DNA of 64,000 nt, taken from assembly GCA_963707655.1 (NCBI GenBank), contig OY970172.1, positions 192,001-256,000 of the forward strand. The letters are read 5' to 3'. Of this stretch, positions 1 through 64,000 are shown one piece after another. Every line of letters starts with the position of its first letter. Within the stretch, counting starts at the first letter, position 1. The DNA is from an uncultured bacterium (GTDB lineage Bacteria; Babelota; Babeliae; Babelales; Vermiphilaceae). The position numbers and the translations under genes were made by a program. Below the pieces are notes generated by a model. The model made no database searches, was not told the origin of the DNA, and was given only the letters and a program-made list of their open reading frames with translations.

Positions 1-2
1 CC

Positions 3-1211
3 CAGACCATAGCGTTATTACATAAAAAAGATCCTTCCTTTGATGCTCAAAAATTGTATGAGCTTGATAGCGCAGTAAAGCAGTTGCGCTTTGATGTTGA
101 AGCATTGCGCCACGCCAAAAATGAATTGGCGCAAAAAGGTAAGGCAGGGGTAACGCCGGAGCTTCGCGAACAATCAATTGCGATTGGCAAACAGCTCAAA
201 CAGCAAGAAGAAGCGCTTGCCCTTCTAGAACAAGATTTTATGCAGCTGTATCTTGCATGCCCCAACTTAATTCAGGAAGATTTACCTGCCGGGGGTAAAG
301 AGGCAAATAAAGTAGTAAAAGTATGGGGAGAAAAAAAGAATTTTAATTTTACTCCTAAAAACCACCTTGATATTGCCACCAAGCTCGGGTGGCTCGATTT
401 TGAATCTGCCGCCATTATGACCGGTAGTCAGTTTGCGTTCTACAAAAAAGACGGCGTAAAACTTCTCTATAACTTGACCATGCTGATGCTTAAAAACAAT
501 AGTAAGTTTGGTTATGAAATGATGCTTCCTCCTTATTTGGTGAATGAAAAATCATTGGAGGTCGCCAGCAACTTTCCCAAATTCAGGGACCAAGTTTATG
601 CGGTGCCGGAGGATGGACTCTATCTCATTCCTACCTCTGAAGTAAGTTTAACCAATTTGTACCGCAATCAGATTATTCCCGGCGCAGATCTACCCATTCG
701 TATGACGTCGTGGACAAGTTGTTTTCGCCGTGAGGCGGGCGGCTATGGTGCGAGTGAACGGGGCCTAATCCGTATTCACCAGTTTGAAAAAGTTGAGTTA
801 TATACTCTGTGTCATCCGGCAGATGCGAATGCGGAGCAGGAACGTATGCTCGCCTGCGCAGAGAGCATTTTGCAGCAACTGGGGTTGCATTATCGCGTGA
901 GCTTGTTGGCCGCGCAGGATTGCTCGTTTCCCTCAGCGCGCACGTATGATATTGAAGTGTGGCTCCCGGGACAAAATCAATATTATGAAGTCTCGTCAGT
1001 GAGTAACTGTACCGATTTTCAGGCACGACGCGGTATGATTCGCTTTAAAGACACGCCTGAGAGCAAAGCAGAGTTGGTATATACCCTCAATGGATCTTCG
1101 TTGGCGCTTCCGCGTTTGATGGTTGCTTTGTTAGAGGTGTATCAACAGGAAGATGGTTCTGTGATATTGCCGGATATAATAGCAAAAGACTCAATTTTTG
1201 AAATAGAATAA
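3..1211 (+). CDS. serS: Seryl-tRNA synthetase (5' end lies before the window)
   Basis: Class II aaRS motifs LIPTSEV, CFRREAG, RIHQFEKVE, EVSSVSNCTDFQARR, TLNGSSLA; frame is open back to base 3. Confidence 0.97.
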   Translation, partial: QTIALLHKKDPSFDAQKLYELDSAVKQLRFDVEALRHAKNELAQKGKAGVTPELREQSIAIGKQLKQQEEALALLEQDFMQLYLACPNLIQEDLPAGGKEANKVVKVWGEKKNFNFTPKNHLDIATKLGWLDFESAAIMTGSQFAFYKKDGVKLLYNLTMLMLKNNSKFGYEMMLPPYLVNEKSLEVASNFPKFRDQVYAVPEDGLYLIPTSEVSLTNLYRNQIIPGADLPIRMTSWTSCFRREAGGYGASERGLIRIHQFEKVELYTLCHPADANAEQERMLACAESILQQLGLHYRVSLLAAQDCSFPSARTYDIEVWLPGQNQYYEVSSVSNCTDFQARRGMIRFKDTPESKAELVYTLNGSSLALPRLMVALLEVYQQEDGSVILPDIIAKDSIFEIE

Positions 1212-1213
1212 TT

Positions 1214-2083
1214 ATGATTTCGACAGATATACTTAAAAAAATAAAAAACCTGGAAATCCATACTAAAAAAATGGTGAACGGCTTTTTGATTGGACAAGGA
1301 CGTTCTGTTGCAAAAGGGTCGGGATTTGATTTTGATCAAATTCGTGATTATCAGGCAGGCGATGATGTGCGCTCTATAGATTGGAAAAGTTCTGCCCGCA
1401 TGAATAAAGTGCTGATAAAGCAATATAGAGAAGAGAAGAATCAAACGGTTTTGCTGCTTGTTGATATCTCCGAGTCGAGCTGGTATGGAGCCGGCGAGCA
1501 GGGTAAATACGAAGTACTCTCGCGCATTGCAGGGATAATATCGCTGATATGCTCTTATCGCGATGATGCGGTTGGGTTATTGCTTTTTGGTGAAGCGGTT
1601 GAGGTCTATGTTCCGCCGATGAGAGGAAAAAAGCATGTACATGCGCTTTTGGAAACTTTGTTTGCGGTAAAGCCGGTAAAACGAAAAACAAATATTTCTG
1701 CAGCCTTAGACTATGTTGCCCAATTGAAGAAAAAAAATATGATTCTTTTTCTTGTGTCTGATTTTATTGATAATGATTTTAAAAAATCTTTGGGTTTTTT
1801 AGCCCGTCAACATGATGTTATAGCAGTTTCGTGTCTTGATGAGCGAGAGTGCGCATTGCCTGCGCTGGGTTTTTTAACGATGCAAGATCAAGAGTCAGGG
1901 CAGAGTTTAATGCTTGATCTTTCTCGTGGCGGTAGTGCCAAGGTGCTTTCTTTTTTAAAAAAACGCACTCATGATCAGCAGATGGCTTTCAAGCAAGCAG
2001 GAGTAGAGGTGCTTTCTCTTTCTCCGCAGCAGGATAATGAGCGCGAATTGATTAGATTTTTCAAAAAACGAATGATGTATTAG
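1214..2083 (+). CDS. DUF58 family vWA-domain protein (MoxR-associated)
   Basis: G.DF.QIRDYQAGDDVRSIDWKSSAR, LLVDISES, VSDF motifs. Confidence 0.9.
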   Translation: MISTDILKKIKNLEIHTKKMVNGFLIGQGRSVAKGSGFDFDQIRDYQAGDDVRSIDWKSSARMNKVLIKQYREEKNQTVLLLVDISESSWYGAGEQGKYEVLSRIAGIISLICSYRDDAVGLLLFGEAVEVYVPPMRGKKHVHALLETLFAVKPVKRKTNISAALDYVAQLKKKNMILFLVSDFIDNDFKKSLGFLARQHDVIAVSCLDERECALPALGFLTMQDQESGQSLMLDLSRGGSAKVLSFLKKRTHDQQMAFKQAGVEVLSLSPQQDNERELIRFFKKRMMY

Positions 2084-2084
2084 T

Positions 2085-2618
2085 ATGCAACAAGAATTAG
2101 CAAATTCCGTGCCTAATCGGCTTGATGAATTGGCCGATATTTACGAGTTTTGGCATACACCTTGGTGGCAAACAAAACTTTTTTACATGATCCTCACACT
2201 GCTGGCAGTAATTTTGTTGTGCTTGATCGTCTGGCAGGTGATCCGGGCGCTGCGTTCACGCAAAAAAATAACGCCGTGGGAGCGAGCGCTACATTCTTTT
2301 CAGCATCTTAAAAATGCTTCCTATGCTGACGAGAAAGAAATAGCCGCCGGTTATTTTGCTCTGCGCACTACACTCAAGGGTTATGTAGCTGTTCGTTATT
2401 CAGAATCTTTGCTTGATAAAACTGATGATGAGTTGGTAAAAGAATTATCTCATAGTATCGATCAGGCTGATGTTGTGAATGATATAAAAGAGCTTTTAAG
2501 CCAAAGCGCCCAAGTGGTTTTTGCCGGCATGGAGTCATCGCACCGGTCATTGGCCAACAGTATTGAAAAAGCCATCTCTGTCGTAAAACGCACCGTTCCC
2601 CAAACACCAAATAAATAA
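2085..2618 (+). CDS. Membrane-anchored DUF4381/BatD-like protein
   Basis: LADI..PWW, one TM helix, P.ERAL; follows DUF58 gene after 1 nt. Confidence 0.6.
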   Translation: MQQELANSVPNRLDELADIYEFWHTPWWQTKLFYMILTLLAVILLCLIVWQVIRALRSRKKITPWERALHSFQHLKNASYADEKEIAAGYFALRTTLKGYVAVRYSESLLDKTDDELVKELSHSIDQADVVNDIKELLSQSAQVVFAGMESSHRSLANSIEKAISVVKRTVPQTPNK

Positions 2619-2637
2619 CTACTTCAAGGATTATACA

Positions 2638-3798
2638 TTGAATTACGATTGTTCTGTTGATACCCAATCATTGTATATTCATTGGCCGTTCTGCCCATAC
2701 AAGTGTAATTTTTGTCCATTTGTCGCTCTGGCAGGGCATGATCAGTTTATGGCGCAATATCATGCCGTATTGGTAAAAGAGATACAAAATTTCATCGCTG
2801 AAAACAGCCAAAAGCGGCATCTGAAAACAATATTCATGGGGGGCGGAACTCCCAGTACCTACCCCAATACTCTGCTACTTGACATGTTTGATACACTATA
2901 TAAGGGATTCGTTATTGATAAAACAACGGAGATCTCCATAGAAGTAAATCCAGGTACGGTTAAGCTTGAACAGCTTACAGTGTGGAAAGAAGCGGGTATT
3001 AATCGTTTGAGCATAGGAGTACAGAGCCTTAAAGATTCGGCGTTGAAATCACTCAATCGTCATCAGTCAGCTGCTGATGTGGAGTGGCTGCTTGGCCAAG
3101 CATCAGCATTGTTTGATAACATTTCTGTTGATCTTATCCTTGGTCTGCCAGATGTTTCGGTGTCAGATTGGAAAGAGTTGTTGGCGCGCGTTGTGGCATG
3201 GCCGATTAATCATGTTTCGGTCTATTTTTTGACTGTGCATGAAAATACGCCATTGTATTTTAAAGTGCAACGCAATCAAGTGGTCTTGCCGCCTGATGAT
3301 ACGATTATAGATTTGTATCACTGGACTGTTGACTTGTTGGCAAGGCATGGATTAAAACAGTATGAGCTTTCCAATTTTGCGCGCACCGGCTATGAATGTA
3401 AGCATAATACGGTGTATTGGGAGCGTAAGCCCTATAAAGGTGTAGGGTTGGGCGCATGCTCTTTTGATGGATTGTTGCGCTTGCAAAATGAAAAAAATTT
3501 AATGAAATATATGGCTGGCATAGAAAAAAATCAATGCTCGCCGATTGTTTCTGTCGAACAGCTTACGCAGGAACAGGTGCATTTGGAAAAATTGATGTTG
3601 GGCTTGAGGAGAGCTGCGGGGATAAAACGTTTTGATTTGATGATGGGAGTTAAGCATGAGCGAAGAAATCAGTGTGATCAGAAAATTGATACATTGATAG
3701 AAAATGGTTTTTTGCGTGAAGAAAATGATCGTCTTGTGCTGACGCCCAAAGGTCTTATTTTAGAAAATGAGATTATTGTGCAATTGGCACCGGATTAA
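2638..3798 (+). CDS. hemW: Radical SAM heme chaperone HemW (HemN-like)
   Basis: YIHWPFCPYKCNFC, GGGTPS, RLSIGVQS, YELSNFA, HN..YW. Confidence 0.92.
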   Translation: MNYDCSVDTQSLYIHWPFCPYKCNFCPFVALAGHDQFMAQYHAVLVKEIQNFIAENSQKRHLKTIFMGGGTPSTYPNTLLLDMFDTLYKGFVIDKTTEISIEVNPGTVKLEQLTVWKEAGINRLSIGVQSLKDSALKSLNRHQSAADVEWLLGQASALFDNISVDLILGLPDVSVSDWKELLARVVAWPINHVSVYFLTVHENTPLYFKVQRNQVVLPPDDTIIDLYHWTVDLLARHGLKQYELSNFARTGYECKHNTVYWERKPYKGVGLGACSFDGLLRLQNEKNLMKYMAGIEKNQCSPIVSVEQLTQEQVHLEKLMLGLRRAAGIKRFDLMMGVKHERRNQCDQKIDTLIENGFLREENDRLVLTPKGLILENEIIVQLAPD

Positions 3799-3854
3799 AA
3801 AAAATAAGAAATTGATGATTACACTTTTTAAATGATAAAGGCGGGGATTTCACT

Positions 3855-4316
3855 ATGGCGAAACATGTTGGTATCAGGCTACCGGATGATTTGATTACCG
3901 TGTTAAAAACAGGCAAGACAGTGGCAGTATTGTCAACATTTTCAGAAAAAGGTTTGCCTCATACAACACCTATTCAATGTATCTATCCAAAGGGATTGGA
4001 AAGTATTTTGATATCCATTAATAAAGATCACACCGGTTACCATAACATGGTATGGCAAAAAAAGGTGATGGTTTGTTTTATGGATGAAGGCAACGTTGCT
4101 TATAGTGTGCTGGGTCGTGCCGGCGTTGTTCGTGCTCCGTCGTTGGTGCATCCATTGATGAATATAGTACGGATTGACATTATCGATATCAAAAGTGATC
4201 GTTCAGTATTAACAAAAGTTGATGCCGGCGTGCGTTGGTCATATACTTCAGCAGAGGCAGAAGAGCTGTCCAATGCTTTGATGAGTGAGTTGAGGGAATT
4301 GTCCAAAACGCTTTAA
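3855..4316 (+). CDS. Pyridoxamine 5'-phosphate oxidase-like split-barrel protein
   Basis: AVLSTFSEKGLPHTTPI N-terminal pattern; 153 aa. Confidence 0.6.
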   Translation: MAKHVGIRLPDDLITVLKTGKTVAVLSTFSEKGLPHTTPIQCIYPKGLESILISINKDHTGYHNMVWQKKVMVCFMDEGNVAYSVLGRAGVVRAPSLVHPLMNIVRIDIIDIKSDRSVLTKVDAGVRWSYTSAEAEELSNALMSELRELSKTL

Positions 4317-4343
4317 TATATTATTGATAAAAAGGAGTATAAT

Positions 4344-5729
4344 ATGCGTAAAATAGTCTTCTTGTTGTGGGGAATCAGTTTTGTTGCAGCGTCAAGCATG
4401 CGAGGGTCAGAAAATGATTCTGAGCATGCGGATATTACAGAACATCATGATGATGCTCATAGTAACGCGCCTGAAGAGAAAGCCATTGATCAGAAAACAG
4501 CTCCTGCTCAGGATCAGAACAAGCAAGAAGTAAAAAAAGAGGGGCAGTCGACACAAGTAAAAGCGCCTGCTCCGTCTGAAAAATCAGCAGATGAGCATGC
4601 TGAAGAGAAGAAAGGAGAAAAAAAGGAGAATGCTCCCGCTGAAACAAAAGGTAAGGAGAGTGTAGAGCACAAAGAAGAAAAATCTGCTCCTGAAAAAACA
4701 AAAGTCGCCGAAAAGCCGGCAAAAGAAGAACAGGCAAAAGCACCGGAAGCACCCCCAGCTGCCCAGAAACATGAAGAAGAAAAACCGGTAAAAGAGAAAT
4801 CTCATCCAGCGTATTACAATCCGGAAGAAGCGGAGATAGAAGCGGTTGATATAGATACCATAGATCTTGCCGAGCCAAAAGGTAATTGGTTGCTCAAGCG
4901 GCAGTGGTGGGAAGCAGCCGAGCGCTCATATGAACAGATCAAACAGACGCTTGATCAAATTTTTGATCTGCGCTTAACTTTTTATAATAATCGCACGGAG
5001 CTTGATCAATCAGTCTTTAACAATTTTTTCCATTCCATTGGTATAGGCCAAGGAGAATTGCAAGAAATTATCGAAACTCTTACGCAAGATTTAGACAACG
5101 ATAAAAAAGCTCATGGATCTCTTACTAAAAAAGAGGAAGAGGTAGTGGCGCACGTGCAAGAAGAGAAAGATCGGCTTAAGAAGCTGTATGACACGATTGA
5201 TCATATTAATGAGCTTGAAAAAGCACTTAACGCAGCGCTCATTACGATGAGACAACAAATTGAGTTGGCGCGTGAAAATGAGCACAAGGCGTGGAATAAT
5301 TTTAAGGCGATTGCTCGCGAGTTAAGCGATCATAAGGCATATGAGTTGTATTATGCCATGAATAGTTTTGCGACCAATGTTTCTGAGATTTTAAAATATC
5401 TTAAGGGGCCTTTTGCTGATTATTATCATCAATTGGGTGTAAAAGCTAAAAAAGATATTGAAGAAGTTGTGGATACTATGAAGGTCCTCAGAGAGAAAGG
5501 CCTTGATTTAAAGCAACAGGCAGAAGAGCAGTTGCACAAACAAACATGTCATCGTCCCGATGAAGATGAGAAAGAGCATGATGAGGAAGAGTCCGTAGGA
5601 TTTGTGGGTACTGTGTGGCATTATGTAAAATCGCCATTTGTTTGGATAGGGTCGCTGTTTTCAGGCGCTTATGACGGTGTGCGTTCACTGTTTGTAAAAG
5701 AGCCGGTTGATGAAGAAGAAGCTGACTAA
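4344..5729 (+). CDS. Secreted hypothetical protein with E/K/A/P low-complexity region and coiled coil
   Basis: AGGAG RBS, signal peptide, charged low-complexity N-terminal third, helical remainder. Confidence 0.8.
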   Translation: MRKIVFLLWGISFVAASSMRGSENDSEHADITEHHDDAHSNAPEEKAIDQKTAPAQDQNKQEVKKEGQSTQVKAPAPSEKSADEHAEEKKGEKKENAPAETKGKESVEHKEEKSAPEKTKVAEKPAKEEQAKAPEAPPAAQKHEEEKPVKEKSHPAYYNPEEAEIEAVDIDTIDLAEPKGNWLLKRQWWEAAERSYEQIKQTLDQIFDLRLTFYNNRTELDQSVFNNFFHSIGIGQGELQEIIETLTQDLDNDKKAHGSLTKKEEEVVAHVQEEKDRLKKLYDTIDHINELEKALNAALITMRQQIELARENEHKAWNNFKAIARELSDHKAYELYYAMNSFATNVSEILKYLKGPFADYYHQLGVKAKKDIEEVVDTMKVLREKGLDLKQQAEEQLHKQTCHRPDEDEKEHDEEESVGFVGTVWHYVKSPFVWIGSLFSGAYDGVRSLFVKEPVDEEEAD

Positions 5730-5742
5730 ATAGAATAAGAAT

Positions 5743-5792
5743 AAAAAACCATTTTTTGATACATGAATAGTGCATCAGAAAATGGTTTTTTT
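5743..5792 (+). terminator. Probable intrinsic terminator
   Basis: aaaaaaccatttt...aaaatggttttttt inverted repeat just after the 5729 stop. Confidence 0.6.
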
Positions 5793-5840
5793 AATTGATT
5801 AATTCATCGAATATGATACATTTACGTGAATAAAATACGT

Positions 5841-5927
5841 GCCGAGGTGGTGAAACTGGTATACACGCAGCCTTGAGGTGGCTGTGGGAGAAATCCTGTA
5901 GGGGTTCGAGTCCCCTCCTCGGCACCA
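5841..5927 (+). tRNA. tRNA-Leu(GAG)
   Basis: Acceptor stem gccgagg/cctcggc, anticodon arm cagcc-ttGAGgt-ggctg, long variable arm, GTTCGAG, encoded CCA. Confidence 0.95.
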
Positions 5928-6004
5928 GTCTTTGCTTATCCGGGCCTGGTGCTCCTGAAGAGCACTATTTTAGTCTCGGCAAGCTTCGACTCGCTGACGC
6001 CAGC
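5928..6004 (+). repeat. REP-like element directly after tRNA CCA (gtctt(t/c)gct-hairpin-gcttcg family)
   Basis: Resembles the reverse complement of 52905-52945. Confidence 0.45.
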
Positions 6005-6106
6005 ACATGAAATATTTGATATAAAAAAAGCGAAGCCTGGACAGGCATAGCCAACAGAAAATTGAATGAAGTTTTGAAACATAAATAGTATTAAGGAGTT
6101 TATTGT

Positions 6107-7657
6107 ATGAATTCTTCGCTTCGACGAATGAGCTTTTCTTGGTTATCATTTTGGATTGTTATAGCTATGCTCAGCCTGTACATGCTGTGGCCATTGCGTA
6201 AAACATTGCGCTTTGGTATTGACCTTGTCGGCGGCACGTACATAATGTTGCAGGTGCAAACAGAAAAAGCTGTTGAAGCTGATTTGCAATCACGCGCAGC
6301 AGCAGTAAATTCCTATCTTCAAAAAGCGAATGTTTCTTTGCCTTCTCATAGCGCAGTTTCCGGAAACATTCTTACTTTAACTTTTGATTCATTAAATACC
6401 GCACAAGCTGCATCAAGCGCGCTTAAAAAAGAGTGGTCAGATATGAGCGTGACCACAGAGGGCAATGTGGCCCGCTTTGCTTTGAGTAAAGCAGCAGAAA
6501 AAGCAATAGCAAACGACGCCGTTGCTCGCAATATAGAAGTTTTGCGCTCTCGTCTTGATCAATTAAGCGTTTCTGAAATTAGCATTGCTACCCATGGGGA
6601 TAAAGATATTGTTATTGAACTTCCCGACGTTAAAGATCCGCAACAAGCAAAAGCAATGATTGGTAAAGCGGCTGTTTTAGAATTTAAGATGGTTAAGGCA
6701 GCAGGCAACAGCGCTGAAGATATTATATATGATCTTGGCGGTGAATTACCTTATGATCTTGAAATTCTGCCTGGTCAAGAAAACGATGCTCGTCATCAGA
6801 GCTATTATGCGGTTTCCCGCCACGCTGAGTTGACCGGCTCTTCTTTAAGAACAGCGCGCGCTCAATTGGGAGACAAAGGAAACATGGTGGTGGGGTTTGA
6901 GTTTACTCCTGAAGCAGGTGAAATTTTTGGTGAGCTTACCGGTAGAAACATTGGCAAGCGCCTTGCGATCGTGTTGGATGGTGTGGTTATTTCTGCTCCC
7001 GTTATTCAATCAAGAATTAGCGACAAGGGCCAAATTACCGGTTCTGAAAATTCTGATGAAGCAAAAAATTTGGCATTGCTTCTGCGTTCCGGTGCATTCG
7101 TAGCTCCTGTTACTTTTGAAGAAGAGCGTCAAATCGGGCCTTCGCTCGGTGCACAGGCGATTCATCAAGGCTTGATAGCATGTCTGGTTGGTCTTGCTCT
7201 CCTCTTTATATTTAGCATTGTTTATTATAAATTCGCCGGATTACTCGCGTTTCTTGCATTGATATTTAACGTATTGTTGGTTCTACTCGGCCTTTCTTTG
7301 CTCCATGCTACCTTAACTTTGCCGGGCATAGCGGGTATTGTTTTAACATTGGGCATGGCGATAGACTCTTCTATTTTAATCTTTGAGCGCATTAAAGAAG
7401 AATTGGCGAATAAATCTTCAATCCGCCATGCAGTGAAATCAGGATTTTCTGATGCTATGATGGTTATCTTGGATGCGAATATTACTACCTTTATCGTGGG
7501 CATTGTGCTCTATTGGTTCGGTACCGGGCCGGTACAAGGCTTTGCCGTGACCATGATGCTTGGTATTATAGCAACATTGCTTACCGGGCTCTTCTTCTTA
7601 AAATCTCTCTTTATCTTTATTTTAGATAATTTTTCGCTTCAAAAGCTTCGTATTTAA
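6107..7657 (+). CDS. secD: Protein translocase subunit SecD
   Basis: GIDLVGG, AIVLDG, IGPSLG, LTLPGIAG, GMAID, FERIKEE, DANITT, GFAVT. Confidence 0.96.
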   Translation: MNSSLRRMSFSWLSFWIVIAMLSLYMLWPLRKTLRFGIDLVGGTYIMLQVQTEKAVEADLQSRAAAVNSYLQKANVSLPSHSAVSGNILTLTFDSLNTAQAASSALKKEWSDMSVTTEGNVARFALSKAAEKAIANDAVARNIEVLRSRLDQLSVSEISIATHGDKDIVIELPDVKDPQQAKAMIGKAAVLEFKMVKAAGNSAEDIIYDLGGELPYDLEILPGQENDARHQSYYAVSRHAELTGSSLRTARAQLGDKGNMVVGFEFTPEAGEIFGELTGRNIGKRLAIVLDGVVISAPVIQSRISDKGQITGSENSDEAKNLALLLRSGAFVAPVTFEEERQIGPSLGAQAIHQGLIACLVGLALLFIFSIVYYKFAGLLAFLALIFNVLLVLLGLSLLHATLTLPGIAGIVLTLGMAIDSSILIFERIKEELANKSSIRHAVKSGFSDAMMVILDANITTFIVGIVLYWFGTGPVQGFAVTMMLGIIATLLTGLFFLKSLFIFILDNFSLQKLRI

Positions 7658-7704
7658 TGTATAATAAAGAGCACTAAGGGTATTGAAATAATGCAATAAT
7701 TCGT

Positions 7705-7781
7705 GGCGACGTAGCTCAGCTGGTTAGAGCGGCGGAATCATAATCCGTAGGTCCGGGGTTCGAGTCCCTGCGTCGCTACCA
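7705..7781 (+). tRNA. tRNA-Met(CAT), elongator-like
   Basis: Acceptor ggcgacg/cgtcgct, anticodon arm gcgga-atCATaa-tccgt, GTTCGAG, CCA; paired 1:72 argues against initiator. Confidence 0.92.
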
Positions 7782-7811
7782 AAAAAACTTCTTCAATTGA
7801 AAAGGCAGGCC

Positions 7812-8432
7812 ATGGTGTTGAAAGAATATAATATACCCACCAAGCTTACCTTGGTGCGCCTGATAATAGCTCCAATCTTTCTTCCTTTCTTATTAGTCTA
7901 TTTTCTCCCCTATAATAATGTTCTCATTAACGGCCTTCTTGCTCAGCTTTTTATTTTATTTGGGCTGACCGATTTTTTTGATGGCTATTTGGCGCGGCGC
8001 TATCATCAAGAGACAGCCTTGGGCAAAATACTTGATCCGATAGCCGATAAATTTTTGGTTTATTCAACATTGTTGGCGCTCTTGGCTATTAATAAAATAT
8101 ATTTTTTTTGGGTCATTTTGTTTGTGGGGCGCGATTTTTTTGTGATGGGGATTCGTCAAATTGCGCTTGAAAGCAATTTTTCAGTGCCGGTTTCTTCCGG
8201 TGGCAAATTTAAAACCGCTATTCAATTTATTATGCTGAGTTTCATCATTTTTAATCCGTATCATCATTTGGGCATAACTGGCTGCATGTATTGGAATTTA
8301 GTTGAGCAATCAATTTTATTTTTCGCGCTTTTTCTTTCTTTGTATACCGTGTATTGTTATTACAAGTTTTTTATGAGCCGTTTGTCTGCACGCATGCTGT
8401 ATCAATCTGAGGCATATCAAGATCATGAATGA
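7812..8432 (+). CDS. pgsA: CDP-diacylglycerol--glycerol-3-phosphate 3-phosphatidyltransferase
   Basis: NIPT.LT..R and TDFFDGYLAR...G..LDPIADK CDP-alcohol phosphotransferase motif. Confidence 0.93.
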   Translation: MVLKEYNIPTKLTLVRLIIAPIFLPFLLVYFLPYNNVLINGLLAQLFILFGLTDFFDGYLARRYHQETALGKILDPIADKFLVYSTLLALLAINKIYFFWVILFVGRDFFVMGIRQIALESNFSVPVSSGGKFKTAIQFIMLSFIIFNPYHHLGITGCMYWNLVEQSILFFALFLSLYTVYCYYKFFMSRLSARMLYQSEAYQDHE

Positions 8433-9021
8433 AGTTCTATTTCGGTGTCTTATTTTTTTAACAAGTTATTTGATTGGCTCTGTTCCCATTGGTTATTTAA
8501 TCGCTCGGTGGCGCGGCGTTGCCGATATTCGTTTGCATGGCTCCGGCGCCACGGGGGCAACAAATGCGGCACGCGTGCTTGGTTCTGCTTATTTTTTTAT
8601 TATTTTTGCGCTCGATTTTTTTAGAGCATTTGTCACTATGTATATGCTGATTAACTATACATCATGGTCCTCATATTTTTGGCTGGTAGGCATTGCTTTG
8701 ATGATTGGCAACGGCTGGCCGATTTTTATCGGTTTTAGAGGCGGAAAGGGCGTGGCAACTGCTTTGGGCATGCTCACTTTTTTGATGCCAAAAATAGCTC
8801 TTTTTTTGTTTATTATATGGTTGGCCGTGTTCATCTTGGTACGAGTTGTTGGCATTGGATCGGTAGCACTTTTTGTGGCTATGTATCTTTGTGCCATTTT
8901 TACACAGGCTTCTACATCTCAGCTGTTTTTATGCATTGTTTCCTTGATCGGTACACAACTGCATGGCGCAAACATTAAACAATATCTGCAACTGTTAAGA
9001 GAAAAGGTAAAGGCGGTATGA
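8425..9021 (+). CDS. plsY: Glycerol-3-phosphate acyltransferase PlsY
   Basis: YLIGSVP, GSGATGATNAAR, FRGGKGVAT. Confidence 0.92.
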   Translation: MNEVLFRCLIFLTSYLIGSVPIGYLIARWRGVADIRLHGSGATGATNAARVLGSAYFFIIFALDFFRAFVTMYMLINYTSWSSYFWLVGIALMIGNGWPIFIGFRGGKGVATALGMLTFLMPKIALFLFIIWLAVFILVRVVGIGSVALFVAMYLCAIFTQASTSQLFLCIVSLIGTQLHGANIKQYLQLLREKVKAV

Positions 9022-10757
9022 AATTTATTGAAGTTGCCGACTATTTTCAAAAGATTGAGCAAGAGAGCTCACGATTAAAAATTACTCATCTGTTAGGTGA
9101 ATTGTTTAAACAGGCTGACGCGCAAGAAATCTCTATCATCGCCAATCTCTCTTTGGGCCAACTGCATGCTCCTTATCTTGGCAAACAGTTTAACATGGCA
9201 GACAAAAATTTAATTAAAATTATTGCCGATCTGTTACACGAGACTGAACATACTATAGCCCAAGAGCTAAAATTGGTGGGAGATTTGGGTATTATCGTTG
9301 GCGCAGGCACCTGGCAAGCAAAAAAAGAATTATCGGTCAATGATGTCTATGTCGCATTAAATAGCATGCAACAAATCAGTGGGACAGGATCACAAGAAGA
9401 AAAAAGCATTTATTTGGTTGCGTTACTGAATGATCTCGATCCCCTGTCAGCAAAATATATTGTGCGTATTATTCTGGGCAAGCTGCGGCTTGGCTTTTCT
9501 GATATGACTATAATTGACGCTCTTTCTTGGATGGAAGCGGGCAATAAATCATTGCGCGGCATTATTGAAAATAGCTATAATATATCGGTTGATATTGGCT
9601 ATATTGCGCAAACGCTTAAAAGCAGCGGAGTCAAAGCACTGGAAAATATGCAGATTCGCATTGGTGTGCCTATTCGTCCCGCAGCGGCAGAGCGCTTGCC
9701 AACAGCGCGCGCAATTATAGAAAAATTAGGACCATCGATCGCGCAGCCCAAACTTGATGGCTTTCGTTTGCAAATTCACTTAAAAAAAACCGATAACAAA
9801 ACAGAAATTCATTTCTTTTCTCGCAACCTTCTTGATATGTCATACATGTTTCCTGATATAGCTCGGGCTATTGAAACATTGGATGTGCAAGAGCTCATTT
9901 GCGAAGGGGAAGCAATCGTCTATGACACTCATACCAATACGTTTTTGCCGTTTCAAGAAACGGTAAAAAGAAAACGTAAACATGGTATTGAGCAAGCGGC
10001 AGAAGAGTTTCCTCTGCGCGTTTTCATTTTTGATCTTCTCTATCTCAATGGCAAAGATTTCTTGAATAAAACACATGAAGAGCGCCGCACGCGACTGCTT
10101 TCTCTGTTCAAAGATTTTCCCAGCCAAGCAGTACAAGTTATTGGTGAACTACCGGTGAACACCGCTCAAGAGCTAGAAAATTATTTTGCTGCCAATATTG
10201 CAGCCGGACTTGAAGGGCTCGTAGTAAAACGGGCCGATGCAATTTACCAACCGGGAAAACGTAATTTTAACTGGATTAAATTAAAGCGCCAGGAAGAGGG
10301 CCACTTAGAAGATACCGTTGATTGTGTAATTCTTGGCTACTACGCGGGAGAAGGCAAACGAGCTAGTTTTGGCATAGGTGCATTTTTGGTTGGGCTGTAT
10401 CATCCGCAGCAAGATCGTTTTGAAACAATCGCAAAAATTGGTACCGGTCTTTCTGATGAGCAATGGATTGAATTAAAAAAGAAGTGTGATGCAATTATGG
10501 TGCACGACAAGCCGAAAAATGTGCTGGTAGGCAAAGAACTTGCGCCACATGTTTGGGTTGATCCGTCAATCGTCTGTATCATTCGTGCAGATGAAATTAC
10601 TATATCTCCGGCGCATACTGCCGGCAAAACGGAACATAAACTCGGGTATGCATTGCGCTTTCCCCGCTTTATGGGTTATCGCAGTGACAAAAGTGCCGAT
10701 GAAGCAACAACAATACACGAAATAGAGCGCATGTATCAGGACCAATTCAGAAAATAA
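9018..10757 (+). CDS. lig: ATP-dependent DNA ligase (archaeal/LigI-like, DBD-NTase-OB)
   Basis: KLDGFR adenylation motif, EGE, FDLLY, EGLVVK, WIKLK, LRFPRF. Confidence 0.95.
   Translation: MKFIEVADYFQKIEQESSRLKITHLLGELFKQADAQEISIIANLSLGQLHAPYLGKQFNMADKNLIKIIADLLHETEHTIAQELKLVGDLGIIVGAGTWQAKKELSVNDVYVALNSMQQISGTGSQEEKSIYLVALLNDLDPLSAKYIVRIILGKLRLGFSDMTIIDALSWMEAGNKSLRGIIENSYNISVDIGYIAQTLKSSGVKALENMQIRIGVPIRPAAAERLPTARAIIEKLGPSIAQPKLDGFRLQIHLKKTDNKTEIHFFSRNLLDMSYMFPDIARAIETLDVQELICEGEAIVYDTHTNTFLPFQETVKRKRKHGIEQAAEEFPLRVFIFDLLYLNGKDFLNKTHEERRTRLLSLFKDFPSQAVQVIGELPVNTAQELENYFAANIAAGLEGLVVKRADAIYQPGKRNFNWIKLKRQEEGHLEDTVDCVILGYYAGEGKRASFGIGAFLVGLYHPQQDRFETIAKIGTGLSDEQWIELKKKCDAIMVHDKPKNVLVGKELAPHVWVDPSIVCIIRADEITISPAHTAGKTEHKLGYALRFPRFMGYRSDKSADEATTIHEIERMYQDQFRK
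10700..10757 (+). repeat. Ligase 3'-end sequence, repeated at 11480-11539
   Basis: tgaagcaacaacaataca(c/t)gaaatagagcgc(gc)atgtatcaggacca.tt.agaaaataa occurs twice. Confidence 0.92.
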
Positions 10758-10788
10758 TGGCTTCTTTGCCTATTAATAGTATTACAAT

Positions 10789-10825
10789 AAAAAGCGGTCC
10801 TTTTTTTTAGAAAGAACCGCTTTTT
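10789..10825. terminator. Bidirectional intrinsic terminator
   Basis: aaaaagcggt...accgcttttt between convergent genes. Confidence 0.75.
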
Positions 10826-10842
10826 ATTTTTTGGCTATTTTG

Positions 10843-11343
10843 TTATTGTTTGACTGCTTTTTCTATGGTATTAAAAGCGGTATCAACAACCACGTGGCAA
10901 ACGTATCGTAATGTTTGTCTGGCAGCAAATAATACTACTAATGCGTGGGGCATGTCTGCGTCTTTTTGTTCGTGCAAAGCATCATACGGTCTAGGAGACA
11001 GCAAGGCGTTGATCATTTTTTCAACGATTAATGTTTTTGCAGCTTCTCTACCTGTCGCTTTAAGTTGCTCAGCGGGTGTCTTGTTGCCATTGTCAACAAA
11101 CGTAGATGTTGCATTGCCGATTACTTCTATAGCTTCACTCTTATTTAATAGAGTATAACCTCGTATCGATATGAAAGGTGATGAGCGTTTCTGGAGGCCA
11201 ATTTTCAGGCCGTTTTTTATTACCCAACAGATTCTGTCGCTCGATTCAGGGGTTTCAGGAGCTGCGTTGATATCGTCACTCTCGCTTCCATTTATAAAAG
11301 AAATTACCATTAACAATGAAAGCATCAATTTAGAGAAATTCAC
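10843..11343 (-). CDS. Secreted hypothetical protein, paralogue of 11634-12179
   Basis: Signal peptide; shared I.G....N.S and AAKT...EK patterns. Confidence 0.75.
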   Translation of the reverse strand: MNFSKLMLSLLMVISFINGSESDDINAAPETPESSDRICWVIKNGLKIGLQKRSSPFISIRGYTLLNKSEAIEVIGNATSTFVDNGNKTPAEQLKATGREAAKTLIVEKMINALLSPRPYDALHEQKDADMPHALVVLFAARQTLRYVCHVVVDTAFNTIEKAVKQ

Positions 11344-11479
11344 GGAACTCCTATTAGAATAAAAAAATAATAAATTTTATATGTTATTGATCGCAACTCA
11401 ATTGTAATTTTAACAGATAGAGTTTTTTTGTAAAAATTATTTTTAAAACATGTGGTTGTGATACGTACAATGTGCCCGT

Positions 11480-11539
11480 TGAAGCAACAACAATACATGA
11501 AATAGAGCGCGCATGTATCAGGACCAGTTTAGAAAATAA
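11480..11539 (+). repeat. Degenerate second copy of ligase 3' end
   Basis: Direct repeat of 10700-10757 with a 2-nt GC insertion. Confidence 0.92.
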
Positions 11540-11573
11540 AGCGCACAGAAAAATTTAATTCATTGTAGAGCAT

Positions 11574-11610
11574 AAAAAGAGGCAGTCTTTTTTACGAGAC
11601 TGCCTCTTTT
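11574..11610. terminator. Bidirectional intrinsic terminator
   Basis: aaaaagaggcagtct...agactgcctcttttt. Confidence 0.85.
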
Positions 11611-11633
11611 ATTATCCAGTTACTATGTCAGTA

Positions 11634-12179
11634 TTATGGTTTGTGATTGTGCTTTGCGGGGCAATATTTTGCTTCTACGCTATTGACCACGGTAGCAGCA
11701 ACGGCACGAGCACTGGTGGTGAGCGCCAAATTTGCAAGGTAGGCAGCGTTTGAATCACCTTGCAAGCATGCAGGAGTAGAGATGCCGGTCATTGCTTGTG
11801 TTTTAGCGATTGCAAATTTAATAAAAGCTACTACTTTTTCAGCTGCATAGGTTTTAGCCGCTTGTGCCACTACGGCGGTTGCTACCGCTTTAGGATCTTT
11901 GTTGCTTCTGTCGGCAGAGCTCAACTCATTGATAATCACAGCGCCAGCATCTGTTGCCACTGCTGCAACATCACTGCTATTTATTACGCTTATGCCTTTT
12001 ACGTTAAATTGTATTTTGTATTTTTTGTCTAGGAGTTGTTTGATGCCTTCTTTAGCAAACACATTCCGAGCTTCAGTAGCATAATTCGCGTCAAGATCAG
12101 CGCGTTTTATCGAGATTGCTGAGTTCGCAGAAGAAATGAGCATTAATAAAGAAAAGATAACAATTTTTGAAGATTTCAT
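11634..12179 (-). CDS. Secreted Ala-rich hypothetical protein, paralogue of 10843-11343
   Basis: Signal peptide MKSSKIVIFSLLMLISSANS; similarity to neighbour. Confidence 0.75.
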   Translation of the reverse strand: MKSSKIVIFSLLMLISSANSAISIKRADLDANYATEARNVFAKEGIKQLLDKKYKIQFNVKGISVINSSDVAAVATDAGAVIINELSSADRSNKDPKAVATAVVAQAAKTYAAEKVVAFIKFAIAKTQAMTGISTPACLQGDSNAAYLANLALTTSARAVAATVVNSVEAKYCPAKHNHKP

Positions 12180-12311
12180 ATGATTCCTTCATAAGAATGA
12201 AACTAAAAATATTACTTCATTGATTTGCATTGAAGTCAAAGCAAATCGGCATCACTCTAATACGGCTCATTAATTTTGTAAATGTTTTTGAAGATCGAGC
12301 CTCATTTTTTG

Positions 12312-13685
12312 CTATTTTTTGTATAGTTTTTTGGTCATAGCTGCCTGTTGAGCATGCTCAACGATTGGGCGCGGATAATGCGCAATTATAGGGCTTTTCG
12401 GTTTGTACCAGGTATGAATAACAGGAGGCGTTAGGAGATTTAATTCTGGCACCCATTTTTTTATATATGCACAATGAGCATCAAATTTTTTCTGCTGAAG
12501 CCACGGGTTGAAAATTCTAAAATAGGGCTGAGCATCACAACCGGTGGAGGAAACCCATTGCCAATTGCCATTATTCACTGCAGGGTCATAATCTATCAAT
12601 TTCTGTGCAAAATAGCGCTCGCCCCAGCGCCAGTCAATGTGTAAATCTTTGACCAAAAATGAGCCAACCACCATGCGAACTCGATTATGCATGTAGCCAG
12701 TGGCATTGAGTTCTCTCATGCCAGCGTCAACGAGAGGAAATCCTGTGGTTCCCGTGCACCAGGCAGTAAATTTTTTTGCATCATTTTCCCAGCGTAAATT
12801 GTTGTAATGTTGCTTAAATGCATGCCCAAACACACGGGGAAAATTAAAGGCTACGTGAGTAAAAAAATCACGCCAGTATAATGCGCGAATTAATTCATGA
12901 GATTTTCCCAACTGTTTGCATAAAGCGTGATACAGTTCACGGATAGAAACGGTACCAAATTTATTATGCGCAGATAGATGGGTTGTTGCGTCAAGTGCAG
13001 GAAATTCCCGCTCATGTGCATAATTTTTGTATTCTGCAAGACTTTTTACAATTTTCATCGCATTACTTCTGCCGCCAGGTATGGCATGTTTATTCTCAGA
13101 AGGGCAGATTTTTTTGTAGAGAGATTCAGGGCAAGCAAGCGCTATTTTTCCCGTATAAAAATGCATGGTAGCGGCCCTTTGCGGCTTGCGGACAGTCATA
13201 GCGCGTGTAGCATGTTTAAAAAAGGGAGTGAACATTAAATAGGGAGTATTGCTTTTTGTTTTTACTTCTTCGGGTTCATGGAGCAGGGCGTCAGCATACT
13301 GATGAAAAGTCACCGCATGCTCAGCGCATATTTTTTTAAGTGCAGCATCCCGCTCAATGCTAAAAGGCGTATAATCTCGATTACAAAAAACTGCTTCTAT
13401 TTTTTCTTGTTTGATCAAAGCAGCGACTATTTTTTCAGGATTGCCATCAAAAAGATAAAGATGTGCTTTGCGGTTTTTAAGCTGTTTATTTAAATCTTGC
13501 AGCGATTGGACCATGAATTGAATGCAGTTATCGCTCTTGTATTCATTTTCATTGCCCACTTGCCGGGGGTCAACTATAAAACAGGGAATAATTGATGCTG
13601 ATATTTTTGCCGCTTGCATAAGGGAAGTATTATCTTCAAGCCGAAGATCTCTTCTAAAGATGAAAAGTGATTTTTTATAACGCAT
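12312..13685 (-). CDS. phrB: Deoxyribodipyrimidine photolyase (photolyase/cryptochrome family)
   Basis: FRRDLRLEDN, GTTGFPLVDAGMREL, MHNRVRM, NNGNWQW, RIFNP. Confidence 0.93.
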   Translation of the reverse strand: MRYKKSLFIFRRDLRLEDNTSLMQAAKISASIIPCFIVDPRQVGNENEYKSDNCIQFMVQSLQDLNKQLKNRKAHLYLFDGNPEKIVAALIKQEKIEAVFCNRDYTPFSIERDAALKKICAEHAVTFHQYADALLHEPEEVKTKSNTPYLMFTPFFKHATRAMTVRKPQRAATMHFYTGKIALACPESLYKKICPSENKHAIPGGRSNAMKIVKSLAEYKNYAHEREFPALDATTHLSAHNKFGTVSIRELYHALCKQLGKSHELIRALYWRDFFTHVAFNFPRVFGHAFKQHYNNLRWENDAKKFTAWCTGTTGFPLVDAGMRELNATGYMHNRVRMVVGSFLVKDLHIDWRWGERYFAQKLIDYDPAVNNGNWQWVSSTGCDAQPYFRIFNPWLQQKKFDAHCAYIKKWVPELNLLTPPVIHTWYKPKSPIIAHYPRPIVEHAQQAAMTKKLYKK

Positions 13686-13817
13686 AACACCACCCCTTTT
13701 TATAGCAGACCTGTTTTATTAGCATCATTGCATCGCATTACTATTTTTTCAAGAAATAGGTGGATGATTATGAGCCAAGTGCAGAAAATCTTTATTGGGC
13801 GCGCTTTTTTGAATTAT

Positions 13818-14582
13818 TTAGATGGTCAATAACCGTCGTCTGGATAAGGACTCAAAAGTGATGAAATCTTCATTGCGGAAATCTTCGGGGCAATCGTCTT
13901 CTGAAGAATCGAACGCTGAAGCATCCGCACTTACTATCGCTCGCGCGAGTGGATTTGGTACCGGTTCTATTGTTTTGAGATAGGCTTCGTGTGCCAGCTT
14001 AACTCTTTCCTGCGACTGATTAACGTAGTCTTGAAAACTGCTCGGCTTTAGAGTGACCGGCGGAATAGCAATATGGTTCTCTAAAGGAAATATATTTTTT
14101 GCCGCTTGGGTTCGTCTTTGGCATTGCAACTCTCTAGATTTTTTGATCCATTCTGTCCTTGATATTTCATTCCACCACCAAATTCGGCTGTTTAGTGCGC
14201 CAAGTTCGGTCATGATTTCTTGCGCATGGGGGCACGCCTGTAGTTTGGTTCGGCGTTCTTTTTCTTGTCCCTCTTGTGTGATACATTCGATAGTAATAAG
14301 TTTATCGTATTCTGCTCGAAGCCTATCGCGGTACGAAGTGAGATTTCTACCAATTTTTGCTTCGTTATCGATTATTATTTCTTCAGTAAGAAATTTTGCT
14401 TGCACTTTTCTAACGTAGGGTTTTTCCACCCCAAAGTACCATGCGCTATACACCAAGGAGCCCATACCAACAATGGCACCCGTGGCTATAGCCGTCTTAG
14501 ATGCATACCATGGCTGAATCTCTCCTGCTTGGGCTGATGCGAGCGCTAATAATCCACTTAAGGCGATTTTTTTTGTGTTCAT
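13818..14582 (-). CDS. Secreted/membrane hypothetical protein
   Basis: Signal peptide from MNTKKIALSG, second hydrophobic segment; GAGG RBS. Confidence 0.7.
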   Translation of the reverse strand: MNTKKIALSGLLALASAQAGEIQPWYASKTAIATGAIVGMGSLVYSAWYFGVEKPYVRKVQAKFLTEEIIIDNEAKIGRNLTSYRDRLRAEYDKLITIECITQEGQEKERRTKLQACPHAQEIMTELGALNSRIWWWNEISRTEWIKKSRELQCQRRTQAAKNIFPLENHIAIPPVTLKPSSFQDYVNQSQERVKLAHEAYLKTIEPVPNPLARAIVSADASAFDSSEDDCPEDFRNEDFITFESLSRRRLLTI

Positions 14583-14723
14583 GGCTGACCTCATTTTATA
14601 ACGTATTATTTTAACGTTTTTGAAGCATGCCACATTTTATCATATGTGTAAAATTGCAATAGAATATGAGGGCTGATGAGCAGAAAAGATAGGCTAAGAA
14701 AATCTTCTGTAGGTATATTTAAC

Positions 14724-15353
14724 TTAATGGTTTTTATTGCACAATTCATAATAATAGCGCGCTTCTTCTCGTGGATTTTCGCTGCCGGTAATGCCGCGGC
14801 CAATAACAATACCATGAGGTTTTAAAGAGAGGATCTGTTGAATGACATCTCGTTTTATTTTAGCAGAAATAAATATGGGCACCGAGGCATTGCCTTGTAC
14901 AAAATCCCAATGATCAAGAAAGGCTAAAGCATCTTTTTCATCAGCGGGCTGGTGCAGCAGAAGAGCGTCTACACCCAAGCTTTTTGCTTCCAGGGCTGAT
15001 TGTGCCGGAGAACTTGCATCCACTAAATCGAGCATTACTTTTTTGTTGGCATCATGTGCGCTCATGCAGGCAGCATGAATCACCTGGCGACTTGTGCCGG
15101 CCATGACGGTAATCCAATCAGCCCCGGCTGAAGTGAATATGTGTGCCGCTTCTTTTCCGCGATCAACAATTTTACTATCGGCCATAATAATTTTGTGGGG
15201 AAATTTTTCTTTAAATTGTGTTACTGCATGGTAACCATGATAATAAATAAGCAGAGTTCCTACTTCAAAAATATCGGCATAATCTTGTATTTGTTGCGCA
15301 ACAGCAAGGGCACGAGACAAATCAGTAGTATCAAAAGATATTTGAAGTTTCAT
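14724..15353 (-). CDS. 3-hexulose-6-phosphate synthase / OMP decarboxylase superfamily protein
   Basis: LQISFD, EVGT, DxKxxD (DSKIVD), AGAD, IGRGIT. Confidence 0.85.
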   Translation of the reverse strand: MKLQISFDTTDLSRALAVAQQIQDYADIFEVGTLLIYYHGYHAVTQFKEKFPHKIIMADSKIVDRGKEAAHIFTSAGADWITVMAGTSRQVIHAACMSAHDANKKVMLDLVDASSPAQSALEAKSLGVDALLLHQPADEKDALAFLDHWDFVQGNASVPIFISAKIKRDVIQQILSLKPHGIVIGRGITGSENPREEARYYYELCNKNH

Positions 15354-15377
15354 TTTTTCCTTTTTTATCGCCTATCA

Positions 15378-16103
15378 TTATAGCTTCATGAGGCTACGCA
15401 TATCTTTTTTATCAAGCTTATATTGTATCGATAGAGTGCCAAAAAATAGGTTTAAATTGAGCATATAAAGGGCCTCAGCTATTTTATTGATACCAGGCTT
15501 GACGTAGATATCAGGAAGCAATAGATGAGGGCTCGGGTTGGTCACGGTTGCTCCCAACGGAATATAGATATTTTCTGGGCGCGCAAGAATGGTAATAGAG
15601 GCGAGTGGTATAACATTGTCGACCGGTATGGGCGCTTCTTGAAGATCCCAATATAAAAGCCCTGTTTCATGATCTTCTTTTTGTTCGGCCAAGATTATTT
15701 TTACCGGCTCCCCTTTGTTGAGCTCCCAGTGATGAATAGTATTGCCAATCATCATGATTGGGGTAATTTCCGGCGTAACAATTAGATAGAGTCGGCTGCT
15801 TTGTTGTAAGCGAGGAAAGATAATGCGTCCATTGTAATCTGAAACGGAAATGTATCCGGCGTAGGTAGTAAAAATGCCCGATACGAATTTGCTCTCTTTT
15901 TGAAATGCTTGTAGGTGGTTGCCAACATTTAATGAATGATCTAGGTGTTGTTGGGCATTTTGTGCGATGACCGGATAAGGGCGAAAAGCAAGCGAGACAA
16001 CATGGGTTGCCTGCGCGGTACCGGCGACCATACATATGATGAGTACACTGTTTTTTATGAAATGATCATGAATGAATGTATATTGCATGTTTCCAATTCT
16101 CAA
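15378..16103 (-). CDS. Secreted hypothetical protein (start uncertain)
   Basis: Long ORF with hydrophobic leader ending AQA. Confidence 0.65.
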   Translation of the reverse strand: MRIGNMQYTFIHDHFIKNSVLIICMVAGTAQATHVVSLAFRPYPVIAQNAQQHLDHSLNVGNHLQAFQKESKFVSGIFTTYAGYISVSDYNGRIIFPRLQQSSRLYLIVTPEITPIMMIGNTIHHWELNKGEPVKIILAEQKEDHETGLLYWDLQEAPIPVDNVIPLASITILARPENIYIPLGATVTNPSPHLLLPDIYVKPGINKIAEALYMLNLNLFFGTLSIQYKLDKKDMRSLMKL

Positions 16104-16177
16104 AAGAGGAGTATACTGCTTCTACTTATGATGATAGCAGAGAGTTTTTTCTAAAATCTATGGTTCAAGGGCAAGAG

Positions 16178-16852
16178 ATGAATCTTATTGATCAATTAGG
16201 AAAAAAGGGGGAGCAGGCATGGCATCAATTATGCAAAAAATATCAACTAACTGTTGAGCAACAAGAGCAGTTTGCTCGTTATTTAGCGCTGTTGCGTACA
16301 TGGAATGAAAATATCAATCTTACCGCTATAGTTGAGCCGGCAACAATTATTACCCATCATTTTCAAGATTCTTTGGAAATGGGGACTTATATTAACATTG
16401 AAAATCTTACCAGTATTGCTGATGTCGGTTCCGGAGCCGGTTTTCCTGGCATTCCCTTAAAAATTAAATACCCCCATTTACGTATGGTTCTCATTGAAGT
16501 GACCGGCAAGAAAATCGCTTTTTTACGCATGGTCATACAAGAACTTGGTCTTACCGATGTTGAATTGTACACATTGGATTGGCGCACGTTCTTGCGCAAA
16601 ACAGATGATCAGATTGATCTTTTTGTGTCCCGTGCTTCATTGGCTCCTGCGGAATTAATACGTATGTTTAGGCCAAGCTCCCCTTACAAAGATTCATTTT
16701 TAGTCTATTGGGCTTCTAAAGATTGGCAGCGGGGAGAAGAAGAAGCTCCCTTTGAAAAACAAGAATATGCTTATCAGATAGGGATAAAAAAAAGAAGATT
16801 AATTATATTTGGTAATGCTGCATTGCCTGAAAATTTGTTAAAAAAAATATAG
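16178..16852 (+). CDS. rsmG: 16S rRNA m7G527 methyltransferase
   Basis: WNENINLTAI, HFQDSL, DVGSGAGFPGIPL, KK..FL, SRA. Confidence 0.93.
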   Translation: MNLIDQLGKKGEQAWHQLCKKYQLTVEQQEQFARYLALLRTWNENINLTAIVEPATIITHHFQDSLEMGTYINIENLTSIADVGSGAGFPGIPLKIKYPHLRMVLIEVTGKKIAFLRMVIQELGLTDVELYTLDWRTFLRKTDDQIDLFVSRASLAPAELIRMFRPSSPYKDSFLVYWASKDWQRGEEEAPFEKQEYAYQIGIKKRRLIIFGNAALPENLLKKI

Positions 16853-16924
16853 GAGAGTAAGATCAGGGAGGCAAATGCCTACCTTGAACCTATAGAACTT
16901 TTTAGCATTCAAAAGGAAAAACAT

Positions 16925-18325
16925 ATGAAAAGAGGATTGTTGGCAAGCTATGTAGCAGGATTGACTGACAGGGAGCACGGCGAAAGCTATCGCACTATGA
17001 TACGCTATTTTTTTCCTGAATTTATTACGTCATTTCTCCTTTATTCCATGCCCTTAATTTTAGATGTTATATTCATCAGCCATTTAAAATCGACGCCTAC
17101 GTACACCGCATTGGGAACTACCAATAATTTTATTCATTTTTTAATCAAAATGGCTGAAGCATTTTCTGTCGGTACCATGATATTATCGGGTCAATTTAAT
17201 GGGGTTAATAGCTTGCGCGATGTGGGACGATCATTGCGCGATGCATTTTGGAGCGCTTTTATTGTTGGCTTGGGTGCGGCTCTCGTTCTCTATTTTGGTG
17301 CAGCAACCATTCTGACTTGGTATGGGGCACATGAGCAGATTCTTCCTATCGCGGTTCCTTTTCTCCGCATTCGCGCTATAGGAGTTTTTTTTATGTTTAT
17401 TTTCTTTGCGCTCATTGGCTTTATGCGTGGCGTCAAAAACACAAAAACCCCCATGTTTCTTTTTATGTTTGGTGCCGCTACTTTTATTTTGTGTGATTAT
17501 CTGTTCATTTTCGGCAAATGGGGAATGCCTGCCCTTGGGTTGCAAGGCTCCGCCTACGCTACCATATGTCAGTATGTACTCATGCTTATTGTTGCTTTTG
17601 GCATTATTTTATCTGATCCCCTCTATCGTAAATATGGGATCGATCTTTTTAATATTTTTAGCGATACCACATACATCAAACAATTTTTGACGGTCACGTG
17701 GCCGGTTGCTCTGGATAAAGCAACCATTGCGTTTGCTTATATTTGGCTAGGGAAAATGATTGCAGGGATGGGGTTGAGTGCGCAAACTACTTTCTGTGCC
17801 ATTAAAGACATTGAGCGCTTTTCTTTTCTTCCCGCTATTGCATTTGCTCAAATTATAACTTTTTTGGTAAGCAATGATCTGGGCAAACAAAAGTGGCAGG
17901 CGATTAAAAGCAATATTAAAAAATCACTTTTTCTCGCGAGTTTTGTGATCGCCCTCTTGCTGATCTTTTGTTATACTTTTTTGGATACGATTATCTCATT
18001 TTTTGATTGTACGAAGGGGATTACTCCTGTCGTACGGCAGATATTTCCGATGGTGAGTATACTTGTTTTCTTTGACCTGCTACAATTAATCTTATCCGGC
18101 GCTTTGCGCGGTTCTGGCAATGTGCGCGTGGTTATGATGGTAAGATTAATGGTATGTATCTGCTACTTTGGCCCATTTTCATATATTCTTTCCCATCTGC
18201 CGATTCAGGATGAAACAGTGAAATTTATGTTGGTTTATGGATCGTTTTATATAGGCAACGCTTTAATGAGCTTGTTATATATTCAACGGTTTCGCGGCCA
18301 GGATTGGAAAACGCATTCAATATAG
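16925..18325 (+). CDS. MATE family efflux transporter
   Basis: About 12 TM segments; RGVKNTKTPM, GLQGSAYAT, GALRGSGN. Confidence 0.9.
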   Translation: MKRGLLASYVAGLTDREHGESYRTMIRYFFPEFITSFLLYSMPLILDVIFISHLKSTPTYTALGTTNNFIHFLIKMAEAFSVGTMILSGQFNGVNSLRDVGRSLRDAFWSAFIVGLGAALVLYFGAATILTWYGAHEQILPIAVPFLRIRAIGVFFMFIFFALIGFMRGVKNTKTPMFLFMFGAATFILCDYLFIFGKWGMPALGLQGSAYATICQYVLMLIVAFGIILSDPLYRKYGIDLFNIFSDTTYIKQFLTVTWPVALDKATIAFAYIWLGKMIAGMGLSAQTTFCAIKDIERFSFLPAIAFAQIITFLVSNDLGKQKWQAIKSNIKKSLFLASFVIALLLIFCYTFLDTIISFFDCTKGITPVVRQIFPMVSILVFFDLLQLILSGALRGSGNVRVVMMVRLMVCICYFGPFSYILSHLPIQDETVKFMLVYGSFYIGNALMSLLYIQRFRGQDWKTHSI

Positions 18326-18331
18326 GATATT

Positions 18332-18616
18332 ATGGCAATTATTTCTCGGGAAGAAGTTCTTAAACTTGCGCGTATGTCTAATCTTTCAATTCATGATAAT
18401 GAAGTTGAAGGGATTATGAAACAGATTGAAGATGTTCTTACGTATGCGGCGCGCGTGCAGGAAATTAAAGAAGATGTTACCCTTGCTGCAATGAAAAACA
18501 TTAATAGGGTTCGTGAAGATCTGGTTATTCCTACCGATCCTGCGCCACTTCTTGCACAGGCTCCTGAACAAGAAGCCAACTATTTTGTAGTTCCCGCTAT
18601 TCTAGAACATAAATAA
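18332..18616 (+). CDS. gatC: Asp/Glu-tRNA amidotransferase subunit C
   Basis: ISREEVLKLAR, RED, LAQAP, YFVVP; adjacent to gatA. Confidence 0.93.
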   Translation: MAIISREEVLKLARMSNLSIHDNEVEGIMKQIEDVLTYAARVQEIKEDVTLAAMKNINRVREDLVIPTDPAPLLAQAPEQEANYFVVPAILEHK

Positions 18617-18631
18617 AAGGTTTTTTTAACG

Positions 18632-20086
18632 ATGGCTACTCTTGCTTTTGCAACAATCAAAGAACTCAAAGATAAATTGGAAAAAAAAGAGATATCTTCT
18701 TCTGATCTTCTTGCCCATTCCATTGAACGATTTAAAAAATATGATGTACAATTAGGCTCCGCTTTGGAAGTTTTTGAGCATCAATCAATTCTTAATAAAT
18801 CGAGCAACAAAGGGAACCTTGCGGGTATTCCCGGTCTTGTTAAAGATAATATTGCCCAAGAGGGGCGCGCACTCTCATGCGCTTCAAAAATTTTGTCTAA
18901 TTTTACCTCAACATATGACGCTACAGCAATTGCCCGTCTGAAAAATGAGGGAGCGTTGCTCGTTGGTCGCGCCAACATGGATGAATTTGCCATGGGTAGC
19001 TCTACCGAGACCTCAGCATATTTCAAAACAAAAAATCCATGGGATGCGCAGAGAGTTCCCGGCGGTTCAAGTGGTGGCTCTATAGCAGCAGTTGCCGCTG
19101 GCTTGGTGCCATTCGCCTTGGGTTCCGATACCGGTGGTTCGGTAAGGCAGCCCGCAGCCTTTTGTGGTATCGTTGGGCTTAAGCCAACATATGGTTTGGT
19201 TTCTCGATATGGCTTGGTTGCTTATGGTTCATCTCTTGACCAAATTGGGGTTGCCACCCGTTCTGTGTACGACGCTGCATTAGTTTTATCTGCAATGGCG
19301 GGACAAGATATTAAAGATTCATCAACACTTGCCGCTGAAAAAAAAGATTACACTGACAAGCTCGATGGCAAAATGCCTTCAAAATTGGTCATTGGTGTAG
19401 TGGAAAACGCCGTGAATGCAACGGGAATGGACGAAGAAGTTAAAGCATTGGTTGAGAATGCAATTGTGCAATTGGAAAAATTAGGCGCAACTATCAAACG
19501 TATTACCATACCAAGCATGGATTATAGTGCGGCAGCTTATTTTATTATCAGTCGCGCTGAAGCCGCTTCAAATCTTGCTCGTTTTGATGGAGTGCGCTAT
19601 GGCATGCGTGATAAAAATGCTGCCACATTGGGCCAAATGTATAGCAACACACGTCATGACGGTTTTGGACCTGAAGTAAAAAGCAGAATTTTAATTGGCA
19701 ATTACGTGCTCTCTGCCGGACATGCCGGTGCTTTCTATGAAAAAGCGCGCAATGTACAACGTATGATCCGTCATGAATTTATGGAAGCATTTAAAGACAT
19801 TGATCTTTTAGTCATGCCAACACAACCGGCTCCCGCTTTTGAATTCGGGGCGTTTGATGTAGATAAATTGCAAATGGATTTGCAGGATTATTTTACCTGT
19901 CCCATTAACTTAGCTGGTATTCCTGCGCTTTCAGTTCCCTGTGGTTTCACCAAAAAAGAATCTTTGCCTATTGGTTTTCAATTGGTTGGGCCTCACTTGT
20001 CAGAGGAATTGTTATGCCAGGTAGCACACGCATATGAGCTTTCACAGCCGTGGGCAACAACTCATCCCAAAGCATTTGTAGAGTAA
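18632..20086 (+). CDS. gatA: Asp/Glu-tRNA amidotransferase subunit A
   Basis: Amidase signature PGGSSGGS, GSDTGGSVRQPA, SNLARFDGVRYG. Confidence 0.97.
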   Translation: MATLAFATIKELKDKLEKKEISSSDLLAHSIERFKKYDVQLGSALEVFEHQSILNKSSNKGNLAGIPGLVKDNIAQEGRALSCASKILSNFTSTYDATAIARLKNEGALLVGRANMDEFAMGSSTETSAYFKTKNPWDAQRVPGGSSGGSIAAVAAGLVPFALGSDTGGSVRQPAAFCGIVGLKPTYGLVSRYGLVAYGSSLDQIGVATRSVYDAALVLSAMAGQDIKDSSTLAAEKKDYTDKLDGKMPSKLVIGVVENAVNATGMDEEVKALVENAIVQLEKLGATIKRITIPSMDYSAAAYFIISRAEAASNLARFDGVRYGMRDKNAATLGQMYSNTRHDGFGPEVKSRILIGNYVLSAGHAGAFYEKARNVQRMIRHEFMEAFKDIDLLVMPTQPAPAFEFGAFDVDKLQMDLQDYFTCPINLAGIPALSVPCGFTKKESLPIGFQLVGPHLSEELLCQVAHAYELSQPWATTHPKAFVE

Positions 20087-20100
20087 GCTATTTAAAAATT

Positions 20101-20133
20101 AAAGAGGCTCGGGATTCCCGGGCCTCTTTTTTT
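20101..20133. terminator. Bidirectional intrinsic terminator
   Basis: aaagaggctcggga-t-tcccgggcctcttttttt. Confidence 0.85.
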
Positions 20134-20158
20134 ATAGTAAACGTTGCTTATATGCTAT

Positions 20159-20488
20159 TTAATTTCCCTTGGGAAAAAAGTAAAAGCCATTGGAATTAGT
20201 TCTTTCGAAAAATTCGGCGGCTGTGAAAGATAACTCGCCGGTATATCCGATGAAGGGTATATGGTAATTCTCTCGGTTTACCGGTGTATGGTGTTTCTCG
20301 TTTATCAGCACTAAGATCTCAGCAAGGGTAGTTTTCTTGGTTATATCTATATCATACGTTGCGGTAGGATCAAACGTTCCGGTATCATTTTTTTGTGCTA
20401 CAAATACTTTAATTATTTTGTGTTGTTCTTCCGCTCCACGAGCCATAGAAAAGCTTGCCAATAAGCAGAGTGCAATCGCTTTAATCAT
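20159..20488 (-). CDS. Secreted small protein, putative ubiquitin-like beta-grasp fold (paralogue 3)
   Basis: Signal peptide plus AEE, then IKVFV...YDIDITKKTTLAEILVLINEKHHTPVN. Confidence 0.7.
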   Translation of the reverse strand: MIKAIALCLLASFSMARGAEEQHKIIKVFVAQKNDTGTFDPTATYDIDITKKTTLAEILVLINEKHHTPVNRENYHIPFIGYTGELSFTAAEFFERTNSNGFYFFPKGN

Positions 20489-20520
20489 ATCAATTCCCTC
20501 TTTAATAACGATTTTCTATG

Positions 20521-20868
20521 TTATTTAATTGGCTTGGGGAAGAACCCAATGATATCACCCTGAGCTGCGTTAAAAAAATCTTTGACCGTTGCGACCCTCG
20601 TTAGATTGCAGGGTGCTTTTATAATGCTTTCACCGGTATCTCTCACAGCACTTATGCAATATTCGGTTGAATTTAGAGTGTAATTGTGTGCGCTATTCAA
20701 TACCGTTACGAGCTCATCTATGGTACTCTCGCGGGCCATAGTTATCTCAAATAGTTGGTTAAAGCCATTGTTCTGTTGTACAAATACTTTAATTGGTTTT
20801 TGTGCTTCTTCAGCGGCATGAGCCATAAAAAAGCTCGCCAATAAGCAGAGTGTCAATTTTTTAATCAT
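20521..20868 (-). CDS. Secreted small protein, putative ubiquitin-like fold (paralogue 2)
   Basis: Signal peptide plus AEE, then IKVFV...FEITMARESTIDELV...TVKDFF. Confidence 0.7.
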   Translation of the reverse strand: MIKKLTLCLLASFFMAHAAEEAQKPIKVFVQQNNGFNQLFEITMARESTIDELVTVLNSAHNYTLNSTEYCISAVRDTGESIIKAPCNLTRVATVKDFFNAAQGDIIGFFPKPIK

Positions 20869-20878
20869 ATCAATTCTT

Positions 20879-21238
20879 TCATTTTAAGGACTTATGCCAG
20901 AACGCAATAACATTACTATTAGTTTTTCTCAAAACGTCTACCACTGTGTGGGAGGCGAGCGGCGCTGCCGATAGAGTAGGATTGCCTTGATTAAGTTTTG
21001 TACCGTCATTTAATAGCGTGGTTATGAAGTACTCATTGTTGTTTACGGGGCACTTATGGGTATTATTCAATAATGTTTCGAGCTCGATTATTGTAGTGTT
21101 GTTCGTTATATTGAGAGCAAGGGTTTTGACTGTCTTTGTTTTTGTGTACACCAATACTTGAATTTTTTGTGGGGATTCTTCAGCAGCATGAGCTACAAAA
21201 AAAATTACTAACAAGCACAGGGGCATTATTTTAATCAT
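20879..21238 (-). CDS. Secreted small protein, putative ubiquitin-like fold (paralogue 1)
   Basis: Signal peptide plus AEE, then IQVLVYTKTKTVKTLALNITNNTTIIELE...TVVD. Confidence 0.7.
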   Translation of the reverse strand: MIKIMPLCLLVIFFVAHAAEESPQKIQVLVYTKTKTVKTLALNITNNTTIIELETLLNNTHKCPVNNNEYFITTLLNDGTKLNQGNPTLSAAPLASHTVVDVLRKTNSNVIAFWHKSLK

Positions 21239-21496
21239 ACCAATTCCTTATATCACGTTGTGTATCAATAGATAATTTAACTAAAGCTATTGTACGGTGA
21301 TTTGTTTAAATGGCAATGATTATTGTGTCGAGTTGCTCATGCTTATGGGCTTTCACAGCCATGGTCTACCAAATCGCCATTTGCTTTCCATGAGTAATAA
21401 AAAACAGCTTTTTTATTTTTACTTGAAAAGAAAAATACACCTTCAGTACACTGTAGTGTGTGGGGCAAGCTTAGGCTTTTGAGCCGGGGTGAGGGT

Positions 21497-22357
21497 ATGT
21501 GGTCGAAAAAAAAAGATCTGATTTACATAATATTTTTCTTTCTGTCATCTGTAAGCATAATAGAAGGCGAGATGCAAAATTCTTGCGTTAAAAAAGGTCT
21601 TGGCTACAAAGAAATTCGTTACCGGCGGGTGCAGGCAGGAAAAAATAAAGATCCTTATATTTTTGCCGACATTTTTAAAGACATTTTTTATTTAAACTAT
21701 AATCTTCTGAGCGTTGATACGTTTAAAGTATTTGTTGGCGTGTTTCCTTTTTATATCGCCGCGCGCATGATTGAGACTCCGTTGCAGAGTAATTTTTATT
21801 GTGGGCAGCATCACAAAAACCTTAAGCAGATGCCTTGGTGGTGTGATGGCGCCGCCCGTTTTGGCTTGGCGCTCCCTTTGGTTGGCTTGGGCAGTCTTGC
21901 TTTTTTTGCACATGATGAAGAGATTCGGCAGACGAGTTGGGCATTTATTTTGGGTATGCCATTTCTGATTTTTGGTAATAAAATAACTAAACGATTTACT
22001 TTTGATGGCTGTGAGCGGCCGTGGCATGAAAAATTCAGTTGCACTAAACGCGCTTGCGGCGGGTTTCCTTCCGGTCATATGGCTGAAGTAACGTATATGG
22101 CCGCCTTATATGGCTCTCGTTTTGGCTACAAATGGGGGATTCCATTGGGTGTTTACGGTGCTTTTGTCGGGGTAAATTTTTTGGTCAGCAATCGCCATTA
22201 TCTTTCACAATTGGTCGGCGGTGTTGGCTGGGGATTAATGTACACCTATGCGGCAAACAAATTGATTGATAGCAAGATGAATAAATATAATATGCGGCTC
22301 TCTATGACCAATGATTTTCGCGGGGCGCCTGCAATGCGTCTTGCTTGTTCTTTCTAA
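21497..22357 (+). CDS. PAP2 family phosphatase
   Basis: K......RP, FPSGH, RHYLSQLVGG. Confidence 0.85.
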   Translation: MWSKKKDLIYIIFFFLSSVSIIEGEMQNSCVKKGLGYKEIRYRRVQAGKNKDPYIFADIFKDIFYLNYNLLSVDTFKVFVGVFPFYIAARMIETPLQSNFYCGQHHKNLKQMPWWCDGAARFGLALPLVGLGSLAFFAHDEEIRQTSWAFILGMPFLIFGNKITKRFTFDGCERPWHEKFSCTKRACGGFPSGHMAEVTYMAALYGSRFGYKWGIPLGVYGAFVGVNFLVSNRHYLSQLVGGVGWGLMYTYAANKLIDSKMNKYNMRLSMTNDFRGAPAMRLACSF

Positions 22358-22452
22358 GTTCACCTATTTTTCCTTTGACCTCTTTATAAAACACTTTACA
22401 ATAGATCAATCATTCACCGTAATATTAACTTATATAAGAAGGTTGGTTTATC

Positions 22453-23007
22453 ATGAATAAAACAATTAATAAGGTGGTATTGAATATGGTTACTATGGCA
22501 ACAATCTCTTCAGCACTTTGTTCTGCAGTGTCAGGCGATGAGGTCAAGAAGCATTATGTTGACTGGCAAGAAGTAGAAAAGCTATGCGACACCGTTTATG
22601 AAATAATAAAGCAGGATGACTTTGAGCCCGATCTTATTATAGGTCTTTCTCGTGGTGGATTGATACCACTTGGCTATTTGGCCAATGAAAAAATGTTTGA
22701 TATACGTGACACGCTTTCTATTGCCGTGCGATCATACGATAAAACCAAGCAAGGAAGCATCACCTTGCGTTTACCGGTGCATACAGAAGATTTGCAGCGA
22801 TACAAGTCAATATTGATTGTAGACGATCTTATTGATTCGGGTAAGACTATAGCATTTGTTATGAATTTGTTAAAACAAGACCTTCCCGATGCCATTATCA
22901 AAAGTGCTGTTTTGTTTTACAAACCCGCTTCTGCTTCTGTGAAGCCAGATTATTACGCACAGGAAACGACTGATTGGATAGTGTTCCCCTGGGAAGCTGC
23001 GCAATAA
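22453..23007 (+). CDS. Type I phosphoribosyltransferase (purine salvage, Gpt/Hpt-like) with signal-like N-terminus
   Basis: GLSRGG, ILIVDDLIDSGKT PRPP motif, WIVFPWE. Confidence 0.9.
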   Translation: MNKTINKVVLNMVTMATISSALCSAVSGDEVKKHYVDWQEVEKLCDTVYEIIKQDDFEPDLIIGLSRGGLIPLGYLANEKMFDIRDTLSIAVRSYDKTKQGSITLRLPVHTEDLQRYKSILIVDDLIDSGKTIAFVMNLLKQDLPDAIIKSAVLFYKPASASVKPDYYAQETTDWIVFPWEAAQ

Positions 23008-23096
23008 ATCTCATTTTTATTCTCTTGTATATAGTGTTATCTGACTGATTATTGTATAGTTACTTATAGTTTCTATAGCGTTGAACATTGAGGATC

Positions 23097-23915
23097 ATGA
23101 TGTCTTATTTGTTACTCATTGCCAGTCTTGCGTGCGCATTGGTCATTTATTTTGTTGCCAAGCGTCCTCTTGTGAGCATTGGTGTGTTTCTTCTGGGTAC
23201 CGCTCTGGCTGTTTATTGGATACCCAGCCATTGTGAAAAAGATGTACACACGATTACTGTCGGTGTTTCGGCAAACTTTCCTCCCTTTACCTCTTTTGAC
23301 ATTAAAAATAATCAAATAGTTGGTTTTGATATTGATTTAATCAATGAAATAGGAAAGCGTCTTGATAAAAAAATTGTGCTTCAAAATATGCGTTTCACTG
23401 CGCTTTTGCCCGCCTTGCAATTGGGTGGTATACAGGCAATTTGTTCCGGTTTAACCGCGACTCCCGAGCGAGCTAAGCATGTCTTGTTTACCACGCCATA
23501 TTTGGAAGGTAATGCGCTTATTATCGTAAGCCGCTTGTCAGAGCCACTCACTACTGTTGCCGATTTGCATGACAAAGAAGTAATCGTTAATGAAGGGTAC
23601 ACAGCAGATTTATATTTATCAAAAATACCCGGGCTGCACGTAAGACGGCTCAAATCAGTAGCAGAAGCATTTTTGGCGTTGGACAGCGGCCGCGCTGCTG
23701 CATTTGTAACGGCGCAAAATACGGTGCAATCATTCTTTGCGAAAAATGGATCAGCGGATTATCATATTGCGGTAATACCCGATACTGATGAAAATGCCTC
23801 TATTGCCGTATCGCCAAAATGTCCTGCATTGTTAGCCGAGATTCAAAAGGCATTGGATACCATGATGCAAGACGGTTCTCTTGAAACTCTGAAAAAGAAA
23901 TGGAAAATAGAATGA
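23097..23915 (+). CDS. Polar amino acid ABC transporter substrate-binding protein
   Basis: FPPF, GFDIDL, TPER...FT.PY, KKW; start uncertain. Confidence 0.9.
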   Translation: MMSYLLLIASLACALVIYFVAKRPLVSIGVFLLGTALAVYWIPSHCEKDVHTITVGVSANFPPFTSFDIKNNQIVGFDIDLINEIGKRLDKKIVLQNMRFTALLPALQLGGIQAICSGLTATPERAKHVLFTTPYLEGNALIIVSRLSEPLTTVADLHDKEVIVNEGYTADLYLSKIPGLHVRRLKSVAEAFLALDSGRAAAFVTAQNTVQSFFAKNGSADYHIAVIPDTDENASIAVSPKCPALLAEIQKALDTMMQDGSLETLKKKWKIE

Positions 23916-24568
23916 TAAATCTTTTATTGCTCAAACAATCTTTTTTTGCTTTGCTCTCTGGCGCTGTTGTTGCCTTAGAGATTGCAGCGCTTGCTTTAAT
24001 TATTGGTATTATCGGCGGCACACTTTTGGCGCTGATGCTTTTGTATGGTAACAGGCTGGTGCGTATTATTGGGCATATCTATATCACTATTATTCGCGGT
24101 ACCCCAATGTTGATACAGATGATCACGTTATTTTTTATTTTTCCGCTCATTGGTATTACTTTTTCACCCTTTTGGTCAGCAGTGGTGGCAATTGGACTCA
24201 ATAGTATTGCCTATGTGAGTCAGATTGTTCGCGGCGGTATTCAAGCAGTGGGTATCGGGCAGACTGAGGCGGCAAAGACATTGGGATTTTCACCGTTACA
24301 AATTATTAAATTAATTGTCTTGCCGCAGGCGTTTAGAGCAATATTTCCTGCCTTGGGCAATGAATGTGTGATGTTAATTAAAGATTCAAGTTTGGCTTCG
24401 GTAATAGGCGTAGCAGAATTGACTCATCAAGGAGAAATGATTACGAGCATAACCTACGATGCGTTGACGGTGTATGCCGGTGTTGCGCTGATGTATCTGG
24501 TGATGACTTCAATTGTATCTGTGCTTTTACACATCGTGGAACAGAGGTTGGTATATGTTAAAAATTAA
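23912..24568 (+). CDS. Amino acid ABC transporter permease
   Basis: RGTPMLIQ, GQTEAA..LG, ILPQA-like, KDSSL; ATGA overlap with binding protein. Confidence 0.93.
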   Translation: MINLLLLKQSFFALLSGAVVALEIAALALIIGIIGGTLLALMLLYGNRLVRIIGHIYITIIRGTPMLIQMITLFFIFPLIGITFSPFWSAVVAIGLNSIAYVSQIVRGGIQAVGIGQTEAAKTLGFSPLQIIKLIVLPQAFRAIFPALGNECVMLIKDSSLASVIGVAELTHQGEMITSITYDALTVYAGVALMYLVMTSIVSVLLHIVEQRLVYVKN

Positions 24569-25286
24569 AAATATTACCAAGATTGTTAAAGACAAAATAA
24601 TCGTTAACAATCTTTCACTGCAGATTGATTATGGAGAGATTGCCGTACTGCTTGGCTCCTCGGGCGTTGGTAAATCAACCTTGCTGCGTATACTCAATAA
24701 CCTTGAAACAATAGATAACGGGATTGTTGAGCTGGATGGCAAAAAACTTGATTTAGCTCAAGTGAATAAAAATCATACCGTTGGGATTGTGTTTCAACAG
24801 TTTAATTTATTTGAGCATCTCACGGTTGAGCAGAATATAACGCTGGCACTTGAAGTAGTGGCAAAGAAAACTAAACAGGAAGCACATGCTATTGCCATGG
24901 CATTGTTAAAAAGATATGAGCTGCTTGATAAAGCAGATCGCATGATCTCACAGCTTTCTGGCGGTCAAAAGCAACGATTGGCTATTGCGCGTACTCTTGC
25001 GCTCAAGCCGACTATTGTGTGCCTTGATGAGCCTACTTCAGCATTGGATCCGTTATTGACAACCTATGTTGCGGATAACATTACAGAATTGGCAGAGCAA
25101 AAATATATTGTGCTTGTTGCCACGCATGATACCAGTTTGCTTGAAAAGTTGAATTGCACTATTCATCTCATGCGCAATGGCTCTATTGTTGAATCGGCAA
25201 AATCGCCTGATTTTTTTGCCAACAAAAGCAGATATCCTTTGATAGCTTCTTTTGTGCAGGGTAATCATAAAACAGTTTTGGATTAA
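24555..25286 (+). CDS. Amino acid ABC transporter ATP-binding protein
   Basis: GSSGVGKST, LSGGQKQR, DEPTSALDP. Confidence 0.93.
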   Translation: MLKIKNITKIVKDKIIVNNLSLQIDYGEIAVLLGSSGVGKSTLLRILNNLETIDNGIVELDGKKLDLAQVNKNHTVGIVFQQFNLFEHLTVEQNITLALEVVAKKTKQEAHAIAMALLKRYELLDKADRMISQLSGGQKQRLAIARTLALKPTIVCLDEPTSALDPLLTTYVADNITELAEQKYIVLVATHDTSLLEKLNCTIHLMRNGSIVESAKSPDFFANKSRYPLIASFVQGNHKTVLD

Positions 25287-26068
25287 ATAAAATCCAATCT
25301 TTTTTTCAAGTTGCGCATGCCAAGAGTAAAGCAGGTCAGTGAGTAAAAAGTGATTGCTAGTAAACATATATAGAAATTTATATAGCCGCTTTGACCTAAA
25401 ACTGCTGCGCGCATTGCTTCAGTGATATATATCATGGGATTTAGTATGTTTATGTACGCAAGGAGGGGGATCGCTTTATAAAGCGCCAGCCAAGAGAATT
25501 GAAAGCCTCCCATGAACCACATGGGAAAAATAAAACGTGACCATATGCTTCCCAATTTGCTCATATTCGCAATAATGCTTGCGGCCCACAGCACAAAGCA
25601 GGCATAAAAAATGCACTGAAAAATTACTATGACCAAAAATTTAAAGTAATTAATTTGGGTGAGATCAAGCTGGTTCCATAGGCAGATTTTCCCCAGTGGG
25701 AACATTAAGAGAGTTAGGGTTACATAGATGATAAAATAATAGGCAGCTTTGCTTATTATTGCCATCCATGACGGAATAGGCAGAGTGAGATTATAATTAA
25801 TAATGCGATCCCCTTCAAAATCAGAAACAAGTTCAATGGCACTTGTATACAATTCAAAAAGGCCGGCGGCCGCGATGATGCCGCATAATTGAAATACCCC
25901 AAAATCATGCGTCAATCCAAAAAAAGGCATTACATAGCCGGTAACAATAATGGTCAGTACGACCCATATAGAAATATCGATTAATTTATTAAAAAAAGTC
26001 TGTTTAAAAACTGCAAGATCAGCTCGTATTAGTTCTTTACATACGTGTAAATAAAACATTTTATTCAT
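25283..26068 (-). CDS. ABC-2 type exporter permease
   Basis: About 6 TM segments, NP..Y..E..R; adjacent ATPase. Confidence 0.85.
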   Translation of the reverse strand: MNKMFYLHVCKELIRADLAVFKQTFFNKLIDISIWVVLTIIVTGYVMPFFGLTHDFGVFQLCGIIAAAGLFELYTSAIELVSDFEGDRIINYNLTLPIPSWMAIISKAAYYFIIYVTLTLLMFPLGKICLWNQLDLTQINYFKFLVIVIFQCIFYACFVLWAASIIANMSKLGSIWSRFIFPMWFMGGFQFSWLALYKAIPLLAYINILNPMIYITEAMRAAVLGQSGYINFYICLLAITFYSLTCFTLGMRNLKKRLDFI

Positions 26069-26086
26069 AGGGTGCCTTCAATGCTC

Positions 26087-26824
26087 TTAATTGTGTTCTG
26101 TCTTGAGTAATTCAAGAAAGACATCTTCAAGATTTTTCTGTTTAAAATCGGCCATTAATTTATCAGGTGTATCGATAAGTTTTATGTGTCCTTTATCCAA
26201 AATACAGACACGGTCTGAAAGTTTTTCTGCTTCGTCTAGATAATGGGTGGTAAGCAGCACAGTAATGCCATCGTTTTTTAAATTTTTTATCATCTCCCAT
26301 ACATTTCTTCTGATATGAGGGTCAAGCCCAACAGTGGGCTCGTCAAAGATGATAAATTCCGGTTTGTGAATGAGGCTGCGTGCAATCATAAAGCGTTGTT
26401 GGTAACCGCCGGAAAGCACGGCCGCTTTTTGGGGTAGATATTTTTCCAGCTCAAATTGTTGCACAAGCTGTGTGATGCGTATTTTAATTTCATGCTCGGG
26501 CACGCCATAAAATTTGCCAGCAAAAAAGAGATTTTCTTCTAAAGTGAGCATTGGATTTAAATTTGGTTTTTGTGGACAATAGCCCAAACGCAATCTAAAG
26601 GCAGGAATGTCAGTATAGATTGATGCTCCCTGGTATTCGATATCCCCGTCGGTAGCCGGGTGCAGCGTAGCTATGATTGAAGAGAGAGTTGTCTTCCCTG
26701 CGCCATTAACACCAAGAAGGCTTACAATCTCGCCCTGATAGATATCAAGGTTAATGTCTTTTAAAACAACTGAATCACCATACGTTTTTTTAATATTTTT
26801 GATGCGCAATAAGGTATTTTGCAT
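26087..26824 (-). CDS. ABC exporter ATP-binding protein
   Basis: GVNGAGKTT, LSGG, DEPTVGLDP, TTHYLDEAE. Confidence 0.93.
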   Translation of the reverse strand: MQNTLLRIKNIKKTYGDSVVLKDINLDIYQGEIVSLLGVNGAGKTTLSSIIATLHPATDGDIEYQGASIYTDIPAFRLRLGYCPQKPNLNPMLTLEENLFFAGKFYGVPEHEIKIRITQLVQQFELEKYLPQKAAVLSGGYQQRFMIARSLIHKPEFIIFDEPTVGLDPHIRRNVWEMIKNLKNDGITVLLTTHYLDEAEKLSDRVCILDKGHIKLIDTPDKLMADFKQKNLEDVFLELLKTEHN

Positions 26825-26887
26825 AGGAAGTCCAATGTTTTTTTGCGATAATTTGTTTGTAATAACCAGTATATTTCAACATTCCTT

Positions 26888-27456
26888 TTATTCAATATTT
26901 TCATCATGAGGCTGTAATTGTTTTTCATAGCGTATGCCGTTTCGGGTCAGGAGTGGCAGTGATTCGTTTAAAGATCGAACAAAATTCTCAGATTCATAAA
27001 GCTTTCTCGCGGCTTCATTTTTATCATTAACATCAAGCTCAACGCGAGTAATTTCGGGCCACTGTTCTTTAATAGTTTCTTCTGCGTTGTGCAATAAGGC
27101 TCTTGCATAGCCCTTTCTTCGGTGGCTTTGCGCAATAGCCAATCCTTGAATTTTTGCCTTCATTGATTCAAGGTACAACTCTTTTTCTTGAAAAAAAACG
27201 ATGAATCCTACAACCGTTTGATCCTCATCTATGATTATTTTTTTAATTTTTGATTGATCGTGCAAACAATCAATCATTATTGATTCTGCACAGCCGCTAA
27301 GCGGGCGTATGGTGCTTCCCACAAAAAGCTGCTGTGAGCTTGCAAGGGCAATAGTGATAATCTGTTCTTTGTGTGATTCATCATAATCGACAATTACGGG
27401 CGTCTCAGCGCAAAAAACAGCGGATATTAACAATAGACTTGATACTAGAGCTTTCA
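26888..27456 (-). CDS. Secreted GNAT acetyltransferase, paralogue of 37699-38406
   Basis: RRKGYA acetyl-CoA motif, N.AA.KLYE; signal peptide; start approximate. Confidence 0.82.
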
Positions 27457-27697
27457 TAAGAATCTTCCCCACAAATAATAGTATTTTTCCCCTATTGTTT
27501 ACGGTACCATATTATCTCTTGCGGAGTCCATGCATGAGTGAGCTATCAAGTGTGAAAAAGTGTAAAAGAGCAATAAAAAACATTGCCTGATGTTCAATGG
27601 ATAATGCACGTTATTCATACTGATAATCAACAAGAAACTACCTTAACTGCTGATATGTTTGAAGATTTTAATAGTGCATATAAAGGATCATACTTTA

Positions 27698-28183
27698 ATG
27701 GAACTTCTGTATAACCCTCAAAGAGCTGACTATAAAAAGAGTAATTCTACGCAATGCCCTTTTTGCAATAAGTTTAATTTGTCTGATGATAAAAAATATG
27801 AACATTTAATAGTAAAAACAACAGACCACAGCATAATCATGCTTAATATGTTTCCGTATAATCCCGGACATCTCTTGGTAATGCCCAAGGCTCATATAAG
27901 CGATATATCACAGTTATCAGAAGAATCACGAAATGACCTCTTCGCACTACTCGTTATTGCAATGCAGGCAGCTAAAAATGTTATGCATACTGAAGATATG
28001 AATGTTGGGATAAATATGGGTAAAACATCGGGAGGATCAGTACAATCGCATGTTCATATCCATATAGTTCCTCGCTTCATAGGTGATACAAATTTTCTCG
28101 CGGTGATCGCTGAAACCAAAGTAGTAACAAAAGATATAAGAACTATATACGATCTGTATAAAGAATATTTTAATGGTCTCTAG
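27698..28183 (+). CDS. HIT family protein (Ap4A phosphorylase-like)
   Basis: CPFC, N.FPYNPGHLLV, HVHIHIVPR. Confidence 0.92.
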   Translation: MELLYNPQRADYKKSNSTQCPFCNKFNLSDDKKYEHLIVKTTDHSIIMLNMFPYNPGHLLVMPKAHISDISQLSEESRNDLFALLVIAMQAAKNVMHTEDMNVGINMGKTSGGSVQSHVHIHIVPRFIGDTNFLAVIAETKVVTKDIRTIYDLYKEYFNGL

Positions 28184-28200
28184 CAGTTGTTCTTGGGATA

Positions 28201-28914
28201 TTAAACATCAGCCCAATTGATTTCTGCCAAGTGATGCTGTTTTAAGAAAGCATTTGCTTTTGAAAAATGGCGGCACCCCAAAAATTTGGTGACTGATAAT
28301 GGTGAAGGATGAGCAGCTTTTAAAACTAAATGCCGCTTAGGATCAAGATGAATATGCAGATGCTGTACTTTTTTCTGGGCATATGCTCCCCAGAGCATTA
28401 ATACCGTTGGGCGGGGGCGTTTAAGCAATTGTTCAATAATTGCATCAGTAAAAATTTCCCATCCGCGTCCAGCATGGCTTGCTGGCTGACCTTCCTCAAC
28501 CGTTAAAATTGAATTGAGCAGCAATACGCCTTGATGGGCCCAGCCGCTCAAAGTGCCATTTTTTGGTATCGGCATGCCAATGTCATTATGCAGTTCTTTA
28601 AAAATATTGCGCAAAGATGGCGGTTGCGGCACACCGGGTGGCACACTAAAACTGAGTCCATGTGCTTGGCCGGGGCCATGATACGGATCTTGCCCGACAA
28701 TAACAACAGTTACTTTTTCAAATGGTGTTGCGCGGAGTGCGGCAAATATGTTTGCTTTGGCAGGATATATTTTTGCGCCGGCTGCTTCACGTTGTTGTAA
28801 ATAAGCAACCAGAGCATCGATGTGCGGATTTTTGCATACCTCTTCTAAGGGTTTTTGCCATGAAGAGGGCAATGAATCGAAGAATTTTTTTTGTCGTGGT
28901 GTCATTTCTTTCAT
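28201..28914 (-). CDS. ung: Uracil-DNA glycosylase (family 1)
   Basis: GQDPYH, HGLSFS, PPSL, LLLN, HPSPLS. Confidence 0.97.
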   Translation of the reverse strand: MKEMTPRQKKFFDSLPSSWQKPLEEVCKNPHIDALVAYLQQREAAGAKIYPAKANIFAALRATPFEKVTVVIVGQDPYHGPGQAHGLSFSVPPGVPQPPSLRNIFKELHNDIGMPIPKNGTLSGWAHQGVLLLNSILTVEEGQPASHAGRGWEIFTDAIIEQLLKRPRPTVLMLWGAYAQKKVQHLHIHLDPKRHLVLKAAHPSPLSVTKFLGCRHFSKANAFLKQHHLAEINWADV

Positions 28915-28975
28915 AGTAGTAGCATTGTGCCTTGCATTGTTCGCCTTGTCAAATGAGAAGATGGGGGAAAATCCG

Positions 28976-29405
28976 TCATCTGTCTATTATCTCAGGGATG
29001 CCTTCTGTTTGTTCACCTCGTCTTTTGGTTGGATTATTCATCCACGCATTTTCTAAGTTGGTATATGCTATGTCAGCAATAGGTGCCAACACATCGCCTA
29101 TTGATCGTTGGCACGCATATGTTCCATCTTCAAATTGGAGCGCAGTCATCTCTGAACCGTCATTGAACTTCGCCATATACGATTTCGTTCCGTCTCTGCT
29201 ATGAGAACGAGAACAATAGGCTATTTGATCTACGTGAACCTCCGCCAGTTCAGGATACTTGTTATCTGGAGTGAAAAAATGATTGCTCGCCGATGCACAA
29301 GTAATTTTAGTGAGAAGCAGGAATTGTTTGTCTGTTGAATCTTCCATGCCCCCAAAACAATCGACATTGCTGATAGCAATACGAAAATCATGACGGTTTT
29401 TTCAT
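28976..29405 (-). pseudogene. Secreted hypothetical protein with frameshifted signal peptide
   Basis: GGAG-ATG at 29405, hydrophobic TVMIFVLLSAMSIVLG and the mature MED... ORF are in three frames, separated by A6 and T4G5 runs. Confidence 0.5.
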
Positions 29406-29511
29406 AAGTTTCTCCGTTGAATTTTACCAAAAAATGTTAATAATTCTTTACAATAGATAACAATTTATCACCAAAAAGAGCAATCTCAGCCATTTTAGAT
29501 GAGCAATTTTT

Positions 29512-30678
29512 TTACGCGCTTGCCAATGGTTGAACGTCTTGTTCAAAATATCGGTGAAATTCTTTGGGCAGCTGCTTATAGTCACTCATAGCGGTGACGT
29601 GCGAAAAATCAATGCCGCAATAGGTATTCCAAAACAAAATTTTTTTATCACACAGCGCGTGCTCGGTGGCATCAGCCATGATTGCTGCTATCGGCTTTGC
29701 GCTATAGGTGCCTTCAAGGTTAATGTTTTCTAGATCTTTAAATAGGGTAATGGCATCAGCTGCTTCAGGAATGAAGAGGCCATAGGCGGTGCCGCAGAAT
29801 TGCTTATTCAAGAACAGATCTTGTTCTGGAAATTCTATTATCGGAAATGATGCATCCAGTGCATGCAACATTTCATTGGTGTGCATAAACAATTTTTTTA
29901 TATTCAACAAAAATTCATCAGCTTCTTCTTCTGGCTCAACGCATACGGCAACTATTTTTGATTTCATCTGTGTGGCGTGCAAACCAAGCAGTAATCCCGC
30001 TGTAGTAGCACAACTGCCGGTAGCAACATAAATGAAATCTGGTTCCGGCGTTTCATGCAGTGCAACTTGATGGGCTAATTCAAAAGCGGCATTCACAAAA
30101 CCAAGTACACCAAGTGCATTTGAACCGCCCGTGGGGATAAGATATGCATGCGCATCAGCTTTTAATAGTTCTTCTGCTGCCAATGCCCTGGTCGCGTTGT
30201 TGGGGAAAAATTGCAATTGCGCCTGGTAATAGGTATCAAGCAAGAGGTTATGGCGCACCACATATGAGTTTGGTTGATCTTTCAACATCAAAATAGATCG
30301 TAGCCCCAATTCGTGTGCATACACTGCGGTAGCCAATGCATGATTTGATCCGGCGCAACCATACGTGACGATCGTCTGAGCATTTTTTTGCACAGCATCG
30401 GCCAAAAGAAATTCTAATTTGCGTGGTTTATTGCCCCCATACAGGCGAAGTCCGCCCCCCATGCTTTTTCCCGTTAAATCATCCCGTTTCATGAAAACAT
30501 TGTCACACCCGATTCGATTACCAAAGTTCTCAAGTTTGATGATAGGGGTAGGCAGATCACAGAGAGCAATGTGAGATATTTTTTCTTGCAGGTGAGGAAA
30601 TTTGTTAAATAAATAGGGTTCACCATACGCCGTGGTTATAACAAAACTGATAATGAGTAATGATATTCTCCGTTGCAT
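29512..30678 (-). CDS. PLP-dependent D-cysteine desulfhydrase/ACC deaminase family protein with signal peptide
   Basis: PTPI, KRDD, GGNK.RKLEF, SNH, IPTGGSN, EGTYSAK. Confidence 0.88.
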   Translation of the reverse strand: MQRRISLLIISFVITTAYGEPYLFNKFPHLQEKISHIALCDLPTPIIKLENFGNRIGCDNVFMKRDDLTGKSMGGGLRLYGGNKPRKLEFLLADAVQKNAQTIVTYGCAGSNHALATAVYAHELGLRSILMLKDQPNSYVVRHNLLLDTYYQAQLQFFPNNATRALAAEELLKADAHAYLIPTGGSNALGVLGFVNAAFELAHQVALHETPEPDFIYVATGSCATTAGLLLGLHATQMKSKIVAVCVEPEEEADEFLLNIKKLFMHTNEMLHALDASFPIIEFPEQDLFLNKQFCGTAYGLFIPEAADAITLFKDLENINLEGTYSAKPIAAIMADATEHALCDKKILFWNTYCGIDFSHVTAMSDYKQLPKEFHRYFEQDVQPLASA

Positions 30679-30883
30679 CTTTGCTTCCTTGTTAATTAAT
30701 TTCATGAGAATTTGTACCATAAAAAAATTGTTGCGCCCGATCAGCTAATTTTGCAAATTCAGTTTTATCCAAGCTGTTCAATTCGTCAGGGGTTACCTAG
30801 TTGACAAATCCAGAGGCTATGATATTAAATTCACCATAAGTCTACAGCATATCAAAACTGTGCTTTGCTCTTTCAATATAAAT

Positions 30884-31870
30884 CTATAAAGTTCCAAACA
30901 ATTTCATTCTTCTTTGACTGATTCTAGTTTCAGTTGTTTGCAATTCATCTTCAGTCATTTTGTCGATCCATGCAAAAGCTGAATTGCATTGCCTGCTTAT
31001 AAATTGGCAATTTGTAGGCGAATAGCCCTTATCCACATCAATCCTATCTAACTGTAAGCCTTTAATATGACCATTCTGCAAAGCCCAAGATTCAAAGTTT
31101 TCAAAATTTTCCAACCATTCTGCACACATTACAATTCCTCTGCCGCCATATCTCGCGTATGATTTATCAGAAGATAAATAGCACCTACGTCTTACATGAT
31201 TCCAAGTTACGTAAAGGGATGTTTTTGATTTTCCATGCGTTCTTAATCGCTCTTTAGTATAACAACCACAGCTTTTTGTCGAACTTCTTTCTAGCGATGA
31301 CGTTGATGCAAAAACCACAGTGCCACAGCGACATGAGCATTGCCAAATAAAACTACCCCATTTATCTGCGTGAGAAAATTTAATAACCTTTAAATAAAAA
31401 AATACCTTATCTATCAGTCTGTTTTCAGTTTGGTACCTACTACAATCAGCGCATTGTTTTAATCCATTTCTTTCTTTTCCTGGATTAAGCGCATGCAAAG
31501 TAGTTTTAAATAAATTTCCACATTCGCATTTTACCTCCCAAGGGGGACGGGAATCAATACCAGATGATCTTTCACCAACCAATAGCTGAACGACGGTAAG
31601 CTTACCAAATTGCTGTCCTTCAATTCTTTTGCGTGGTTCATAACTACAGGAGCTTCCGCATCCTTTTGTCTTTTTCGATCTTAAATCGCCACCGGAGATT
31701 GCTTTCTGCTTGCCGCATATACATTCACACATCCACATTATATGCTTGCCTCTATTTGAGGCACGATGTAATACCTTTAAATAAGTAAAAGTTTTTCCTG
31801 ATAAATTAATAAATTTGCCCACGTTTGGTATCTCCGTATCTACTAAAGGCCATATTTGCAAAACATACAA
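30884..31870 (-). CDS. Phage-type HNH endonuclease-like protein with three Cys-rich W.C.C.CG repeats
   Basis: Three G.L.V...W.C.C.CG-type repeats, then YGGRGI.MC.EW and LDRIDVDKGYSP.NC. Confidence 0.8.
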   Translation of the reverse strand: MYVLQIWPLVDTEIPNVGKFINLSGKTFTYLKVLHRASNRGKHIMWMCECICGKQKAISGGDLRSKKTKGCGSSCSYEPRKRIEGQQFGKLTVVQLLVGERSSGIDSRPPWEVKCECGNLFKTTLHALNPGKERNGLKQCADCSRYQTENRLIDKVFFYLKVIKFSHADKWGSFIWQCSCRCGTVVFASTSSLERSSTKSCGCYTKERLRTHGKSKTSLYVTWNHVRRRCYLSSDKSYARYGGRGIVMCAEWLENFENFESWALQNGHIKGLQLDRIDVDKGYSPTNCQFISRQCNSAFAWIDKMTEDELQTTETRISQRRMKLFGTL

Positions 31871-32538
31871 TGTGGATTGGCGGAAGGCATAGAACCTTGA
31901 TCAAGACATTCACGCACTTCTGGAAGAATATGATCCAACCATGAATCGTCAAATTGGTACGGTTGAATTGTCGATTCAAATTCTAGTTTTTGATTGAAAT
32001 TTGGCCTGTCTTTTAACGCTGCGCTATAAACAAAATAGCCTGTAGGGCACACAGGCAGCCCTTTATTTTTGATTAGGTAAGCATAAAAGGCCATTTGGCG
32101 CTTGTGGCGTAAATTATTTTGATGTTTAGTATTTGTTTGGTCTTTAGCAGTCGCTTTATAGTCAACCACAATTAATTCACCATCAAAACTTATCCATAAG
32201 TCATCAAGAACTCCCCAGAGCTCGATCCCGCTTTCTTTGTGCAGAAATCTAATGCCACCCTTTTCAAAATCACGCCATATTAATAAAATTTCGTGATTAA
32301 AGGGAATAGCTTCAATATTATTAGCTGACATAATCGGATGGGGTTCTTGATTAATGCGATACGCGTCGAATTCCTTCTTCCAAAGATTATCCACGACATT
32401 GCTAAGTGAGAAAAAATCTGAATCAAGACCAGGTCTTTTTTTCTTTAAAACCATGACCTTATAGAAACAACGACGACATTCAAAAAAAATATTAAGTCTA
32501 GACCAGCTTAATGCTGACAAACATTTATTTTTATACAT
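31843..32538 (-). CDS. PD-(D/E)XK nuclease (RecB/Cas4-like)
   Basis: LSWS, C..C.Y, G.LDD, VDYK, Q...Y, C-terminal CMFC. Confidence 0.85.
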   Translation of the reverse strand: MYKNKCLSALSWSRLNIFFECRRCFYKVMVLKKKRPGLDSDFFSLSNVVDNLWKKEFDAYRINQEPHPIMSANNIEAIPFNHEILLIWRDFEKGGIRFLHKESGIELWGVLDDLWISFDGELIVVDYKATAKDQTNTKHQNNLRHKRQMAFYAYLIKNKGLPVCPTGYFVYSAALKDRPNFNQKLEFESTIQPYQFDDSWLDHILPEVRECLDQGSMPSANPHCMFCKYGL

Positions 32539-32614
32539 GAAAATTGCACTTTATATATAAGAAGAGATAACCAATATCAAATATTAATAAAGTTATTATT
32601 GGTATAGTCGATGA

Positions 32615-33148
32615 TTAAAAAGGCAAACCGCCTTGCTCTATAATAATTCGGCGTTTTTGTAAATAATCTGTAAATGAATCAATAAAGGGAATGAGACATT
32701 CAGAATATTGCAACTTTATTGAAAGGTTAGTTTCCATCAAAGGTTTTTTAAAAATATTCTTTGTTTGAAATTCCATTTCTCCACAACGCTCTTCATCAGG
32801 GATCATGAATAAGATAATTTCTTTTTCTTCTGCGATTAAAAACAAACGAAAATTTTTGGAGTTTTCATCAGATTCCCAAGATAAGTACCAATGCGTTTTT
32901 GTGTAATAACCTAGAACTTCATAACCGATGTCTTTATGATAAGTTTCAGGATTTTTTTTATGAGATACTTCCACTTTTATTGCTTGAGATTTATATGGAA
33001 AATAAGCTCTGGCATTGTTTAAATCTTGTTCAAACTTACAAACTGAAGCAGATATAGAATCAAATATTGAAAAAAGAGATTTGGCTTCTTCCACAAGCTT
33101 TTGAATGGAAGAATCAACATTAAGAGGGTTTATTTTTTTTGTTTCCAT
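32615..33148 (-). CDS. Hypothetical protein
   Basis: 177-aa ORF with AAAGG RBS, no recognisable motif. Confidence 0.65.
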   Translation of the reverse strand: METKKINPLNVDSSIQKLVEEAKSLFSIFDSISASVCKFEQDLNNARAYFPYKSQAIKVEVSHKKNPETYHKDIGYEVLGYYTKTHWYLSWESDENSKNFRLFLIAEEKEIILFMIPDEERCGEMEFQTKNIFKKPLMETNLSIKLQYSECLIPFIDSFTDYLQKRRIIIEQGGLPF

Positions 33149-33447
33149 GGGAAACCTTTCTTCAAAAAATAGATATAAAAAAATTAAACTATTGAGAGTT
33201 CCAACTCTCTTAATTGCTTGTTCCTCACAAGCTCAAGAACTATGATTCTAACTATAGGTCTTGGGAAACATTTTTAATTTGCTTATGTATTTAGCGGGAG
33301 GCTTCCACCTTTTAACTATCTGCATTTGCAAAACTTAAGGATGTCATGTGACTTTCTGCTTAAATATTCAGAAATCACAAAACTAAATTTACAGTAAAAG
33401 TGTATGCTTTTCAAGCTATTTTTTAATAGTTATAAGATTTTGTTTTC

Positions 33448-33475
33448 TTGCATTCTTCAACAAATTATTTATAAT
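33448..33475 (+). promoter_or_regulatory. Sigma70-like promoter of rep module
   Basis: TTGCAT-N16-TATAAT; copy 2 has TTGCAA-N16-TATAAT with diverged spacer. Confidence 0.6.
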
Positions 33476-33519
33476 TTCCACAAAATGTAATGAATGTATC
33501 TGCATCCAAGGAGAGCAAC

Positions 33520-33618
33520 ATGAAATTCATCTTACCTATCAGGGCGCATAGCCTGATCGCATCCATCCACGAGCAAAGGCTCACGTATTGCGATGCATCA
33601 GACATGCTCGTGCAATAG
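33520..33618 (+). CDS. Conserved 32-aa leader ORF (MKFILPIRAHSLIASIHEQRLTYCDASDMLVQ)
   Basis: AAGGAG RBS; same start, stop and length in copy 2. Confidence 0.55.
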   Translation: MKFILPIRAHSLIASIHEQRLTYCDASDMLVQ

Positions 33619-33708
33619 CATCCAATCCAAAACAATCCCTATTAATTTTTAAATATGTGCTGATCAAAAATCGGCATGATGATACCTGTGTATCCTTGAA
33701 AGTTTTTT

Positions 33709-34032
33709 ATGATGGTAAGAAAAGTACCTGTTAAAGTTGTTCTTAACGCCGAAGATCGTAATAGGCTTGTTGCCTTCTTCTTGTTGCTTGCCGAAATGAA
33801 TAAAGAAGTAAACGGTAATAACAAGAAAACTAAAAAAGCAAAAACAAAGCCAAAAGATCAAACTAAAATAACCTCCATCTGGGGTGGGGCCTGCCTTAAA
33901 AGCAGGTCTTTTTATTTCCTTACAACTCCTGTATCTTTAAGGGCGGCCCATATAGCTAGCACCCGTAAAAGGTACATCAATGATCGACACAGTTGTTTTA
34001 ACACTCGGCTCGGATATATTCAGCATCATTAA
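33709..34032 (+). CDS. Small basic protein upstream of rep
   Basis: Homologous ORF at 54384; helix followed by Lys-rich stretch. Confidence 0.55.
   Translation: MMVRKVPVKVVLNAEDRNRLVAFFLLLAEMNKEVNGNNKKTKKAKTKPKDQTKITSIWGGACLKSRSFYFLTTPVSLRAAHIASTRKRYINDRHSCFNTRLGYIQHH
33888..33917 (+). terminator. Terminator-like hairpin upstream of rep (possible attenuator)
   Basis: ggcctgc-loop-gcaggtc followed by tttttattt; conserved at 54565-54596. Confidence 0.6.
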
Positions 34033-35010
34033 CCCAGATGCCTTCACTCCATCGGCCCACTGGGCATTGCCTAACGCAGCCCTTGCTCAGGCGGCCATCC
34101 AATCAAAGCAAAACCCAACCAAAAAAGAATTATTTGCCGGCATTTACAAGCCACGGCTCACATTAGCGCGCCGCATCAACTTGCATGGCCGCAGTGAGAT
34201 TATGCTTAAAATTGAATTGTCTTTGCCCAAGCTCTTTTTCGGCAATAATTTTGATGAGCTGCGCCTGAAAGATTTTAAACCGCTTATGCAAAAATTAGTT
34301 ATCATGTTGGAAGGCATGGGTGTTCGGATTACCGCTGCCGATCTTGCGCGGGCAGACGTACTGGCCGTCCATTACTCCAAAAATATAGCTCTCACGGATG
34401 GCTCAACTCCATACCATTACATCACCAAAATAAAAGAAGCCAACATCAAGTTATCGCTGGACACCAACCAAACGGATTACCGCAATGAAGGCCATAGCTA
34501 CAAATGGCACTGTAACTCATATGAGGTGGTATTTTATGATAAAATTCGCGATCTGGAAAAAGCAAAAAAGAGCGAAAAGCGCGCACTGGAAAAAGATAGC
34601 GCATTGCAGCTAAATTTGTTTGATACATTGCAAAAAAGACAGAAGCTGGAAATATTGCGCATGGAAGTTCGTTTAAATAAGCGGCAGAAAATAAAAACAC
34701 TTTTGCAAGCACTCAAGATTAAGCCCATCCTCACCTTGCAGGGTCTATTTAAAGCGGCCATATCAAAAAAGGTATTATTGCATTACTTGGATGAATTGGA
34801 GCGTAAGAGAAGCCCGTTGCTTGATTACAAGGCAACTGACAAGGGATTGTTAACCGCTTTGATATTTAATAATCCGGAGCTCGGCCCCAAACAGATTTTA
34901 CAATTGTATGGATTAAAGAAAGCGCTGGAACTGGTGGATGCTCGGGAGCTGAGAGTGATGTTTGCCAAATACAATGCGCGCAGCTGGTATCGGCTCATGG
35001 CTGATGCAAA
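33980..35010 (+). pseudogene. C-terminally truncated gpII/X-like replication initiator
   Basis: Nearly identical to 54658-55782 until MADA, then reads into antisense oxidase sequence. Confidence 0.8.
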
Positions 35011-35704
35011 AGTCCACAGTAACGAGTTCACTTGCGGGCATCAGATTGCGTTCTTCAAGAACCTCAACAGCACATTTCATGGTAGCAGGGTAGTAGAGGG
35101 GAAGGCGGCGTACAATAGTGTGCGACAGATAAGGATGGCTGTCCTGTTCAATAGTGGATAAAGTTTGATAGGTGGCAAGACTGAGTCGTAGACGCCGAAG
35201 GCCTTCAGCAGATTTTTCTGTGCCGACACCCGGATCAAAAAAACCTCCCGCGCGCCAGGATGGAATATTGTATTGTTCTTTACTGGATATGCTTATGTTG
35301 GTAAAGCCGCGCTGAAAAAGTTCAGTTGCCATGGTAAGACCCATGCAGCCGGAGCCAATAACTTTTATGGCAGATTGTTTATCAAGATTTTTTGCTGACA
35401 AGAGCCCAATCGCTTCTTCAATAGAGCCAAAGAGTGTGGTAAAGCCGGCGCCACCGTGTCCATAGCAATGGACAATTGTTTTATTATCAGTGGTTTCATC
35501 TAATGAGATATTAATGCCTCCAGTGCGCCGCGGCCTATCGCAAAATGCAGTTGCTGCAATGGCGGTGGCATCAAAACAAGGAGGGCGCAGGCAAACAGTG
35601 CGGGGCGTAGAAAGTTGTTTGAGGAGATTTTCTTGTTGCTCTGCCGACAGAATCTGCGATGCAATGAGAGATACAGCGAATAGCGTTATGTGTATGTGTT
35701 TCAT
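35008..35704 (-). pseudogene. Truncated D-amino-acid-oxidase-like flavoprotein with signal peptide
   Basis: HCYGHGGAG and VIGSGCMG motifs; after ELVTVDF the ORF reads into antisense rep sequence. Confidence 0.8.
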
Positions 35705-35845
35705 AGATGACCCGGTTTGTTATAAAGTGGCTCAATTTTTTTTCTCTAGTGTATCAATACTGCTTGTTTGAGCAAACTATGAGAAGAAGAGGGTGCGCTA
35801 GTAAAGAGGCTCTTTTTTTTATTAACGAGGGCTTAGCGCAAAAAC

Positions 35846-35874
35846 AAAGGCCTCAGAAGTAATCCGAGGCCTTT
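35846..35874 (-). terminator. Hairpin downstream of MutS-like gene
   Basis: aaaggcctc...gaggccttt. Confidence 0.6.
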
Positions 35875-35908
35875 ATAAGAAGATCTTAGTGTAATAGAAT
35901 CTGCACGA

Positions 35909-37642
35909 TTATTCGAATAATCCGGCTTCTCTGGCGAGGTCTAACGCAACGTTAGCATCGCTCGCTCCTTGACTCAAGGTAAATGGATATACCAATTTAC
36001 CGGCATCATTTTTTGTTGGCGCATCAACTTTATAATTCATGCAGGTAGCATTATCGGTGCCAAGCTCTTTGACTTTAGCAAAGTGGGTTGCATATATGAA
36101 CAGAACATCATCGAATGTTGATATTTTCTTCACGAATTCATACGCGCATACTTCCCCATCTTCAGCAACGGTTCCGGTGAACAATTCATCAAGCGCAAAA
36201 AAGAATTTTTTACCTGTCTCTAAAGATTTAATTTTCTCCAATATCTCTTGAGCTCTTTTCAATTCCGATGCAAATAATGAAAGGCCATTAATAAGATCAT
36301 CGGATATGTTCAGGTAAGAATGAATCGCATCAAACATAGTGTATTCAAACTCTTCCGCTGCCGCTACACCAAAACATTGTCCCAAGACCACATTTTGCAA
36401 GAGTGCTCTGATTGAAGTTGTTTTTCCACCTTTATTTGGTCCGGTTAATAAAACATTTTTATTTTCAGAAATGGTATTGACGACCGGACTTTGCACCAAT
36501 ATGTTCCAGAAGCCTTTAGCATGTATCGACGGTTTTGCATCATCTACAAAGTTAACAAAACAGAATTTATTATTTTCATTGTGCGATGAAACTATTTTGG
36601 AGGCCAATGCATTATAGGCGTCAAGTTCTGCTATACACGCAAATACTTTGGCAAGATGGTTTTTTTGTTGGTACAAAGAATACAAAAATGTATGTACGGA
36701 TGGGGTTAAAAATAGTTTAGTATTCTTGTCTTGATAGCGTGCATGTTTTAAGCCTTCTATTAATGAAAGGCCATCAGCATCTTTAATTTCACTTATATTA
36801 AATTGATTTTTCACGCCATAATCAGCGCACAGTGTTTCAATTTTTTCAGCAACGGTAATTAACTGATTCAAGGCATGCATCTTTGTTCGTTTTTCTGACG
36901 CAGTTGAGTAATCTTTATATGCCCCATAGAGAGAAGCACCAGTTGCTACGCCCATGTAGGCCGCCACGAATGCATAAACGGCACTTGGGAACTGTTCTAC
37001 CTGAAATATCTTTGCGTATGCATCGATCACTCGCCCGGGCTTAACCATTCCATAAGCACTCGCTGGAACGCTTAGTAAATTAAGAGCAGTGGAAACAGAT
37101 TTTGCTGTGGGATTGAATGTCATAAACTCAAAAATAGGGTATAGGCCGGGATTCTGTTTTTGAATTAACTCCAAATTAGTGAGTTCAGGACAAGTTTTCC
37201 CTTTGAAAAAATCTGACAGTAGTTTAATAACTTCTTGTTCTGCCTCTTTGGCAATTTTAAGAAATTGTTCAACTTCTTTTTTAAAATCAGGATTTTCTAC
37301 CAGAGCTTTGATAGCGTTTTGTCTTGGCAAGAGTACAGAATTTTTATCTTGCACGCTTACCGGGTTTTTCAAAGTTTCTTCGATAAAAGATTTGCCCATT
37401 AATGTATGGCAGCCCAGAGCTTCTGCCATTTGAGCAATGTTGAGATCATGAGCGATATTTTGCGTCTCCGCATACTTGATATTTTTCTTATTATAAGCGG
37501 CAATTCCGGTATCTTCATTCGCCATGATGTTTACGAGCTTTGCTTTGCCTGAGTCGTAATTTTCGACAGTCTCGGTGGCTGCAGAAGTGGTAAATACAAA
37601 AATAGACAAAAGTAGTAATAATCTGTTGCGTTGGATAATCAT
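35909..37642 (-). CDS. MutS domain V (ATPase) protein with signal peptide
   Basis: TGPNKGGKT, SLFASEL, LDELFTGT, ATHF; no recognisable mismatch-binding domain. Confidence 0.88.
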   Translation of the reverse strand: MIIQRNRLLLLLSIFVFTTSAATETVENYDSGKAKLVNIMANEDTGIAAYNKKNIKYAETQNIAHDLNIAQMAEALGCHTLMGKSFIEETLKNPVSVQDKNSVLLPRQNAIKALVENPDFKKEVEQFLKIAKEAEQEVIKLLSDFFKGKTCPELTNLELIQKQNPGLYPIFEFMTFNPTAKSVSTALNLLSVPASAYGMVKPGRVIDAYAKIFQVEQFPSAVYAFVAAYMGVATGASLYGAYKDYSTASEKRTKMHALNQLITVAEKIETLCADYGVKNQFNISEIKDADGLSLIEGLKHARYQDKNTKLFLTPSVHTFLYSLYQQKNHLAKVFACIAELDAYNALASKIVSSHNENNKFCFVNFVDDAKPSIHAKGFWNILVQSPVVNTISENKNVLLTGPNKGGKTTSIRALLQNVVLGQCFGVAAAEEFEYTMFDAIHSYLNISDDLINGLSLFASELKRAQEILEKIKSLETGKKFFFALDELFTGTVAEDGEVCAYEFVKKISTFDDVLFIYATHFAKVKELGTDNATCMNYKVDAPTKNDAGKLVYPFTLSQGASDANVALDLAREAGLFE

Positions 37643-37698
37643 TTTTTCCCCTAAAATAGAATAAAATTAATAATTAAAGTTTTTTTAGTCGAATCGGT

Positions 37699-38406
37699 TT
37701 ATATCGCTTTTTCATATTGAACGATTTCCATTGCAATCATATGCGCTGGTTGAATTGAAGATTGTATAAAACCTTCAGATTCATAGAGCCTTCTTGCCCC
37801 GTCATTATTGGCATTGACATCAAGATCAACACGTGTAATGGTTGGCCATTGCTGCTTAATGGCCTGTATTGCATTTTGAATTAAGGTTCTACCATGTCCT
37901 TGTCGTCTGAAATGCTTAGAAATAGCCAAGGCCTCGATTTTTGCAAATGAATCACATTCCGCATCAGTTCTTTTTAAATGGGGCATAGCGATTGAGAATT
38001 GTTCTTCGTTCCACGGCAGTCCATGGGACTCAGCAAGCTTCTTTAATGACTCAAGACTTTGCTCTTGGGTTTTGAAAAAAGCACAAAATCCGGCAACTTC
38101 TGCAGAATTTGTTATAACTTTTTTCATTTTAAGTGGCTCGTTTAACATTGCTTCCATACCATTTTTATTTTCAGTCTCGAATTGCTCCAATGTCCAAATA
38201 CCATTGGTTACTAAATTGCTTCCCCCAAAGAACTTCAACGGGTCATGAAAGGCGATATCCATTACTGCATTTTTATGTGATGCATCATAATCAACGATAC
38301 GAATTCCTTGATCTTCGGCGCAAAAAGTAGTTGAAACTAAAATGGAAGTAGTGATAAATATAAAACTAGACAAAAGTAATGATAATCTGTTGCGTCGGAT
38401 AATCAT
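37699..38406 (-). CDS. Secreted GNAT acetyltransferase
   Basis: FRRQGHG, N.GARRLYE; paralogue of 26888 gene. Confidence 0.85.
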   Translation of the reverse strand: MIIRRNRLSLLLSSFIFITTSILVSTTFCAEDQGIRIVDYDASHKNAVMDIAFHDPLKFFGGSNLVTNGIWTLEQFETENKNGMEAMLNEPLKMKKVITNSAEVAGFCAFFKTQEQSLESLKKLAESHGLPWNEEQFSIAMPHLKRTDAECDSFAKIEALAISKHFRRQGHGRTLIQNAIQAIKQQWPTITRVDLDVNANNDGARRLYESEGFIQSSIQPAHMIAMEIVQYEKAI

Positions 38407-38674
38407 TTTCCCCCCAAAAGTAGAATTAATTAAAAATTATTATATGTTCCTAGTTTGCTTATTATTACATCTCTTTTTTATAGTGGATTGCCGCATGATG
38501 CGGCGTGAATTGAAGATGGCTAAAAGAGCATCTTTTTTTATAGGAATCCCCCCTAAAAAATAATTCAATTAATCCTTAAATTCAATAGTATAACCTCATC
38601 CCTGATCTGTCTATCTGAAAGGCAGGGGTTTTAGACGTATATACGGTCTAAAACCGATATGAAGCATTTAAGTA

Positions 38675-39454
38675 CTATGATGATTTATTATCATAGTTTG
38701 CATATTTTGCCGTAATAGCTTTCATATCCTCCGTCATTTCTCTCAATTCCGGAGCATATTTACATATCAATTCATTGGTTGCGCTGAGGTAATCTGCAGA
38801 ATCTTTATTAAAGTTATATTTTTCTGCCAAGAGCTGTGCTTCGTGTAGGTATTCAGGATTATCCATTAATTGTACAAAAAGTTGTTGGGAATCACGGTGT
38901 TTTTTAAAATGTGCCGCAAAGTCCGCTTCCATTGCCTTTTGCTGCTGTGGACTCAGATCTGGCACAGCAAGGTTATTTCTGCCATTAAAAGTCGCCATCT
39001 TTTCTTCTAGAGCGATGAGCTCGGGAGAAAATTTATTTCTCAATGCTTCATAAGCTTCCATGTATTCAGGAGACATTGGGCGATCTGCGTACTGTTTCGC
39101 CAGCTGCTTAAGCTCTTCTAAAAAATCAGGATTGTTATGCAGATTACTGAATAGCTCTTGATACTTTTTACCGAGGTCACTGAGCTCTTTTTCAAGCTTT
39201 TCTTCTGTGTTTTTATCTATATTTTTGTACTTTTTAATGGCTTCTTTCGCGCTGGCTTCGATACGCGCCTGCTCATTGGTAAAAGGCTCATGCACTTTTT
39301 CCGATTCCACCCGTACCTGAGGGGTAAGAATTATAGATTTGCCATCAGTTTTGATTTTTAGGACCGAACCTTCTTCGATATCCAAAAGCTCCAAAATCGC
39401 CTTATCAAAGATAAGTGCGTTACTATTTCCATATTTAACTAACTTTTTTAGCAT
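38675..39454 (-). CDS. AbrB/MazE-type N-terminal DNA-binding domain plus helical extension
   Basis: KLVKYGNSNALIFDKAILELLDI..G..L.I...G..I.L.P. Confidence 0.82.
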   Translation of the reverse strand: MLKKLVKYGNSNALIFDKAILELLDIEEGSVLKIKTDGKSIILTPQVRVESEKVHEPFTNEQARIEASAKEAIKKYKNIDKNTEEKLEKELSDLGKKYQELFSNLHNNPDFLEELKQLAKQYADRPMSPEYMEAYEALRNKFSPELIALEEKMATFNGRNNLAVPDLSPQQQKAMEADFAAHFKKHRDSQQLFVQLMDNPEYLHEAQLLAEKYNFNKDSADYLSATNELICKYAPELREMTEDMKAITAKYANYDNKSS

Positions 39455-39611
39455 ATTCGCCCCCGCTAAGAGTTGTTTTTATTGTACAACGTTATAACAA
39501 AGTATATACGGTGTTATATAATAATCAAGTGCTTTGTACAATATTTTTCAAGAAAAGATGAAAAAGGCCAAAAAAAGTGCGATAGGGGTATAAATAGGAT
39601 ACAAAGATGAT

Positions 39612-40958
39612 TTAATCCAAGTCAAAGGAGTCTTGATACTTTGGAATCACGACCGACCATCCAAAGCGCTCTTCTATCTTTTGCTTTAATGCTTGGGCAG
39701 CATCAAGCTCACCATGGGTAATAAATACTTTTTTGGGAGCGGTTTGAAAATAGCTTAGCCACTCTATGAGCTCTTGAGAATCAGCATGTGCAGAAAATTC
39801 GCGTATTGTTTTTATTTCTGCGCGCACCGTGTACATGGTGTTCCATATCATTATTTCTTTTGCTCCATTGACCAAGGCCCGCCCCAAGGTGCCCGTTGCT
39901 TGATACCCTACAAAAGCTATGGTGTTTTTGGCATCTGAAACAAAATTTTGCAAATGGTAGAGCATTCGTCCACCGCTTGCCATGCCGCTGCCGGCGATAA
40001 TTATTGCGGGTTGTTTTATATGATCAAGTTTTTTTGATTCCTCGCCGGTACGGGTAAAGGTGGCGAGTCCGCATATTTTTTTACACTCAGATTCTGAGAT
40101 TTTATATTCATCAGCAAACTGGCAAAATAAATCAGTAATTTTTATGGCTGTCGGGCTATCTAAGAAAATAGGAACAGGCGGAATAATGTTTTTTTCTTTT
40201 AATTGATACAGGCAATACAGAATGGTTTGCGTACGCATTGCTGCAAAAGCGGGTATTACCAGCACTCCCCCTTTTTTCATCGTCTCGTTAACTATTTCGC
40301 CCAACTCTTTGATAGGATCACCTGTTTCATGCACTCTGTTGCCGTATGTTGACTCAAGAACTAAAAAATCAGTTTCTTTCAGATGCGGCGGAGATTTGAG
40401 AATAAGTTGATGATCGTTTCCCAGATCGCCTGAAAAGGTCAATTTCTGCTTGCCATCAGATATGATAACAAACGCCGACCCAAGAATATGACTCGATCTG
40501 ATAAGAGTAACCTGCAATCCTTGAATGTTCACCACCGTATCATAATCAGTAGGCTTAAAAAATTTTAATGAGTTTTCTGCGTCACGCCGTGTGTATAAGG
40601 GTTGCACGGGGGCATGCTGAAAATCGCTTTTTGCCCGGGCGTCTTCTTCTTGCAGGTTTCCGCTATCGGTTAATATTATAGCAGTCAGCTCATAGGTAGC
40701 TTGTGAGCAGTATATCGTCCCCTTAAAACCATTTTTGACCAGTAACGGTATATACCCAGTGTGATCTAGATGGGCGTGAGTGAGCACCAGCGCATCAATG
40801 CTTGACGGTGCTACGGGAAATTGGTCCCAATTGTGCTTGGTGAGTTCTCTGCTTCCTTGAAACAGGCCACAATCAACTAAAATTTTTACCTTTTCATGTT
40901 CAACAAGATATTTTGAACCGGTTACTTCTTGTGTGGCACCCAAAAAAGTTATTTTCAT
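39612..40958 (-). CDS. Metallo-beta-lactamase/beta-CASP ribonuclease
   Basis: GA..EVTGS, THAHLDH, SGDLG, ESTYG, GSGM..GGR, SAHAD, HGE. Confidence 0.93.
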   Translation of the reverse strand: MKITFLGATQEVTGSKYLVEHEKVKILVDCGLFQGSRELTKHNWDQFPVAPSSIDALVLTHAHLDHTGYIPLLVKNGFKGTIYCSQATYELTAIILTDSGNLQEEDARAKSDFQHAPVQPLYTRRDAENSLKFFKPTDYDTVVNIQGLQVTLIRSSHILGSAFVIISDGKQKLTFSGDLGNDHQLILKSPPHLKETDFLVLESTYGNRVHETGDPIKELGEIVNETMKKGGVLVIPAFAAMRTQTILYCLYQLKEKNIIPPVPIFLDSPTAIKITDLFCQFADEYKISESECKKICGLATFTRTGEESKKLDHIKQPAIIIAGSGMASGGRMLYHLQNFVSDAKNTIAFVGYQATGTLGRALVNGAKEIMIWNTMYTVRAEIKTIREFSAHADSQELIEWLSYFQTAPKKVFITHGELDAAQALKQKIEERFGWSVVIPKYQDSFDLD

Positions 40959-41223
40959 TACTCGTGCTCTCTTTTTTATTATTATTGGCATTTCATATAA
41001 TTAGTGCTGACATTCACATCAGTTCAGCTATCTTCAATGCACTGTAACACAAAAGCATGCTTGATTTACAACATCGTGCATGCTTTTATGCATTTTATTC
41101 TACCTGCAGGCAGAAAGATCTTGGTTGACGCTATCGATGATCCTTGAGTACATTAAATAGCTATACGGGGGTTATAACAGATCAAGAGGGGGATCACTAA
41201 TCATAAAAAAAGAGTACATAGAG

Positions 41224-41811
41224 ATGAAAAAAGATACTAAAATCCGCTGTTTTGGTAATAAACCAGGTCAAGAATTCTATGCGGAATATCATGACAATGA
41301 ATGGGGTAGGCCCGTTCATGATGATAAGCATTTGTTTGAAATGCTTATTCTTGAAGGTGCCCAAGCAGGGTTGAGCTGGGAAACAATTCTTAAGCGTCGG
41401 CTTGGTTATCGTAAAGCATTTCATAATTTTGATCCCCACAAAGTTGCTAAAATGACGGATGCACAGTTAGAAGCGCTTCGCACTAATACGGACATTATTC
41501 GTAACCGTTTAAAAATTTACGCCGCTCGTCAAAACGCTCAGGTGTTTCTAAAAATACAGCAAGAATTTGGCTCTTTTGATGCGTATCTATGGAAATTTGT
41601 AGACGGTAAACCTATTATCAATCATTGGAAAACCCACCAAGAGATTCCCGCAACAACAGCGGAGAGTGATGCGTTGTCAAAAGATCTAAAAAAGCGGGGC
41701 ATGACTTTTGTAGGATCCATCATTATATACGCCTTTATGCAAGCAGTGGGCCTAGTCAATGATCATCTTACCAATTGTTGGCTGCGTCACGAGGACAAAA
41801 AACTTTTTTAA
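41224..41811 (+). CDS. tag: DNA-3-methyladenine glycosylase I
   Basis: YHDNEWG, LEGAQAGLSW, IIRNRLKI, QAVGLVNDH...C. Confidence 0.95.
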   Translation: MKKDTKIRCFGNKPGQEFYAEYHDNEWGRPVHDDKHLFEMLILEGAQAGLSWETILKRRLGYRKAFHNFDPHKVAKMTDAQLEALRTNTDIIRNRLKIYAARQNAQVFLKIQQEFGSFDAYLWKFVDGKPIINHWKTHQEIPATTAESDALSKDLKKRGMTFVGSIIIYAFMQAVGLVNDHLTNCWLRHEDKKLF

Positions 41812-41890
41812 AGTAAAAAAACTAGATTTTTTTTAGCTCAAGATACGATTAACATGGGGTTTTTTAGAAATCGACTGACAACTGCTTTGG

Positions 41891-42259
41891 CTATAAAACC
41901 GGTTTTAATAAATAGGTTAATGCATAGCACATGCACCCTAAAGATATACACACTATGGTTAAGGTGTGATTAAATTTTTCAGATAAAATTTTTTCATGCG
42001 ATGATTTAATTTTCCATTCAAGAAATCCATATATTGCTGTCGCATCACACCCAACGCCAAACATTCCTATAAAATTGATAACGTCTTGATTAAGTGGATG
42101 ATATGTATTAATTAAAAAAGAGATGATGTAGGCAGAAATTATTATGCAGAATGAGGGAATAAATACAAAGTAATATGATCGCCAACCAGATTTTTTAGCA
42201 TGAATATTTGCCATAATGTCCTTAACTGCTTGAAGTGTATAATAAATATCAAAAATCAA
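41891..42259 (-). CDS. Small membrane protein
   Basis: Three hydrophobic segments. Confidence 0.5.
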   Translation of the reverse strand: MIFDIYYTLQAVKDIMANIHAKKSGWRSYYFVFIPSFCIIISAYIISFLINTYHPLNQDVINFIGMFGVGCDATAIYGFLEWKIKSSHEKILSEKFNHTLTIVCISLGCMCYALTYLLKPVL

Positions 42260-42287
42260 GAAACCATCGCATAAAATTTATAAGCAG

Positions 42288-42313
42288 AAAACCCACCGAT
42301 TGACCGGTGGGTT
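42288..42313 (-). terminator. Intrinsic terminator
   Basis: aacccaccg-attgac-cggtgggtt with T run on minus strand. Confidence 0.7.
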
Positions 42314-42357
42314 CAGTGGCTGCACAGTTCTTTTGCTACGGAGCCTCCGCTCAGCTG

Positions 42358-42852
42358 CTAGTGCTGTATGTATTCTTTGTTTCCCGTGGCTGTGTAATAA
42401 AAGTGGCCGCCACGAGGTCCCAGGTAAATGTTTCTGCCATCATGTGTTTTACCTATAATTTTGGCACCATCAAAATTTTGCACATATTCTCTATGGCCGG
42501 CTGCGTTTTTATAATAGTGGCCTGTGTGGGCACCTTCAAAGACCGGTTTTCCATCAGCTGTTTTGCCGACAATTTCATCTGCGTGTGCTGAATTTTCTTT
42601 TGCAGCATGGTGTGGCTTTTTCGCTTGGTGGACATTAGCCTTACGGTGTTCTGCCGTTGCATGTTCTTTTTTGGCTGCGGCATTTTTATGCTGATGTTTT
42701 GTATCTTTTTCATGAGGTTTGTGTTTTGCTGTTTTGTCTGTCTTGCTCGTTGCATGCTTAGCGTGGTGGTGAGTAGCATCTTTCGTTTCAGCTTTCATTG
42801 ACGCAACAAAAAGCACTATCGAGAGAGAGAGTGCACCTAATAACTTTTTCAT
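42358..42852 (-). CDS. Secreted His/Lys-rich protein with two PBCV-basic-adaptor-like repeats
   Basis: IVGKTADGKPVFEGAHTGHYY and IIGKTHDGRNIYLGPRGGHFYY..GNKEY. Confidence 0.72.
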   Translation of the reverse strand: MKKLLGALSLSIVLFVASMKAETKDATHHHAKHATSKTDKTAKHKPHEKDTKHQHKNAAAKKEHATAEHRKANVHQAKKPHHAAKENSAHADEIVGKTADGKPVFEGAHTGHYYKNAAGHREYVQNFDGAKIIGKTHDGRNIYLGPRGGHFYYTATGNKEYIQH

Positions 42853-43083
42853 ACGTGATCCTTTTTTGTGGAATGTTATGAGATATTTAACGTATGGCCC
42901 ATTAAACCAAGTGTACTTATTGTATCAATAGAAAAATCAGAATGTGCAATAGTTTTATGAAATGAGCTATTGGAGCAGCACTGTTCGTGTGGTATTTCTC
43001 CCTAAAAAAAATTATCTTGCTCTGGATTTTTTGGTAAAGCATAATGGTTTATTATTAATCTTTTTTACCGGCAAGTTTCACCC

Positions 43084-44094
43084 ATGATAGAAAAACAATC
43101 TCTTTCAGATCAACGCATTATTGATTGCCTAGATACCGATTATGGCATTAAAGCTACTGCACTGACATTCATTCCTTTAGGTGCAGATATAGATGCATCA
43201 GTATACAAAGCTGAGACGCATGACCGGGCATCTTATTTTGTAAAGCTAAAACGTGGTTATGATCATGATATCGGTGTTATCATACAATCATTGTTATATG
43301 ATGCTGGTATTCAACAGATTATCTCACCTATCAAAACAAATCATGGTCAACCAACTCACTATATCGATAATTTTACGCTCATTGTCTATCCATTTATTAT
43401 CGGACAAGACGGCTTTAGCCGCGATCTCACCAACGATCAATGGATTACACTGGGCAAAGCCTTGAGACAAATTCATGAATTTCAGCTACCGCCATTAATC
43501 AAAGATCAGATTAAACGCGAATCCTATTCTCCACAATGGCAAGAAATTGTCCGATCATTCTATACGTATATCGACGCTGAACACAAGGTGACTGACGATA
43601 TAGCCCTGAAGTTGTTAACGTTTATGAAAGAGCATAGAAGAACAATTCAACGCTTAGTAAATCGCGCTGATCAGCTAGGAAAAAAAATCCAGAAAAAATC
43701 ATCTGAGTTTGTACTGTGCCATTCTGATATTCATGGCGGTAATGTATTAATAGCCAATGATGGGGCCATTTACATAGTAGACTGGGACCAACCTATTCTG
43801 GCCCCCAAAGAGTGGGATCTCATGTTTATTGGTGGTGGCATTGCAAACGTTTGGAATAATCCACATGAAGAAGAATTCTTCTATAAAGGTTACGGAAAAA
43901 CTGAGATCAATGGAGAAATTCTTGCCTATTATCGCTATGAACGAATTGTAGAAGATGTCGCTGTGTATGGTCAGCAGTTGCTTTTAAGCGCAGATGGGGG
44001 CAAGGACAGAGCGGTGATGTATAAGCAGTTCATAGATTTGTTTGCACCTCGGGGTGTGGTGGATATTGCATTTACAACAGATGCGGATTTATAG
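43084..44094 (+). CDS. Aminoglycoside phosphotransferase family kinase (APH(9)-like)
   Basis: LGAD..A.VY, YFVKL, LCHSDIHGGNVLI, IVDWD, APKE.DL. Confidence 0.85.
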   Translation: MIEKQSLSDQRIIDCLDTDYGIKATALTFIPLGADIDASVYKAETHDRASYFVKLKRGYDHDIGVIIQSLLYDAGIQQIISPIKTNHGQPTHYIDNFTLIVYPFIIGQDGFSRDLTNDQWITLGKALRQIHEFQLPPLIKDQIKRESYSPQWQEIVRSFYTYIDAEHKVTDDIALKLLTFMKEHRRTIQRLVNRADQLGKKIQKKSSEFVLCHSDIHGGNVLIANDGAIYIVDWDQPILAPKEWDLMFIGGGIANVWNNPHEEEFFYKGYGKTEINGEILAYYRYERIVEDVAVYGQQLLLSADGGKDRAVMYKQFIDLFAPRGVVDIAFTTDADL

Positions 44095-44104
44095 CTTAAC
44101 CGAA

Positions 44105-44608
44105 CTATTGTAAAACCCTTACCATGAGATAGTCAGAATCTTCATTAATCTCCATGAATTTGTACGCTACATGGGCCAGGAGCCGCAATGCTTTATTAAC
44201 AAAAACAAACTGATTGTCTGCATATAATTTAATAAGTTTTTTGAGCCTTAACTCACGATCGTAGGAAGGCATCGCAATAAATTTTTCTTCATGTATTTCA
44301 AAAGGGCCGGGTTGGATATATATTTTGGAAGCACCGTGCAGAGCGAGATAATCACAAGCGTGGTTAAGAAGTTGTGTTCCGTATCCCCTGTGTCTGTGTG
44401 TAGGTTCCATATAAAAATTGTACAATACGTAATAAGGAACTAAGGGGATTTTTTTGTAGTACAAAAAGCCTATGGTTTTCATTGCGTCATAACATTCTAT
44501 GCTTAATTCATTTTCGACGAGACCAAAAGAAATTTTTTGGCTACTCTCAATCGAATAAGTCACGGCCAACAAAGTAGAAATTGCTGCTCTCAATAAAACA
44601 TTTCTCAT
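44105..44608 (-). CDS. Secreted GNAT acetyltransferase
   Basis: HRHRGYGTQLL; signal-like N-terminus. Confidence 0.8.
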   Translation of the reverse strand: MRNVLLRAAISTLLAVTYSIESSQKISFGLVENELSIECYDAMKTIGFLYYKKIPLVPYYVLYNFYMEPTHRHRGYGTQLLNHACDYLALHGASKIYIQPGPFEIHEEKFIAMPSYDRELRLKKLIKLYADNQFVFVNKALRLLAHVAYKFMEINEDSDYLMVRVLQ

Positions 44609-44661
44609 AAATTATTTTTCTTGATTAACATAAAACTAACTGAAACCTACCAAGCAGAGCG

Positions 44662-44784
44662 CTGCGTAGCAGGAGCGAAGACTGACGGCATCACATCCGC
44701 GCGTTCAGTATGAATCAAATAGAATATAGCTTTAGTTTGCAAAACATTCAAACGCTGTTTTCATCAAAATGCACTGCTACATAG
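44662..44784 (+). mobile_element. Relic attachment junction (REP-like flank plus recombinase-tail homologue)
   Basis: 23-bp identity with 52925-52947, then *RHHIRAFSMNQIEYSFSLQNIQTLFS similar to WRYLIDAFGTHDVEFSFSLQSIQTVFS. Confidence 0.75.
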
Positions 44785-45316
44785 TATTGGGCGAATACAG
44801 TTTAATGAATTTGCCCTCAACGGCAAAGCGCCCGTGGCCCCAATGGTGAAGTGTATGCTGGCGCTTGCGCGAAGTAGTGATCCACGCTGCCACTACTTCA
44901 ACAATAAAAATGTTGTATTTTGAAACCAGCGTTGTATTTACTACTGTGCACTCAAGGTTAGCAAAGCACTCTCTAATCAACGGCGGCTGTACAATGCTTG
45001 CCGGATCTTGGGTCAGTTCAAATTTTTTAAACTTGTCGATTTTCTTGCCTGAACAGTTGCCTACTCCCACGACCTGTTTTGCCAATTTTGCATCAGGAAT
45101 GTTGATGACGCATTGCCCGGTTGCTTTGAACAAGGAAAAAGAATAATCTTCGCTGCCCATCACCATCGCAATGAGCGGCGGCGTAAAATCAACCATCATG
45201 TGCCACGCCATAGTCATAACATTTGGCTTACCATCTTTTTGCGTGGTAACCATAATGACCGGTCCAGGTTCAATGAGCTGATATACTTTGGATAGAGATA
45301 ACTTTTTTTTCTTCAT
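44777..45316 (-). CDS. Flavin reductase-like (flavoredoxin) protein
   Basis: GPV..VTT, NVMT.AW, INIP, SG..IDKF, LEC.V. Confidence 0.9.
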   Translation of the reverse strand: MKKKKLSLSKVYQLIEPGPVIMVTTQKDGKPNVMTMAWHMMVDFTPPLIAMVMGSEDYSFSLFKATGQCVINIPDAKLAKQVVGVGNCSGKKIDKFKKFELTQDPASIVQPPLIRECFANLECTVVNTTLVSKYNIFIVEVVAAWITTSRKRQHTLHHWGHGRFAVEGKFIKLYSPNTM

Positions 45317-45349
45317 AATATAAACTCCTTCATCATGCGTTTATTCAAA

Positions 45350-45402
45350 AATGAGTCTAGTGAAGGAGTCTTTATAAAAGCAATCGATTGAACATAAGTA
45401 AA
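45350..45402. repeat. 53-bp direct repeat, copy 1
   Basis: Matches 49048-49100 with one mismatch. Confidence 0.93.
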
Positions 45403-45600
45403 CGCGCCTTAAGCATCTTGATCTACACGTTGCAATGCTTGTGCTATCTCGTTAATGCCGGATAAGCCGAGCTTGCAATGGGGTAAGCCAAAAAGCGTTT
45501 AAAGGCTTGAATAATAAAGCTATGCCATACCCATTTGGATTTTTTCATTTAAAAGTGATAATCTAAAGCAATATGGGAATTAAAATTTTTAGAGGTTTAT

Positions 45601-47031
45601 ATGAAATTTATTCATTCAGTTTTATTATTTATTTTTTCACTATCATTTATCTCGACTCATCCTATGGACACTGATGATAATGCTCATTCATTATTAGCCT
45701 TGTCAGCAATTAAATTTAAGCAAAAATTAAAAAATGGCTCATTAAATATCGATGTTCAAGATAAAGATGGTAAAACACTGCTTTTGCATAGTGTTGAACA
45801 ACAAAAAACTCAGCATCTGGAAGCCTTACTCGCTGCAAAAGCAAATCCATGGATTAAAGACAGTAATGGTCGCGACGCTTTTCATATGGCAGCAGAAAAA
45901 GGTTCTTTGGCTATGTTTCGCCGGCTAGCAAAGTATCACGGAGATACCCAAGAGTGGTTCGATATGTTACAAAATCATAATGTGCAATTGAGTAGCAGCT
46001 CAAATCAGGTATCAAATCCACTTGCATATTTACAAAATAATAACAATTATCCTTGTGCCTTTTTTCTTAAAAACTTCCATAAATATAAAAAACCATTGTC
46101 TAGAGCTCTAATGCTTGGCGATATCGGAGCAATAGATGAACAAATCAAATTAGATAAAGAGATTATCGACCGCTCGCTAACAGGCAACGATCCTAAATAT
46201 CGAATTGCGGTGGAAAATGGTGCGAAAAAAATAAAACGAGATACCTATTTAACACCCTTAGGTTTTTCTATCCTATTGCAAGATGCCCAATTGGCATCGC
46301 ATCTTTTAGAGCATGGTGCTCGCGATAGCGGCACTTTTATTACTTATTCCATAGCTGAAGAGCTACCGCTTTCTTTTGCGGAATTATTGGATCAATATAA
46401 TGTTCCCTTTCCCACACCATTACCAAAAGGTATTGAACATATTCGGCAGGCTTTGAACCAAACAATATCTATTGATCAAAGAGACTCTAGAGGAAATACG
46501 GCATTGCATTGGGCTTGTACTGTGGGAAATCCAGATCATATAGCAAAGCTCATCGACAAAGGAGCAAATATTAATGTTGTTGATACTAAAAAACATAGAA
46601 GTGGACTTTCATGGCTTGAGAGAATGCATAAAGGTGCAGTTGAAAAATTTGGTCAGCAAATAACTACCAGCAGATTTTTGCCATGTCTTTTTCTTATGAT
46701 CGGTGCAGGTGCAAATAGTAGGATCAAAGATGAGAAAGGTAAAACGATACATGACTGGTTATCTGAAATTGATAAGGGTGAAACTGAACAAAGATTAATT
46801 AATCGAGTTCTGAGTATGAAGAGTCTTCCCAAGAAAAAACACAAAGATTTCTTAAAAAGGTTATTGGAAGACATTTATGATTTTCAAGTAAAAGACATGA
46901 ACCAATGGCGAGAAAATGATAGTAAATTTGATCTTGCAGATGTGTACGAAATACAAAAAGCTTTAGTCAAAGAACCCGCAGCCGATGGACAATTGCAGTT
47001 CAAAGCTATTTATAAAAAATATATTGAGTAA
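45601..47031 (+). CDS. Secreted ankyrin-repeat protein
   Basis: DKDGKTLL, GRDAFHMAA, TPLGFS, RGNTALHWAC..G, GANIN; signal peptide. Confidence 0.9.
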   Translation: MKFIHSVLLFIFSLSFISTHPMDTDDNAHSLLALSAIKFKQKLKNGSLNIDVQDKDGKTLLLHSVEQQKTQHLEALLAAKANPWIKDSNGRDAFHMAAEKGSLAMFRRLAKYHGDTQEWFDMLQNHNVQLSSSSNQVSNPLAYLQNNNNYPCAFFLKNFHKYKKPLSRALMLGDIGAIDEQIKLDKEIIDRSLTGNDPKYRIAVENGAKKIKRDTYLTPLGFSILLQDAQLASHLLEHGARDSGTFITYSIAEELPLSFAELLDQYNVPFPTPLPKGIEHIRQALNQTISIDQRDSRGNTALHWACTVGNPDHIAKLIDKGANINVVDTKKHRSGLSWLERMHKGAVEKFGQQITTSRFLPCLFLMIGAGANSRIKDEKGKTIHDWLSEIDKGETEQRLINRVLSMKSLPKKKHKDFLKRLLEDIYDFQVKDMNQWRENDSKFDLADVYEIQKALVKEPAADGQLQFKAIYKKYIE

Positions 47032-47607
47032 TCCTACAGCACATTCTAAGCCATTGAATTTTACTAAACAATGCTAGAATACTTATCAATTAATGAAAAA
47101 GCACGGCTTTTGTAAGGCTGTGTTTTTAAAAAAATTCAATATTATTCGGATTTTTCTAACAATATTTCACACCTATCATCCACAAGTTGATCGATTTGTT
47201 CGCGAGCTTCAGCTGGCTCTCTCATTGCATCAAGAGTCTTTCCTTGGTCACGATTATTACCGCCAAGAGGAACTTCTGCAAACAAAATATGAGTTTTAGG
47301 CTCAAGTAGGGCATTTTATCGTCAATTGTTTGGAGTTTTTGTTTTTTAGTTAACATTTTTTATCCTTAAAATTAAGTATATAGTAAGTATCAATGGCACA
47401 TATCTTAGCCGCAAAATCCAGAATAAAACAAACTTTTTTGCTCTCCATGAATTACATGCTATCGGTTCGTGATCATTGCATAAGAGAATTTCGTGGATCG
47501 TTTTGTACACTATCCGAACAAATGAAAAGGGGCCGCGTTATTCATGCAGCCCCTCGTACTTAATCTTTAATTAAAGAACTTTTTTCTAAAATATTCTTCC
47601 CAACTTT

Positions 47608-47657
47608 TAACTTCGTCTTCATCATAAAAAAATCTTTTTATGATGAAGACGAAGTTA
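47608..47657. repeat. Perfect 23-bp inverted repeat with 4-nt loop
   Basis: taacttcgtcttcatcataaaaa-aatc-tttttatgatgaagacgaagtta. Confidence 0.92.
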
Positions 47658-47892
47658 TTTGTGTTAATAATAAAGCTATTAATGTATGTTCAAATTGGGT
47701 CATTTTATCCGTTTAATAATACGAAATTTAATAAAATAGATTGGAATACACGTTAGCATCCCGATCAAATATTGTTGCTACCAATACCACATTGTATATC
47801 CTCTACCACAAATCAATCATACAGGTCTCATTTCTATACGAGCAGTATGATTGATTTGTAATGATGTATTTTTGATTAAAATTGCTGAGATT

Positions 47893-48099
47893 TTAGTTTT
47901 TATCAACCAAATCATATAAAAAAGCTATTATTTTACACACATGCCAAATGATAGCGAGCGTAGCAAAAAAAATTGCTATATCTCCCCGAGGAATTACTCT
48001 GATATGATTAAAGTATTGTTGACAAAAAACAGCTGTAAGCGAGCCTGCCATAACTACAATAAATAACTTCTTATTTAATCGAGGCAAAGCTAGATTCAT
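47893..48099 (-). CDS. Small two-TM membrane protein
   Basis: ATGA overlap with upstream gene; two hydrophobic helices. Confidence 0.6.
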   Translation of the reverse strand: MNLALPRLNKKLFIVVMAGSLTAVFCQQYFNHIRVIPRGDIAIFFATLAIIWHVCKIIAFLYDLVDKN

Positions 48100-48638
48100 G
48101 GAAGTCCCGGTATAAATGATGCAGCAGTTCCTATCATGAGTGAACCCGATTCGATGCCAGCAGCCACAGTTGGAAGCGCTGCTAATGCCCCAGCATACGT
48201 TCCAGCAGCTCCTGCCGGTCCTGCAGCAACAAACGATGCTGCTATGGCACCAATGCTTCCTATCCCGTATGCCGCATAACCCGTATATTTGAGTGTGTTA
48301 TAAACTATGACACCTGTTAATAAAAAACCGCCATTGAGACGCATTTTTGCTTGTAGTTTATAATCCCCATTATCGAATTTGGAGACTTCAATGTATCCAG
48401 CTTTGCTAGCGAGAAATGATCCCAATGCTTTTTTATCAAGTTTTTTCAAAAGAGGATCAACATCATAATTATGCACTTTGTGTCGCGCATTGTTCTTGAG
48501 GACTTCGTACCCGTCATTGGTTCTCATGACTTTTAAAGATCCTAGCTTGGCGGGAACAAAAAGACCTTCTTTTTTAACGACTAGATCCATTGCGGTTAAT
48601 GGTAATGCGCAGAATAGCGCAAGTAATAGTTGTTTCAT
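48096..48638 (-). CDS. Secreted protein with RLNGG motif and Gly/Ala-rich hydrophobic C-terminus
   Basis: Signal peptide ending TAMD, soluble basic domain, RLNGG, hydrophobic tail. Confidence 0.75.
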   Translation of the reverse strand: MKQLLLALFCALPLTAMDLVVKKEGLFVPAKLGSLKVMRTNDGYEVLKNNARHKVHNYDVDPLLKKLDKKALGSFLASKAGYIEVSKFDNGDYKLQAKMRLNGGFLLTGVIVYNTLKYTGYAAYGIGSIGAIAASFVAAGPAGAAGTYAGALAALPTVAAGIESGSLMIGTAASFIPGLP

Positions 48639-49047
48639 AATAATATCCACTAAAAAATGATTTATTTTTTATTTCATGCCTCATTACGTGATGCTCTTTT
48701 TTTATAAAAAATAGATTTAGCGAATAAACATAAAATACTCCCTACGATTATTTGGAACTAGATGTTAATAACACTGCTTGCTTCATCACTAACCGTAGTT
48801 TTCCCCTAAAACCGACGTTAAGACTATATCAAAAAATATAAAAAGCAAATCAAAATTTTTACTCCATAAAATCATTTAATTATGCCCATTAGATCGATAA
48901 AATCGCTTCTTGTAGAAAGTGTAAACATAACAACATTTAGCTTCGAAATGTGCGTTTTTTTCCTTTAGAACAAGTACTTTTTTGCTTGCGTAGACATAAT
49001 AAAATTCATCAACAAAAATATATTTTTCCAATAAAATCGGTGGCCGT

Positions 49048-49100
49048 AATGAGTCTAGTGAAGGAATCTTTATAAAAGCAATCGATTGAACATAAGTAAA
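49048..49100. repeat. 53-bp direct repeat, copy 2
   Basis: Matches 45350-45402. Confidence 0.93.
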
Positions 49101-49396
49101 AGCGCGTTTCCATCTTGACCGGCATCAAGCGAGAAGATTTAATTCCCGATAAGATCATACACGCGGATTTCCTCAGATAATGCCACTATTATCTTATCGT
49201 CGCCAGTAAAAGAACATTCTTCAGCGTTAGCAAGACCTTCAATTACCGATTTTCCGGATGTGCAATAATTTTATAAAATGAGAGATGGCTCAGTAATCGA
49301 TATAAATAAAAAAAACCACCGTTTTACGGGTGGGTTTGTAATTTCATTAAGGTGTGACAGATATTGAGCACACGGCGACCTTGTGGCGGAATAATC

Positions 49397-49777
49397 CTAG
49401 CTCTGCTGATTGGACTCTGTTGTTTCTGTGCCTTTCCATCCTTCAGCTATCAGTTGACCACCAAGTGTCGCGAATACACCTGATAATAGGATCATAGCCG
49501 GTGCAAAGGCCGTTCCATCATTATAAGTGCCGTTCTTCAGCCATTCACGCAAAATGTCTATTGCAAGTGCGCTGACTGCCCCGGCAACGACAATCAGACC
49601 GGTTCCGGCAAGAACTTCTTCTATATTAATTTTTTTTGTAGAAACTTTATTTTGTGGTTCATGAGGTTTTTCTACTTTTGCAGACACGTCACTTTCAATG
49701 CATTGGGTCTGGAATGAAAATGACCCCATTACTACAATGAAAATAATCACACTAATTTTGTTAAGAATCGTATTCAT
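49397..49777 (-). CDS. Secreted/membrane hypothetical protein
   Basis: Signal peptide and two TM helices; hairpin 49311-49338 downstream. Confidence 0.65.
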   Translation of the reverse strand: MNTILNKISVIIFIVVMGSFSFQTQCIESDVSAKVEKPHEPQNKVSTKKINIEEVLAGTGLIVVAGAVSALAIDILREWLKNGTYNDGTAFAPAMILLSGVFATLGGQLIAEGWKGTETTESNQQS

Positions 49778-50028
49778 GATAAGCCTCATTTAAGGTTTTT
49801 TAACCGATTAGATTATGATTTACTGATTGTTTTTATAGTAACAGACATTATGAAATAAGTATAAAATAAATCTATTTGAATTATCTTTGCTCTGGTGGGG
49901 GATAGGGCAAATAAGGGTATAACCAAAAAACCCACCAATTGGCCTCAGGAAATTTGTCTTGTTCTTGATAACACGTATACGCCTTTGTTATAACATCAAA
50001 TATGATATTTTTTACCACATAAAGGAGA

Positions 50029-51363
50029 ATGTATATGATGCATGGTGCAAGCCTGTTCGGCGAAAACCTTATGACGCAAGAGCTCTGGCAGAGACGCTCA
50101 GTAAAAAATCGAAGGTCTCCTTTCTTTAAAAAAAGTTTTTTGTGTGTTGTTCTATCTCTGATGTCCCCAGTATTAGGTTCATCATGTCCTGACACTACGC
50201 CATGGAGTGCGCCGGTTAATGTAAGTAATTCTGGTAATGTCACCAGCAGTATATTCTCTGCGGCAACATCTGCCGGTTTCATGGCCGTGTGGGCAGACTC
50301 TTCAAATAACGCTAATTATAGTTTTTCAAGCGATGGTGCTAGTTGGCAAAGCGGTTTAGTCACTCCTGCCGTAGGGGACGTTGCTCCTTCTTCAGATGTT
50401 TTTGTTGCCGGTAATGCCAGTGGCTTTCTGGTAGCATGGATGGATAGTTCAAATAATGGCTGGTCAAGCTTTTCCGCTAATAATGGCAGTAGCTGGAGTC
50501 CCGCGATTCAAATAAATGGTTCGTTAGCACTGGATCCCAACGCTGATATTTACGTCAGCGCGGGAACGGGCGGTTTTGTCGCCACCATGATAGCAGGGGG
50601 TGGATTCGGCAGCGATAACGCGTATGTAAGTTTTTCGACCGGCACTTCAGGGTGGAGTATTCCTACGCAAGTTACTACCGATGGGTCGGTATCTAACTAT
50701 GCAAATCCGAGCACATCATCAGGAAGAGGATTTGTGTGCGCCGATGTTGTGGGTAATACCTGTATGTTGACGTGGCTCACGGTTAGCTACTCAACAGCTT
50801 CAGCTTTCTTTACCTCAATTAATCCTTTTTCATCAACTACCGTTTATCCTATAGTGAGCGTAGGTTATTATGAAAGCGCTGCTATTGTGGCATCACTCAA
50901 TGGCTATTATATGGAAACTGCACGAGCGAATATAAGTGGTACTAATGGGGTAAATAATTATTCTGTGTGTACGAGCCCGGCTAACTGGGCGGCATTTTCA
51001 GTCACTTTATCAACAGCACCACGCAATCCTGGTGTTGGCCCTTGGGTTGCTGCTAATCCTACTGGCTTTATGTCGAGCTGGGCTGAGACGGCTGATCAGG
51101 CGAGTTATCCGGGCACGCCTATGTGGATCTTCTCCAGTAACAATGGCTTCAACTGGACACCGGTATGTTCTATTTTGCAGTCACCATCATCTACCACCAT
51201 ACTTGGTCCTGTTGGCTTGAGCGGCAATTATAAAGGCTTTGTATCTACGTGGGTAGATAGCGCTGATTCAAATGCGTATGCATCATTTTATTCTGCTCCC
51301 TCATCAACCGGGTATGATGTATTTGTAGAATTACTGCAACAAAAATATGGCCCGCTCTTATAA
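50029..51363 (+). CDS. Secreted Ser/Gly-rich Asp-box (BNR) beta-propeller-like protein
   Basis: Repeats SSDGASW, SANNGSSW, SSNNGFNW, each preceded by GF.A/S.W; start uncertain. Confidence 0.78.
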   Translation: MYMMHGASLFGENLMTQELWQRRSVKNRRSPFFKKSFLCVVLSLMSPVLGSSCPDTTPWSAPVNVSNSGNVTSSIFSAATSAGFMAVWADSSNNANYSFSSDGASWQSGLVTPAVGDVAPSSDVFVAGNASGFLVAWMDSSNNGWSSFSANNGSSWSPAIQINGSLALDPNADIYVSAGTGGFVATMIAGGGFGSDNAYVSFSTGTSGWSIPTQVTTDGSVSNYANPSTSSGRGFVCADVVGNTCMLTWLTVSYSTASAFFTSINPFSSTTVYPIVSVGYYESAAIVASLNGYYMETARANISGTNGVNNYSVCTSPANWAAFSVTLSTAPRNPGVGPWVAANPTGFMSSWAETADQASYPGTPMWIFSSNNGFNWTPVCSILQSPSSTTILGPVGLSGNYKGFVSTWVDSADSNAYASFYSAPSSTGYDVFVELLQQKYGPLL

Positions 51364-51376
51364 AAGGAAATTTATA

Positions 51377-52798
51377 ATGAAGACACTTTTTACACAAAAA
51401 ACTTTATTCACCTTTCTGGCACTCGCGAGCATAGGAACCCAAATGCTCCGCGCAGATTGCTACGCACATTCTATTTTTGTACCACGTCAACTCGCTTATA
51501 ATCCTATGTATGAAGATGCGCTTGTTTTTGAAGAATATGCGCATATGGATGATAAATTTTTGCTCTCAGTTAAACCCATTTATACGCAAACCGTTGGTAA
51601 ATCGATAAAAAAATATTTTAATATCGATCACTTGTGCTCCATGAATGTGCAAGAAAATGGCTCGGGAAATATTGACTCGCTTTGGTTCCAAGTTATTTCT
51701 GCTCCGGGCGCCTTCTATTCTTCAACATTGTCATTTAATCCGGTGCAAAAAACAGCGGGTGCTTTAGTTTATTTTGCCTGGATGTTTTCTGAAGATTGTG
51801 CATTAACCGTAAACACGGCGTTTATCAACCGAAAAACAAATATGCATATCTGCGAGACAAACATTGCTAATCTTGGGCAAGCGCCCGGATTTGCCACGAT
51901 CAGCCAATCGTTCATGAATCCAGCTATGCTGTATGGCAAAATTTGTGGCGAGCGATCAAAAGGGGGTGTTGATGATCTGCAAATCAAATTGCTCAAGAAT
52001 TTTTATTTGTGTGAGGATGAATCACTATTCGCAGATATCTATGCATTAGTGGGAGTGCCAACAGGACACGGCTCACGAGCAGTGTATCTCTTTGAACCGC
52101 TGGTGGGATCAAATCATGCGCAATTTGGCCTTGGTCTTAACGCTGAAAAATCATTTGACTGCCTGTGTGATGGGTTTTCGTTATACGGTGAGCTTAAATG
52201 GCGTTATGCTTTTAAAGCAACAGAAACCAGATCATTTGATATGGCGCCAAATGGCCAATGGTCGCGCTATATGCTGTTCACCACACCAACGGCAGATGCA
52301 ACACCATTTCCGGCGATTAACGATCTTACGTTTAAAGCACAGGTTACCCCGCGCAACTCATTCGATCTGCTGGTAGCGGCACACGCCGAACTGTGCAGAT
52401 TCAGTTTTGAACTCGGTTACAATTTCTGGTATCGCCAATCAGAAAAAGTGTGCCCCTACATCTGCTTGCCTCCCGTTGGTATTGCCGATCTGGTAGGTAT
52501 AGCGCAATTGCCGGCACCGGTGACTATCACTACCTCAAGCAAGGCAACTATTTCTGAAGGAGTGTATCCAAATCAATATCAAATGCCGCGTGATGCAGCA
52601 TACACCGTGGTAACTGCAGCAAATATTAATCCCTGCAGTGGCGCACAAGCAGCTTCAATGGCAAACGGCGTATTTGGTTCAATCGGTTGTCAATGTAATT
52701 GCTGGGATTTCGGCCTCAATGCATCATACGAAGGGGCCGCAAATAGCAATACCGCAAGTGTTGCTTCAGTATGGGTGAACATCGATTTTCTGTTTTAA
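51377..52798 (+). CDS. Probable outer-membrane beta-barrel protein
   Basis: Signal peptide, alternating beta-strand pattern, C-terminal ...VNIDFLF. Confidence 0.7.
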   Translation: MKTLFTQKTLFTFLALASIGTQMLRADCYAHSIFVPRQLAYNPMYEDALVFEEYAHMDDKFLLSVKPIYTQTVGKSIKKYFNIDHLCSMNVQENGSGNIDSLWFQVISAPGAFYSSTLSFNPVQKTAGALVYFAWMFSEDCALTVNTAFINRKTNMHICETNIANLGQAPGFATISQSFMNPAMLYGKICGERSKGGVDDLQIKLLKNFYLCEDESLFADIYALVGVPTGHGSRAVYLFEPLVGSNHAQFGLGLNAEKSFDCLCDGFSLYGELKWRYAFKATETRSFDMAPNGQWSRYMLFTTPTADATPFPAINDLTFKAQVTPRNSFDLLVAAHAELCRFSFELGYNFWYRQSEKVCPYICLPPVGIADLVGIAQLPAPVTITTSSKATISEGVYPNQYQMPRDAAYTVVTAANINPCSGAQAASMANGVFGSIGCQCNCWDFGLNASYEGAANSNTASVASVWVNIDFLF

Positions 52799-52813
52799 GT
52801 GATAGGTACAACT

Positions 52814-52846
52814 AAAAAAAGACCGCTTTTAAAGGCGGTCTTTTTT
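52814..52846. terminator. Bidirectional intrinsic terminator
   Basis: aaaaaaagaccgc-ttttaaag-gcggtctttttt. Confidence 0.88.
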
Positions 52847-53023
52847 ATTGAGTAATCTAATTAAGAAACTGGTTCTAATTGGCTCCTTCCAGAGTTGCTA
52901 AGAACTGGTCTGCCAGACGAAGCCCTGCGTAGCAGGAGCGAAGACTGGCGGTACCTCATTGACGCGTTCGGTACGCATGATGTTGAATTTAGCTTTAGCT
53001 TACAAAGCATCCAAACGGTATTT

Positions 53024-53896
53024 TCATTGCTTGGAGTTGGCAATCCCACATAGTATTCCTAAACAAAAGGGATAAAAAACTTGAAAAAGTGTAACGGGAC
53101 CGCGACACTTAAAGAATTGGGCTTTTTCTTTTGGTCCGTATTCAGTAGCTACGCCATAAAGAATAATGTTTTGAATTTGTTTATCTTTAAAGATCACTTT
53201 CCATAGGGCGCCACCGCTTAAACCACAAAAAGATTTAGGAACTTTATTTTTTGTTTGAATCGGGCAAGTAATATAATCTAAGGTAACCATAAGATTAATA
53301 GGAGCTTCATAGGAACAGGTCCCATATTCAATAGTACTGGGTATCACTATATTGGATCCACCTTTATAAACTACAATTATATTATAAGGTGGTGTTGAAA
53401 CTCCATATTGTCTTTTTTTACCTTCAGCTACAACACCATTAATAACCCAAATGCCTGCTTTACTATCATCTACAGTGAAAGGTTTATGTTCTTGGGCGGA
53501 TTGGTCCATGTCCCAAAACCTTTTGCCCAAACTTTCAATGACTTCATAGGCGCTTGGACGCAGAGCAAAAAAAGCTAAATCAACTCCAACACCCGGAGCA
53601 AGTGCAGGTATTCTAATGATGTTCTCAAATTGTAAAATTTTTGAATCTGGAGCCGAATATAATATATGCACATAAGAAAGGTTTTTATCTATGAAAATTT
53701 TTGCTACGTGATCATTAGTTAACAATCCTTTTACTCCACCAATTATAACAAATGTTCCACTACCAAGCTCTGTATCTTTTATTATGCTGGAGGGACTAAA
53801 TAATGCAGTACTATATATGCCAGTAGCTTGAGCTACACTGTTTTTATAATAATCTTGTTCTTCAAGTGTCATTGTTGATTCGTTTTTTTCATTCAT
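53024..53896 (-). CDS. Trypsin-like serine protease
   Basis: GSG, LLTNDHVA (His), VDLAF (Asp), GLSGGALW (Ser). Confidence 0.8.
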   Translation of the reverse strand: MNEKNESTMTLEEQDYYKNSVAQATGIYSTALFSPSSIIKDTELGSGTFVIIGGVKGLLTNDHVAKIFIDKNLSYVHILYSAPDSKILQFENIIRIPALAPGVGVDLAFFALRPSAYEVIESLGKRFWDMDQSAQEHKPFTVDDSKAGIWVINGVVAEGKKRQYGVSTPPYNIIVVYKGGSNIVIPSTIEYGTCSYEAPINLMVTLDYITCPIQTKNKVPKSFCGLSGGALWKVIFKDKQIQNIILYGVATEYGPKEKAQFFKCRGPVTLFQVFYPFCLGILCGIANSKQ

Positions 53897-54031
53897 GAGT
53901 TTTGCCTTTTGTTACTTATTCATTAAAGATTTAAAATTGTATAAAGGTTAAGGAGTTACCCAAACAATTGCAATTAAGCTATGGAATTTTTGTTACACCT
54001 CTAAAAGAACCACATATACTTTCTCAAAGAG

Positions 54032-54099
54032 CAATTTTATAACACGAACCATTCAAACGATATTCTATTGGGCCATGATTGCGAACCAATAGAACGTAA
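54032..54099 (-). repeat. ~65-bp repeated site A (inverted relative to B and C)
   Basis: Reverse complement reads ttacgttctattggttcgcaatcatggcccaatagaatatcgtttgaatggttcgtgttataaaattg. Confidence 0.88.
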
Positions 54100-54194
54100 T
54101 TCAAAAGAAAAGGTGATTTGTTCTTGCAATTCATTACAAATCACCTATAATCTCCAGCAATGTAATGAATGTATCTGCACCCAAGGAGAGCACA

Positions 54195-54293
54195 ATGAAA
54201 TTCATCTTACCTATCAGGGCACATAGCCTGATTACATCCATCCATGAGCAGTGGCTCACGCGTTGCGATGCATCGGACATACTCGTGCAATAG
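54195..54293 (+). CDS. Conserved 32-aa leader ORF (MKFILPIRAHSLITSIHEQWLTRCDASDILVQ)
   Basis: AAGGAG RBS; homologue at 33520. Confidence 0.55.
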   Translation: MKFILPIRAHSLITSIHEQWLTRCDASDILVQ

Positions 54294-54383
54294 CACCCAC
54301 ACCCAAAACAATCCCTATTAATTTTTAAATATACGCTGATAAGAGATCGGCATGGATGATACCTGAATCCTTGAAAGTTTTTT

Positions 54384-54752
54384 ATGATGGTAAGAAGAAA
54401 AGTACCTGTTAAAGTTGTTCTCAATGCTGAAGAACTCAATAAAATGGCTATGTTCTTTGCAGTTCTTGTTGCGGTTGACAGACGAGTCAATGGTAATAAA
54501 AACAAAGCTAAAAAAGCAAAAATGAAGCCAAAAGACCAAACTAAAATAACCTCCATTTGGAATGAGGCCTGCCTAAAAAGCAGGTCTTTTTATTTCCTTA
54601 CAACTACTGTATCTTTAAGGGCAGCCCATGAAAGTAGCGCCCGTAAAAGGTACATCAATGATAGACACAGTTGTTTTAACACTCGGCTCGGATATATTCA
54701 GCATCACCGATCTGGATGCCTTTACTCCATCAGCTCATTGGGCATTGCCTAA
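54384..54752 (+). CDS. Small basic protein upstream of rep
   Basis: Homologue of 33709-34032. Confidence 0.55.
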   Translation: MMVRRKVPVKVVLNAEELNKMAMFFAVLVAVDRRVNGNKNKAKKAKMKPKDQTKITSIWNEACLKSRSFYFLTTTVSLRAAHESSARKRYINDRHSCFNTRLGYIQHHRSGCLYSISSLGIA

Positions 54753-55782
54753 TGCAGCCCGTGTTCAGCCGGGCACCCAATCAAAACAAAACCCAACCAA
54801 AAAAGAGTTATTGGCCGGCATTTACAAGCCTCGGCTCACACTCGCGCGCCGCATCAATTTGCATGGCCGCAGTGAGATTATGCTTAAAATTGAGTTATCT
54901 CTTCCCAAGCTATTTTTCGGCAACAATTTTGATGAACTGCGCCTGAAAGATTTTAAACCGCTCATGCAAAAATTAGTTACGGCGCTAGAGAGCATGGGTG
55001 TTCGTGTTACTGCTGCCGATCTTGCACAGGCAGACGTACTGGCCGTCCATTATTCTAAAAATATTCTTCTTAAGGACGGTTCAACTCCATACCACTACAT
55101 TAATAAAATAAGAGAAGCCAATATCAAGCTATCGCTTGATACGAACCAAACGGATTACCGCAATGAAGGCCATAGCTACAAATGGCACTGCAATTCATAT
55201 GAAGTGGTATTTTATGACAAAATTCGCGATCTTGAAAAAGCAAAGAAGAGCGAAAAGCGCGCGCTGGAAAAAGATAGCGCATTGCAGCTGAATCTATTTG
55301 ATATGTTGCAAAAAAGGAAAAAGCTGGAAATATTGCGCATGGAAGTGCGCCTGAATAAGCGGCAAAAAATAAAACAACTTTTGCAAGCACTCAAGATTAA
55401 GCCCATCCTCACCTTGCAGGGCTTATTTAAAGGTGCTATATCAAAAAAGGTATTATTGCATTACTTGGATGAATTGGAGCGTAAGAGAAGCCCATTGCTT
55501 GATTACAGGGCTACGGATAAGGGATTGCTAACCGCTTTGATATTTAATAACCCTGATCTTGGTCCCAAACAGATTTTACAATTGTATGGATTAAAGAAGG
55601 CGCTTGAAGTGGTGGATGCTCGCGAGCTGAGAGTGATGTTTGCCAAATACAATGCACGCAGTTGGTATCGGCTCATGGCTGATGCAAATAAGGTTAAACT
55701 GCCAATGAAAAATAGCTCATTCAGCGAAATACGAAAACATTTAATTAAATTTAAGCCATTGAGGTACAATTCATGGCTTTAA
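54658..55782 (+). CDS. Phage/plasmid replication initiator, gene II/X-like (rolling circle)
   Basis: MIDT start, IELSLPKL.FGNN, FYDK..D, LRMEVRL motif order. Confidence 0.72.
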   Translation: MIDTVVLTLGSDIFSITDLDAFTPSAHWALPNAARVQPGTQSKQNPTKKELLAGIYKPRLTLARRINLHGRSEIMLKIELSLPKLFFGNNFDELRLKDFKPLMQKLVTALESMGVRVTAADLAQADVLAVHYSKNILLKDGSTPYHYINKIREANIKLSLDTNQTDYRNEGHSYKWHCNSYEVVFYDKIRDLEKAKKSEKRALEKDSALQLNLFDMLQKRKKLEILRMEVRLNKRQKIKQLLQALKIKPILTLQGLFKGAISKKVLLHYLDELERKRSPLLDYRATDKGLLTALIFNNPDLGPKQILQLYGLKKALEVVDARELRVMFAKYNARSWYRLMADANKVKLPMKNSSFSEIRKHLIKFKPLRYNSWL

Positions 55783-56468
55783 AATCACCTGCACAAAAAA
55801 TTATGTCCTCTCTTGCTATGTTCAAATTTTCAAGAACAGAATTGCGTTTTATGCGAGATGAAGCGGTGAATTGGGAAGAATTGAGTAAACAAATAATGGA
55901 AGGGACAAATTGTATTCCGATTGGAAAGACAAAATCTGATTATGCAAAAGTAATTGAGGCGATTCGCTTGGCTGCTTGCGGCTATCATGTTGAGATTATG
56001 GGACAGGCTTTAGAAGAATATATTTCTGAAAAAAACTTGAGTAATATTGCTTCTTTATATGAGTTAGAAAAATATTTATTTCTTCTTAGATGTGCTTTAT
56101 TGCACACAGAGGGGGAGTTGCTGGCTAAATGGCAATTTAATAGAAACAATCCAACTAAAAAAGAGATAAATGCTATAAAGAAACTACAAGCAGGAGGTTT
56201 AAAAATTAAAATCCCTGTTATAAAAGTGGAAGGAAAAGACGATTGTTATGATGAAAAATCAGAAATCTATAAGAAATTAACATTTAAAGTATATCTTAAA
56301 AAAAATAACAATAATGGAACCACCCATCCAATAGTTAGATTAAATGAAGGATTGATATATAAACTGATGCTTTTAAGTGATCACGTTTGCACTATTACAA
56401 AAAAGAAAAATCCATCTACATTACTTAAATATTTGAACCGAACTACTGTGAAAGAAAGAACAATATAA
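55773..56468 (+). CDS. Hypothetical protein coupled to rep
   Basis: 231-aa ORF, GAGG RBS, overlaps rep stop. Confidence 0.7.
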   Translation: MALKSPAQKIMSSLAMFKFSRTELRFMRDEAVNWEELSKQIMEGTNCIPIGKTKSDYAKVIEAIRLAACGYHVEIMGQALEEYISEKNLSNIASLYELEKYLFLLRCALLHTEGELLAKWQFNRNNPTKKEINAIKKLQAGGLKIKIPVIKVEGKDDCYDEKSEIYKKLTFKVYLKKNNNNGTTHPIVRLNEGLIYKLMLLSDHVCTITKKKNPSTLLKYLNRTTVKERTI

Positions 56469-56486
56469 GAATAAGAAATAAAAGCG

Positions 56487-56553
56487 TTACGTGCTATTGG
56501 TTCGCAATCATGGCAAAACAGGATTCCGTTGATTGGTTCGTGTTATAAAATTG
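56487..56553 (+). repeat. Repeated site B
   Basis: ttacgtgctattggttcgcaatcatggcaaaacaggattccgttgattggttcgtgttataaaattg. Confidence 0.88.
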
Positions 56554-58069
56554 GATTGATCTTGTGTGATAAGTGTTGCAAGATTTTATACATCGCATAA
56601 GTATCTAGCTGGCAATACTGCCTTAAATTGTTGGCGATTTCATTTTTTTCAGTTTCGGTGAGGGTTGCTCCCAGCATGGCAAACCATTTTTCGGAAGCGG
56701 CTCCGCCATCTTGAATCCCTAATGTAGCGTAAGACAGTTCGGGTACCAAAACAGGTAATATATTCTTGATAGATGTCTTTCCATTAAAGCCTGCGGCTAC
56801 ATAATGTTGTTTTTTAAAGATTTCTTCTAAATCAAAAAAACGATTATTTAAATTCTGTAAAAACGCTTCATATTCGGGATGACGTTCGCCTAATCCATTA
56901 TTTATCATTTGTTCAAAACTTTTATGCCAAACAATAATACTGCCAACATGACCTATCAGATCCATAAGCTTCTTAATTATAATCTCTGACGGATCAGAAT
57001 TAAATTCATGAAGATATTCATAATGTGCTGGCTCAGAATCAGTATCAGTTAACACATATAAAGAAAATTGAAATGGAAGTTGTTGATATGGTGTAAAGCC
57101 GTTAAAAAGCGGGATGGGGGAAGAATAGCTTTCATAATCTAGGAAGTATAATGGATACACCAGCTTATCCAATTCATGCTTGATTGCTATGGAATCAAAA
57201 ATTAGTTTTTTAAATTTGTAAGCATTCACCTGATTTTTTTGTATGTCAGTCAATTCAAAATTGTCAGGAATGTCATCAATATTCAAAATATTGGCATTAA
57301 TTAACGGGGTAAGTTTTTTTTGATTGATTCTGGCGATATCATGCACCGAGACAGCTGGTACATATGCATGTGAATAGCCAAATGACTTACAGTGTGTACT
57401 GCGTCCTTTATAAATACAATTACATGCTAAGGCTTCTTGTTCATTTTGTAACAAATCAATTTTCGCCTGCTGCATTCTGATTCTTGTTCTAGGTTCTCGT
57501 TCTTTCACCTTATCGGTTATATTACTGATAATAAAAAGCTCATTAATATCAATATCATGTATCCGAACATAATCTTTGTTAAGATGAATGATGAAGATAT
57601 CTTCTAGTTCAATTCCCTTCTCTTGCAATACTATTGCCTGGAAGGTAGCATCTTCAATGTGATCATTTTCATCACTAGTTTCTTCTAAAGAATTTTTCCC
57701 TTTTATTTCATAAAGTTTCCACTTGCCGCTTGTTGCATTGTATTCAAGCACGTCATTCCGTACTAAAAATTTGTCATGATAAAACGTTGCCTGAAACAAT
57801 ATGGGTGTCTTTTGTTCTATGTGTGATTGGGTAAGAAGAGCGGCATCATTACCATGCTTGTCGATCAGGATAGCTTGAGGGAACAATTGTTGCGCCCACG
57901 ATTCGGCCAAATTTCCTTTATCCAAAATGCCTTGTTCAAAGGCTGACAATGCAAAAAAATCCTGCAATACATCTTTTTTGTGTAGTCTGAGCCAGGCATT
58001 TTTTGGACATGCCAAATATTCTCGATATATAGTTTTATGAACAAATTTATTCATATCAATAACCGCCAT
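56543..58069 (-). CDS. DUF2779-domain protein (RecB/Cas4-like N-terminus plus RNase H-like domain)
   Basis: CPK..W, D.L...EIK, YFLDYES, PYQQLPFQFS, SIK..LP, YCQLDT. Confidence 0.85.
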   Translation of the reverse strand: MAVIDMNKFVHKTIYREYLACPKNAWLRLHKKDVLQDFFALSAFEQGILDKGNLAESWAQQLFPQAILIDKHGNDAALLTQSHIEQKTPILFQATFYHDKFLVRNDVLEYNATSGKWKLYEIKGKNSLEETSDENDHIEDATFQAIVLQEKGIELEDIFIIHLNKDYVRIHDIDINELFIISNITDKVKEREPRTRIRMQQAKIDLLQNEQEALACNCIYKGRSTHCKSFGYSHAYVPAVSVHDIARINQKKLTPLINANILNIDDIPDNFELTDIQKNQVNAYKFKKLIFDSIAIKHELDKLVYPLYFLDYESYSSPIPLFNGFTPYQQLPFQFSLYVLTDTDSEPAHYEYLHEFNSDPSEIIIKKLMDLIGHVGSIIVWHKSFEQMINNGLGERHPEYEAFLQNLNNRFFDLEEIFKKQHYVAAGFNGKTSIKNILPVLVPELSYATLGIQDGGAASEKWFAMLGATLTETEKNEIANNLRQYCQLDTYAMYKILQHLSHKINPIL

Positions 58070-58160
58070 GAAAGAAATGATAAATATCGCCTATTGAATA
58101 TATTATGCTACTTGCAAATAAAGTACAGCGATTATTACCATTTTTCATGTTTATTCCGAG

Positions 58161-58216
58161 TTTCGTCCATTGGTTCGTAATCATAGCCCAGCAGAATTCC
58201 GTTGATTGGTTCATGT
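58161..58216 (+). repeat. Repeated site C
   Basis: tttcgtccattggttcgtaatcatagcccagcagaattccgttgattggttcatgt. Confidence 0.85.
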
Positions 58217-58308
58217 CACTATGATAATTGTTATCGAAATAGCACTCTTGTGATAGACTGCTACGTTAAAAATACTCTCTTTTAAACAAATAAATTGAGG
58301 TAAAAAAT

Positions 58309-58758
58309 ATGTGCATATTTAGCTGGATATTTAAAAAAACAAAAGATACACCCACTATAAGTGTAGAGCAATTTGTATCTGAATCATTAGTACAAATTTG
58401 CAATGGAATTCGAAGCGCACAAACAAAAATAACCAGAATTCCTTTTGGAACAGATGAAGATAAATATTTTGTTCCCTATATTATGCCCTATCCAGCGGGA
58501 GGTAGAAAAGATGAAATATCTCAAATTCACTTTGATATTGCCGTTACTGTCTCGCATGCTAGATCTACCTCACATGTTGAAACCACATCAATCAAGGGCG
58601 CAATAACCACGCCGAATATATTCGTTGTCGAAGGACGTGCTAACTTAGAAAAAGGAAAAACAACTGACCAATCTGCTTCTTCAATTAGTCGCATAACCTT
58701 TTCTATTCCTGTTATTTATCCTCGGATGCCATTGCCTCTCTCTGGGAGTGAAAAATGA
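58309..58758 (+). CDS. Trypco2-like (trypsin co-occurring) small protein
   Basis: FVSESLVQI..GI..AQ, FDIAVTV, SRITFSIPV pattern; ATGA overlap with recombinase. Confidence 0.55.
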   Translation: MCIFSWIFKKTKDTPTISVEQFVSESLVQICNGIRSAQTKITRIPFGTDEDKYFVPYIMPYPAGGRKDEISQIHFDIAVTVSHARSTSHVETTSIKGAITTPNIFVVEGRANLEKGKTTDQSASSISRITFSIPVIYPRMPLPLSGSEK

Positions 58759-60212
58759 AAGCAATCCTTATAGCTAGAGTAAGCACCGAAGAACAAAGAG
58801 AAGCCGGCAATTCATTACCTGCCCAGGTAGCACGGCTCGAAAGATACTGCCAAACAAAAGGCTTTAAGGTTGCACAAATTTGTAGCTTTGATGAAAGCGC
58901 CTATACCAATGATCGCTCAGAGTTTGACCGTATAATTGATATCATTTTGGCTCAAACGGAAAAGACCGCTGTTTGCTGCGATAAAGTGGATAGGCTTTCC
59001 CGGAATGTGTTTGATAAGCGTATCTCCATCCTTTATGAAAGAGCTTTAAATGATCAGATAGAACTGCATTTTGTATCCGATGGCCAGATCATTACCAGCC
59101 GTATCTCTGCCGTGGAAAAATTCCAATTCAGCATCAGTCTGGGCTTAGCGAAGTACTATTCAGATGCCATCAGCGATAACGTCAAGCGTGCATTGGAACA
59201 AAAGCTCCGCAGGGGAGAATGGCCAGCCATGGCTCCCTTTGGCTATAAAAATATCACTAAGGCTGATGGCAATACCGATATCATTATGGATGAGTATGAA
59301 GCGCATATTATAAGAACCATATTCGAGTACTATGCCACGGGTGGCTATTCAATCGATCTGCTGCGTATAAAAATTAAAAATGACTATGGGCTCGATTGGG
59401 CCAAGGGGTATGTCTGGAAGATTCTTAACAACCATTTCTTCCACGGTATCATGATCGTAAAAGGGAAGTCATATCCCCATCGCTATCCAACCATCATCAC
59501 CCAGGCGCTCTTTGATCAGGTGCAAAAAGTAAAAGCCAGCTTTAATAAACAGCCGGTTAAATTTGCCGGGCTTCCTTTCATGTATCGCGGCCTTATCCGC
59601 TGTGAGCAGTGTGGATGCGCCATAACCCCCGAGAAGCACAAGGGGCACGTCTATTACCATTGTACTCAATATAACGGCAAGCATGGGGCAAAATGGCTGC
59701 GGGAAGAAAAGCTTACGGAACAACTGGTGGAGATTTTTAAAAGTCTTCAAATGCCAAAAGATGTATTGTTGCAAATAACCGAGACACTCAATGCGGTTCA
59801 TGAAGATAAAGTTGAGTTTCATGAGAAGGAATTTGATAAGCTCACTGCCGAACAGAAAATGATCTCCAAGATGATCGACAATCTCTACCTTGATAAACTG
59901 AAGGGGAGAATTACTGACAGCGAGTATGACAGATTTTACACATCGTTTAGAGATCAAATCACCGATATCAGTATCCGTCTTGAGAAATTACAAGAAGCCG
60001 AAGACAACTATTATGTTACGGCAAAATACCTACTGAATCTGGTTAATAGAGCTTTTGATGTATTTATGAGTTCTGAAGTGGAAGAAAAAAGGCAATTAAT
60101 CAAGTTTATACTATCGAACCTGAGACTAGATGATGAGAAACTGCTCTGGGACAGTGCAAAGCCATTTGATCTGATCCTAAATTGTTCGGATCGACAACAA
60201 TGGCGGAGCTGA
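58755..60212 (+). CDS. Large serine recombinase (integrase)
   Basis: ARVST catalytic Ser, DKVDRLSR, APFGY, CEQCG...YYHC zinc ribbon, coiled coil; stop lies inside tRNA-Asp. Confidence 0.95.
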   Translation: MKAILIARVSTEEQREAGNSLPAQVARLERYCQTKGFKVAQICSFDESAYTNDRSEFDRIIDIILAQTEKTAVCCDKVDRLSRNVFDKRISILYERALNDQIELHFVSDGQIITSRISAVEKFQFSISLGLAKYYSDAISDNVKRALEQKLRRGEWPAMAPFGYKNITKADGNTDIIMDEYEAHIIRTIFEYYATGGYSIDLLRIKIKNDYGLDWAKGYVWKILNNHFFHGIMIVKGKSYPHRYPTIITQALFDQVQKVKASFNKQPVKFAGLPFMYRGLIRCEQCGCAITPEKHKGHVYYHCTQYNGKHGAKWLREEKLTEQLVEIFKSLQMPKDVLLQITETLNAVHEDKVEFHEKEFDKLTAEQKMISKMIDNLYLDKLKGRITDSEYDRFYTSFRDQITDISIRLEKLQEAEDNYYVTAKYLLNLVNRAFDVFMSSEVEEKRQLIKFILSNLRLDDEKLLWDSAKPFDLILNCSDRQQWRS

Positions 60213-60278
60213 TGGGACTCGAACCCACGACCTTCCGCGTGACAGGCGGACGCTCTAACCAAACTGAGCTACAGCTCC
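60201..60278 (-). tRNA. tRNA-Asp(GTC)
   Basis: ggagctg/cagctcc, tccgc-ctGTCac-gcgga, GTTCGAG, CCA. Confidence 0.96.
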
Positions 60279-60300
60279 AAAAAAAGCTTTAAAAAGAGAA

Positions 60301-60376
60301 TGGCTCCTCGGGCAGGACTCGAACCTGCGACCTAACGATTAACAGTCGTTTGCTCTACCAACTGAGCTACCGAGGA
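60301..60376 (-). tRNA. tRNA-Asn(GTT)
   Basis: tcctcgg/ccgagga, aacga-ctGTTaa-tcgtt, CCA. Confidence 0.96.
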
Positions 60377-60407
60377 ACACTATTTCAAATCGCATTGATT
60401 TTTTTAA

Positions 60408-60484
60408 TGGTGGGCGGCACGGGATTCGAACCTGTGACCCCCAGTTTGTAAGACTGGTGCTCTAACCAACTGAGCTAGCCGCCC
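60408..60484 (-). tRNA. tRNA-Val(TAC)
   Basis: gggcggc/gccgccc, ccagt-ctTACaa-actgg, CCA. Confidence 0.96.
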
Positions 60485-60627
60485 CAATCAATGGACTTCA
60501 AAGATTTTAAATGAAAAGAACGTGAAAGTCAAAAGCTTTCTTAGTAAAATTAGTAAGAAAAATATAATATTTTTTGAGGCATTTGGGATGCACGATGAAA
60601 AATGCCATTTTTATCTCGTTATCATGC

Positions 60628-61455
60628 CTATGCTGTGGGCATGTATGAGCCGTCATGTTCAATAATTTGGCAATATTTTATGGCGCGCATATCAATCAAA
60701 GGCTCGGTGGTAATGGTGTAAAATAAGCCCTCTGTTTGGTATGAGCGTATTTTACCCAGAGCAAACCCTTTGGGGAAAATAAGGCCTTCACCACTTGAAA
60801 GAAGCAAGTCTTCATAGGCAATATGCGCTAAGTGGCTTACTTTGGTTAATGCGCCGGCATTCAGATCATTGAGGCCATTATAAATGCCACAGGCTTTTGT
60901 TTTGGCACAAGCAGTTGCAACTTTGCAGCTTTTATCGGTAACCAATATCACTTTGCTATACAGTGGATATACATCAACCACGCGGCCCACCAGGCAATTA
61001 TTATAAATCGCCACCATATCGGTTTTGATTCCTTTGCGTGAACCGGCGTCTATCAGAAAATAATGAGACTGTTCTGAAAATTGCTTGGTTAATATTTGGG
61101 CAATAAGAATTTTTTTATTAGTATAACGTTTTTTGAAATCGGTCAGTTCATCGATCTGGGTGTGATAATCGAGTAAGGCATTTAATTCGATATTTTCGTG
61201 CCACGCATTATCACGCTCAACGGTGGCCTTTTGCAGCGCTAGAGTTAATTCATCAACGGTGCGTCGCCGATCAAAAAAATTCTTCAAAGGAGCTACCGCG
61301 CCTCGTTGCATGATCAAGATTGGATACATAAAATAGGAAGAAGAATATTCAAGAAATCCGGGGGAAAAGTAAATGAGGCGGTCAACCACAAAATAGGAGA
61401 GGGCGACAACGATGACGCTCAACAAAAATCCTTTTTTTATGCTTCCTTTTTTCAC
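60628..61455 (-). CDS. mreC: Rod shape-determining protein MreC
   Basis: N-terminal TM, coiled coil, IDAG...G, LVGRV, SSG.G.IFPKG..LG. Confidence 0.9.
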   Translation of the reverse strand: MKKGSIKKGFLLSVIVVALSYFVVDRLIYFSPGFLEYSSSYFMYPILIMQRGAVAPLKNFFDRRRTVDELTLALQKATVERDNAWHENIELNALLDYHTQIDELTDFKKRYTNKKILIAQILTKQFSEQSHYFLIDAGSRKGIKTDMVAIYNNCLVGRVVDVYPLYSKVILVTDKSCKVATACAKTKACGIYNGLNDLNAGALTKVSHLAHIAYEDLLLSSGEGLIFPKGFALGKIRSYQTEGLFYTITTEPLIDMRAIKYCQIIEHDGSYMPTA

Positions 61456-61461
61456 TCTCTT

Positions 61462-62421
61462 TTATCCTCCAAATGATGCTAATACATCTTTAACTTCCTG
61501 AAGCTGTTGTGACTGTACCAATTGTGCGCGTATCCCCGCTGCATTTGGCAGCCCACGCAAGTAAAAGGGCAAATGCTTTCTAAAAGCAAATAGGCCCTTG
61601 GCCCCATAATAGGTTATCATCGAATCCAGATGTTTTATTGCATAATGCACTATCATTTTGGTGTCCGGTTGCCAGAGATTGCCCCTCGCATGTTCATTCA
61701 TTTCATGTAACTTCCATGGGCGGGCCCAAATGCCACGACCAATTAAAAATCCGTCAACGCCGGTTTGGTTATACACCAGTTGGGCGGTTTTAAAATTCAC
61801 CACACCGCCTGAAATAATAACCGGTATAGAAATAGCTTTTTTGACTTCCGCAGCCAAGGCATAATCAGGCTGTCCCTCAAATAGTTGCGTTTGCAGTCTG
61901 GGGTGAATGGCCAAAGCGTCAGCCCCACAATCTTGAATAAGACGGGCAATGTCCACTGCATTTTTTTGCTTAAAGCCGGCGCGAATTTTTACGGTGAAAG
62001 GAACGGGCAATAGTTGGCGAAACAGTTTGAGGATCTTTTCCAGGCGAGCAGGGTCAGCCATAAGCGCCGATCCTGAACCTGAGCCGATCACATTTCTTGC
62101 CGGGCAGCCGATATTAAGGTCAACCATATCAACCCCAGCGGCGAGAATTTTTTCAACAGCGGCTTCTATATAGTCAGTAGTATTCGCGGCGACTTGGTAA
62201 TTAAGCGGTCGCTCCAATTGGCTAAATTTTAATGATTTGGCGCCGCCAACATCATGAGCAACGCAGGCCACATGGCGCATCTCGGTGTACAGCAGCTCTT
62301 CGGGCGAAAATTCGCGCACCAGTTGTCGGAACGGAGAATCGGTAATGCCGTCTAGTGGCCCCCCAATAAAACGGGGAATGGCTATCGAGCCAATTTTAAA
62401 TTTTTCTTGCCAAAAATTCAT
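61462..62421 (-). CDS. tRNA-dihydrouridine synthase (DusB-like)
   Basis: P..GITD.PFR, TEM, DLNIGCP, GSGSALM, TVKIRAG, H.R, IGRG...PW. Confidence 0.92.
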   Translation of the reverse strand: MNFWQEKFKIGSIAIPRFIGGPLDGITDSPFRQLVREFSPEELLYTEMRHVACVAHDVGGAKSLKFSQLERPLNYQVAANTTDYIEAAVEKILAAGVDMVDLNIGCPARNVIGSGSGSALMADPARLEKILKLFRQLLPVPFTVKIRAGFKQKNAVDIARLIQDCGADALAIHPRLQTQLFEGQPDYALAAEVKKAISIPVIISGGVVNFKTAQLVYNQTGVDGFLIGRGIWARPWKLHEMNEHARGNLWQPDTKMIVHYAIKHLDSMITYYGAKGLFAFRKHLPFYLRGLPNAAGIRAQLVQSQQLQEVKDVLASFGG

Positions 62422-62598
62422 CAAAAATCTCTTAAAAAATGGGACATATAATCAAGTGATCCTTTTAGTATAAATGCAGAGTGGTAATGGTGCAATAAAT
62501 AGTTAAAAATTACGATACTATTGATTTGTTTATTTTCAACTTGCTAATGTATTTTTGTTGTTGTATGAGACTTTAATTGCCTTTAGGGGAGAATTCTG

Positions 62599-62901
62599 AT
62601 GAAAGTAAAAAATCTTGTATGCGGCATTGTTTTGATGATGGGCATACCGGTGTTTGCTGTTGCAAGCCCAGAAGTTGATAGGGCCAATGCAGAGATTTAT
62701 GCAGTATTTACCGATGCCAATAAAAAAATAGATCAACGTGACTATACCCAGGCAGGGGTATCTATAGAGAAGTTGAAAACAATGGCAAACGATGAACGCT
62801 ACAAAAAACTGGGTCTTGATAAAGATATTAACCGCAAGGTTACTTCGCTAGAAGGGGCATTGAAATTTGCCAAAAAGCATAAGCATGCTGGCGGAAAATA
62901 G
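62599..62901 (+). CDS. Small secreted helical protein
   Basis: GGGGAG RBS, signal peptide. Confidence 0.7.
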   Translation: MKVKNLVCGIVLMMGIPVFAVASPEVDRANAEIYAVFTDANKKIDQRDYTQAGVSIEKLKTMANDERYKKLGLDKDINRKVTSLEGALKFAKKHKHAGGK

Positions 62902-62939
62902 GTAGCAATTAAGGACGGGTGGCGTGAGTTGTTGCGGCG

Positions 62940-63749
62940 CTAATTGTGTTCTGATGGCATTTCTATGATCTCAAGAGTTTGTCTTTCGATTCTTTGCTTA
63001 AGCTTCCGCCATTTTTGTCGCGCTGACAACGTGTGTGTTTCTTGCGTGTAGAAGTACAGTCGTTTGATGATTCTATTTCTGACTTTGAGATATTGGGGAT
63101 TATACTCTTCTCCGGTTTCTTCTATTGTGCGCATTGCTCTCGCGGCGCAGTATAAATTCATGTCTGTCAGATCCGATATTAATGAATTGCGTATACCATT
63201 GTGTCCGAGCTCTTTTTGTTGTTTTGTTTGATCGGCATAATCTGCGTAGCGCAAAAAATATTCATTCAATTCGCAACACAGAACAGCATATATTCCTTCT
63301 TCATGGTCATTTTCATCATTAGGCATATAGAGCTCTTGCCAAGCTTTATGCGCAGCAATTGTTATAGAGACGTTGTCACCATCGATGGGTAGTAATTGCG
63401 CGGTTAACGCACTTTTTATTGTTGGTAATTCTTGAGCAAGAATCGCATCGTCAGCGAAACATTGTTTGATAAATCGTTTGTATGTCATCCCTTGTAAATG
63501 CAAATCGGGAAATTGCTGCACACGCTGAAGAATAGTACTCGTCTCTTGAGCGCTTATCTCTATCAATGATTTTCCTGCTATTATTCGATTTCTCCGCGCA
63601 TCTATACGTAGTGTATTGTTCATAATAGCGGTTAATAGTGCATTTGCTTTCTTATGGTCTATTGTCTGCTCTTGTGTGCCGGTACTATCCATAGCGCTGG
63701 CAGGGGATGCGATGATGAGTGAGGCAAAGATGAGGATAGTTTTTTTCAT
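62940..63749 (-). CDS. Secreted hypothetical protein
   Basis: Signal peptide ending ASA-MD. Confidence 0.72.
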   Translation of the reverse strand: MKKTILIFASLIIASPASAMDSTGTQEQTIDHKKANALLTAIMNNTLRIDARRNRIIAGKSLIEISAQETSTILQRVQQFPDLHLQGMTYKRFIKQCFADDAILAQELPTIKSALTAQLLPIDGDNVSITIAAHKAWQELYMPNDENDHEEGIYAVLCCELNEYFLRYADYADQTKQQKELGHNGIRNSLISDLTDMNLYCAARAMRTIEETGEEYNPQYLKVRNRIIKRLYFYTQETHTLSARQKWRKLKQRIERQTLEIIEMPSEHN

Positions 63750-64000
63750 GAAAATAGTTCCATTTTTTGAAACCCGTCATTTTGTGTTTTCTTGTTTGGC
63801 TATATTTTATCAAGCATGAGGCGCGATGCAAATATTTTTGACAGTTTGCTCTTTTTTGATTCAGGGGATCAGATCTCTCACGTGCATGGTCTTTCATGTA
63901 TCTGGTCACGCGCCCTGTTTTTTGTTCATTATTCAGCAGTATTCCAATTTTTTTACTTACGAGGGGGCAATGCTTTAAAAGCGGCATGTAAATATGTCAT

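Follow-up and report, generated by a model that had tools for sequence, protein, structure and literature searches.

A tRNA-Asp-inserted element whose attP site probably lies inside its own large serine integrase gene

The window analysed here, a 64,000-nucleotide stretch of a Dependentiae/Babeliales genome, carries on its plus strand an ORF of 485 amino acids (58755..60212) encoding a large serine recombinase, apparently in an integrated, shortened form. Pfam assigned it Resolvase (PF00239, residues 3-156, E 1.5e-20), Recombinase (PF07508, 182-259, E 1.5e-09) and Zn_ribbon_recom domains (PF13408, 277-325, E 2.5e-07), and its PHROG match was the integrase phrog_95 (3.4e-66). Among 58 homologues the R8 column is invariant and the S10 column nearly so, and S10 would, from its position, be the nucleophile. 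The zinc-ribbon cysteines (C283, C286, C303 and a neighbour) are conserved in the alignment as well. The AlphaFold2 model of a 71%-identical homologue, P0031 (mean pLDDT 86), shows long helices at 335-382 and 388-415 and a coiled-coil insertion in the zinc-ribbon domain. With this model, Foldseek matched SPbeta integrase (9dxd, E 1.9e-18) together with the Bxb1, phiC31 and LI integrases. Catalytic domain, Recombinase and zinc-ribbon domains, coiled coil and overall fold all fit a large serine recombinase, and the family shares domain order, fold and the coiled-coil insertion (P0031 model), and probably short att sites, with the phiC31, Bxb1, SPbeta and LI/A118 integrases.

The ORF ends in SDRQQWRS and a stop, with W483 and R484 encoded by TGGCGG at 60201..60206 (plus strand), the right core copy at the putative attR. 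This hexamer reads, in antisense, the final six bases of an intact tRNA-Asp(gtc), which ARAGORN places at 60201..60278 on the minus strand (ending CCGCCA) and which is followed by tRNA-Asn and tRNA-Val, a cluster also present in relatives. Altogether, the final 12 nt of the ORF, stop included, are tRNA-Asp antisense. A left copy of TGGCGG lies at 52946..52951 (plus strand), in the crossover region of the putative attL, where the identity with the right junction starts at the T of TGG and is 6 nt long. It opens an in-frame segment of 35 codons and a stop (52946..53053, plus strand; WRYLIDAFGTHDVEFSFSLQSIQTVFSLLGVGNPT), hereafter the tail, which would be the integrase C-terminus only in the circular form. 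Outside the left core, the minus-strand sequence at 52880..52945 is REP-like with two small hairpins, and its reverse complement starts with GTCTTCGCTCCTGCTACGCAGGG. It is probably the native trailer of tRNA-Asp, moved away by the insertion and now serving as the outer, host-side arm of attL. Trailers of this type (NNCT[TAG][CT]G[CT][CT]) follow 20 of the 38 tRNAs of the genome, including tRNA-Leu(gag) in the window. The preliminary description of this locus, which reported the W-R-S-stop ending, its W-R codons as antisense of the tRNA-Asp end, the same hexamer opening a 35-codon frame and a REP-like sequence outside the left repeat resembling that behind tRNA-Leu, was thus accurate on all four points. 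The possibility that the trailer arm at attL is itself an integrase 3' end was ruled out by in-frame stops in several copies, compensating changes in the hairpins and the presence of such trailers after element-free tRNAs.

TGGCGG occurs 29 times in the window, compared with 20.4 ± 4.4 times in shuffled sequence, so that the hexamer repeat by itself does not go beyond chance and its significance comes only from the comparison with relatives. The left boundary at 52946 is supported by the native-type trailer and by the same-genus genome G001, in which a sequence ending in GCGAAGAC abuts the TGGCGG of an unoccupied tRNA-Asp. The two flanks have only 8 nt in common; farther out, the G001 sequence (627 nt, up to where the contig stops) resembles nothing in the genome studied here, so that leftward synteny is tentative at best. 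In another genome (G005), a relative of the left-flank gene with 76% identity sits in a different context. When the dyad symmetry of the inferred attP arms was scored, the best centre fell between core positions 5 and 6 (48 of 104), while the other 29 centres reached 17-40. Neither a 60206-52952 nor a 52945-60207 joint was found in four public runs (at most 0.21 of the sampled words; short, low-depth contigs), among which no RNA run was listed.

Comparison with relatives gives these junctions their weight. In ten of the 11 full-length homologues from related genomes (57-83% identical), the gene terminates on the antisense strand of a tRNA 3' end (Asp in three, Glu in six, Arg in one). The window's protein included, 12 of 12 are conserved up to the W and then follow tRNA antisense to a chance stop, as in WRG-stop, WRP-stop or WRPQGDLNPCFRRERAMS-stop. 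The exception to the tRNA pattern, L015, ends in WR-stop with neither tRNA nor tail behind it. Among the best 120 database homologues, 103 terminate at a Trp codon antisense to a tRNA CCA, and 22 of 31 metagenome loci containing the gene 3' end lie directly against a tRNA gene (for Asp, Glu, Gln, Asn or Leu); Rfam gave no match on five loci with other extensions after the W. At the far end, an in-frame TGG with a tail of 31-48 amino acids was present in every element with both ends on one contig (12 of 12; eight in relatives and four from metagenomes). The core co-varies with the tRNA: TGGCGG for Asp, TGGCGTC(C) for Glu, TGGCATCC for a variant Glu, TGGCTG for Gln and TGGCTCCC for Asn, and cores in the family span 6-12 bp. 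From W to W, the eight sister elements in relatives measure 6.2-18.3 kb, each with the tail at its far end.

The tail (consensus WRxLVDxFRNxxIEFxFSLQxIQTVFS) belongs to a conserved peptide family, which a profile search (E<=0.001) located at 22 places in 15 of 41 genomes. Across 24 codons of 21 copies, pairwise identity was 0.575, 0.712 and 0.41 at codon positions 1, 2 and 3, no in-frame stops occurred compared with 20-55 in the other five frames, and the median dN/dS was 0.35 (from 100 of 210 usable pairs); these statistics are biased towards a coding appearance, since the copies came from a protein-level search in that frame. An in-frame TGG starts the tail in 16 of 20 copies. The ends vary (GNPT, GSIP, IAI or LIKA), and none of 20 ends in -LAA or -AA. 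Uninterrupted natural ORFs of full-length integrase plus tail also exist, namely P0031 (516 aa), P0272 (521 aa) and P0274 (520 aa), and the integrase C-terminus and tail are joined in one ORF at L047 and L051 and in 29 of 150 tail-profile matches. The preliminary description had named a lack of tail-like C-termini in homologues as an outcome that would speak against it; these genes of 516-521 aa do carry such a tail. In the 50%-identity representative library, tail-bearing full-length integrases cluster with tail-less ones and are therefore not countable there; a word-based search with the P0031 tail region returned P0031 alone from four candidates, the tail being too diverged for this method. 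In the P0031 model, the tail forms helices at 484-491 and 501-511 (pLDDT 71-83). Predicted as separate chains, tail and tail-less enzyme gave a complex score of 0.50 compared with 0.00 for the best control, which the tool grades as weak support; at least 93% of contacts agreed between runs, with a partner pLDDT of at least 70. The C-terminal fragment modelled alone (P0182, 13 sequences) reached a pLDDT of 57.7, too poor for a structure search. Overall, the sequence comparisons support the tail as a coding module belonging to the integrase.

Between the two cores lie six further ORFs, five of which found no match in Pfam, PHROGs or NCBIfam. A 290-aa cargo ORF without a family (53024..53896, minus strand) overlaps the tail segment by 30 nt at its 3' end, and its one 40%-identical relative adjoins the integrase at L015. 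It is followed by an ORF of 140 aa (54134..54556, minus strand), with a 64%-identical second copy at 33486-33878, and by an ORF of 384 aa (54628..55782, plus strand), the second core gene of the element family. Among the eight compared elements, the integrase is common to all, and one protein family of 373-480 aa, to which the 384-aa protein belongs, is found in seven. For the 384-aa protein, a language-model look-alike search pointed to clusters in which PF05144 Phage_CRI is present in 25-31% of members (score 0.97), a lead that makes a rolling-circle replication initiator possible. The remaining cargo comprises a 231-aa ORF (55773..56468, plus strand), with one 31%-identical relative on contig C34 of G002, and a 508-aa DUF2779 protein (56543..58069, minus strand; PF11074, E 2.7e-37), around which direct repeats of about 58 nt are located (56486-56543 and 58160-58216). 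Finally, the stop of a 149-aa ORF (58309..58758, plus strand) overlaps the integrase start (ATGA); the other seven elements compared hold no counterpart of it. The earlier remark that no separate directionality factor is recognisable fits this count of shared genes, though such factors are diverse.

The window also contains remnants of older events. At 44650..44783 (plus strand), an attL-like sequence about 77-79% identical to the attL at 52905-53055 has the same trailer arm, but its core has changed to TGACGG and its tail, which contains AFSMNQIEYSFSLQNIQTLFSS, has diverged. A still older, decayed tail remnant at 30794..30889 (plus strand; YLVDKSRGYDIKFTISLQHIKTVLCSFNINL and a stop; profile E 1.1e-06) has lost its core. 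Between them, 33445..35010 (plus strand) is a partial second copy of the 140-aa and 384-aa gene pair, with 87% nucleotide identity to 54121-55688 and a 384-aa protein remnant that is 92.6% identical over residues 3-353, apparently left by another element of the family. A candidate fourth tail at 33367-33432 was discarded as probable noise (profile E 7.2). Both attL copies in the window have a host-type trailer arm, which is not predicted by simple serial integration through a serine integrase.

Since the far ends of related elements carry the tail as a conserved coding module, and since uninterrupted genes exist, attP very probably lies inside the integrase ORF, as the preliminary description had proposed: the circle would encode 517 aa (482 residues before the W plus 35) and the integrated copy encodes 485 aa, a statement on anatomy rather than function to which the 12 of 12 paired elements and the uninterrupted genes lend their support. 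The locus would then represent an integrative element of 7.26 kb that entered tRNA-Asp at its final six bases (CCGCCA) and brought with it variable cargo, a large serine recombinase and possibly a rolling-circle replication protein. Strand exchange would occur inside TGGCGG, with the final two bases as the likeliest point, and because the Trp codon TGG is the antisense of CCA, such an exchange would leave the tRNA intact and cut the enzyme gene. The circle form would produce an enzyme ending in a conserved helix-loop-helix tail of about 33 aa, whereas the last residues of the integrated form, R-S, are whatever the tRNA antisense spells. We infer that the integration-competent enzyme encoded by the circle needs the tail as a functional part and that its loss alters the activity of the prophage-encoded one, whereby the DNA state would set the enzyme isoform. 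Tentatively, the prophage enzyme may be attenuated or altered, rendering integration self-limiting and leaving many copies trapped. In canonical serine integrases, directionality comes from a separate factor that binds the zinc-ribbon domain and the coiled-coil hinge, as described in PMC11722253. A true directionality switch, in which the 517-aa enzyme would perform only attP x attB and the tail-less enzyme attL x attR without a separate factor, seems unlikely on present evidence. It would have the tail normally fill the zinc-ribbon/coiled-coil hinge surface where directionality factors act.

We know of no canonical large serine integrase with attP in its ORF, and a literature search, thin on subscription journals, found no serine integrase with attP in its own ORF or targeting tRNA tips. 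The closest precedents for attP in an integrase gene are tyrosine integrases. The attB of Mx8 lies in a tRNA-Asp gene, and integrases of the SSV1 type target tRNA genes. In the Myxococcus phage Mx8, the coding sequence of IntP contains attP and becomes, on integration, a recombinant gene whose 3' end is new; the changed IntP was reported to be still active, with altered site specificity (as summarised in PMC6070905, citing Tojo 1996 and Magrini 1999). Functionally, Mx8 IntP comes nearest to the present case, as an integrase that itself exchanges its C-terminus in a bacterium. It is a tyrosine recombinase, however, whereas the present family has a large serine recombinase with a conserved helix-loop-helix tail and, right at the CCA end, a core of 6-12 bp. 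For SSV1-type integrases of archaeal viruses and plasmids, a review (PMC8371274) describes an att site in the gene, splitting on integration and excision thought to need a complete gene elsewhere, and calls these 'suicidal' integrases exclusive to archaea. They too are tyrosine recombinases; in the present case, the exchange is confined to the final 35 codons, and all catalytic and DNA-binding domains stay in one piece. RAP44-like phages of Riemerella use the tRNA-Ser 3' end as their integration site and have attP inside the integrase gene, which is divided (according to PMC12169736), but their tyrosine (XerD-domain) integrase has att at nucleotides 25-43 and loses its 5' end, and here it is the C-terminus that is exchanged. 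With Mx8, SSV-type and RAP44-like systems the present family therefore has in common an att site within the integrase ORF; it differs in chemistry, being a serine recombinase family outside their protein families. The preliminary description had invoked attP-in-gene switches of mycobacteriophages. This precedent is real, although the three systems above are closer: in the integration-dependent immunity of BPs, Brujita and clusters G, N and P, attP lies in a gene whose product loses a C-terminal segment and changes its behaviour when the phage integrates at a tRNA, and no separate directionality factor is evident in the account given by PMC9262239. There, however, the repressor is split, an ssrA-like degradation tag is removed and the integrase is a tyrosine enzyme, whereas here the integrase is split and neither attP in a repressor nor an ssrA-like tag (no -LAA tail end) was found.

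A one-way, 'suicidal' design, in which the tail is needed for any activity, the 485-aa enzyme is dead and exit depends on the full-length enzyme of a co-resident circle, is a possibility that we regard as somewhat doubtful. It agrees with the frequency of decayed relics (three tail copies and one integrase in the window, three tail copies and no integrase match in G002), with the many stop-bearing integrase fragments in relatives, and with the archaeal integrases carrying attP in the gene, which are described in this way (PMC8371274). However, the 485-aa form keeps all canonical domains up to W483, intact integrated ORFs of 484-486 aa are very common (100 of 363 gathered proteins), and the analogous C-terminal change in Mx8 left the integrase active (PMC6070905, reporting Magrini et al.).

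Rather unlikely, in our estimation, is a neutral by-product of compaction, with attP merely overlapping the gene's 3' end and the tail-less enzyme working like the full one. The ends of the integrated forms are arbitrary (2 to >20 tRNA-antisense residues) and evidently tolerated. In comparison with phiC31, whose attP half-site reaches only about 27 bp from the centre according to 10.1101/2025.05.02.651858, the first ~9 tail codons coincide with the expected attP half-site, and part of the conservation would thus act at the DNA level. Moreover, the last 28 residues of SPbeta integrase are described as disordered (PMC11722253), hence the C-termini of such enzymes can be dispensable. Against this, conservation extends about 100 nt beyond the core, the tail protein is conserved for ~24 codons past any half-site and across genera, reaching even a subfamily type of 32% identity (P0255, P0127), and the tail is predicted to fold and dock. 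Such conservation argues against a functionless part, which would not stay conserved.

Quite improbable is a larger mobile unit, a composite island that would extend leftward as far as 44.7 kb or 30.8 kb and have 52946 as a joint in its interior rather than as its left end. The two attL-like remnants and the duplicated gene pair do suggest an accretion of ~29 kb at the tRNA, but the older cores are mutated or lost, an intact core with tail is found only at 52946, and the W-to-W sizes of the sister elements place the tail at a far end within 6.2-18.3 kb. Least probable, and largely refuted, is the tail as a separate small gene or a DNA/RNA element beside attP with an enzyme always ending near W483: gene callers do give many short ORFs (36-120 aa) ending in the tail, and in the window an ORF from TTG 52895 spans it, but what precedes the tail at attL is a tRNA trailer that does not code for protein, lacks a conserved start and is interrupted by in-frame stops in several copies, and the uninterrupted ORFs and in-frame TGG starts described above speak for one gene.

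Serine integrases are prized in genome engineering as simple and one-directional enzymes, the reversal of which needs a separate factor that is hard to find. Should the preferred reading, attP inside the integrase ORF with a functional tail, be true, a family from nature whose enzyme changes between two isoforms with the state of the DNA would offer a new control route. To our knowledge, the textbook view holds that only tyrosine integrases target tRNA genes. The present family contradicts this view, as its members use the final few bases of the genes for tRNA-Asp, Glu, Gln, Asn, Arg and Leu, their cores being 6-12 bp long, and it provides a naturally occurring set of related enzymes whose targets differ and can be predicted. 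The mobile elements of Dependentiae have been little studied so far, and this family appears to be one of the main vehicles of gene flow in that lineage. Were the less likely directionality switch real, directionality would be written into the DNA state itself, in a large family of serine integrases that has come to target the CCA end of six or more tRNA species.

The protein encoded on the forward strand at 58755..60212 (485 aa) is a large serine recombinase, as it carries Resolvase, Recombinase and zinc-ribbon recombinase domains. Its C-terminus reads …SDRQQ-W-R-S-stop, and the last 12 nt of the gene, including the stop, are covered by the antisense of a tRNA-Asp(gtc) gene on the reverse strand (60201..60278, ARAGORN), which is followed by tRNA-Asn and tRNA-Val in the single 1.09 Mb contig of this genome (G000). 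The hexamer TGGCGG at 60201-60206 is the antisense of the …CCGCCA terminus of this tRNA. A further copy at 52946, with 7255 nt separating the two cores, opens the in-frame stretch WRYLIDAFGTHDVEFSFSLQSIQTVFSLLGVGNPT*, which ends at 53053. The preliminary description had already reported both the WRS-stop on the tRNA-Asp antisense and this in-frame tail, and the two observations were borne out. With 29 copies of TGGCGG in the window versus about 20 expected, the hexamer repeat carries no weight alone. By the names given to close homologues, the genome belongs to Candidatus Babeliales / Dependentiae.

Full-length homologues (57-83% identical) were found at 11 places in related genomes, and at 10 of them the gene's 3' end lies on the antisense of a tRNA 3' end (Asp three times, Glu six times, Arg once). 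The exception, L015, has its WR* followed by neither a tRNA nor a tail. The homologues are kept up to the Trp codon; beyond it, the tRNA antisense is read until a chance stop, with ends such as WRG*, WRP*, WRPQGDLNPCFRRERAMS* and WCARQDSNLRPTD…. Pattern classification assigned tRNA-antisense ends to 103 of the 120 best database homologues (55 of the Asp type, 19 of the Glu type and 15 of the Arg type, plus 14 that show the T-loop signature DSN). The other 17 comprise one with the tail, five with another conserved extension, eight unclassified and three missed by the pattern, one of which visibly ends WRS. The gene's 3' end also adjoins a tRNA (Asp, Glu, Gln, Asn or Leu) in 22 of the 31 metagenome loci holding it. 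G000 encodes another large serine recombinase beyond the window (C1:996006-997531, 32% identical), whose gene runs onto the antisense tip of tRNA-Arg(tct) and closes with …KTGKWCAR*; judged from its sequence, this member of a distant subfamily has the same tRNA-tip design, and a search across G000 at E≤1 found no tail copy for it. Two recombinases on gut metagenome contigs (L119, L120), 29-30% identical to the homologue P0031, end W-L-G-W-L-D-S-N… on tRNA-Gln antisense, and the design therefore reaches well beyond Dependentiae.

In some homologues, the junction Trp is followed by other extensions, and each type is shared by independent sequences: …LRTFxWxS…, …W(D/I)xFRxxDWxNxxEYPELT… and …LPSxE… (carriers P0014, P0030, P0061, P0064, P0112, L099; P0290, L081; P0324, L082, L083). 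Neither a tRNA nor an Rfam RNA was found beside those of these loci that were checked, and the extensions may be alternative tails or reflect other targets.

The opposite junction follows an equally regular pattern. Where integrase and tail share a contig, the tail lies 6-18 kb upstream on the same strand. The core common to both junctions starts at or just before TGG in all eight single-contig elements (the window's included) and in four metagenome elements, and the far-end tail is in frame in all 12, with a length of 31-48 aa. Furthermore, core and tRNA vary together: TGGCGG accompanies Asp, TGGCGTC(C) Glu, TGGCATCC a variant Glu, TGGCTG Gln and TGGCTCCC Asn. Outside the window's left core, the sequence reads GTCTTCGCTCCTGCTACGCAGGG… in tRNA sense. 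This is the REP-like trailer type, NNCT[TAG][CT]G[CT][CT] plus hairpins, that directly follows CCA in 20 of the 38 tRNA genes of G000 (in the window at 5928-5990); a nearly identical version of about 60 nt is common to at least seven (Ser-gga, Ser-gct, Phe, Lys-ctt, Ser-cga, Gly-gcc and Arg-tcg). The trailer is the host arm of the integrase target and may be a processing signal, a terminator or a spreading repeat. In the same-genus genome G001, an unoccupied tRNA-Asp has …GCGAAGAC beside TGGCGG, sharing 8 nt with the flank of the window's left core and no more, and the G001 flank beyond these 8 nt had no counterpart in G000. It is therefore mainly the family pattern that supports the left boundary. 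Within the inferred attP arms, dyad symmetry is best about a centre between core positions 5 and 6, where 48 of 104 pairs are complementary (17-40 at the other 29 centres), which would place the likely crossover in the final two bases of the core.

The translated left junction, used as a query, retrieved tail relatives from 15 of 41 genomes (22 places in all, E≤0.001). The tail begins at an in-frame TGG in 16 of 20 aligned copies and has the consensus WRxLVDxFRNxxIEFxFSLQxIQTVFSxLGI. Across 21 copies and 24 codons, pairwise identity at codon positions 1, 2 and 3 was 0.575, 0.712 and 0.41; the 21 copies have no in-frame stops and 20-55 in each other frame, and the median dN/dS was 0.35 (100 of 210 pairs usable), all for copies that came from an in-frame protein search and are thus biased toward a coding look. 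Two loci, L047 and L051, hold uninterrupted ORFs in which …KPFDLLMKCNDRLL-WRYLVDKFRNHEIEFGFSLQ… is read straight through. Run against 1.84 billion representatives, a tail profile matched 155 proteins (E≤0.001), of which nearly all are short ORFs that close with the tail, and an integrase C-terminus precedes the tail in 29 of the best 150 matches. Among 215 gathered proteins of at least 330 aa, five are tail-bearing integrases, three full-length (P0031, 516 aa; P0272, 521 aa; P0274, 520 aa) and two partial (P0273, P0271). By these sequence signatures, the tail is coding and part of the integrase. Conservation runs about 100 nt past the core, and the attP half-site of the serine integrase phiC31 is described as spanning only about 27 bp from the centre (10.1101/2025.05.02.651858); a double role as binding site is therefore limited to the first nine tail codons at most. 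The natural uninterrupted forms fit the 517 aa (482 + 35) that the preliminary description had predicted for the circle, and its reading that attP lies in the integrase ORF gains support for the anatomy from the family-wide junction, the paired ends, the coding tail and the uninterrupted ORFs.

P0031 was modelled with AlphaFold2 (78-row alignment, mean pLDDT 86); the model shows the usual serine-integrase parts and matches the integrase structures of SPbeta, Bxb1, phiC31 and LI, with the tail predicted as two short helices (484-491 and 501-511, pLDDT 71-83). When the window's tail-less enzyme and the tail were folded as separate chains, the score was 0.50 (best control 0.00), with contact agreement between runs of at least 93% and partner pLDDT of at least 70. 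Of 157 solved complexes, 116 reach the mark for complex support, as do 2 of 215 mismatches, and scores of 0.60 or less include just 18 of those 157 complexes plus both mismatches; the prediction lends weak support to a pairing of tail and enzyme. The C-terminal fragment modelled alone was of poor quality.

The element holds ORFs of 290, 140, 384 and 231 aa, a DUF2779 protein and the integrase, whose start is overlapped by the stop of a further ORF of 149 aa. Only the integrase (8/8) and the 384-aa family (7/8) are common to the eight compared elements. The 384-aa protein had no profile match; its language-model neighbours include clusters with Phage_CRI, a filamentous-phage replication family, in 25-31% of members, which is a lead only. 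The family can be read as small integrative elements with swappable cargo that probably replicate by a rolling circle. No conserved directionality-factor candidate stands out among the shared genes of the eight elements; such factors are described as diverse (PMC11795197). A sequence of about 60 nt occurs three times in the element (54032-54099, 56486-56553 and 58160-58216; 83-87% identity). One copy is inverted, and the two direct copies lie on either side of the DUF2779 gene; the sequence is a possible marker of the borders of cargo cassettes.

Older copies lie further left. At 44650-44783 there is another attL-like copy, in which the trailer arm agrees at 23/23 nt, the core has become TGACGG by mutation, and the tail, with synonymous changes, is about 77% identical. 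A third, decayed tail is found at 30794-30889, and the 140-aa/384-aa gene pair recurs at 33445-35010; about 29 kb beside tRNA-Asp is therefore accreted element material. Both attL copies in the window have a host-type trailer arm; if a serine integrase inserts again next to a resident element, an arm of the element type is expected. Possibly, a second tRNA-Asp copy was lost or REP-like trailers spread. The pattern expected of serial insertion is found in another related genome at L072 (G002:C34:9800-15700), where three tandem integrase-less units of about 1.5 kb, 85-92% alike, each begin with TGGCGGGGC plus tail and hold ankyrin-like 100-nt repeats, and in which only the far-left arm is of the trailer type, the inner ones being of the terminator type. 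This array ends at a tRNA-Asp with a flank that resembles an unoccupied site, and the units may be mobilisable mini-elements or the product of unequal crossing-over.

Further observations concern the surroundings. A 368-nt soil-metagenome contig matches window 52908-53209, from the trailer-arm start through the tail, with one difference and 66 other letters upstream, and its sequence suggests the same attL in a different left context, from another strain. The stretch at 43084-44608, just left of the older attL remnant and within the older accreted region, encodes an APH-family phosphotransferase (PF01636, E 4e-12) together with a GNAT acetyltransferase. At 50029-52798, ORFs of 444 and 483 aa have a G+C of 0.44-0.49, above their surroundings, and neither had a Pfam match. 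The latter has a 76%-identical relative in another context in G005, and its end, …NIDFLF, presumably resembles that of an outer-membrane protein.

For an attP inside a gene split by integration, the sources consulted describe four established systems, all with tyrosine recombinases. Integration of Mx8 gives IntP a new 3' end, and the enzyme retains activity while its specificity is altered (PMC6070905). Archaeal SSV-type 'suicidal' integrases (PMC8371274) and Riemerella RAP44-like phages (PMC12169736) likewise have attP in the integrase gene; however, in all three the enzyme is a tyrosine recombinase, whereas here it is a serine recombinase. The mycobacteriophage switches named as precedent in the preliminary description do exist, but there, with a tyrosine integrase, integration-dependent immunity splits the repressor (PMC9262239) and not the integrase itself. 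A tycheposon preprint briefly mentions a large serine recombinase in 27 of 937 elements (10.1101/2020.12.28.424599), and a text search of the serine recombinase catalogue of Durrant et al. listed no occurrence of 'tRNA'. In the literature searched, mostly outside subscription journals, no description of a serine integrase with an ORF spanning attP was found.

With the junction anatomy and its conservation established on the sequence level, the effect of the C-terminal swap can be weighed. The circle-encoded enzyme would have to be competent for integration, being the sole one available to an incoming element, and the prophage enzyme retains all canonical domains but lacks a conserved and apparently folded tail. 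In the public runs searched, no reads capable of showing excision turned up. A tentative reading, which we would hold at somewhat better than one chance in three, is that the prophage enzyme is altered or attenuated, and integration thereby self-limiting. In SPbeta and phiC31 integrases, directionality factors bind at the zinc-ribbon/coiled-coil hinge. The factor of SPbeta integrase is described as acting near the C-terminus (F532) and the coiled-coil hinge, and its fusion to the integrase as reversing direction (PMC11722253), and a C-terminal appendage would therefore be well placed to modulate direction. A true directionality switch seems unlikely to us. That the swap is a neutral by-product of compaction is equally improbable. 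Self-limiting integration through an altered prophage enzyme would be consistent with the many trapped relics.

Follow-up and report, generated by a model that had tools for sequence, protein, structure and literature searches.

An element of 7,255 bp, integrated at the 3' end of a tRNA-Asp gene, occupies positions 52952-60206 of the window, the whole stretch of 64,000 nucleotides that was analysed. The reading that best explains it, to which a probability of roughly 70% is given, makes it an integrative element that carries a rolling-circle replication module of its own and belongs to a large, undescribed family. The core of this family consists of three genes in the same direction, coding for a basic protein of about 55 residues, a Rep protein of the Rep_trans/gpII fold and an integrase, and swappable cargo sits between and beside them. 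Insertion by the large serine integrase took place right at the 3' terminus of the tRNA-Asp gene, which was kept whole. The crossover lies in TGGCGG, the complement of CCGCCA, and the former trailer of the tRNA is now found 7.3 kb off, at the left junction. The ends are made up as follows.

52886..52945, minus strand: displaced 3' trailer of tRNA-Asp, host DNA and left arm of the former attB, assigned by its fit to a trailer family
52946..52951, no strand: attL core TGGCGG, repeating the complement of the CCA end of tRNA-Asp, read from the sequence
60201..60206, no strand: attR core TGGCGG, placed by the start of homology to an empty site
60201..60278, minus strand: tRNA-Asp (GTC), the integration target, intact

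The earlier note had estimated the element at about 7.3 kb, and its ends could now be set at 52952 and 60206 from the empty site in a genome of the same genus (G001) and from the displaced trailer. Homology between G001 and the window begins exactly at 60201. The empty site reads ...GGCGAAGAC-TGGCGG-AGCTGATGGG, and there the GCGAAGAC-TGGCGG junction adjoins the tRNA-Asp gene; the left junction in the window reads ...GAGCGAAGAC-TGGCGG-TACCTC. The two copies of the core, at 52946-52951 and 60201-60206, are identical, and the trailer family to which the left arm belongs follows 20 of the 38 tRNA genes in the window's genome. In another genome, G005, the porin-like neighbour on the left flank is conserved and is not followed by a tRNA. 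A left end at 52885, between TTGGC and TCCTTC, had been considered from its likeness to the junction at a related locus, L064, and was excluded by the empty site and the trailer, which place the core at 52946-52951.

The common core measures 6 nt (TGGCGG) here and 6-10 nt at related loci, without a long direct repeat, and such short sites with a small common core are those expected of a large serine recombinase. A BLAST search for a tRNA direct repeat upstream of Rep gave L064 as its sole match, because the cores measure no more than 6-10 nt. The inferred attP arms show an imperfect dyad symmetry when the sequence is read by eye. In an Rfam scan of 48000-64000, three tRNAs alone scored above threshold.

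The integrase gene is present in two pieces, one at each end of the element.

58755..60212, plus strand: large serine integrase, integrated (truncated) form, 485 aa, ending in W-R-S and a stop codon
52946..53053, plus strand: split-off 3' end of the integrase gene, consisting of W, R, 33 more codons and a stop, tail YLIDAFGTHDVEFSFSLQSIQTVFSLLGVGNPT, assigned by tail homology

The large serine recombinase recognized earlier is indeed encoded, with the Resolvase catalytic domain (PF00239 at 1.5e-20), the Recombinase domain (PF07508 at 1.5e-09) and the zinc ribbon Zn_ribbon_recom (PF13408 at 2.5e-07) that define this class, and it matches the phrog_95 integrase at 3.4e-66. Its N-terminus, MKAILIARVSTEEQ, has an R-x-S motif, which we take to be the context of the serine nucleophile. 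With its zinc-ribbon and recombinase domains it is a large enzyme, unlike the recombinase of the phiRSM phages, which is small and resolvase-like.

The integrase frame spans attP, and integration strips off the last 33 codons, which are left at the far left end of the element. The integrated gene ends inside the tRNA gene, and the tail frame is open over 52895-53053, continuous with the integrase across the core. A profile search across related loci found 113 tail fragments homologous to the one in the window. Among 34 loci that combine Rep and a tail with an integrase ending in a tRNA, the 8-mer at the tRNA end recurs at the start of the tail in 28, at offset 0 in 27, and the tRNA end is in frame with the integrase in 33. 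The junction of integrase, core and tail is unbroken at L064, and the tail is part of one open reading frame in the protein P0303 (516 aa) and in the upstream recombinases of CPR-type loci. Full-length integrases are rare among database proteins (1 of 120, judged by eye). A comparable arrangement is known from the SSV1-type integrases, tyrosine recombinases of archaeal viruses, in which attP lies inside the gene and integration into a tRNA gene splits it. The SSV1-type split falls in the gene body, whereas the bacterial serine integrase of the element sheds only a 33-residue tail. No recombination directionality factor was identified in the element. As a separate observation, the tandem stacking of elements is not accounted for by canonical pairing of attP with attB.

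The replication module lies near the left end.

54124..54151, plus strand: promoter-like TTGCAA-16-TATAAT at the start of a duplicated Rep block, a consensus match only
54384..54563, plus strand: conserved small basic protein (sORF), its frame open up to 54752
54564..54588, plus strand: GC-rich hairpin with a T run behind it, resembling a terminator or attenuator
54610..54619, plus strand: conserved motif TATCTTTAAG, inferred candidate nick site or origin
54658..55782, plus strand: Rep, a predicted rolling-circle initiator of the Rep_trans/gpII fold, 374 aa

The Rep reading frame extends over 54628-55782, and its start was placed at M11 (54658) by alignment of 21 homologues. The motifs on which the protein had originally been likened to gene II/X initiators, SLPKLFFGNNF, FYDK and LRMEVRL, are all present. 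An AF2 model (pLDDT 78.2, pTM 0.79) was compared with known structures, and the proposal of a replication-initiator fold held: the Rep_trans structures 4cwe, 4cwc and 4cij gave VIA Z scores of 9.1, 8.8 and 8.2, with 213-240 residues aligned at an rmsd of 4.5-4.8, and TBPs ranked next at Z of 5.9 or lower. The best Foldseek matches were again 4cwe, 4cwc and 4cij, with probabilities of 0.85-0.92. By these alignments, the model has the crescent-shaped, TBP-like beta-sheet catalytic domain of Rep_trans and Phage_CRI proteins.

Profile searches are less direct. Rep of the window gave no Pfam match (PF02486, PF05144) even at E 10 and none in PHROG or NCBIfam, and profiles built on 21 and on 45 Rep sequences matched PDB entries at chance level only. 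Of 45 diverse relatives, 9 match Phage_CRI (PF05144) at E of 0.01 or lower and no other family. The Pfam cut-off for PF05144 was passed by 2 of the 15 relatives in an earlier set; the relatives matching this family are about 35% identical. The link of Rep to PF05144 is transitive, because these relatives match and Rep of the window does not. Rep is filed as a distinct subfamily of the Rep_trans/Phage_CRI superfamily and not as a member of a Pfam family.

In the 45 diverse Rep proteins, Y186-D-K188-x-x-D191 and R227-x-E229-x-R231 are invariant, D161 is conserved and D3 is nearly invariant. The best structural match, the pT181-family proteins RepC, RepD and RepDE (Carr et al. 2016, PMC4797284), offers a comparison: it has in common with Rep a Y-x-K motif, an acidic residue five positions on (+5) and, further along, an R-x-E strand. 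The RepD residues Y191, K193, E196, E214, D142 and D46, of which E214 and D46 are among the metal ligands, come in the same order as Y186, K188, D191, E229, D161 and D3 of Rep, a correspondence of motif order and not of superposition (PMC4797284). In the R-x-Y-x-K-x-x-E context, Rep has Val at -2 in place of Arg. It differs from the pT181-family proteins in a sequence identity of only about 8%, in some 100 extra residues and in matching no Pfam Rep_trans model. The candidate origin of the element lies upstream of rep, the origin of pT181-type plasmids inside it, and the element is integrated rather than a free plasmid.

The leader of rep is conserved as well. For the sORF, 44 distinct homologues were found upstream of Rep at related loci of both the Dependentiae and the CPR types, with no Pfam match for the protein. 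The hairpin and T run occur in the same layout at many related loci, and this terminator-like leader just before rep recalls the attenuation control of pT181. The motif TATCTTTAAG precedes the Rep ATG by 40-52 nt in 32 distinct sequences and by 83 nt in 14 CPR-type loci, a conservation that suggests a nick site or origin. Single sequences often pair it with bases directly 5' of the ATG; a consensus hairpin around it was rejected, as RNAalifold gave no consensus pair for the 32 sequences. The 230-nt leader was also considered as a single-strand origin and discarded, its folding being no better than that of shuffles (z 0.54).

The remaining genes and repeats of the element are the following.

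53024..53896, minus strand: trypsin-like serine protease candidate, cargo, 290 aa (Atlas lead 'Serine protease', score 0.98)
55773..56468, plus strand: ORF2, 231 aa, overlapping the Rep stop by 10 nt
56543..58069, minus strand: DUF2779 protein, cargo, 508 aa (PF11074 at 2.7e-37)
58309..58758, plus strand: ORF149, its stop overlapping the integrase start
54032..54099, no strand: repeat R1, in inverse orientation to R2 and R3, with two ATTGGTTCG-like words
56487..56553, no strand: repeat R2
58166..58216, no strand: repeat R3

The cargo had been called variable, and the genes between Rep and the integrase do differ among loci; across the family they are mostly restriction-modification, toxin-antitoxin and nuclease genes. 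The protease candidate has no Pfam match, and a homologue of it is cargo between Rep and the integrase at locus L019. The DUF2779 protein has a weakly Cas4-like N-terminal part (PADLOC Cas4 at 0.0014) and a homologue in the same place at L023. ORF149 has no homologue in 77 loci. For ORF2, regarded in the earlier note as coupled to Rep, the 10-nt overlap stands, but a role as conserved partner does not: it is a near-orphan cargo gene, with one homologue in the protein search and another at L109, and an Atlas search gave no usable match.

The window also holds remains of other copies.

33445..35010, plus strand: second, decayed copy with promoter, leader, sORF and a Rep truncated after residue 344
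30749..30886, plus strand: fossil integrase tail, probable left end of the decayed copy (tail profile E 2.7e-10)
44650..44790, plus strand: fossil attL with tRNA trailer, mutated core TGACGG and tail-coding remnant

A 1,581-nt block at 54121-55688 is repeated at 33445-35010 with 87% identity, and its start at 54121 coincides with that of the region singled out earlier, at 54122. The duplication could suggest a rolling-circle transposon, in which the Rep module at 54121-56468 moves alone, bracketed by the inverted 68-nt repeats R1 and R2. These repeats are 87% identical and enclose sORF, Rep and ORF2, and the duplicated block begins 22 nt after R1. The second copy, however, lacks an R repeat, and the order of Rep, integrase and tRNA is constant. 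As a family-wide feature R1, R2 and R3 were rejected, with 3 weak matches in 77 related loci and no internal repeats in 42 of 54 loci. To our knowledge, the known rolling-circle transposases are HUH enzymes and not Rep_trans proteins, and the transposon reading is considered extremely improbable. The HUH class also includes the RepSA-type initiators of pSAM2-type actinomycete elements.

The truncated copy and the two fossil left ends lead to the question whether the element moves at all, or is an immobile fossil whose Rep and integrase are in decay or have been taken over by the host. Many copies in the family are decayed, many with stops. A circular form, for which the earlier note had proposed to look, was not seen: none of 80 metagenome loci had terminal overlaps, and the contigs of four public runs, short pieces of low depth, gave no joint across the element and no sign of circle or empty-site reads. 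At least five public runs contain matching sequence, each to a small extent, with no RNA run among those listed. On the other hand, Rep, the sORF, the integrase and the 35-codon tail frame are all open in the copy at 52952-60206, the two Rep copies in the window are 92% identical in protein against 87% in DNA, and the site is empty in G001 of the same genus. A fossil is judged very unlikely, and an integrative element with its own replication module remains the preferred reading.

A survey of the co-occurrence of Rep with tRNA-targeting serine recombinases, which the earlier note had recommended, revealed a strong link. For 105 of the 110 Rep copies that could be judged, a related integrase lies within 9 kb downstream on the same strand. 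Of 71 full-length integrases, 52 have their end within a tRNA gene of antisense orientation, and the overlap classes are 12, 15, 42, 57 and 66 nt. The supposition of a little-described class can be extended, as the element joins a large, hitherto undescribed family with 1,012 Rep clusters at 50% identity. Rep matches have a patchy distribution, which, like the many decayed copies, speaks for mobility: 57 of 261 Dependentiae genomes have them, in 38 of 145 genera, with 1-5 matches per genome; they occur in 25 of 79 genomes of the window's own family and are absent from the other genome of its genus. The family is also found in Patescibacteria. In a tree of 73 Rep proteins, 23 rows form a clade of the CPR type and 50 rows one of the Dependentiae type, each with a branch support of 93; some rows are labelled by their submitters as, for example, Pseudomonadota or Pedobacter.

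The same surveys bear on a filamentous-phage origin, in which the element would be a remnant or satellite with gpII-type initiator and serine recombinase whose virion genes were lost or are supplied by a helper. The motif TCTTTAA, which presumably resembles the Ff nick site, fits such an origin. An example is provided by the phiRSM inoviruses of Ralstonia (PMC3218068), whose gpII-type rolling-circle replicon likewise enters a tRNA gene at its 3' end by means of a serine recombinase; they are complete filamentous phages with coat and assembly genes, whereas the element has no virion genes. The homologues of Rep are not confined to complete prophages, being found in elements of 5-14 kb without virion genes, and no relative was present among 50,697 phage records or in the plasmid and IMG/VR collections. 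In agreement with the first description, no structural, packaging or type IV secretion family, and among them no capsid or Zot gene, was found in the element or in 135 of 160 related cargo ORFs that were scanned; small coat proteins would escape such searches. Zot/pI (PF05707) has no match in the window's genome and occurs in 0 of 79 genomes of its family, against 25 of 79 for Rep, and in the rest of the phylum there are 23 matches, all weak and covering only part of the model or protein, within frames of 430-670 aa. A phage remnant or satellite is decidedly improbable. Of the original proposal of a satellite-like or integrative-plasmid element, the integrative element with a rolling-circle Rep is retained, and the inovirus satellite finds no support.

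Alternatively, Rep could act mainly as a MOB_T-type relaxase that nicks an oriT, with transfer by a helper conjugative system and replication as a secondary function. Rep_trans proteins act as relaxases in Firmicute ICEs and IMEs, and such IMEs can have serine integrases (PMC6499999, PMC7563843, PMC5704250, PMC5357655). As described, these IMEs resemble the element in being small and integrated, with a Rep_trans (MOB_T) nicking protein, cargo and no mating-pore genes (PMC5704250, PMC5357655, PMC7563843), and transfer genes are likewise missing from the element. Yet the IMEs need co-resident conjugative elements. In searches with two Pfam models, VirB4 (PF03135) matched neither the window's genome nor any of 261 Dependentiae genomes, and the VirD4-type coupling protein (PF02534) did not match the window's genome. 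These descriptions of the Firmicute IMEs do not mention the element's order of genes, its target at a tRNA end or its split integrase. An integrative mobilizable element is considered unlikely.

Two other systems resemble the element. The pSAM2-type actinomycete elements, as far as described (PMC3218068, PMC2440964), likewise integrate into tRNA genes, excise as a circle and have their own rolling-circle initiator, but mostly use tyrosine integrases and carry an FtsK-like transfer gene that the element lacks. The ssrA islands of Dehalococcoides (DsiB; McMurdie et al. 2011, PMC3146451) also have a large serine recombinase beside the target RNA gene and integrate at the 3' part of a tRNA-like gene, and they share with the element family tandem islands, repeated att fossils and a variable cargo that includes no transfer genes. 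In both systems the integrase gene overlaps att at its 3' end, which places the stop codon within the target gene or an adjacent island, and McMurdie et al. already proposed that the integrase gene is perhaps whole only on the circle (PMC3146451). The islands differ in their tmRNA target and 20-bp repeat, and their module holds a second small recombinase together with genes of the ParB-like, RecF-like and Mom-like kinds, but lacks a Rep_trans/gpII initiator (PMC3146451). Of its six genes (DsiB, DsiA, RecF-like, ParB-like, Mom-like and an RNA-polymerase-domain protein), only the large serine recombinase is present in the element. The C-terminal part of DsiB is reported as divergent (PMC3146451), whereas the tail of the element family is strongly conserved in its 113 separate fragments; the described hosts are Chloroflexota for the islands, and Dependentiae and Patescibacteria for the element family. 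What is new here is the integrase frame across attP with its conserved tail, the conserved sORF and TATCTTTAAG, and the range over Dependentiae and Patescibacteria.

A working cycle can be proposed from these features. Excision would yield a circle on which the integrase gene is re-joined to its 517-residue form. Rep would nick one strand at TATCTTTAAG, some 45 nt before the rep start codon, and hold the 5' end via Tyr186, while a host helicase and polymerase would carry out rolling-circle replication of the circle. The sORF protein and the hairpin before rep may set the Rep level, in analogy to the modules that control copy number in rolling-circle plasmids. The full-length integrase would then insert a copy at a tRNA 3' end beside the conserved trailer.

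A bolder reading, offered tentatively and with the odds against it, takes the split integrase as a sensor of state: the 517-residue form on the circle would integrate, and the 485-residue form would be inactive or biased to excision. If so, direction would be set by DNA topology and not by a separate directionality factor. The elements would then be a class of self-replicating integrative elements in which Rep makes many single-stranded copies, spread by DNA uptake rather than by conjugation or virions, and the tRNA 3' trailer would be a shared landing pad that gives one integrase lineage access to several tRNA genes. In their ultra-small hosts, Dependentiae and Patescibacteria, restriction-modification and toxin-antitoxin genes would seem to be carried in large part by such elements.

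The loci are a rich natural source of attP/attB pairs for large serine integrases directed to tRNA ends, and if the tail controls direction, it would be of interest to users of serine integrases as genome-engineering tools. The passing remark on the Dehalococcoides islands, that their integrase may be complete only on the circle, becomes directly testable, as the split-off piece is conserved here. A protein family without annotation gains a testable role as rolling-circle initiator with a candidate origin. For the tiny-genome Dependentiae and Patescibacteria, in which gene exchange is poorly understood, the element family provides a concrete vehicle.

The genome containing the window is a single contig of 1.09 Mb with 41% G+C, and homologues of the window's proteins carry the source names Candidatus Babeliales or Dependentiae. 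A stretch of lower G+C is bounded by a porin-like gene and a tRNA cluster, with the following features:

52816-52850, two-way terminator of the porin-like gene
53024-53896, minus strand, 290-aa protein
from 54384, plus strand, small ORF (sORF)
54658-55782, plus strand, Rep-like gene
55773-56468, plus strand, ORF2
56543-58069, minus strand, DUF2779 gene
58309-58758, plus strand, ORF149
58755-60212, plus strand, large serine recombinase of 485 aa with Resolvase, Recombinase and Zn_ribbon_recom domains
60201-60278, minus strand, tRNA-Asp, first of the cluster Asp, Asn, Val (all minus strand)

The recombinase matches phrog_95 ('integrase') at 3.4e-66, and the last 12 nt of its gene overlap the tRNA-Asp 3' end. 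A same-genus genome that lacks a Rep match and has the tRNA-Asp-Asn-Val cluster without insertion was used as the empty-site reference. Its homology to the window begins precisely at 60201 and is preceded by ...CCTTGGCGAAGAC-TGGCGG. Window positions 52938-52951 read GCGAAGAC-TGGCGG as in the reference, followed by unrelated sequence, and the 60 nt to the left of TGGCGG match a conserved trailer of tRNA genes in the same genome. Because the empty site and the trailer fit, 52886-52945 is assigned as the former tRNA-Asp trailer and TGGCGG as the common core. The element occupies 52952-60206, and its 7,255 bp agree with the size of 7.3 kb given in the earlier note.

The trailer spans about 45 nt directly after the CCA of 20 of the 38 tRNA genes and reads, in RNA sense, G(Y)CTWCGC, a variable hairpin, GCTWCGKCTGGC, about 4 nt and GCCAG. 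Many related loci, with various tRNAs, have this trailer as the left arm of attL. The trailer may act as a signal for processing or termination, and may also be a landing pad common to the integrases. Inside the element a 50-68-nt repeat is present in three copies (R1, 54032-54099; R2, 56487-56553; R3, 58166-58216) and nowhere else in the genome. Each copy holds two ATTGGTTCG-like words spaced 36 nt, R1 lies in the opposite orientation to R2 and R3, and the copies flank the Rep module and the DUF2779 gene; ATTGTTCG is present also in the integrase 3' end. The repeats could be protein-binding sites or cassette-exchange scars.

The window Rep has no match in Pfam, PHROG or NCBIfam, and a search of PDB sequences with Rep profiles found no relative. 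Its family is very large: 1,447 of 8,000 scored candidate proteins reach E 0.001 or better, and in a 50%-identity clustered library it makes up 1,012 clusters. Distant relatives, at about 35% identity, match Phage_CRI, which in Pfam represents the N-terminal gpII domain of filamentous phages, with 2 of 15 above the curated cut-off; among 45 relatives, 9 match it with an E value of 0.01 or lower and no second family is matched. An AF2 model from an alignment of 21 sequences (pLDDT 78.2, pTM 0.79) returned the three Rep_trans initiator structures as the top three Foldseek ranks. A second structural aligner gave Z scores of 9.1, 8.8 and 8.2 to these initiators over 213-240 residues, and 5.9 or below to the next-best group, the TATA-box binding proteins, which bears out the replication-initiator fold that the earlier note had proposed for 54658-55782. 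According to Carr et al. (PMC4797284), TBP is the sole protein of similar sheet topology to these initiators. Counted from M11, the invariant residues of 45 diverse members include Y186-D-K188, D191 and R227-x-E229-x-R231, and D161 and D3 are nearly invariant. For RepD, the same paper gives Y191, K193 and E196 as catalytic and E214, D142 and D46 as metal ligands. The conserved Rep residues occur in the same order as those of RepD, and we infer from this order that they correspond.

One genome per species was scanned, yielding 113 stretches with an encoded Rep relative (77 loci retained), and a metagenome scan yielded 210 (80 loci retained). Altogether 110 of 141 distinct Rep copies were judgeable, either because an integrase was visible or because 9 kb of sequence followed downstream. 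A related serine integrase lies downstream on the same strand in 105 of the 110. The Rep-integrase gap ranges from an overlap of 60 nt up to 8.3 kb. Of the full-length integrases, 71 do not sit at a contig end; 52 of these terminate within an antisense tRNA gene (Asp 13, Glu 12, Asn 12, Arg 11, Gln 3, Pro 1), 1 abuts a tRNA and 18 have no tRNA nearby. The association of this Rep with tRNA-targeting serine recombinases, for which the earlier note had called for a survey, is strong. In one database protein of 485 aa (P0236) the first ~245 residues belong to the Rep family and the C-terminal part is a recombinase zinc-ribbon; it may be a rep-int fusion by deletion, or an assembly artefact.

Upstream of Rep, the related locus L064 carries a copy of some 95 nt from the integrase 3' end, through TGGCGG, that runs in frame into 32 more codons. 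The window frame past the left core, W-R-YLIDAFGTHDVEFSFSLQSIQTVFSLLGVGNPT-stop (52946-53053), is open as in L064, and its tail is homologous to that of L064. Three iterations of a profile of both tails against every short frame of the loci recovered 113 fragments, with a consensus near WRxLVDxFRNxEIEFxxSLxxIQTVFxxF. In 54 loci Rep is accompanied by an integrase that ends within a tRNA, and 34 of them have such a fragment upstream of Rep; of the other 20, 15 offer under 4 kb of sequence upstream. The eight 3'-terminal tRNA bases (6 of 8 or better) are repeated at the tail start in 28 of the 34 loci, at exactly the first tail codon in 27, and the terminal TGG of the tRNA is in the integrase reading frame in 33. 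Tail codons vary at the third position (CTA/TTA/CTG/ATA, GTT/GTA/GTG), which points to a constraint on the protein beyond that on a mere binding site. Because the frame spans the core into the conserved tail, the circular form should encode an integrase of 517 aa; the integrated form stops at WRS* after 485 aa. Of the 120 top database homologues, 77 have a length of 484-486 aa and a single protein (P0303, 516 aa) bears the tail. McMurdie et al. (PMC3146451) describe the same kind of att overlap for DsiB of the Dehalococcoides ssrA islands and suggest that its gene, which they found to be divergent in that part, may be complete on the circle only.

Loci of the CPR-type Rep clade carry a second, more distant serine recombinase upstream, tail included on one ORF, an arrangement that fits what are probably tandem elements. 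In L066 (5368-10032), L048, L061, L063, L065, L073 and L171, all CPR-type, a SpoVG-like ORF ends at the Rep start, and an HTH protein and the second, distant large serine recombinase are found about 3-4 kb upstream.

Loci of the Dependentiae-type clade have, just before rep, a GC-rich hairpin with a T run, the motif (T/G)TATCTTTA(A/G) about 20 nt past it, and the Rep ATG 40-52 nt from the motif in 32 distinct sequences. In CPR-type loci ATATCTTT(C/T)A lies exactly 83 nt upstream in 14 sequences, within the SpoVG-like ORF. For a Rep this conserved a conserved site is expected, so the motif is predicted to be its likely nick or binding site. A consensus hairpin around it was unsupported in a consensus-structure test. 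The TCTTTAA within the motif also resembles the Ff gpII nick site, and the hairpin preceding rep is reminiscent of the attenuation control of pT181. The small basic protein encoded upstream of Rep has 44 distinct homologues in both clades, with the pattern VLSxDxRKRxxxFFxLLIxIDRRVN and then a lysine-rich tail, and may be a repressor or directionality factor. In the window the small ORF overlaps Rep by 95 nt in another frame; in some relatives (P0012, P0013, P0093, L009, L020 and L071) the two are in frame with no intervening stop, giving ~460-aa fusion ORFs.

The window also contains fossil and decayed parts:

30749-30886, fossil integrase tail, left of the second Rep copy
33445-35010, truncated second Rep copy, ending after residue 344
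44650-44790, intergenic, fossil trailer-core-tail remnant (attL) with mutated core TGACGG

The promoter-like site, 230-nt leader and sORF are 87-93% conserved between the window's two copies. The decayed second element (30749-35161) comprises tail, three minus-strand genes, promoter, sORF and Rep, with no integrase downstream of the truncated Rep; one minus-strand gene (31843-32538) encodes a Cas4-like PD-(D/E)XK protein (PADLOC Cas4 at 1.9e-11). Neither a tRNA nor a Rep is near the fossil attL, which suggests a past rearrangement or deletion.

Cargo was scanned for 135 of the 160 ORFs between Rep and integrase in 83 distinct elements, the remaining 25 being short ORFs, Rep or integrase fragments and near-duplicates, and classes were tallied by reading the table of matches. 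DNA methylase or restriction genes (types I, II, IIG, III) are present in at least 14 loci and toxin-antitoxin-type pairs (Gp49/HigB-like with HTH antidote, RelE, or Fic/Doc) in about 10, besides HNH, PD-(D/E)XK, Schlafen-AlbA or GmrSD nucleases, large helicases and trypsin-like proteins. None of the 135 matches a capsid, terminase, Zot, relaxase or type IV secretion family. ORF2, the DUF2779 protein and the 290-aa protein each recur in one other locus, in every case as cargo, and ORF2 has a single further homologue among 5.8 billion proteins. Three loci from environmental MAGs (L055, 3417-4304; L154, 3689-4585; L060, 13814-14353) carry genes with the Pfam names of rRNA adenine dimethylase or aminoglycoside-2''-adenylyltransferase families.

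By record names, the carriers are Babeliales/Dependentiae and also Pace-, Levy-, Woese-, Curtiss- and Saccharibacteria and Peribacteria, with some of the contigs 0.5-0.9 Mb long, and the Rep tree sets the CPR-type clade (23 rows) apart from the Dependentiae-type clade (50 rows). Submitters assigned several CPR-type carriers among L046, L048, L049, L052, L056, L061, L062, L070 and L075 to Pseudomonadota, Gammaproteobacteria or Pedobacter. The assignments may be mistaken, or misbinning of the contigs may account for them. A Rep match is present in 57 of 261 Dependentiae genomes and 38 of 145 genera, with one to five per genome and stops or truncations in many. The window's genome has no VirB4, VirD4 or Zot match; across the 261 Dependentiae genomes VirB4 is found in none and Zot, as weak partial matches, in 23. 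In the window's family of 79 genomes Zot is found in none, while Rep is present in 25. Phage, plasmid and IMG/VR collections contained no Rep relatives, and as a guess the route between cells would be uptake of free DNA.

A search of the literature on serine integrases, tRNA islands and rolling circle in Dependentiae and Patescibacteria, and on Phage_CRI with serine recombinases, found no description of the element family; a 2025 study of islands in Patescibacteria describes a type I restriction island and mentions neither integrases nor recombinases. Serine recombinases that integrate at tRNA ends, nicking proteins of the Rep_trans type on integrated elements and integrase genes that overlap att are each known singly elsewhere. 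What is new is the combination of these parts, the conserved split tail, the Rep subfamily and the host range.
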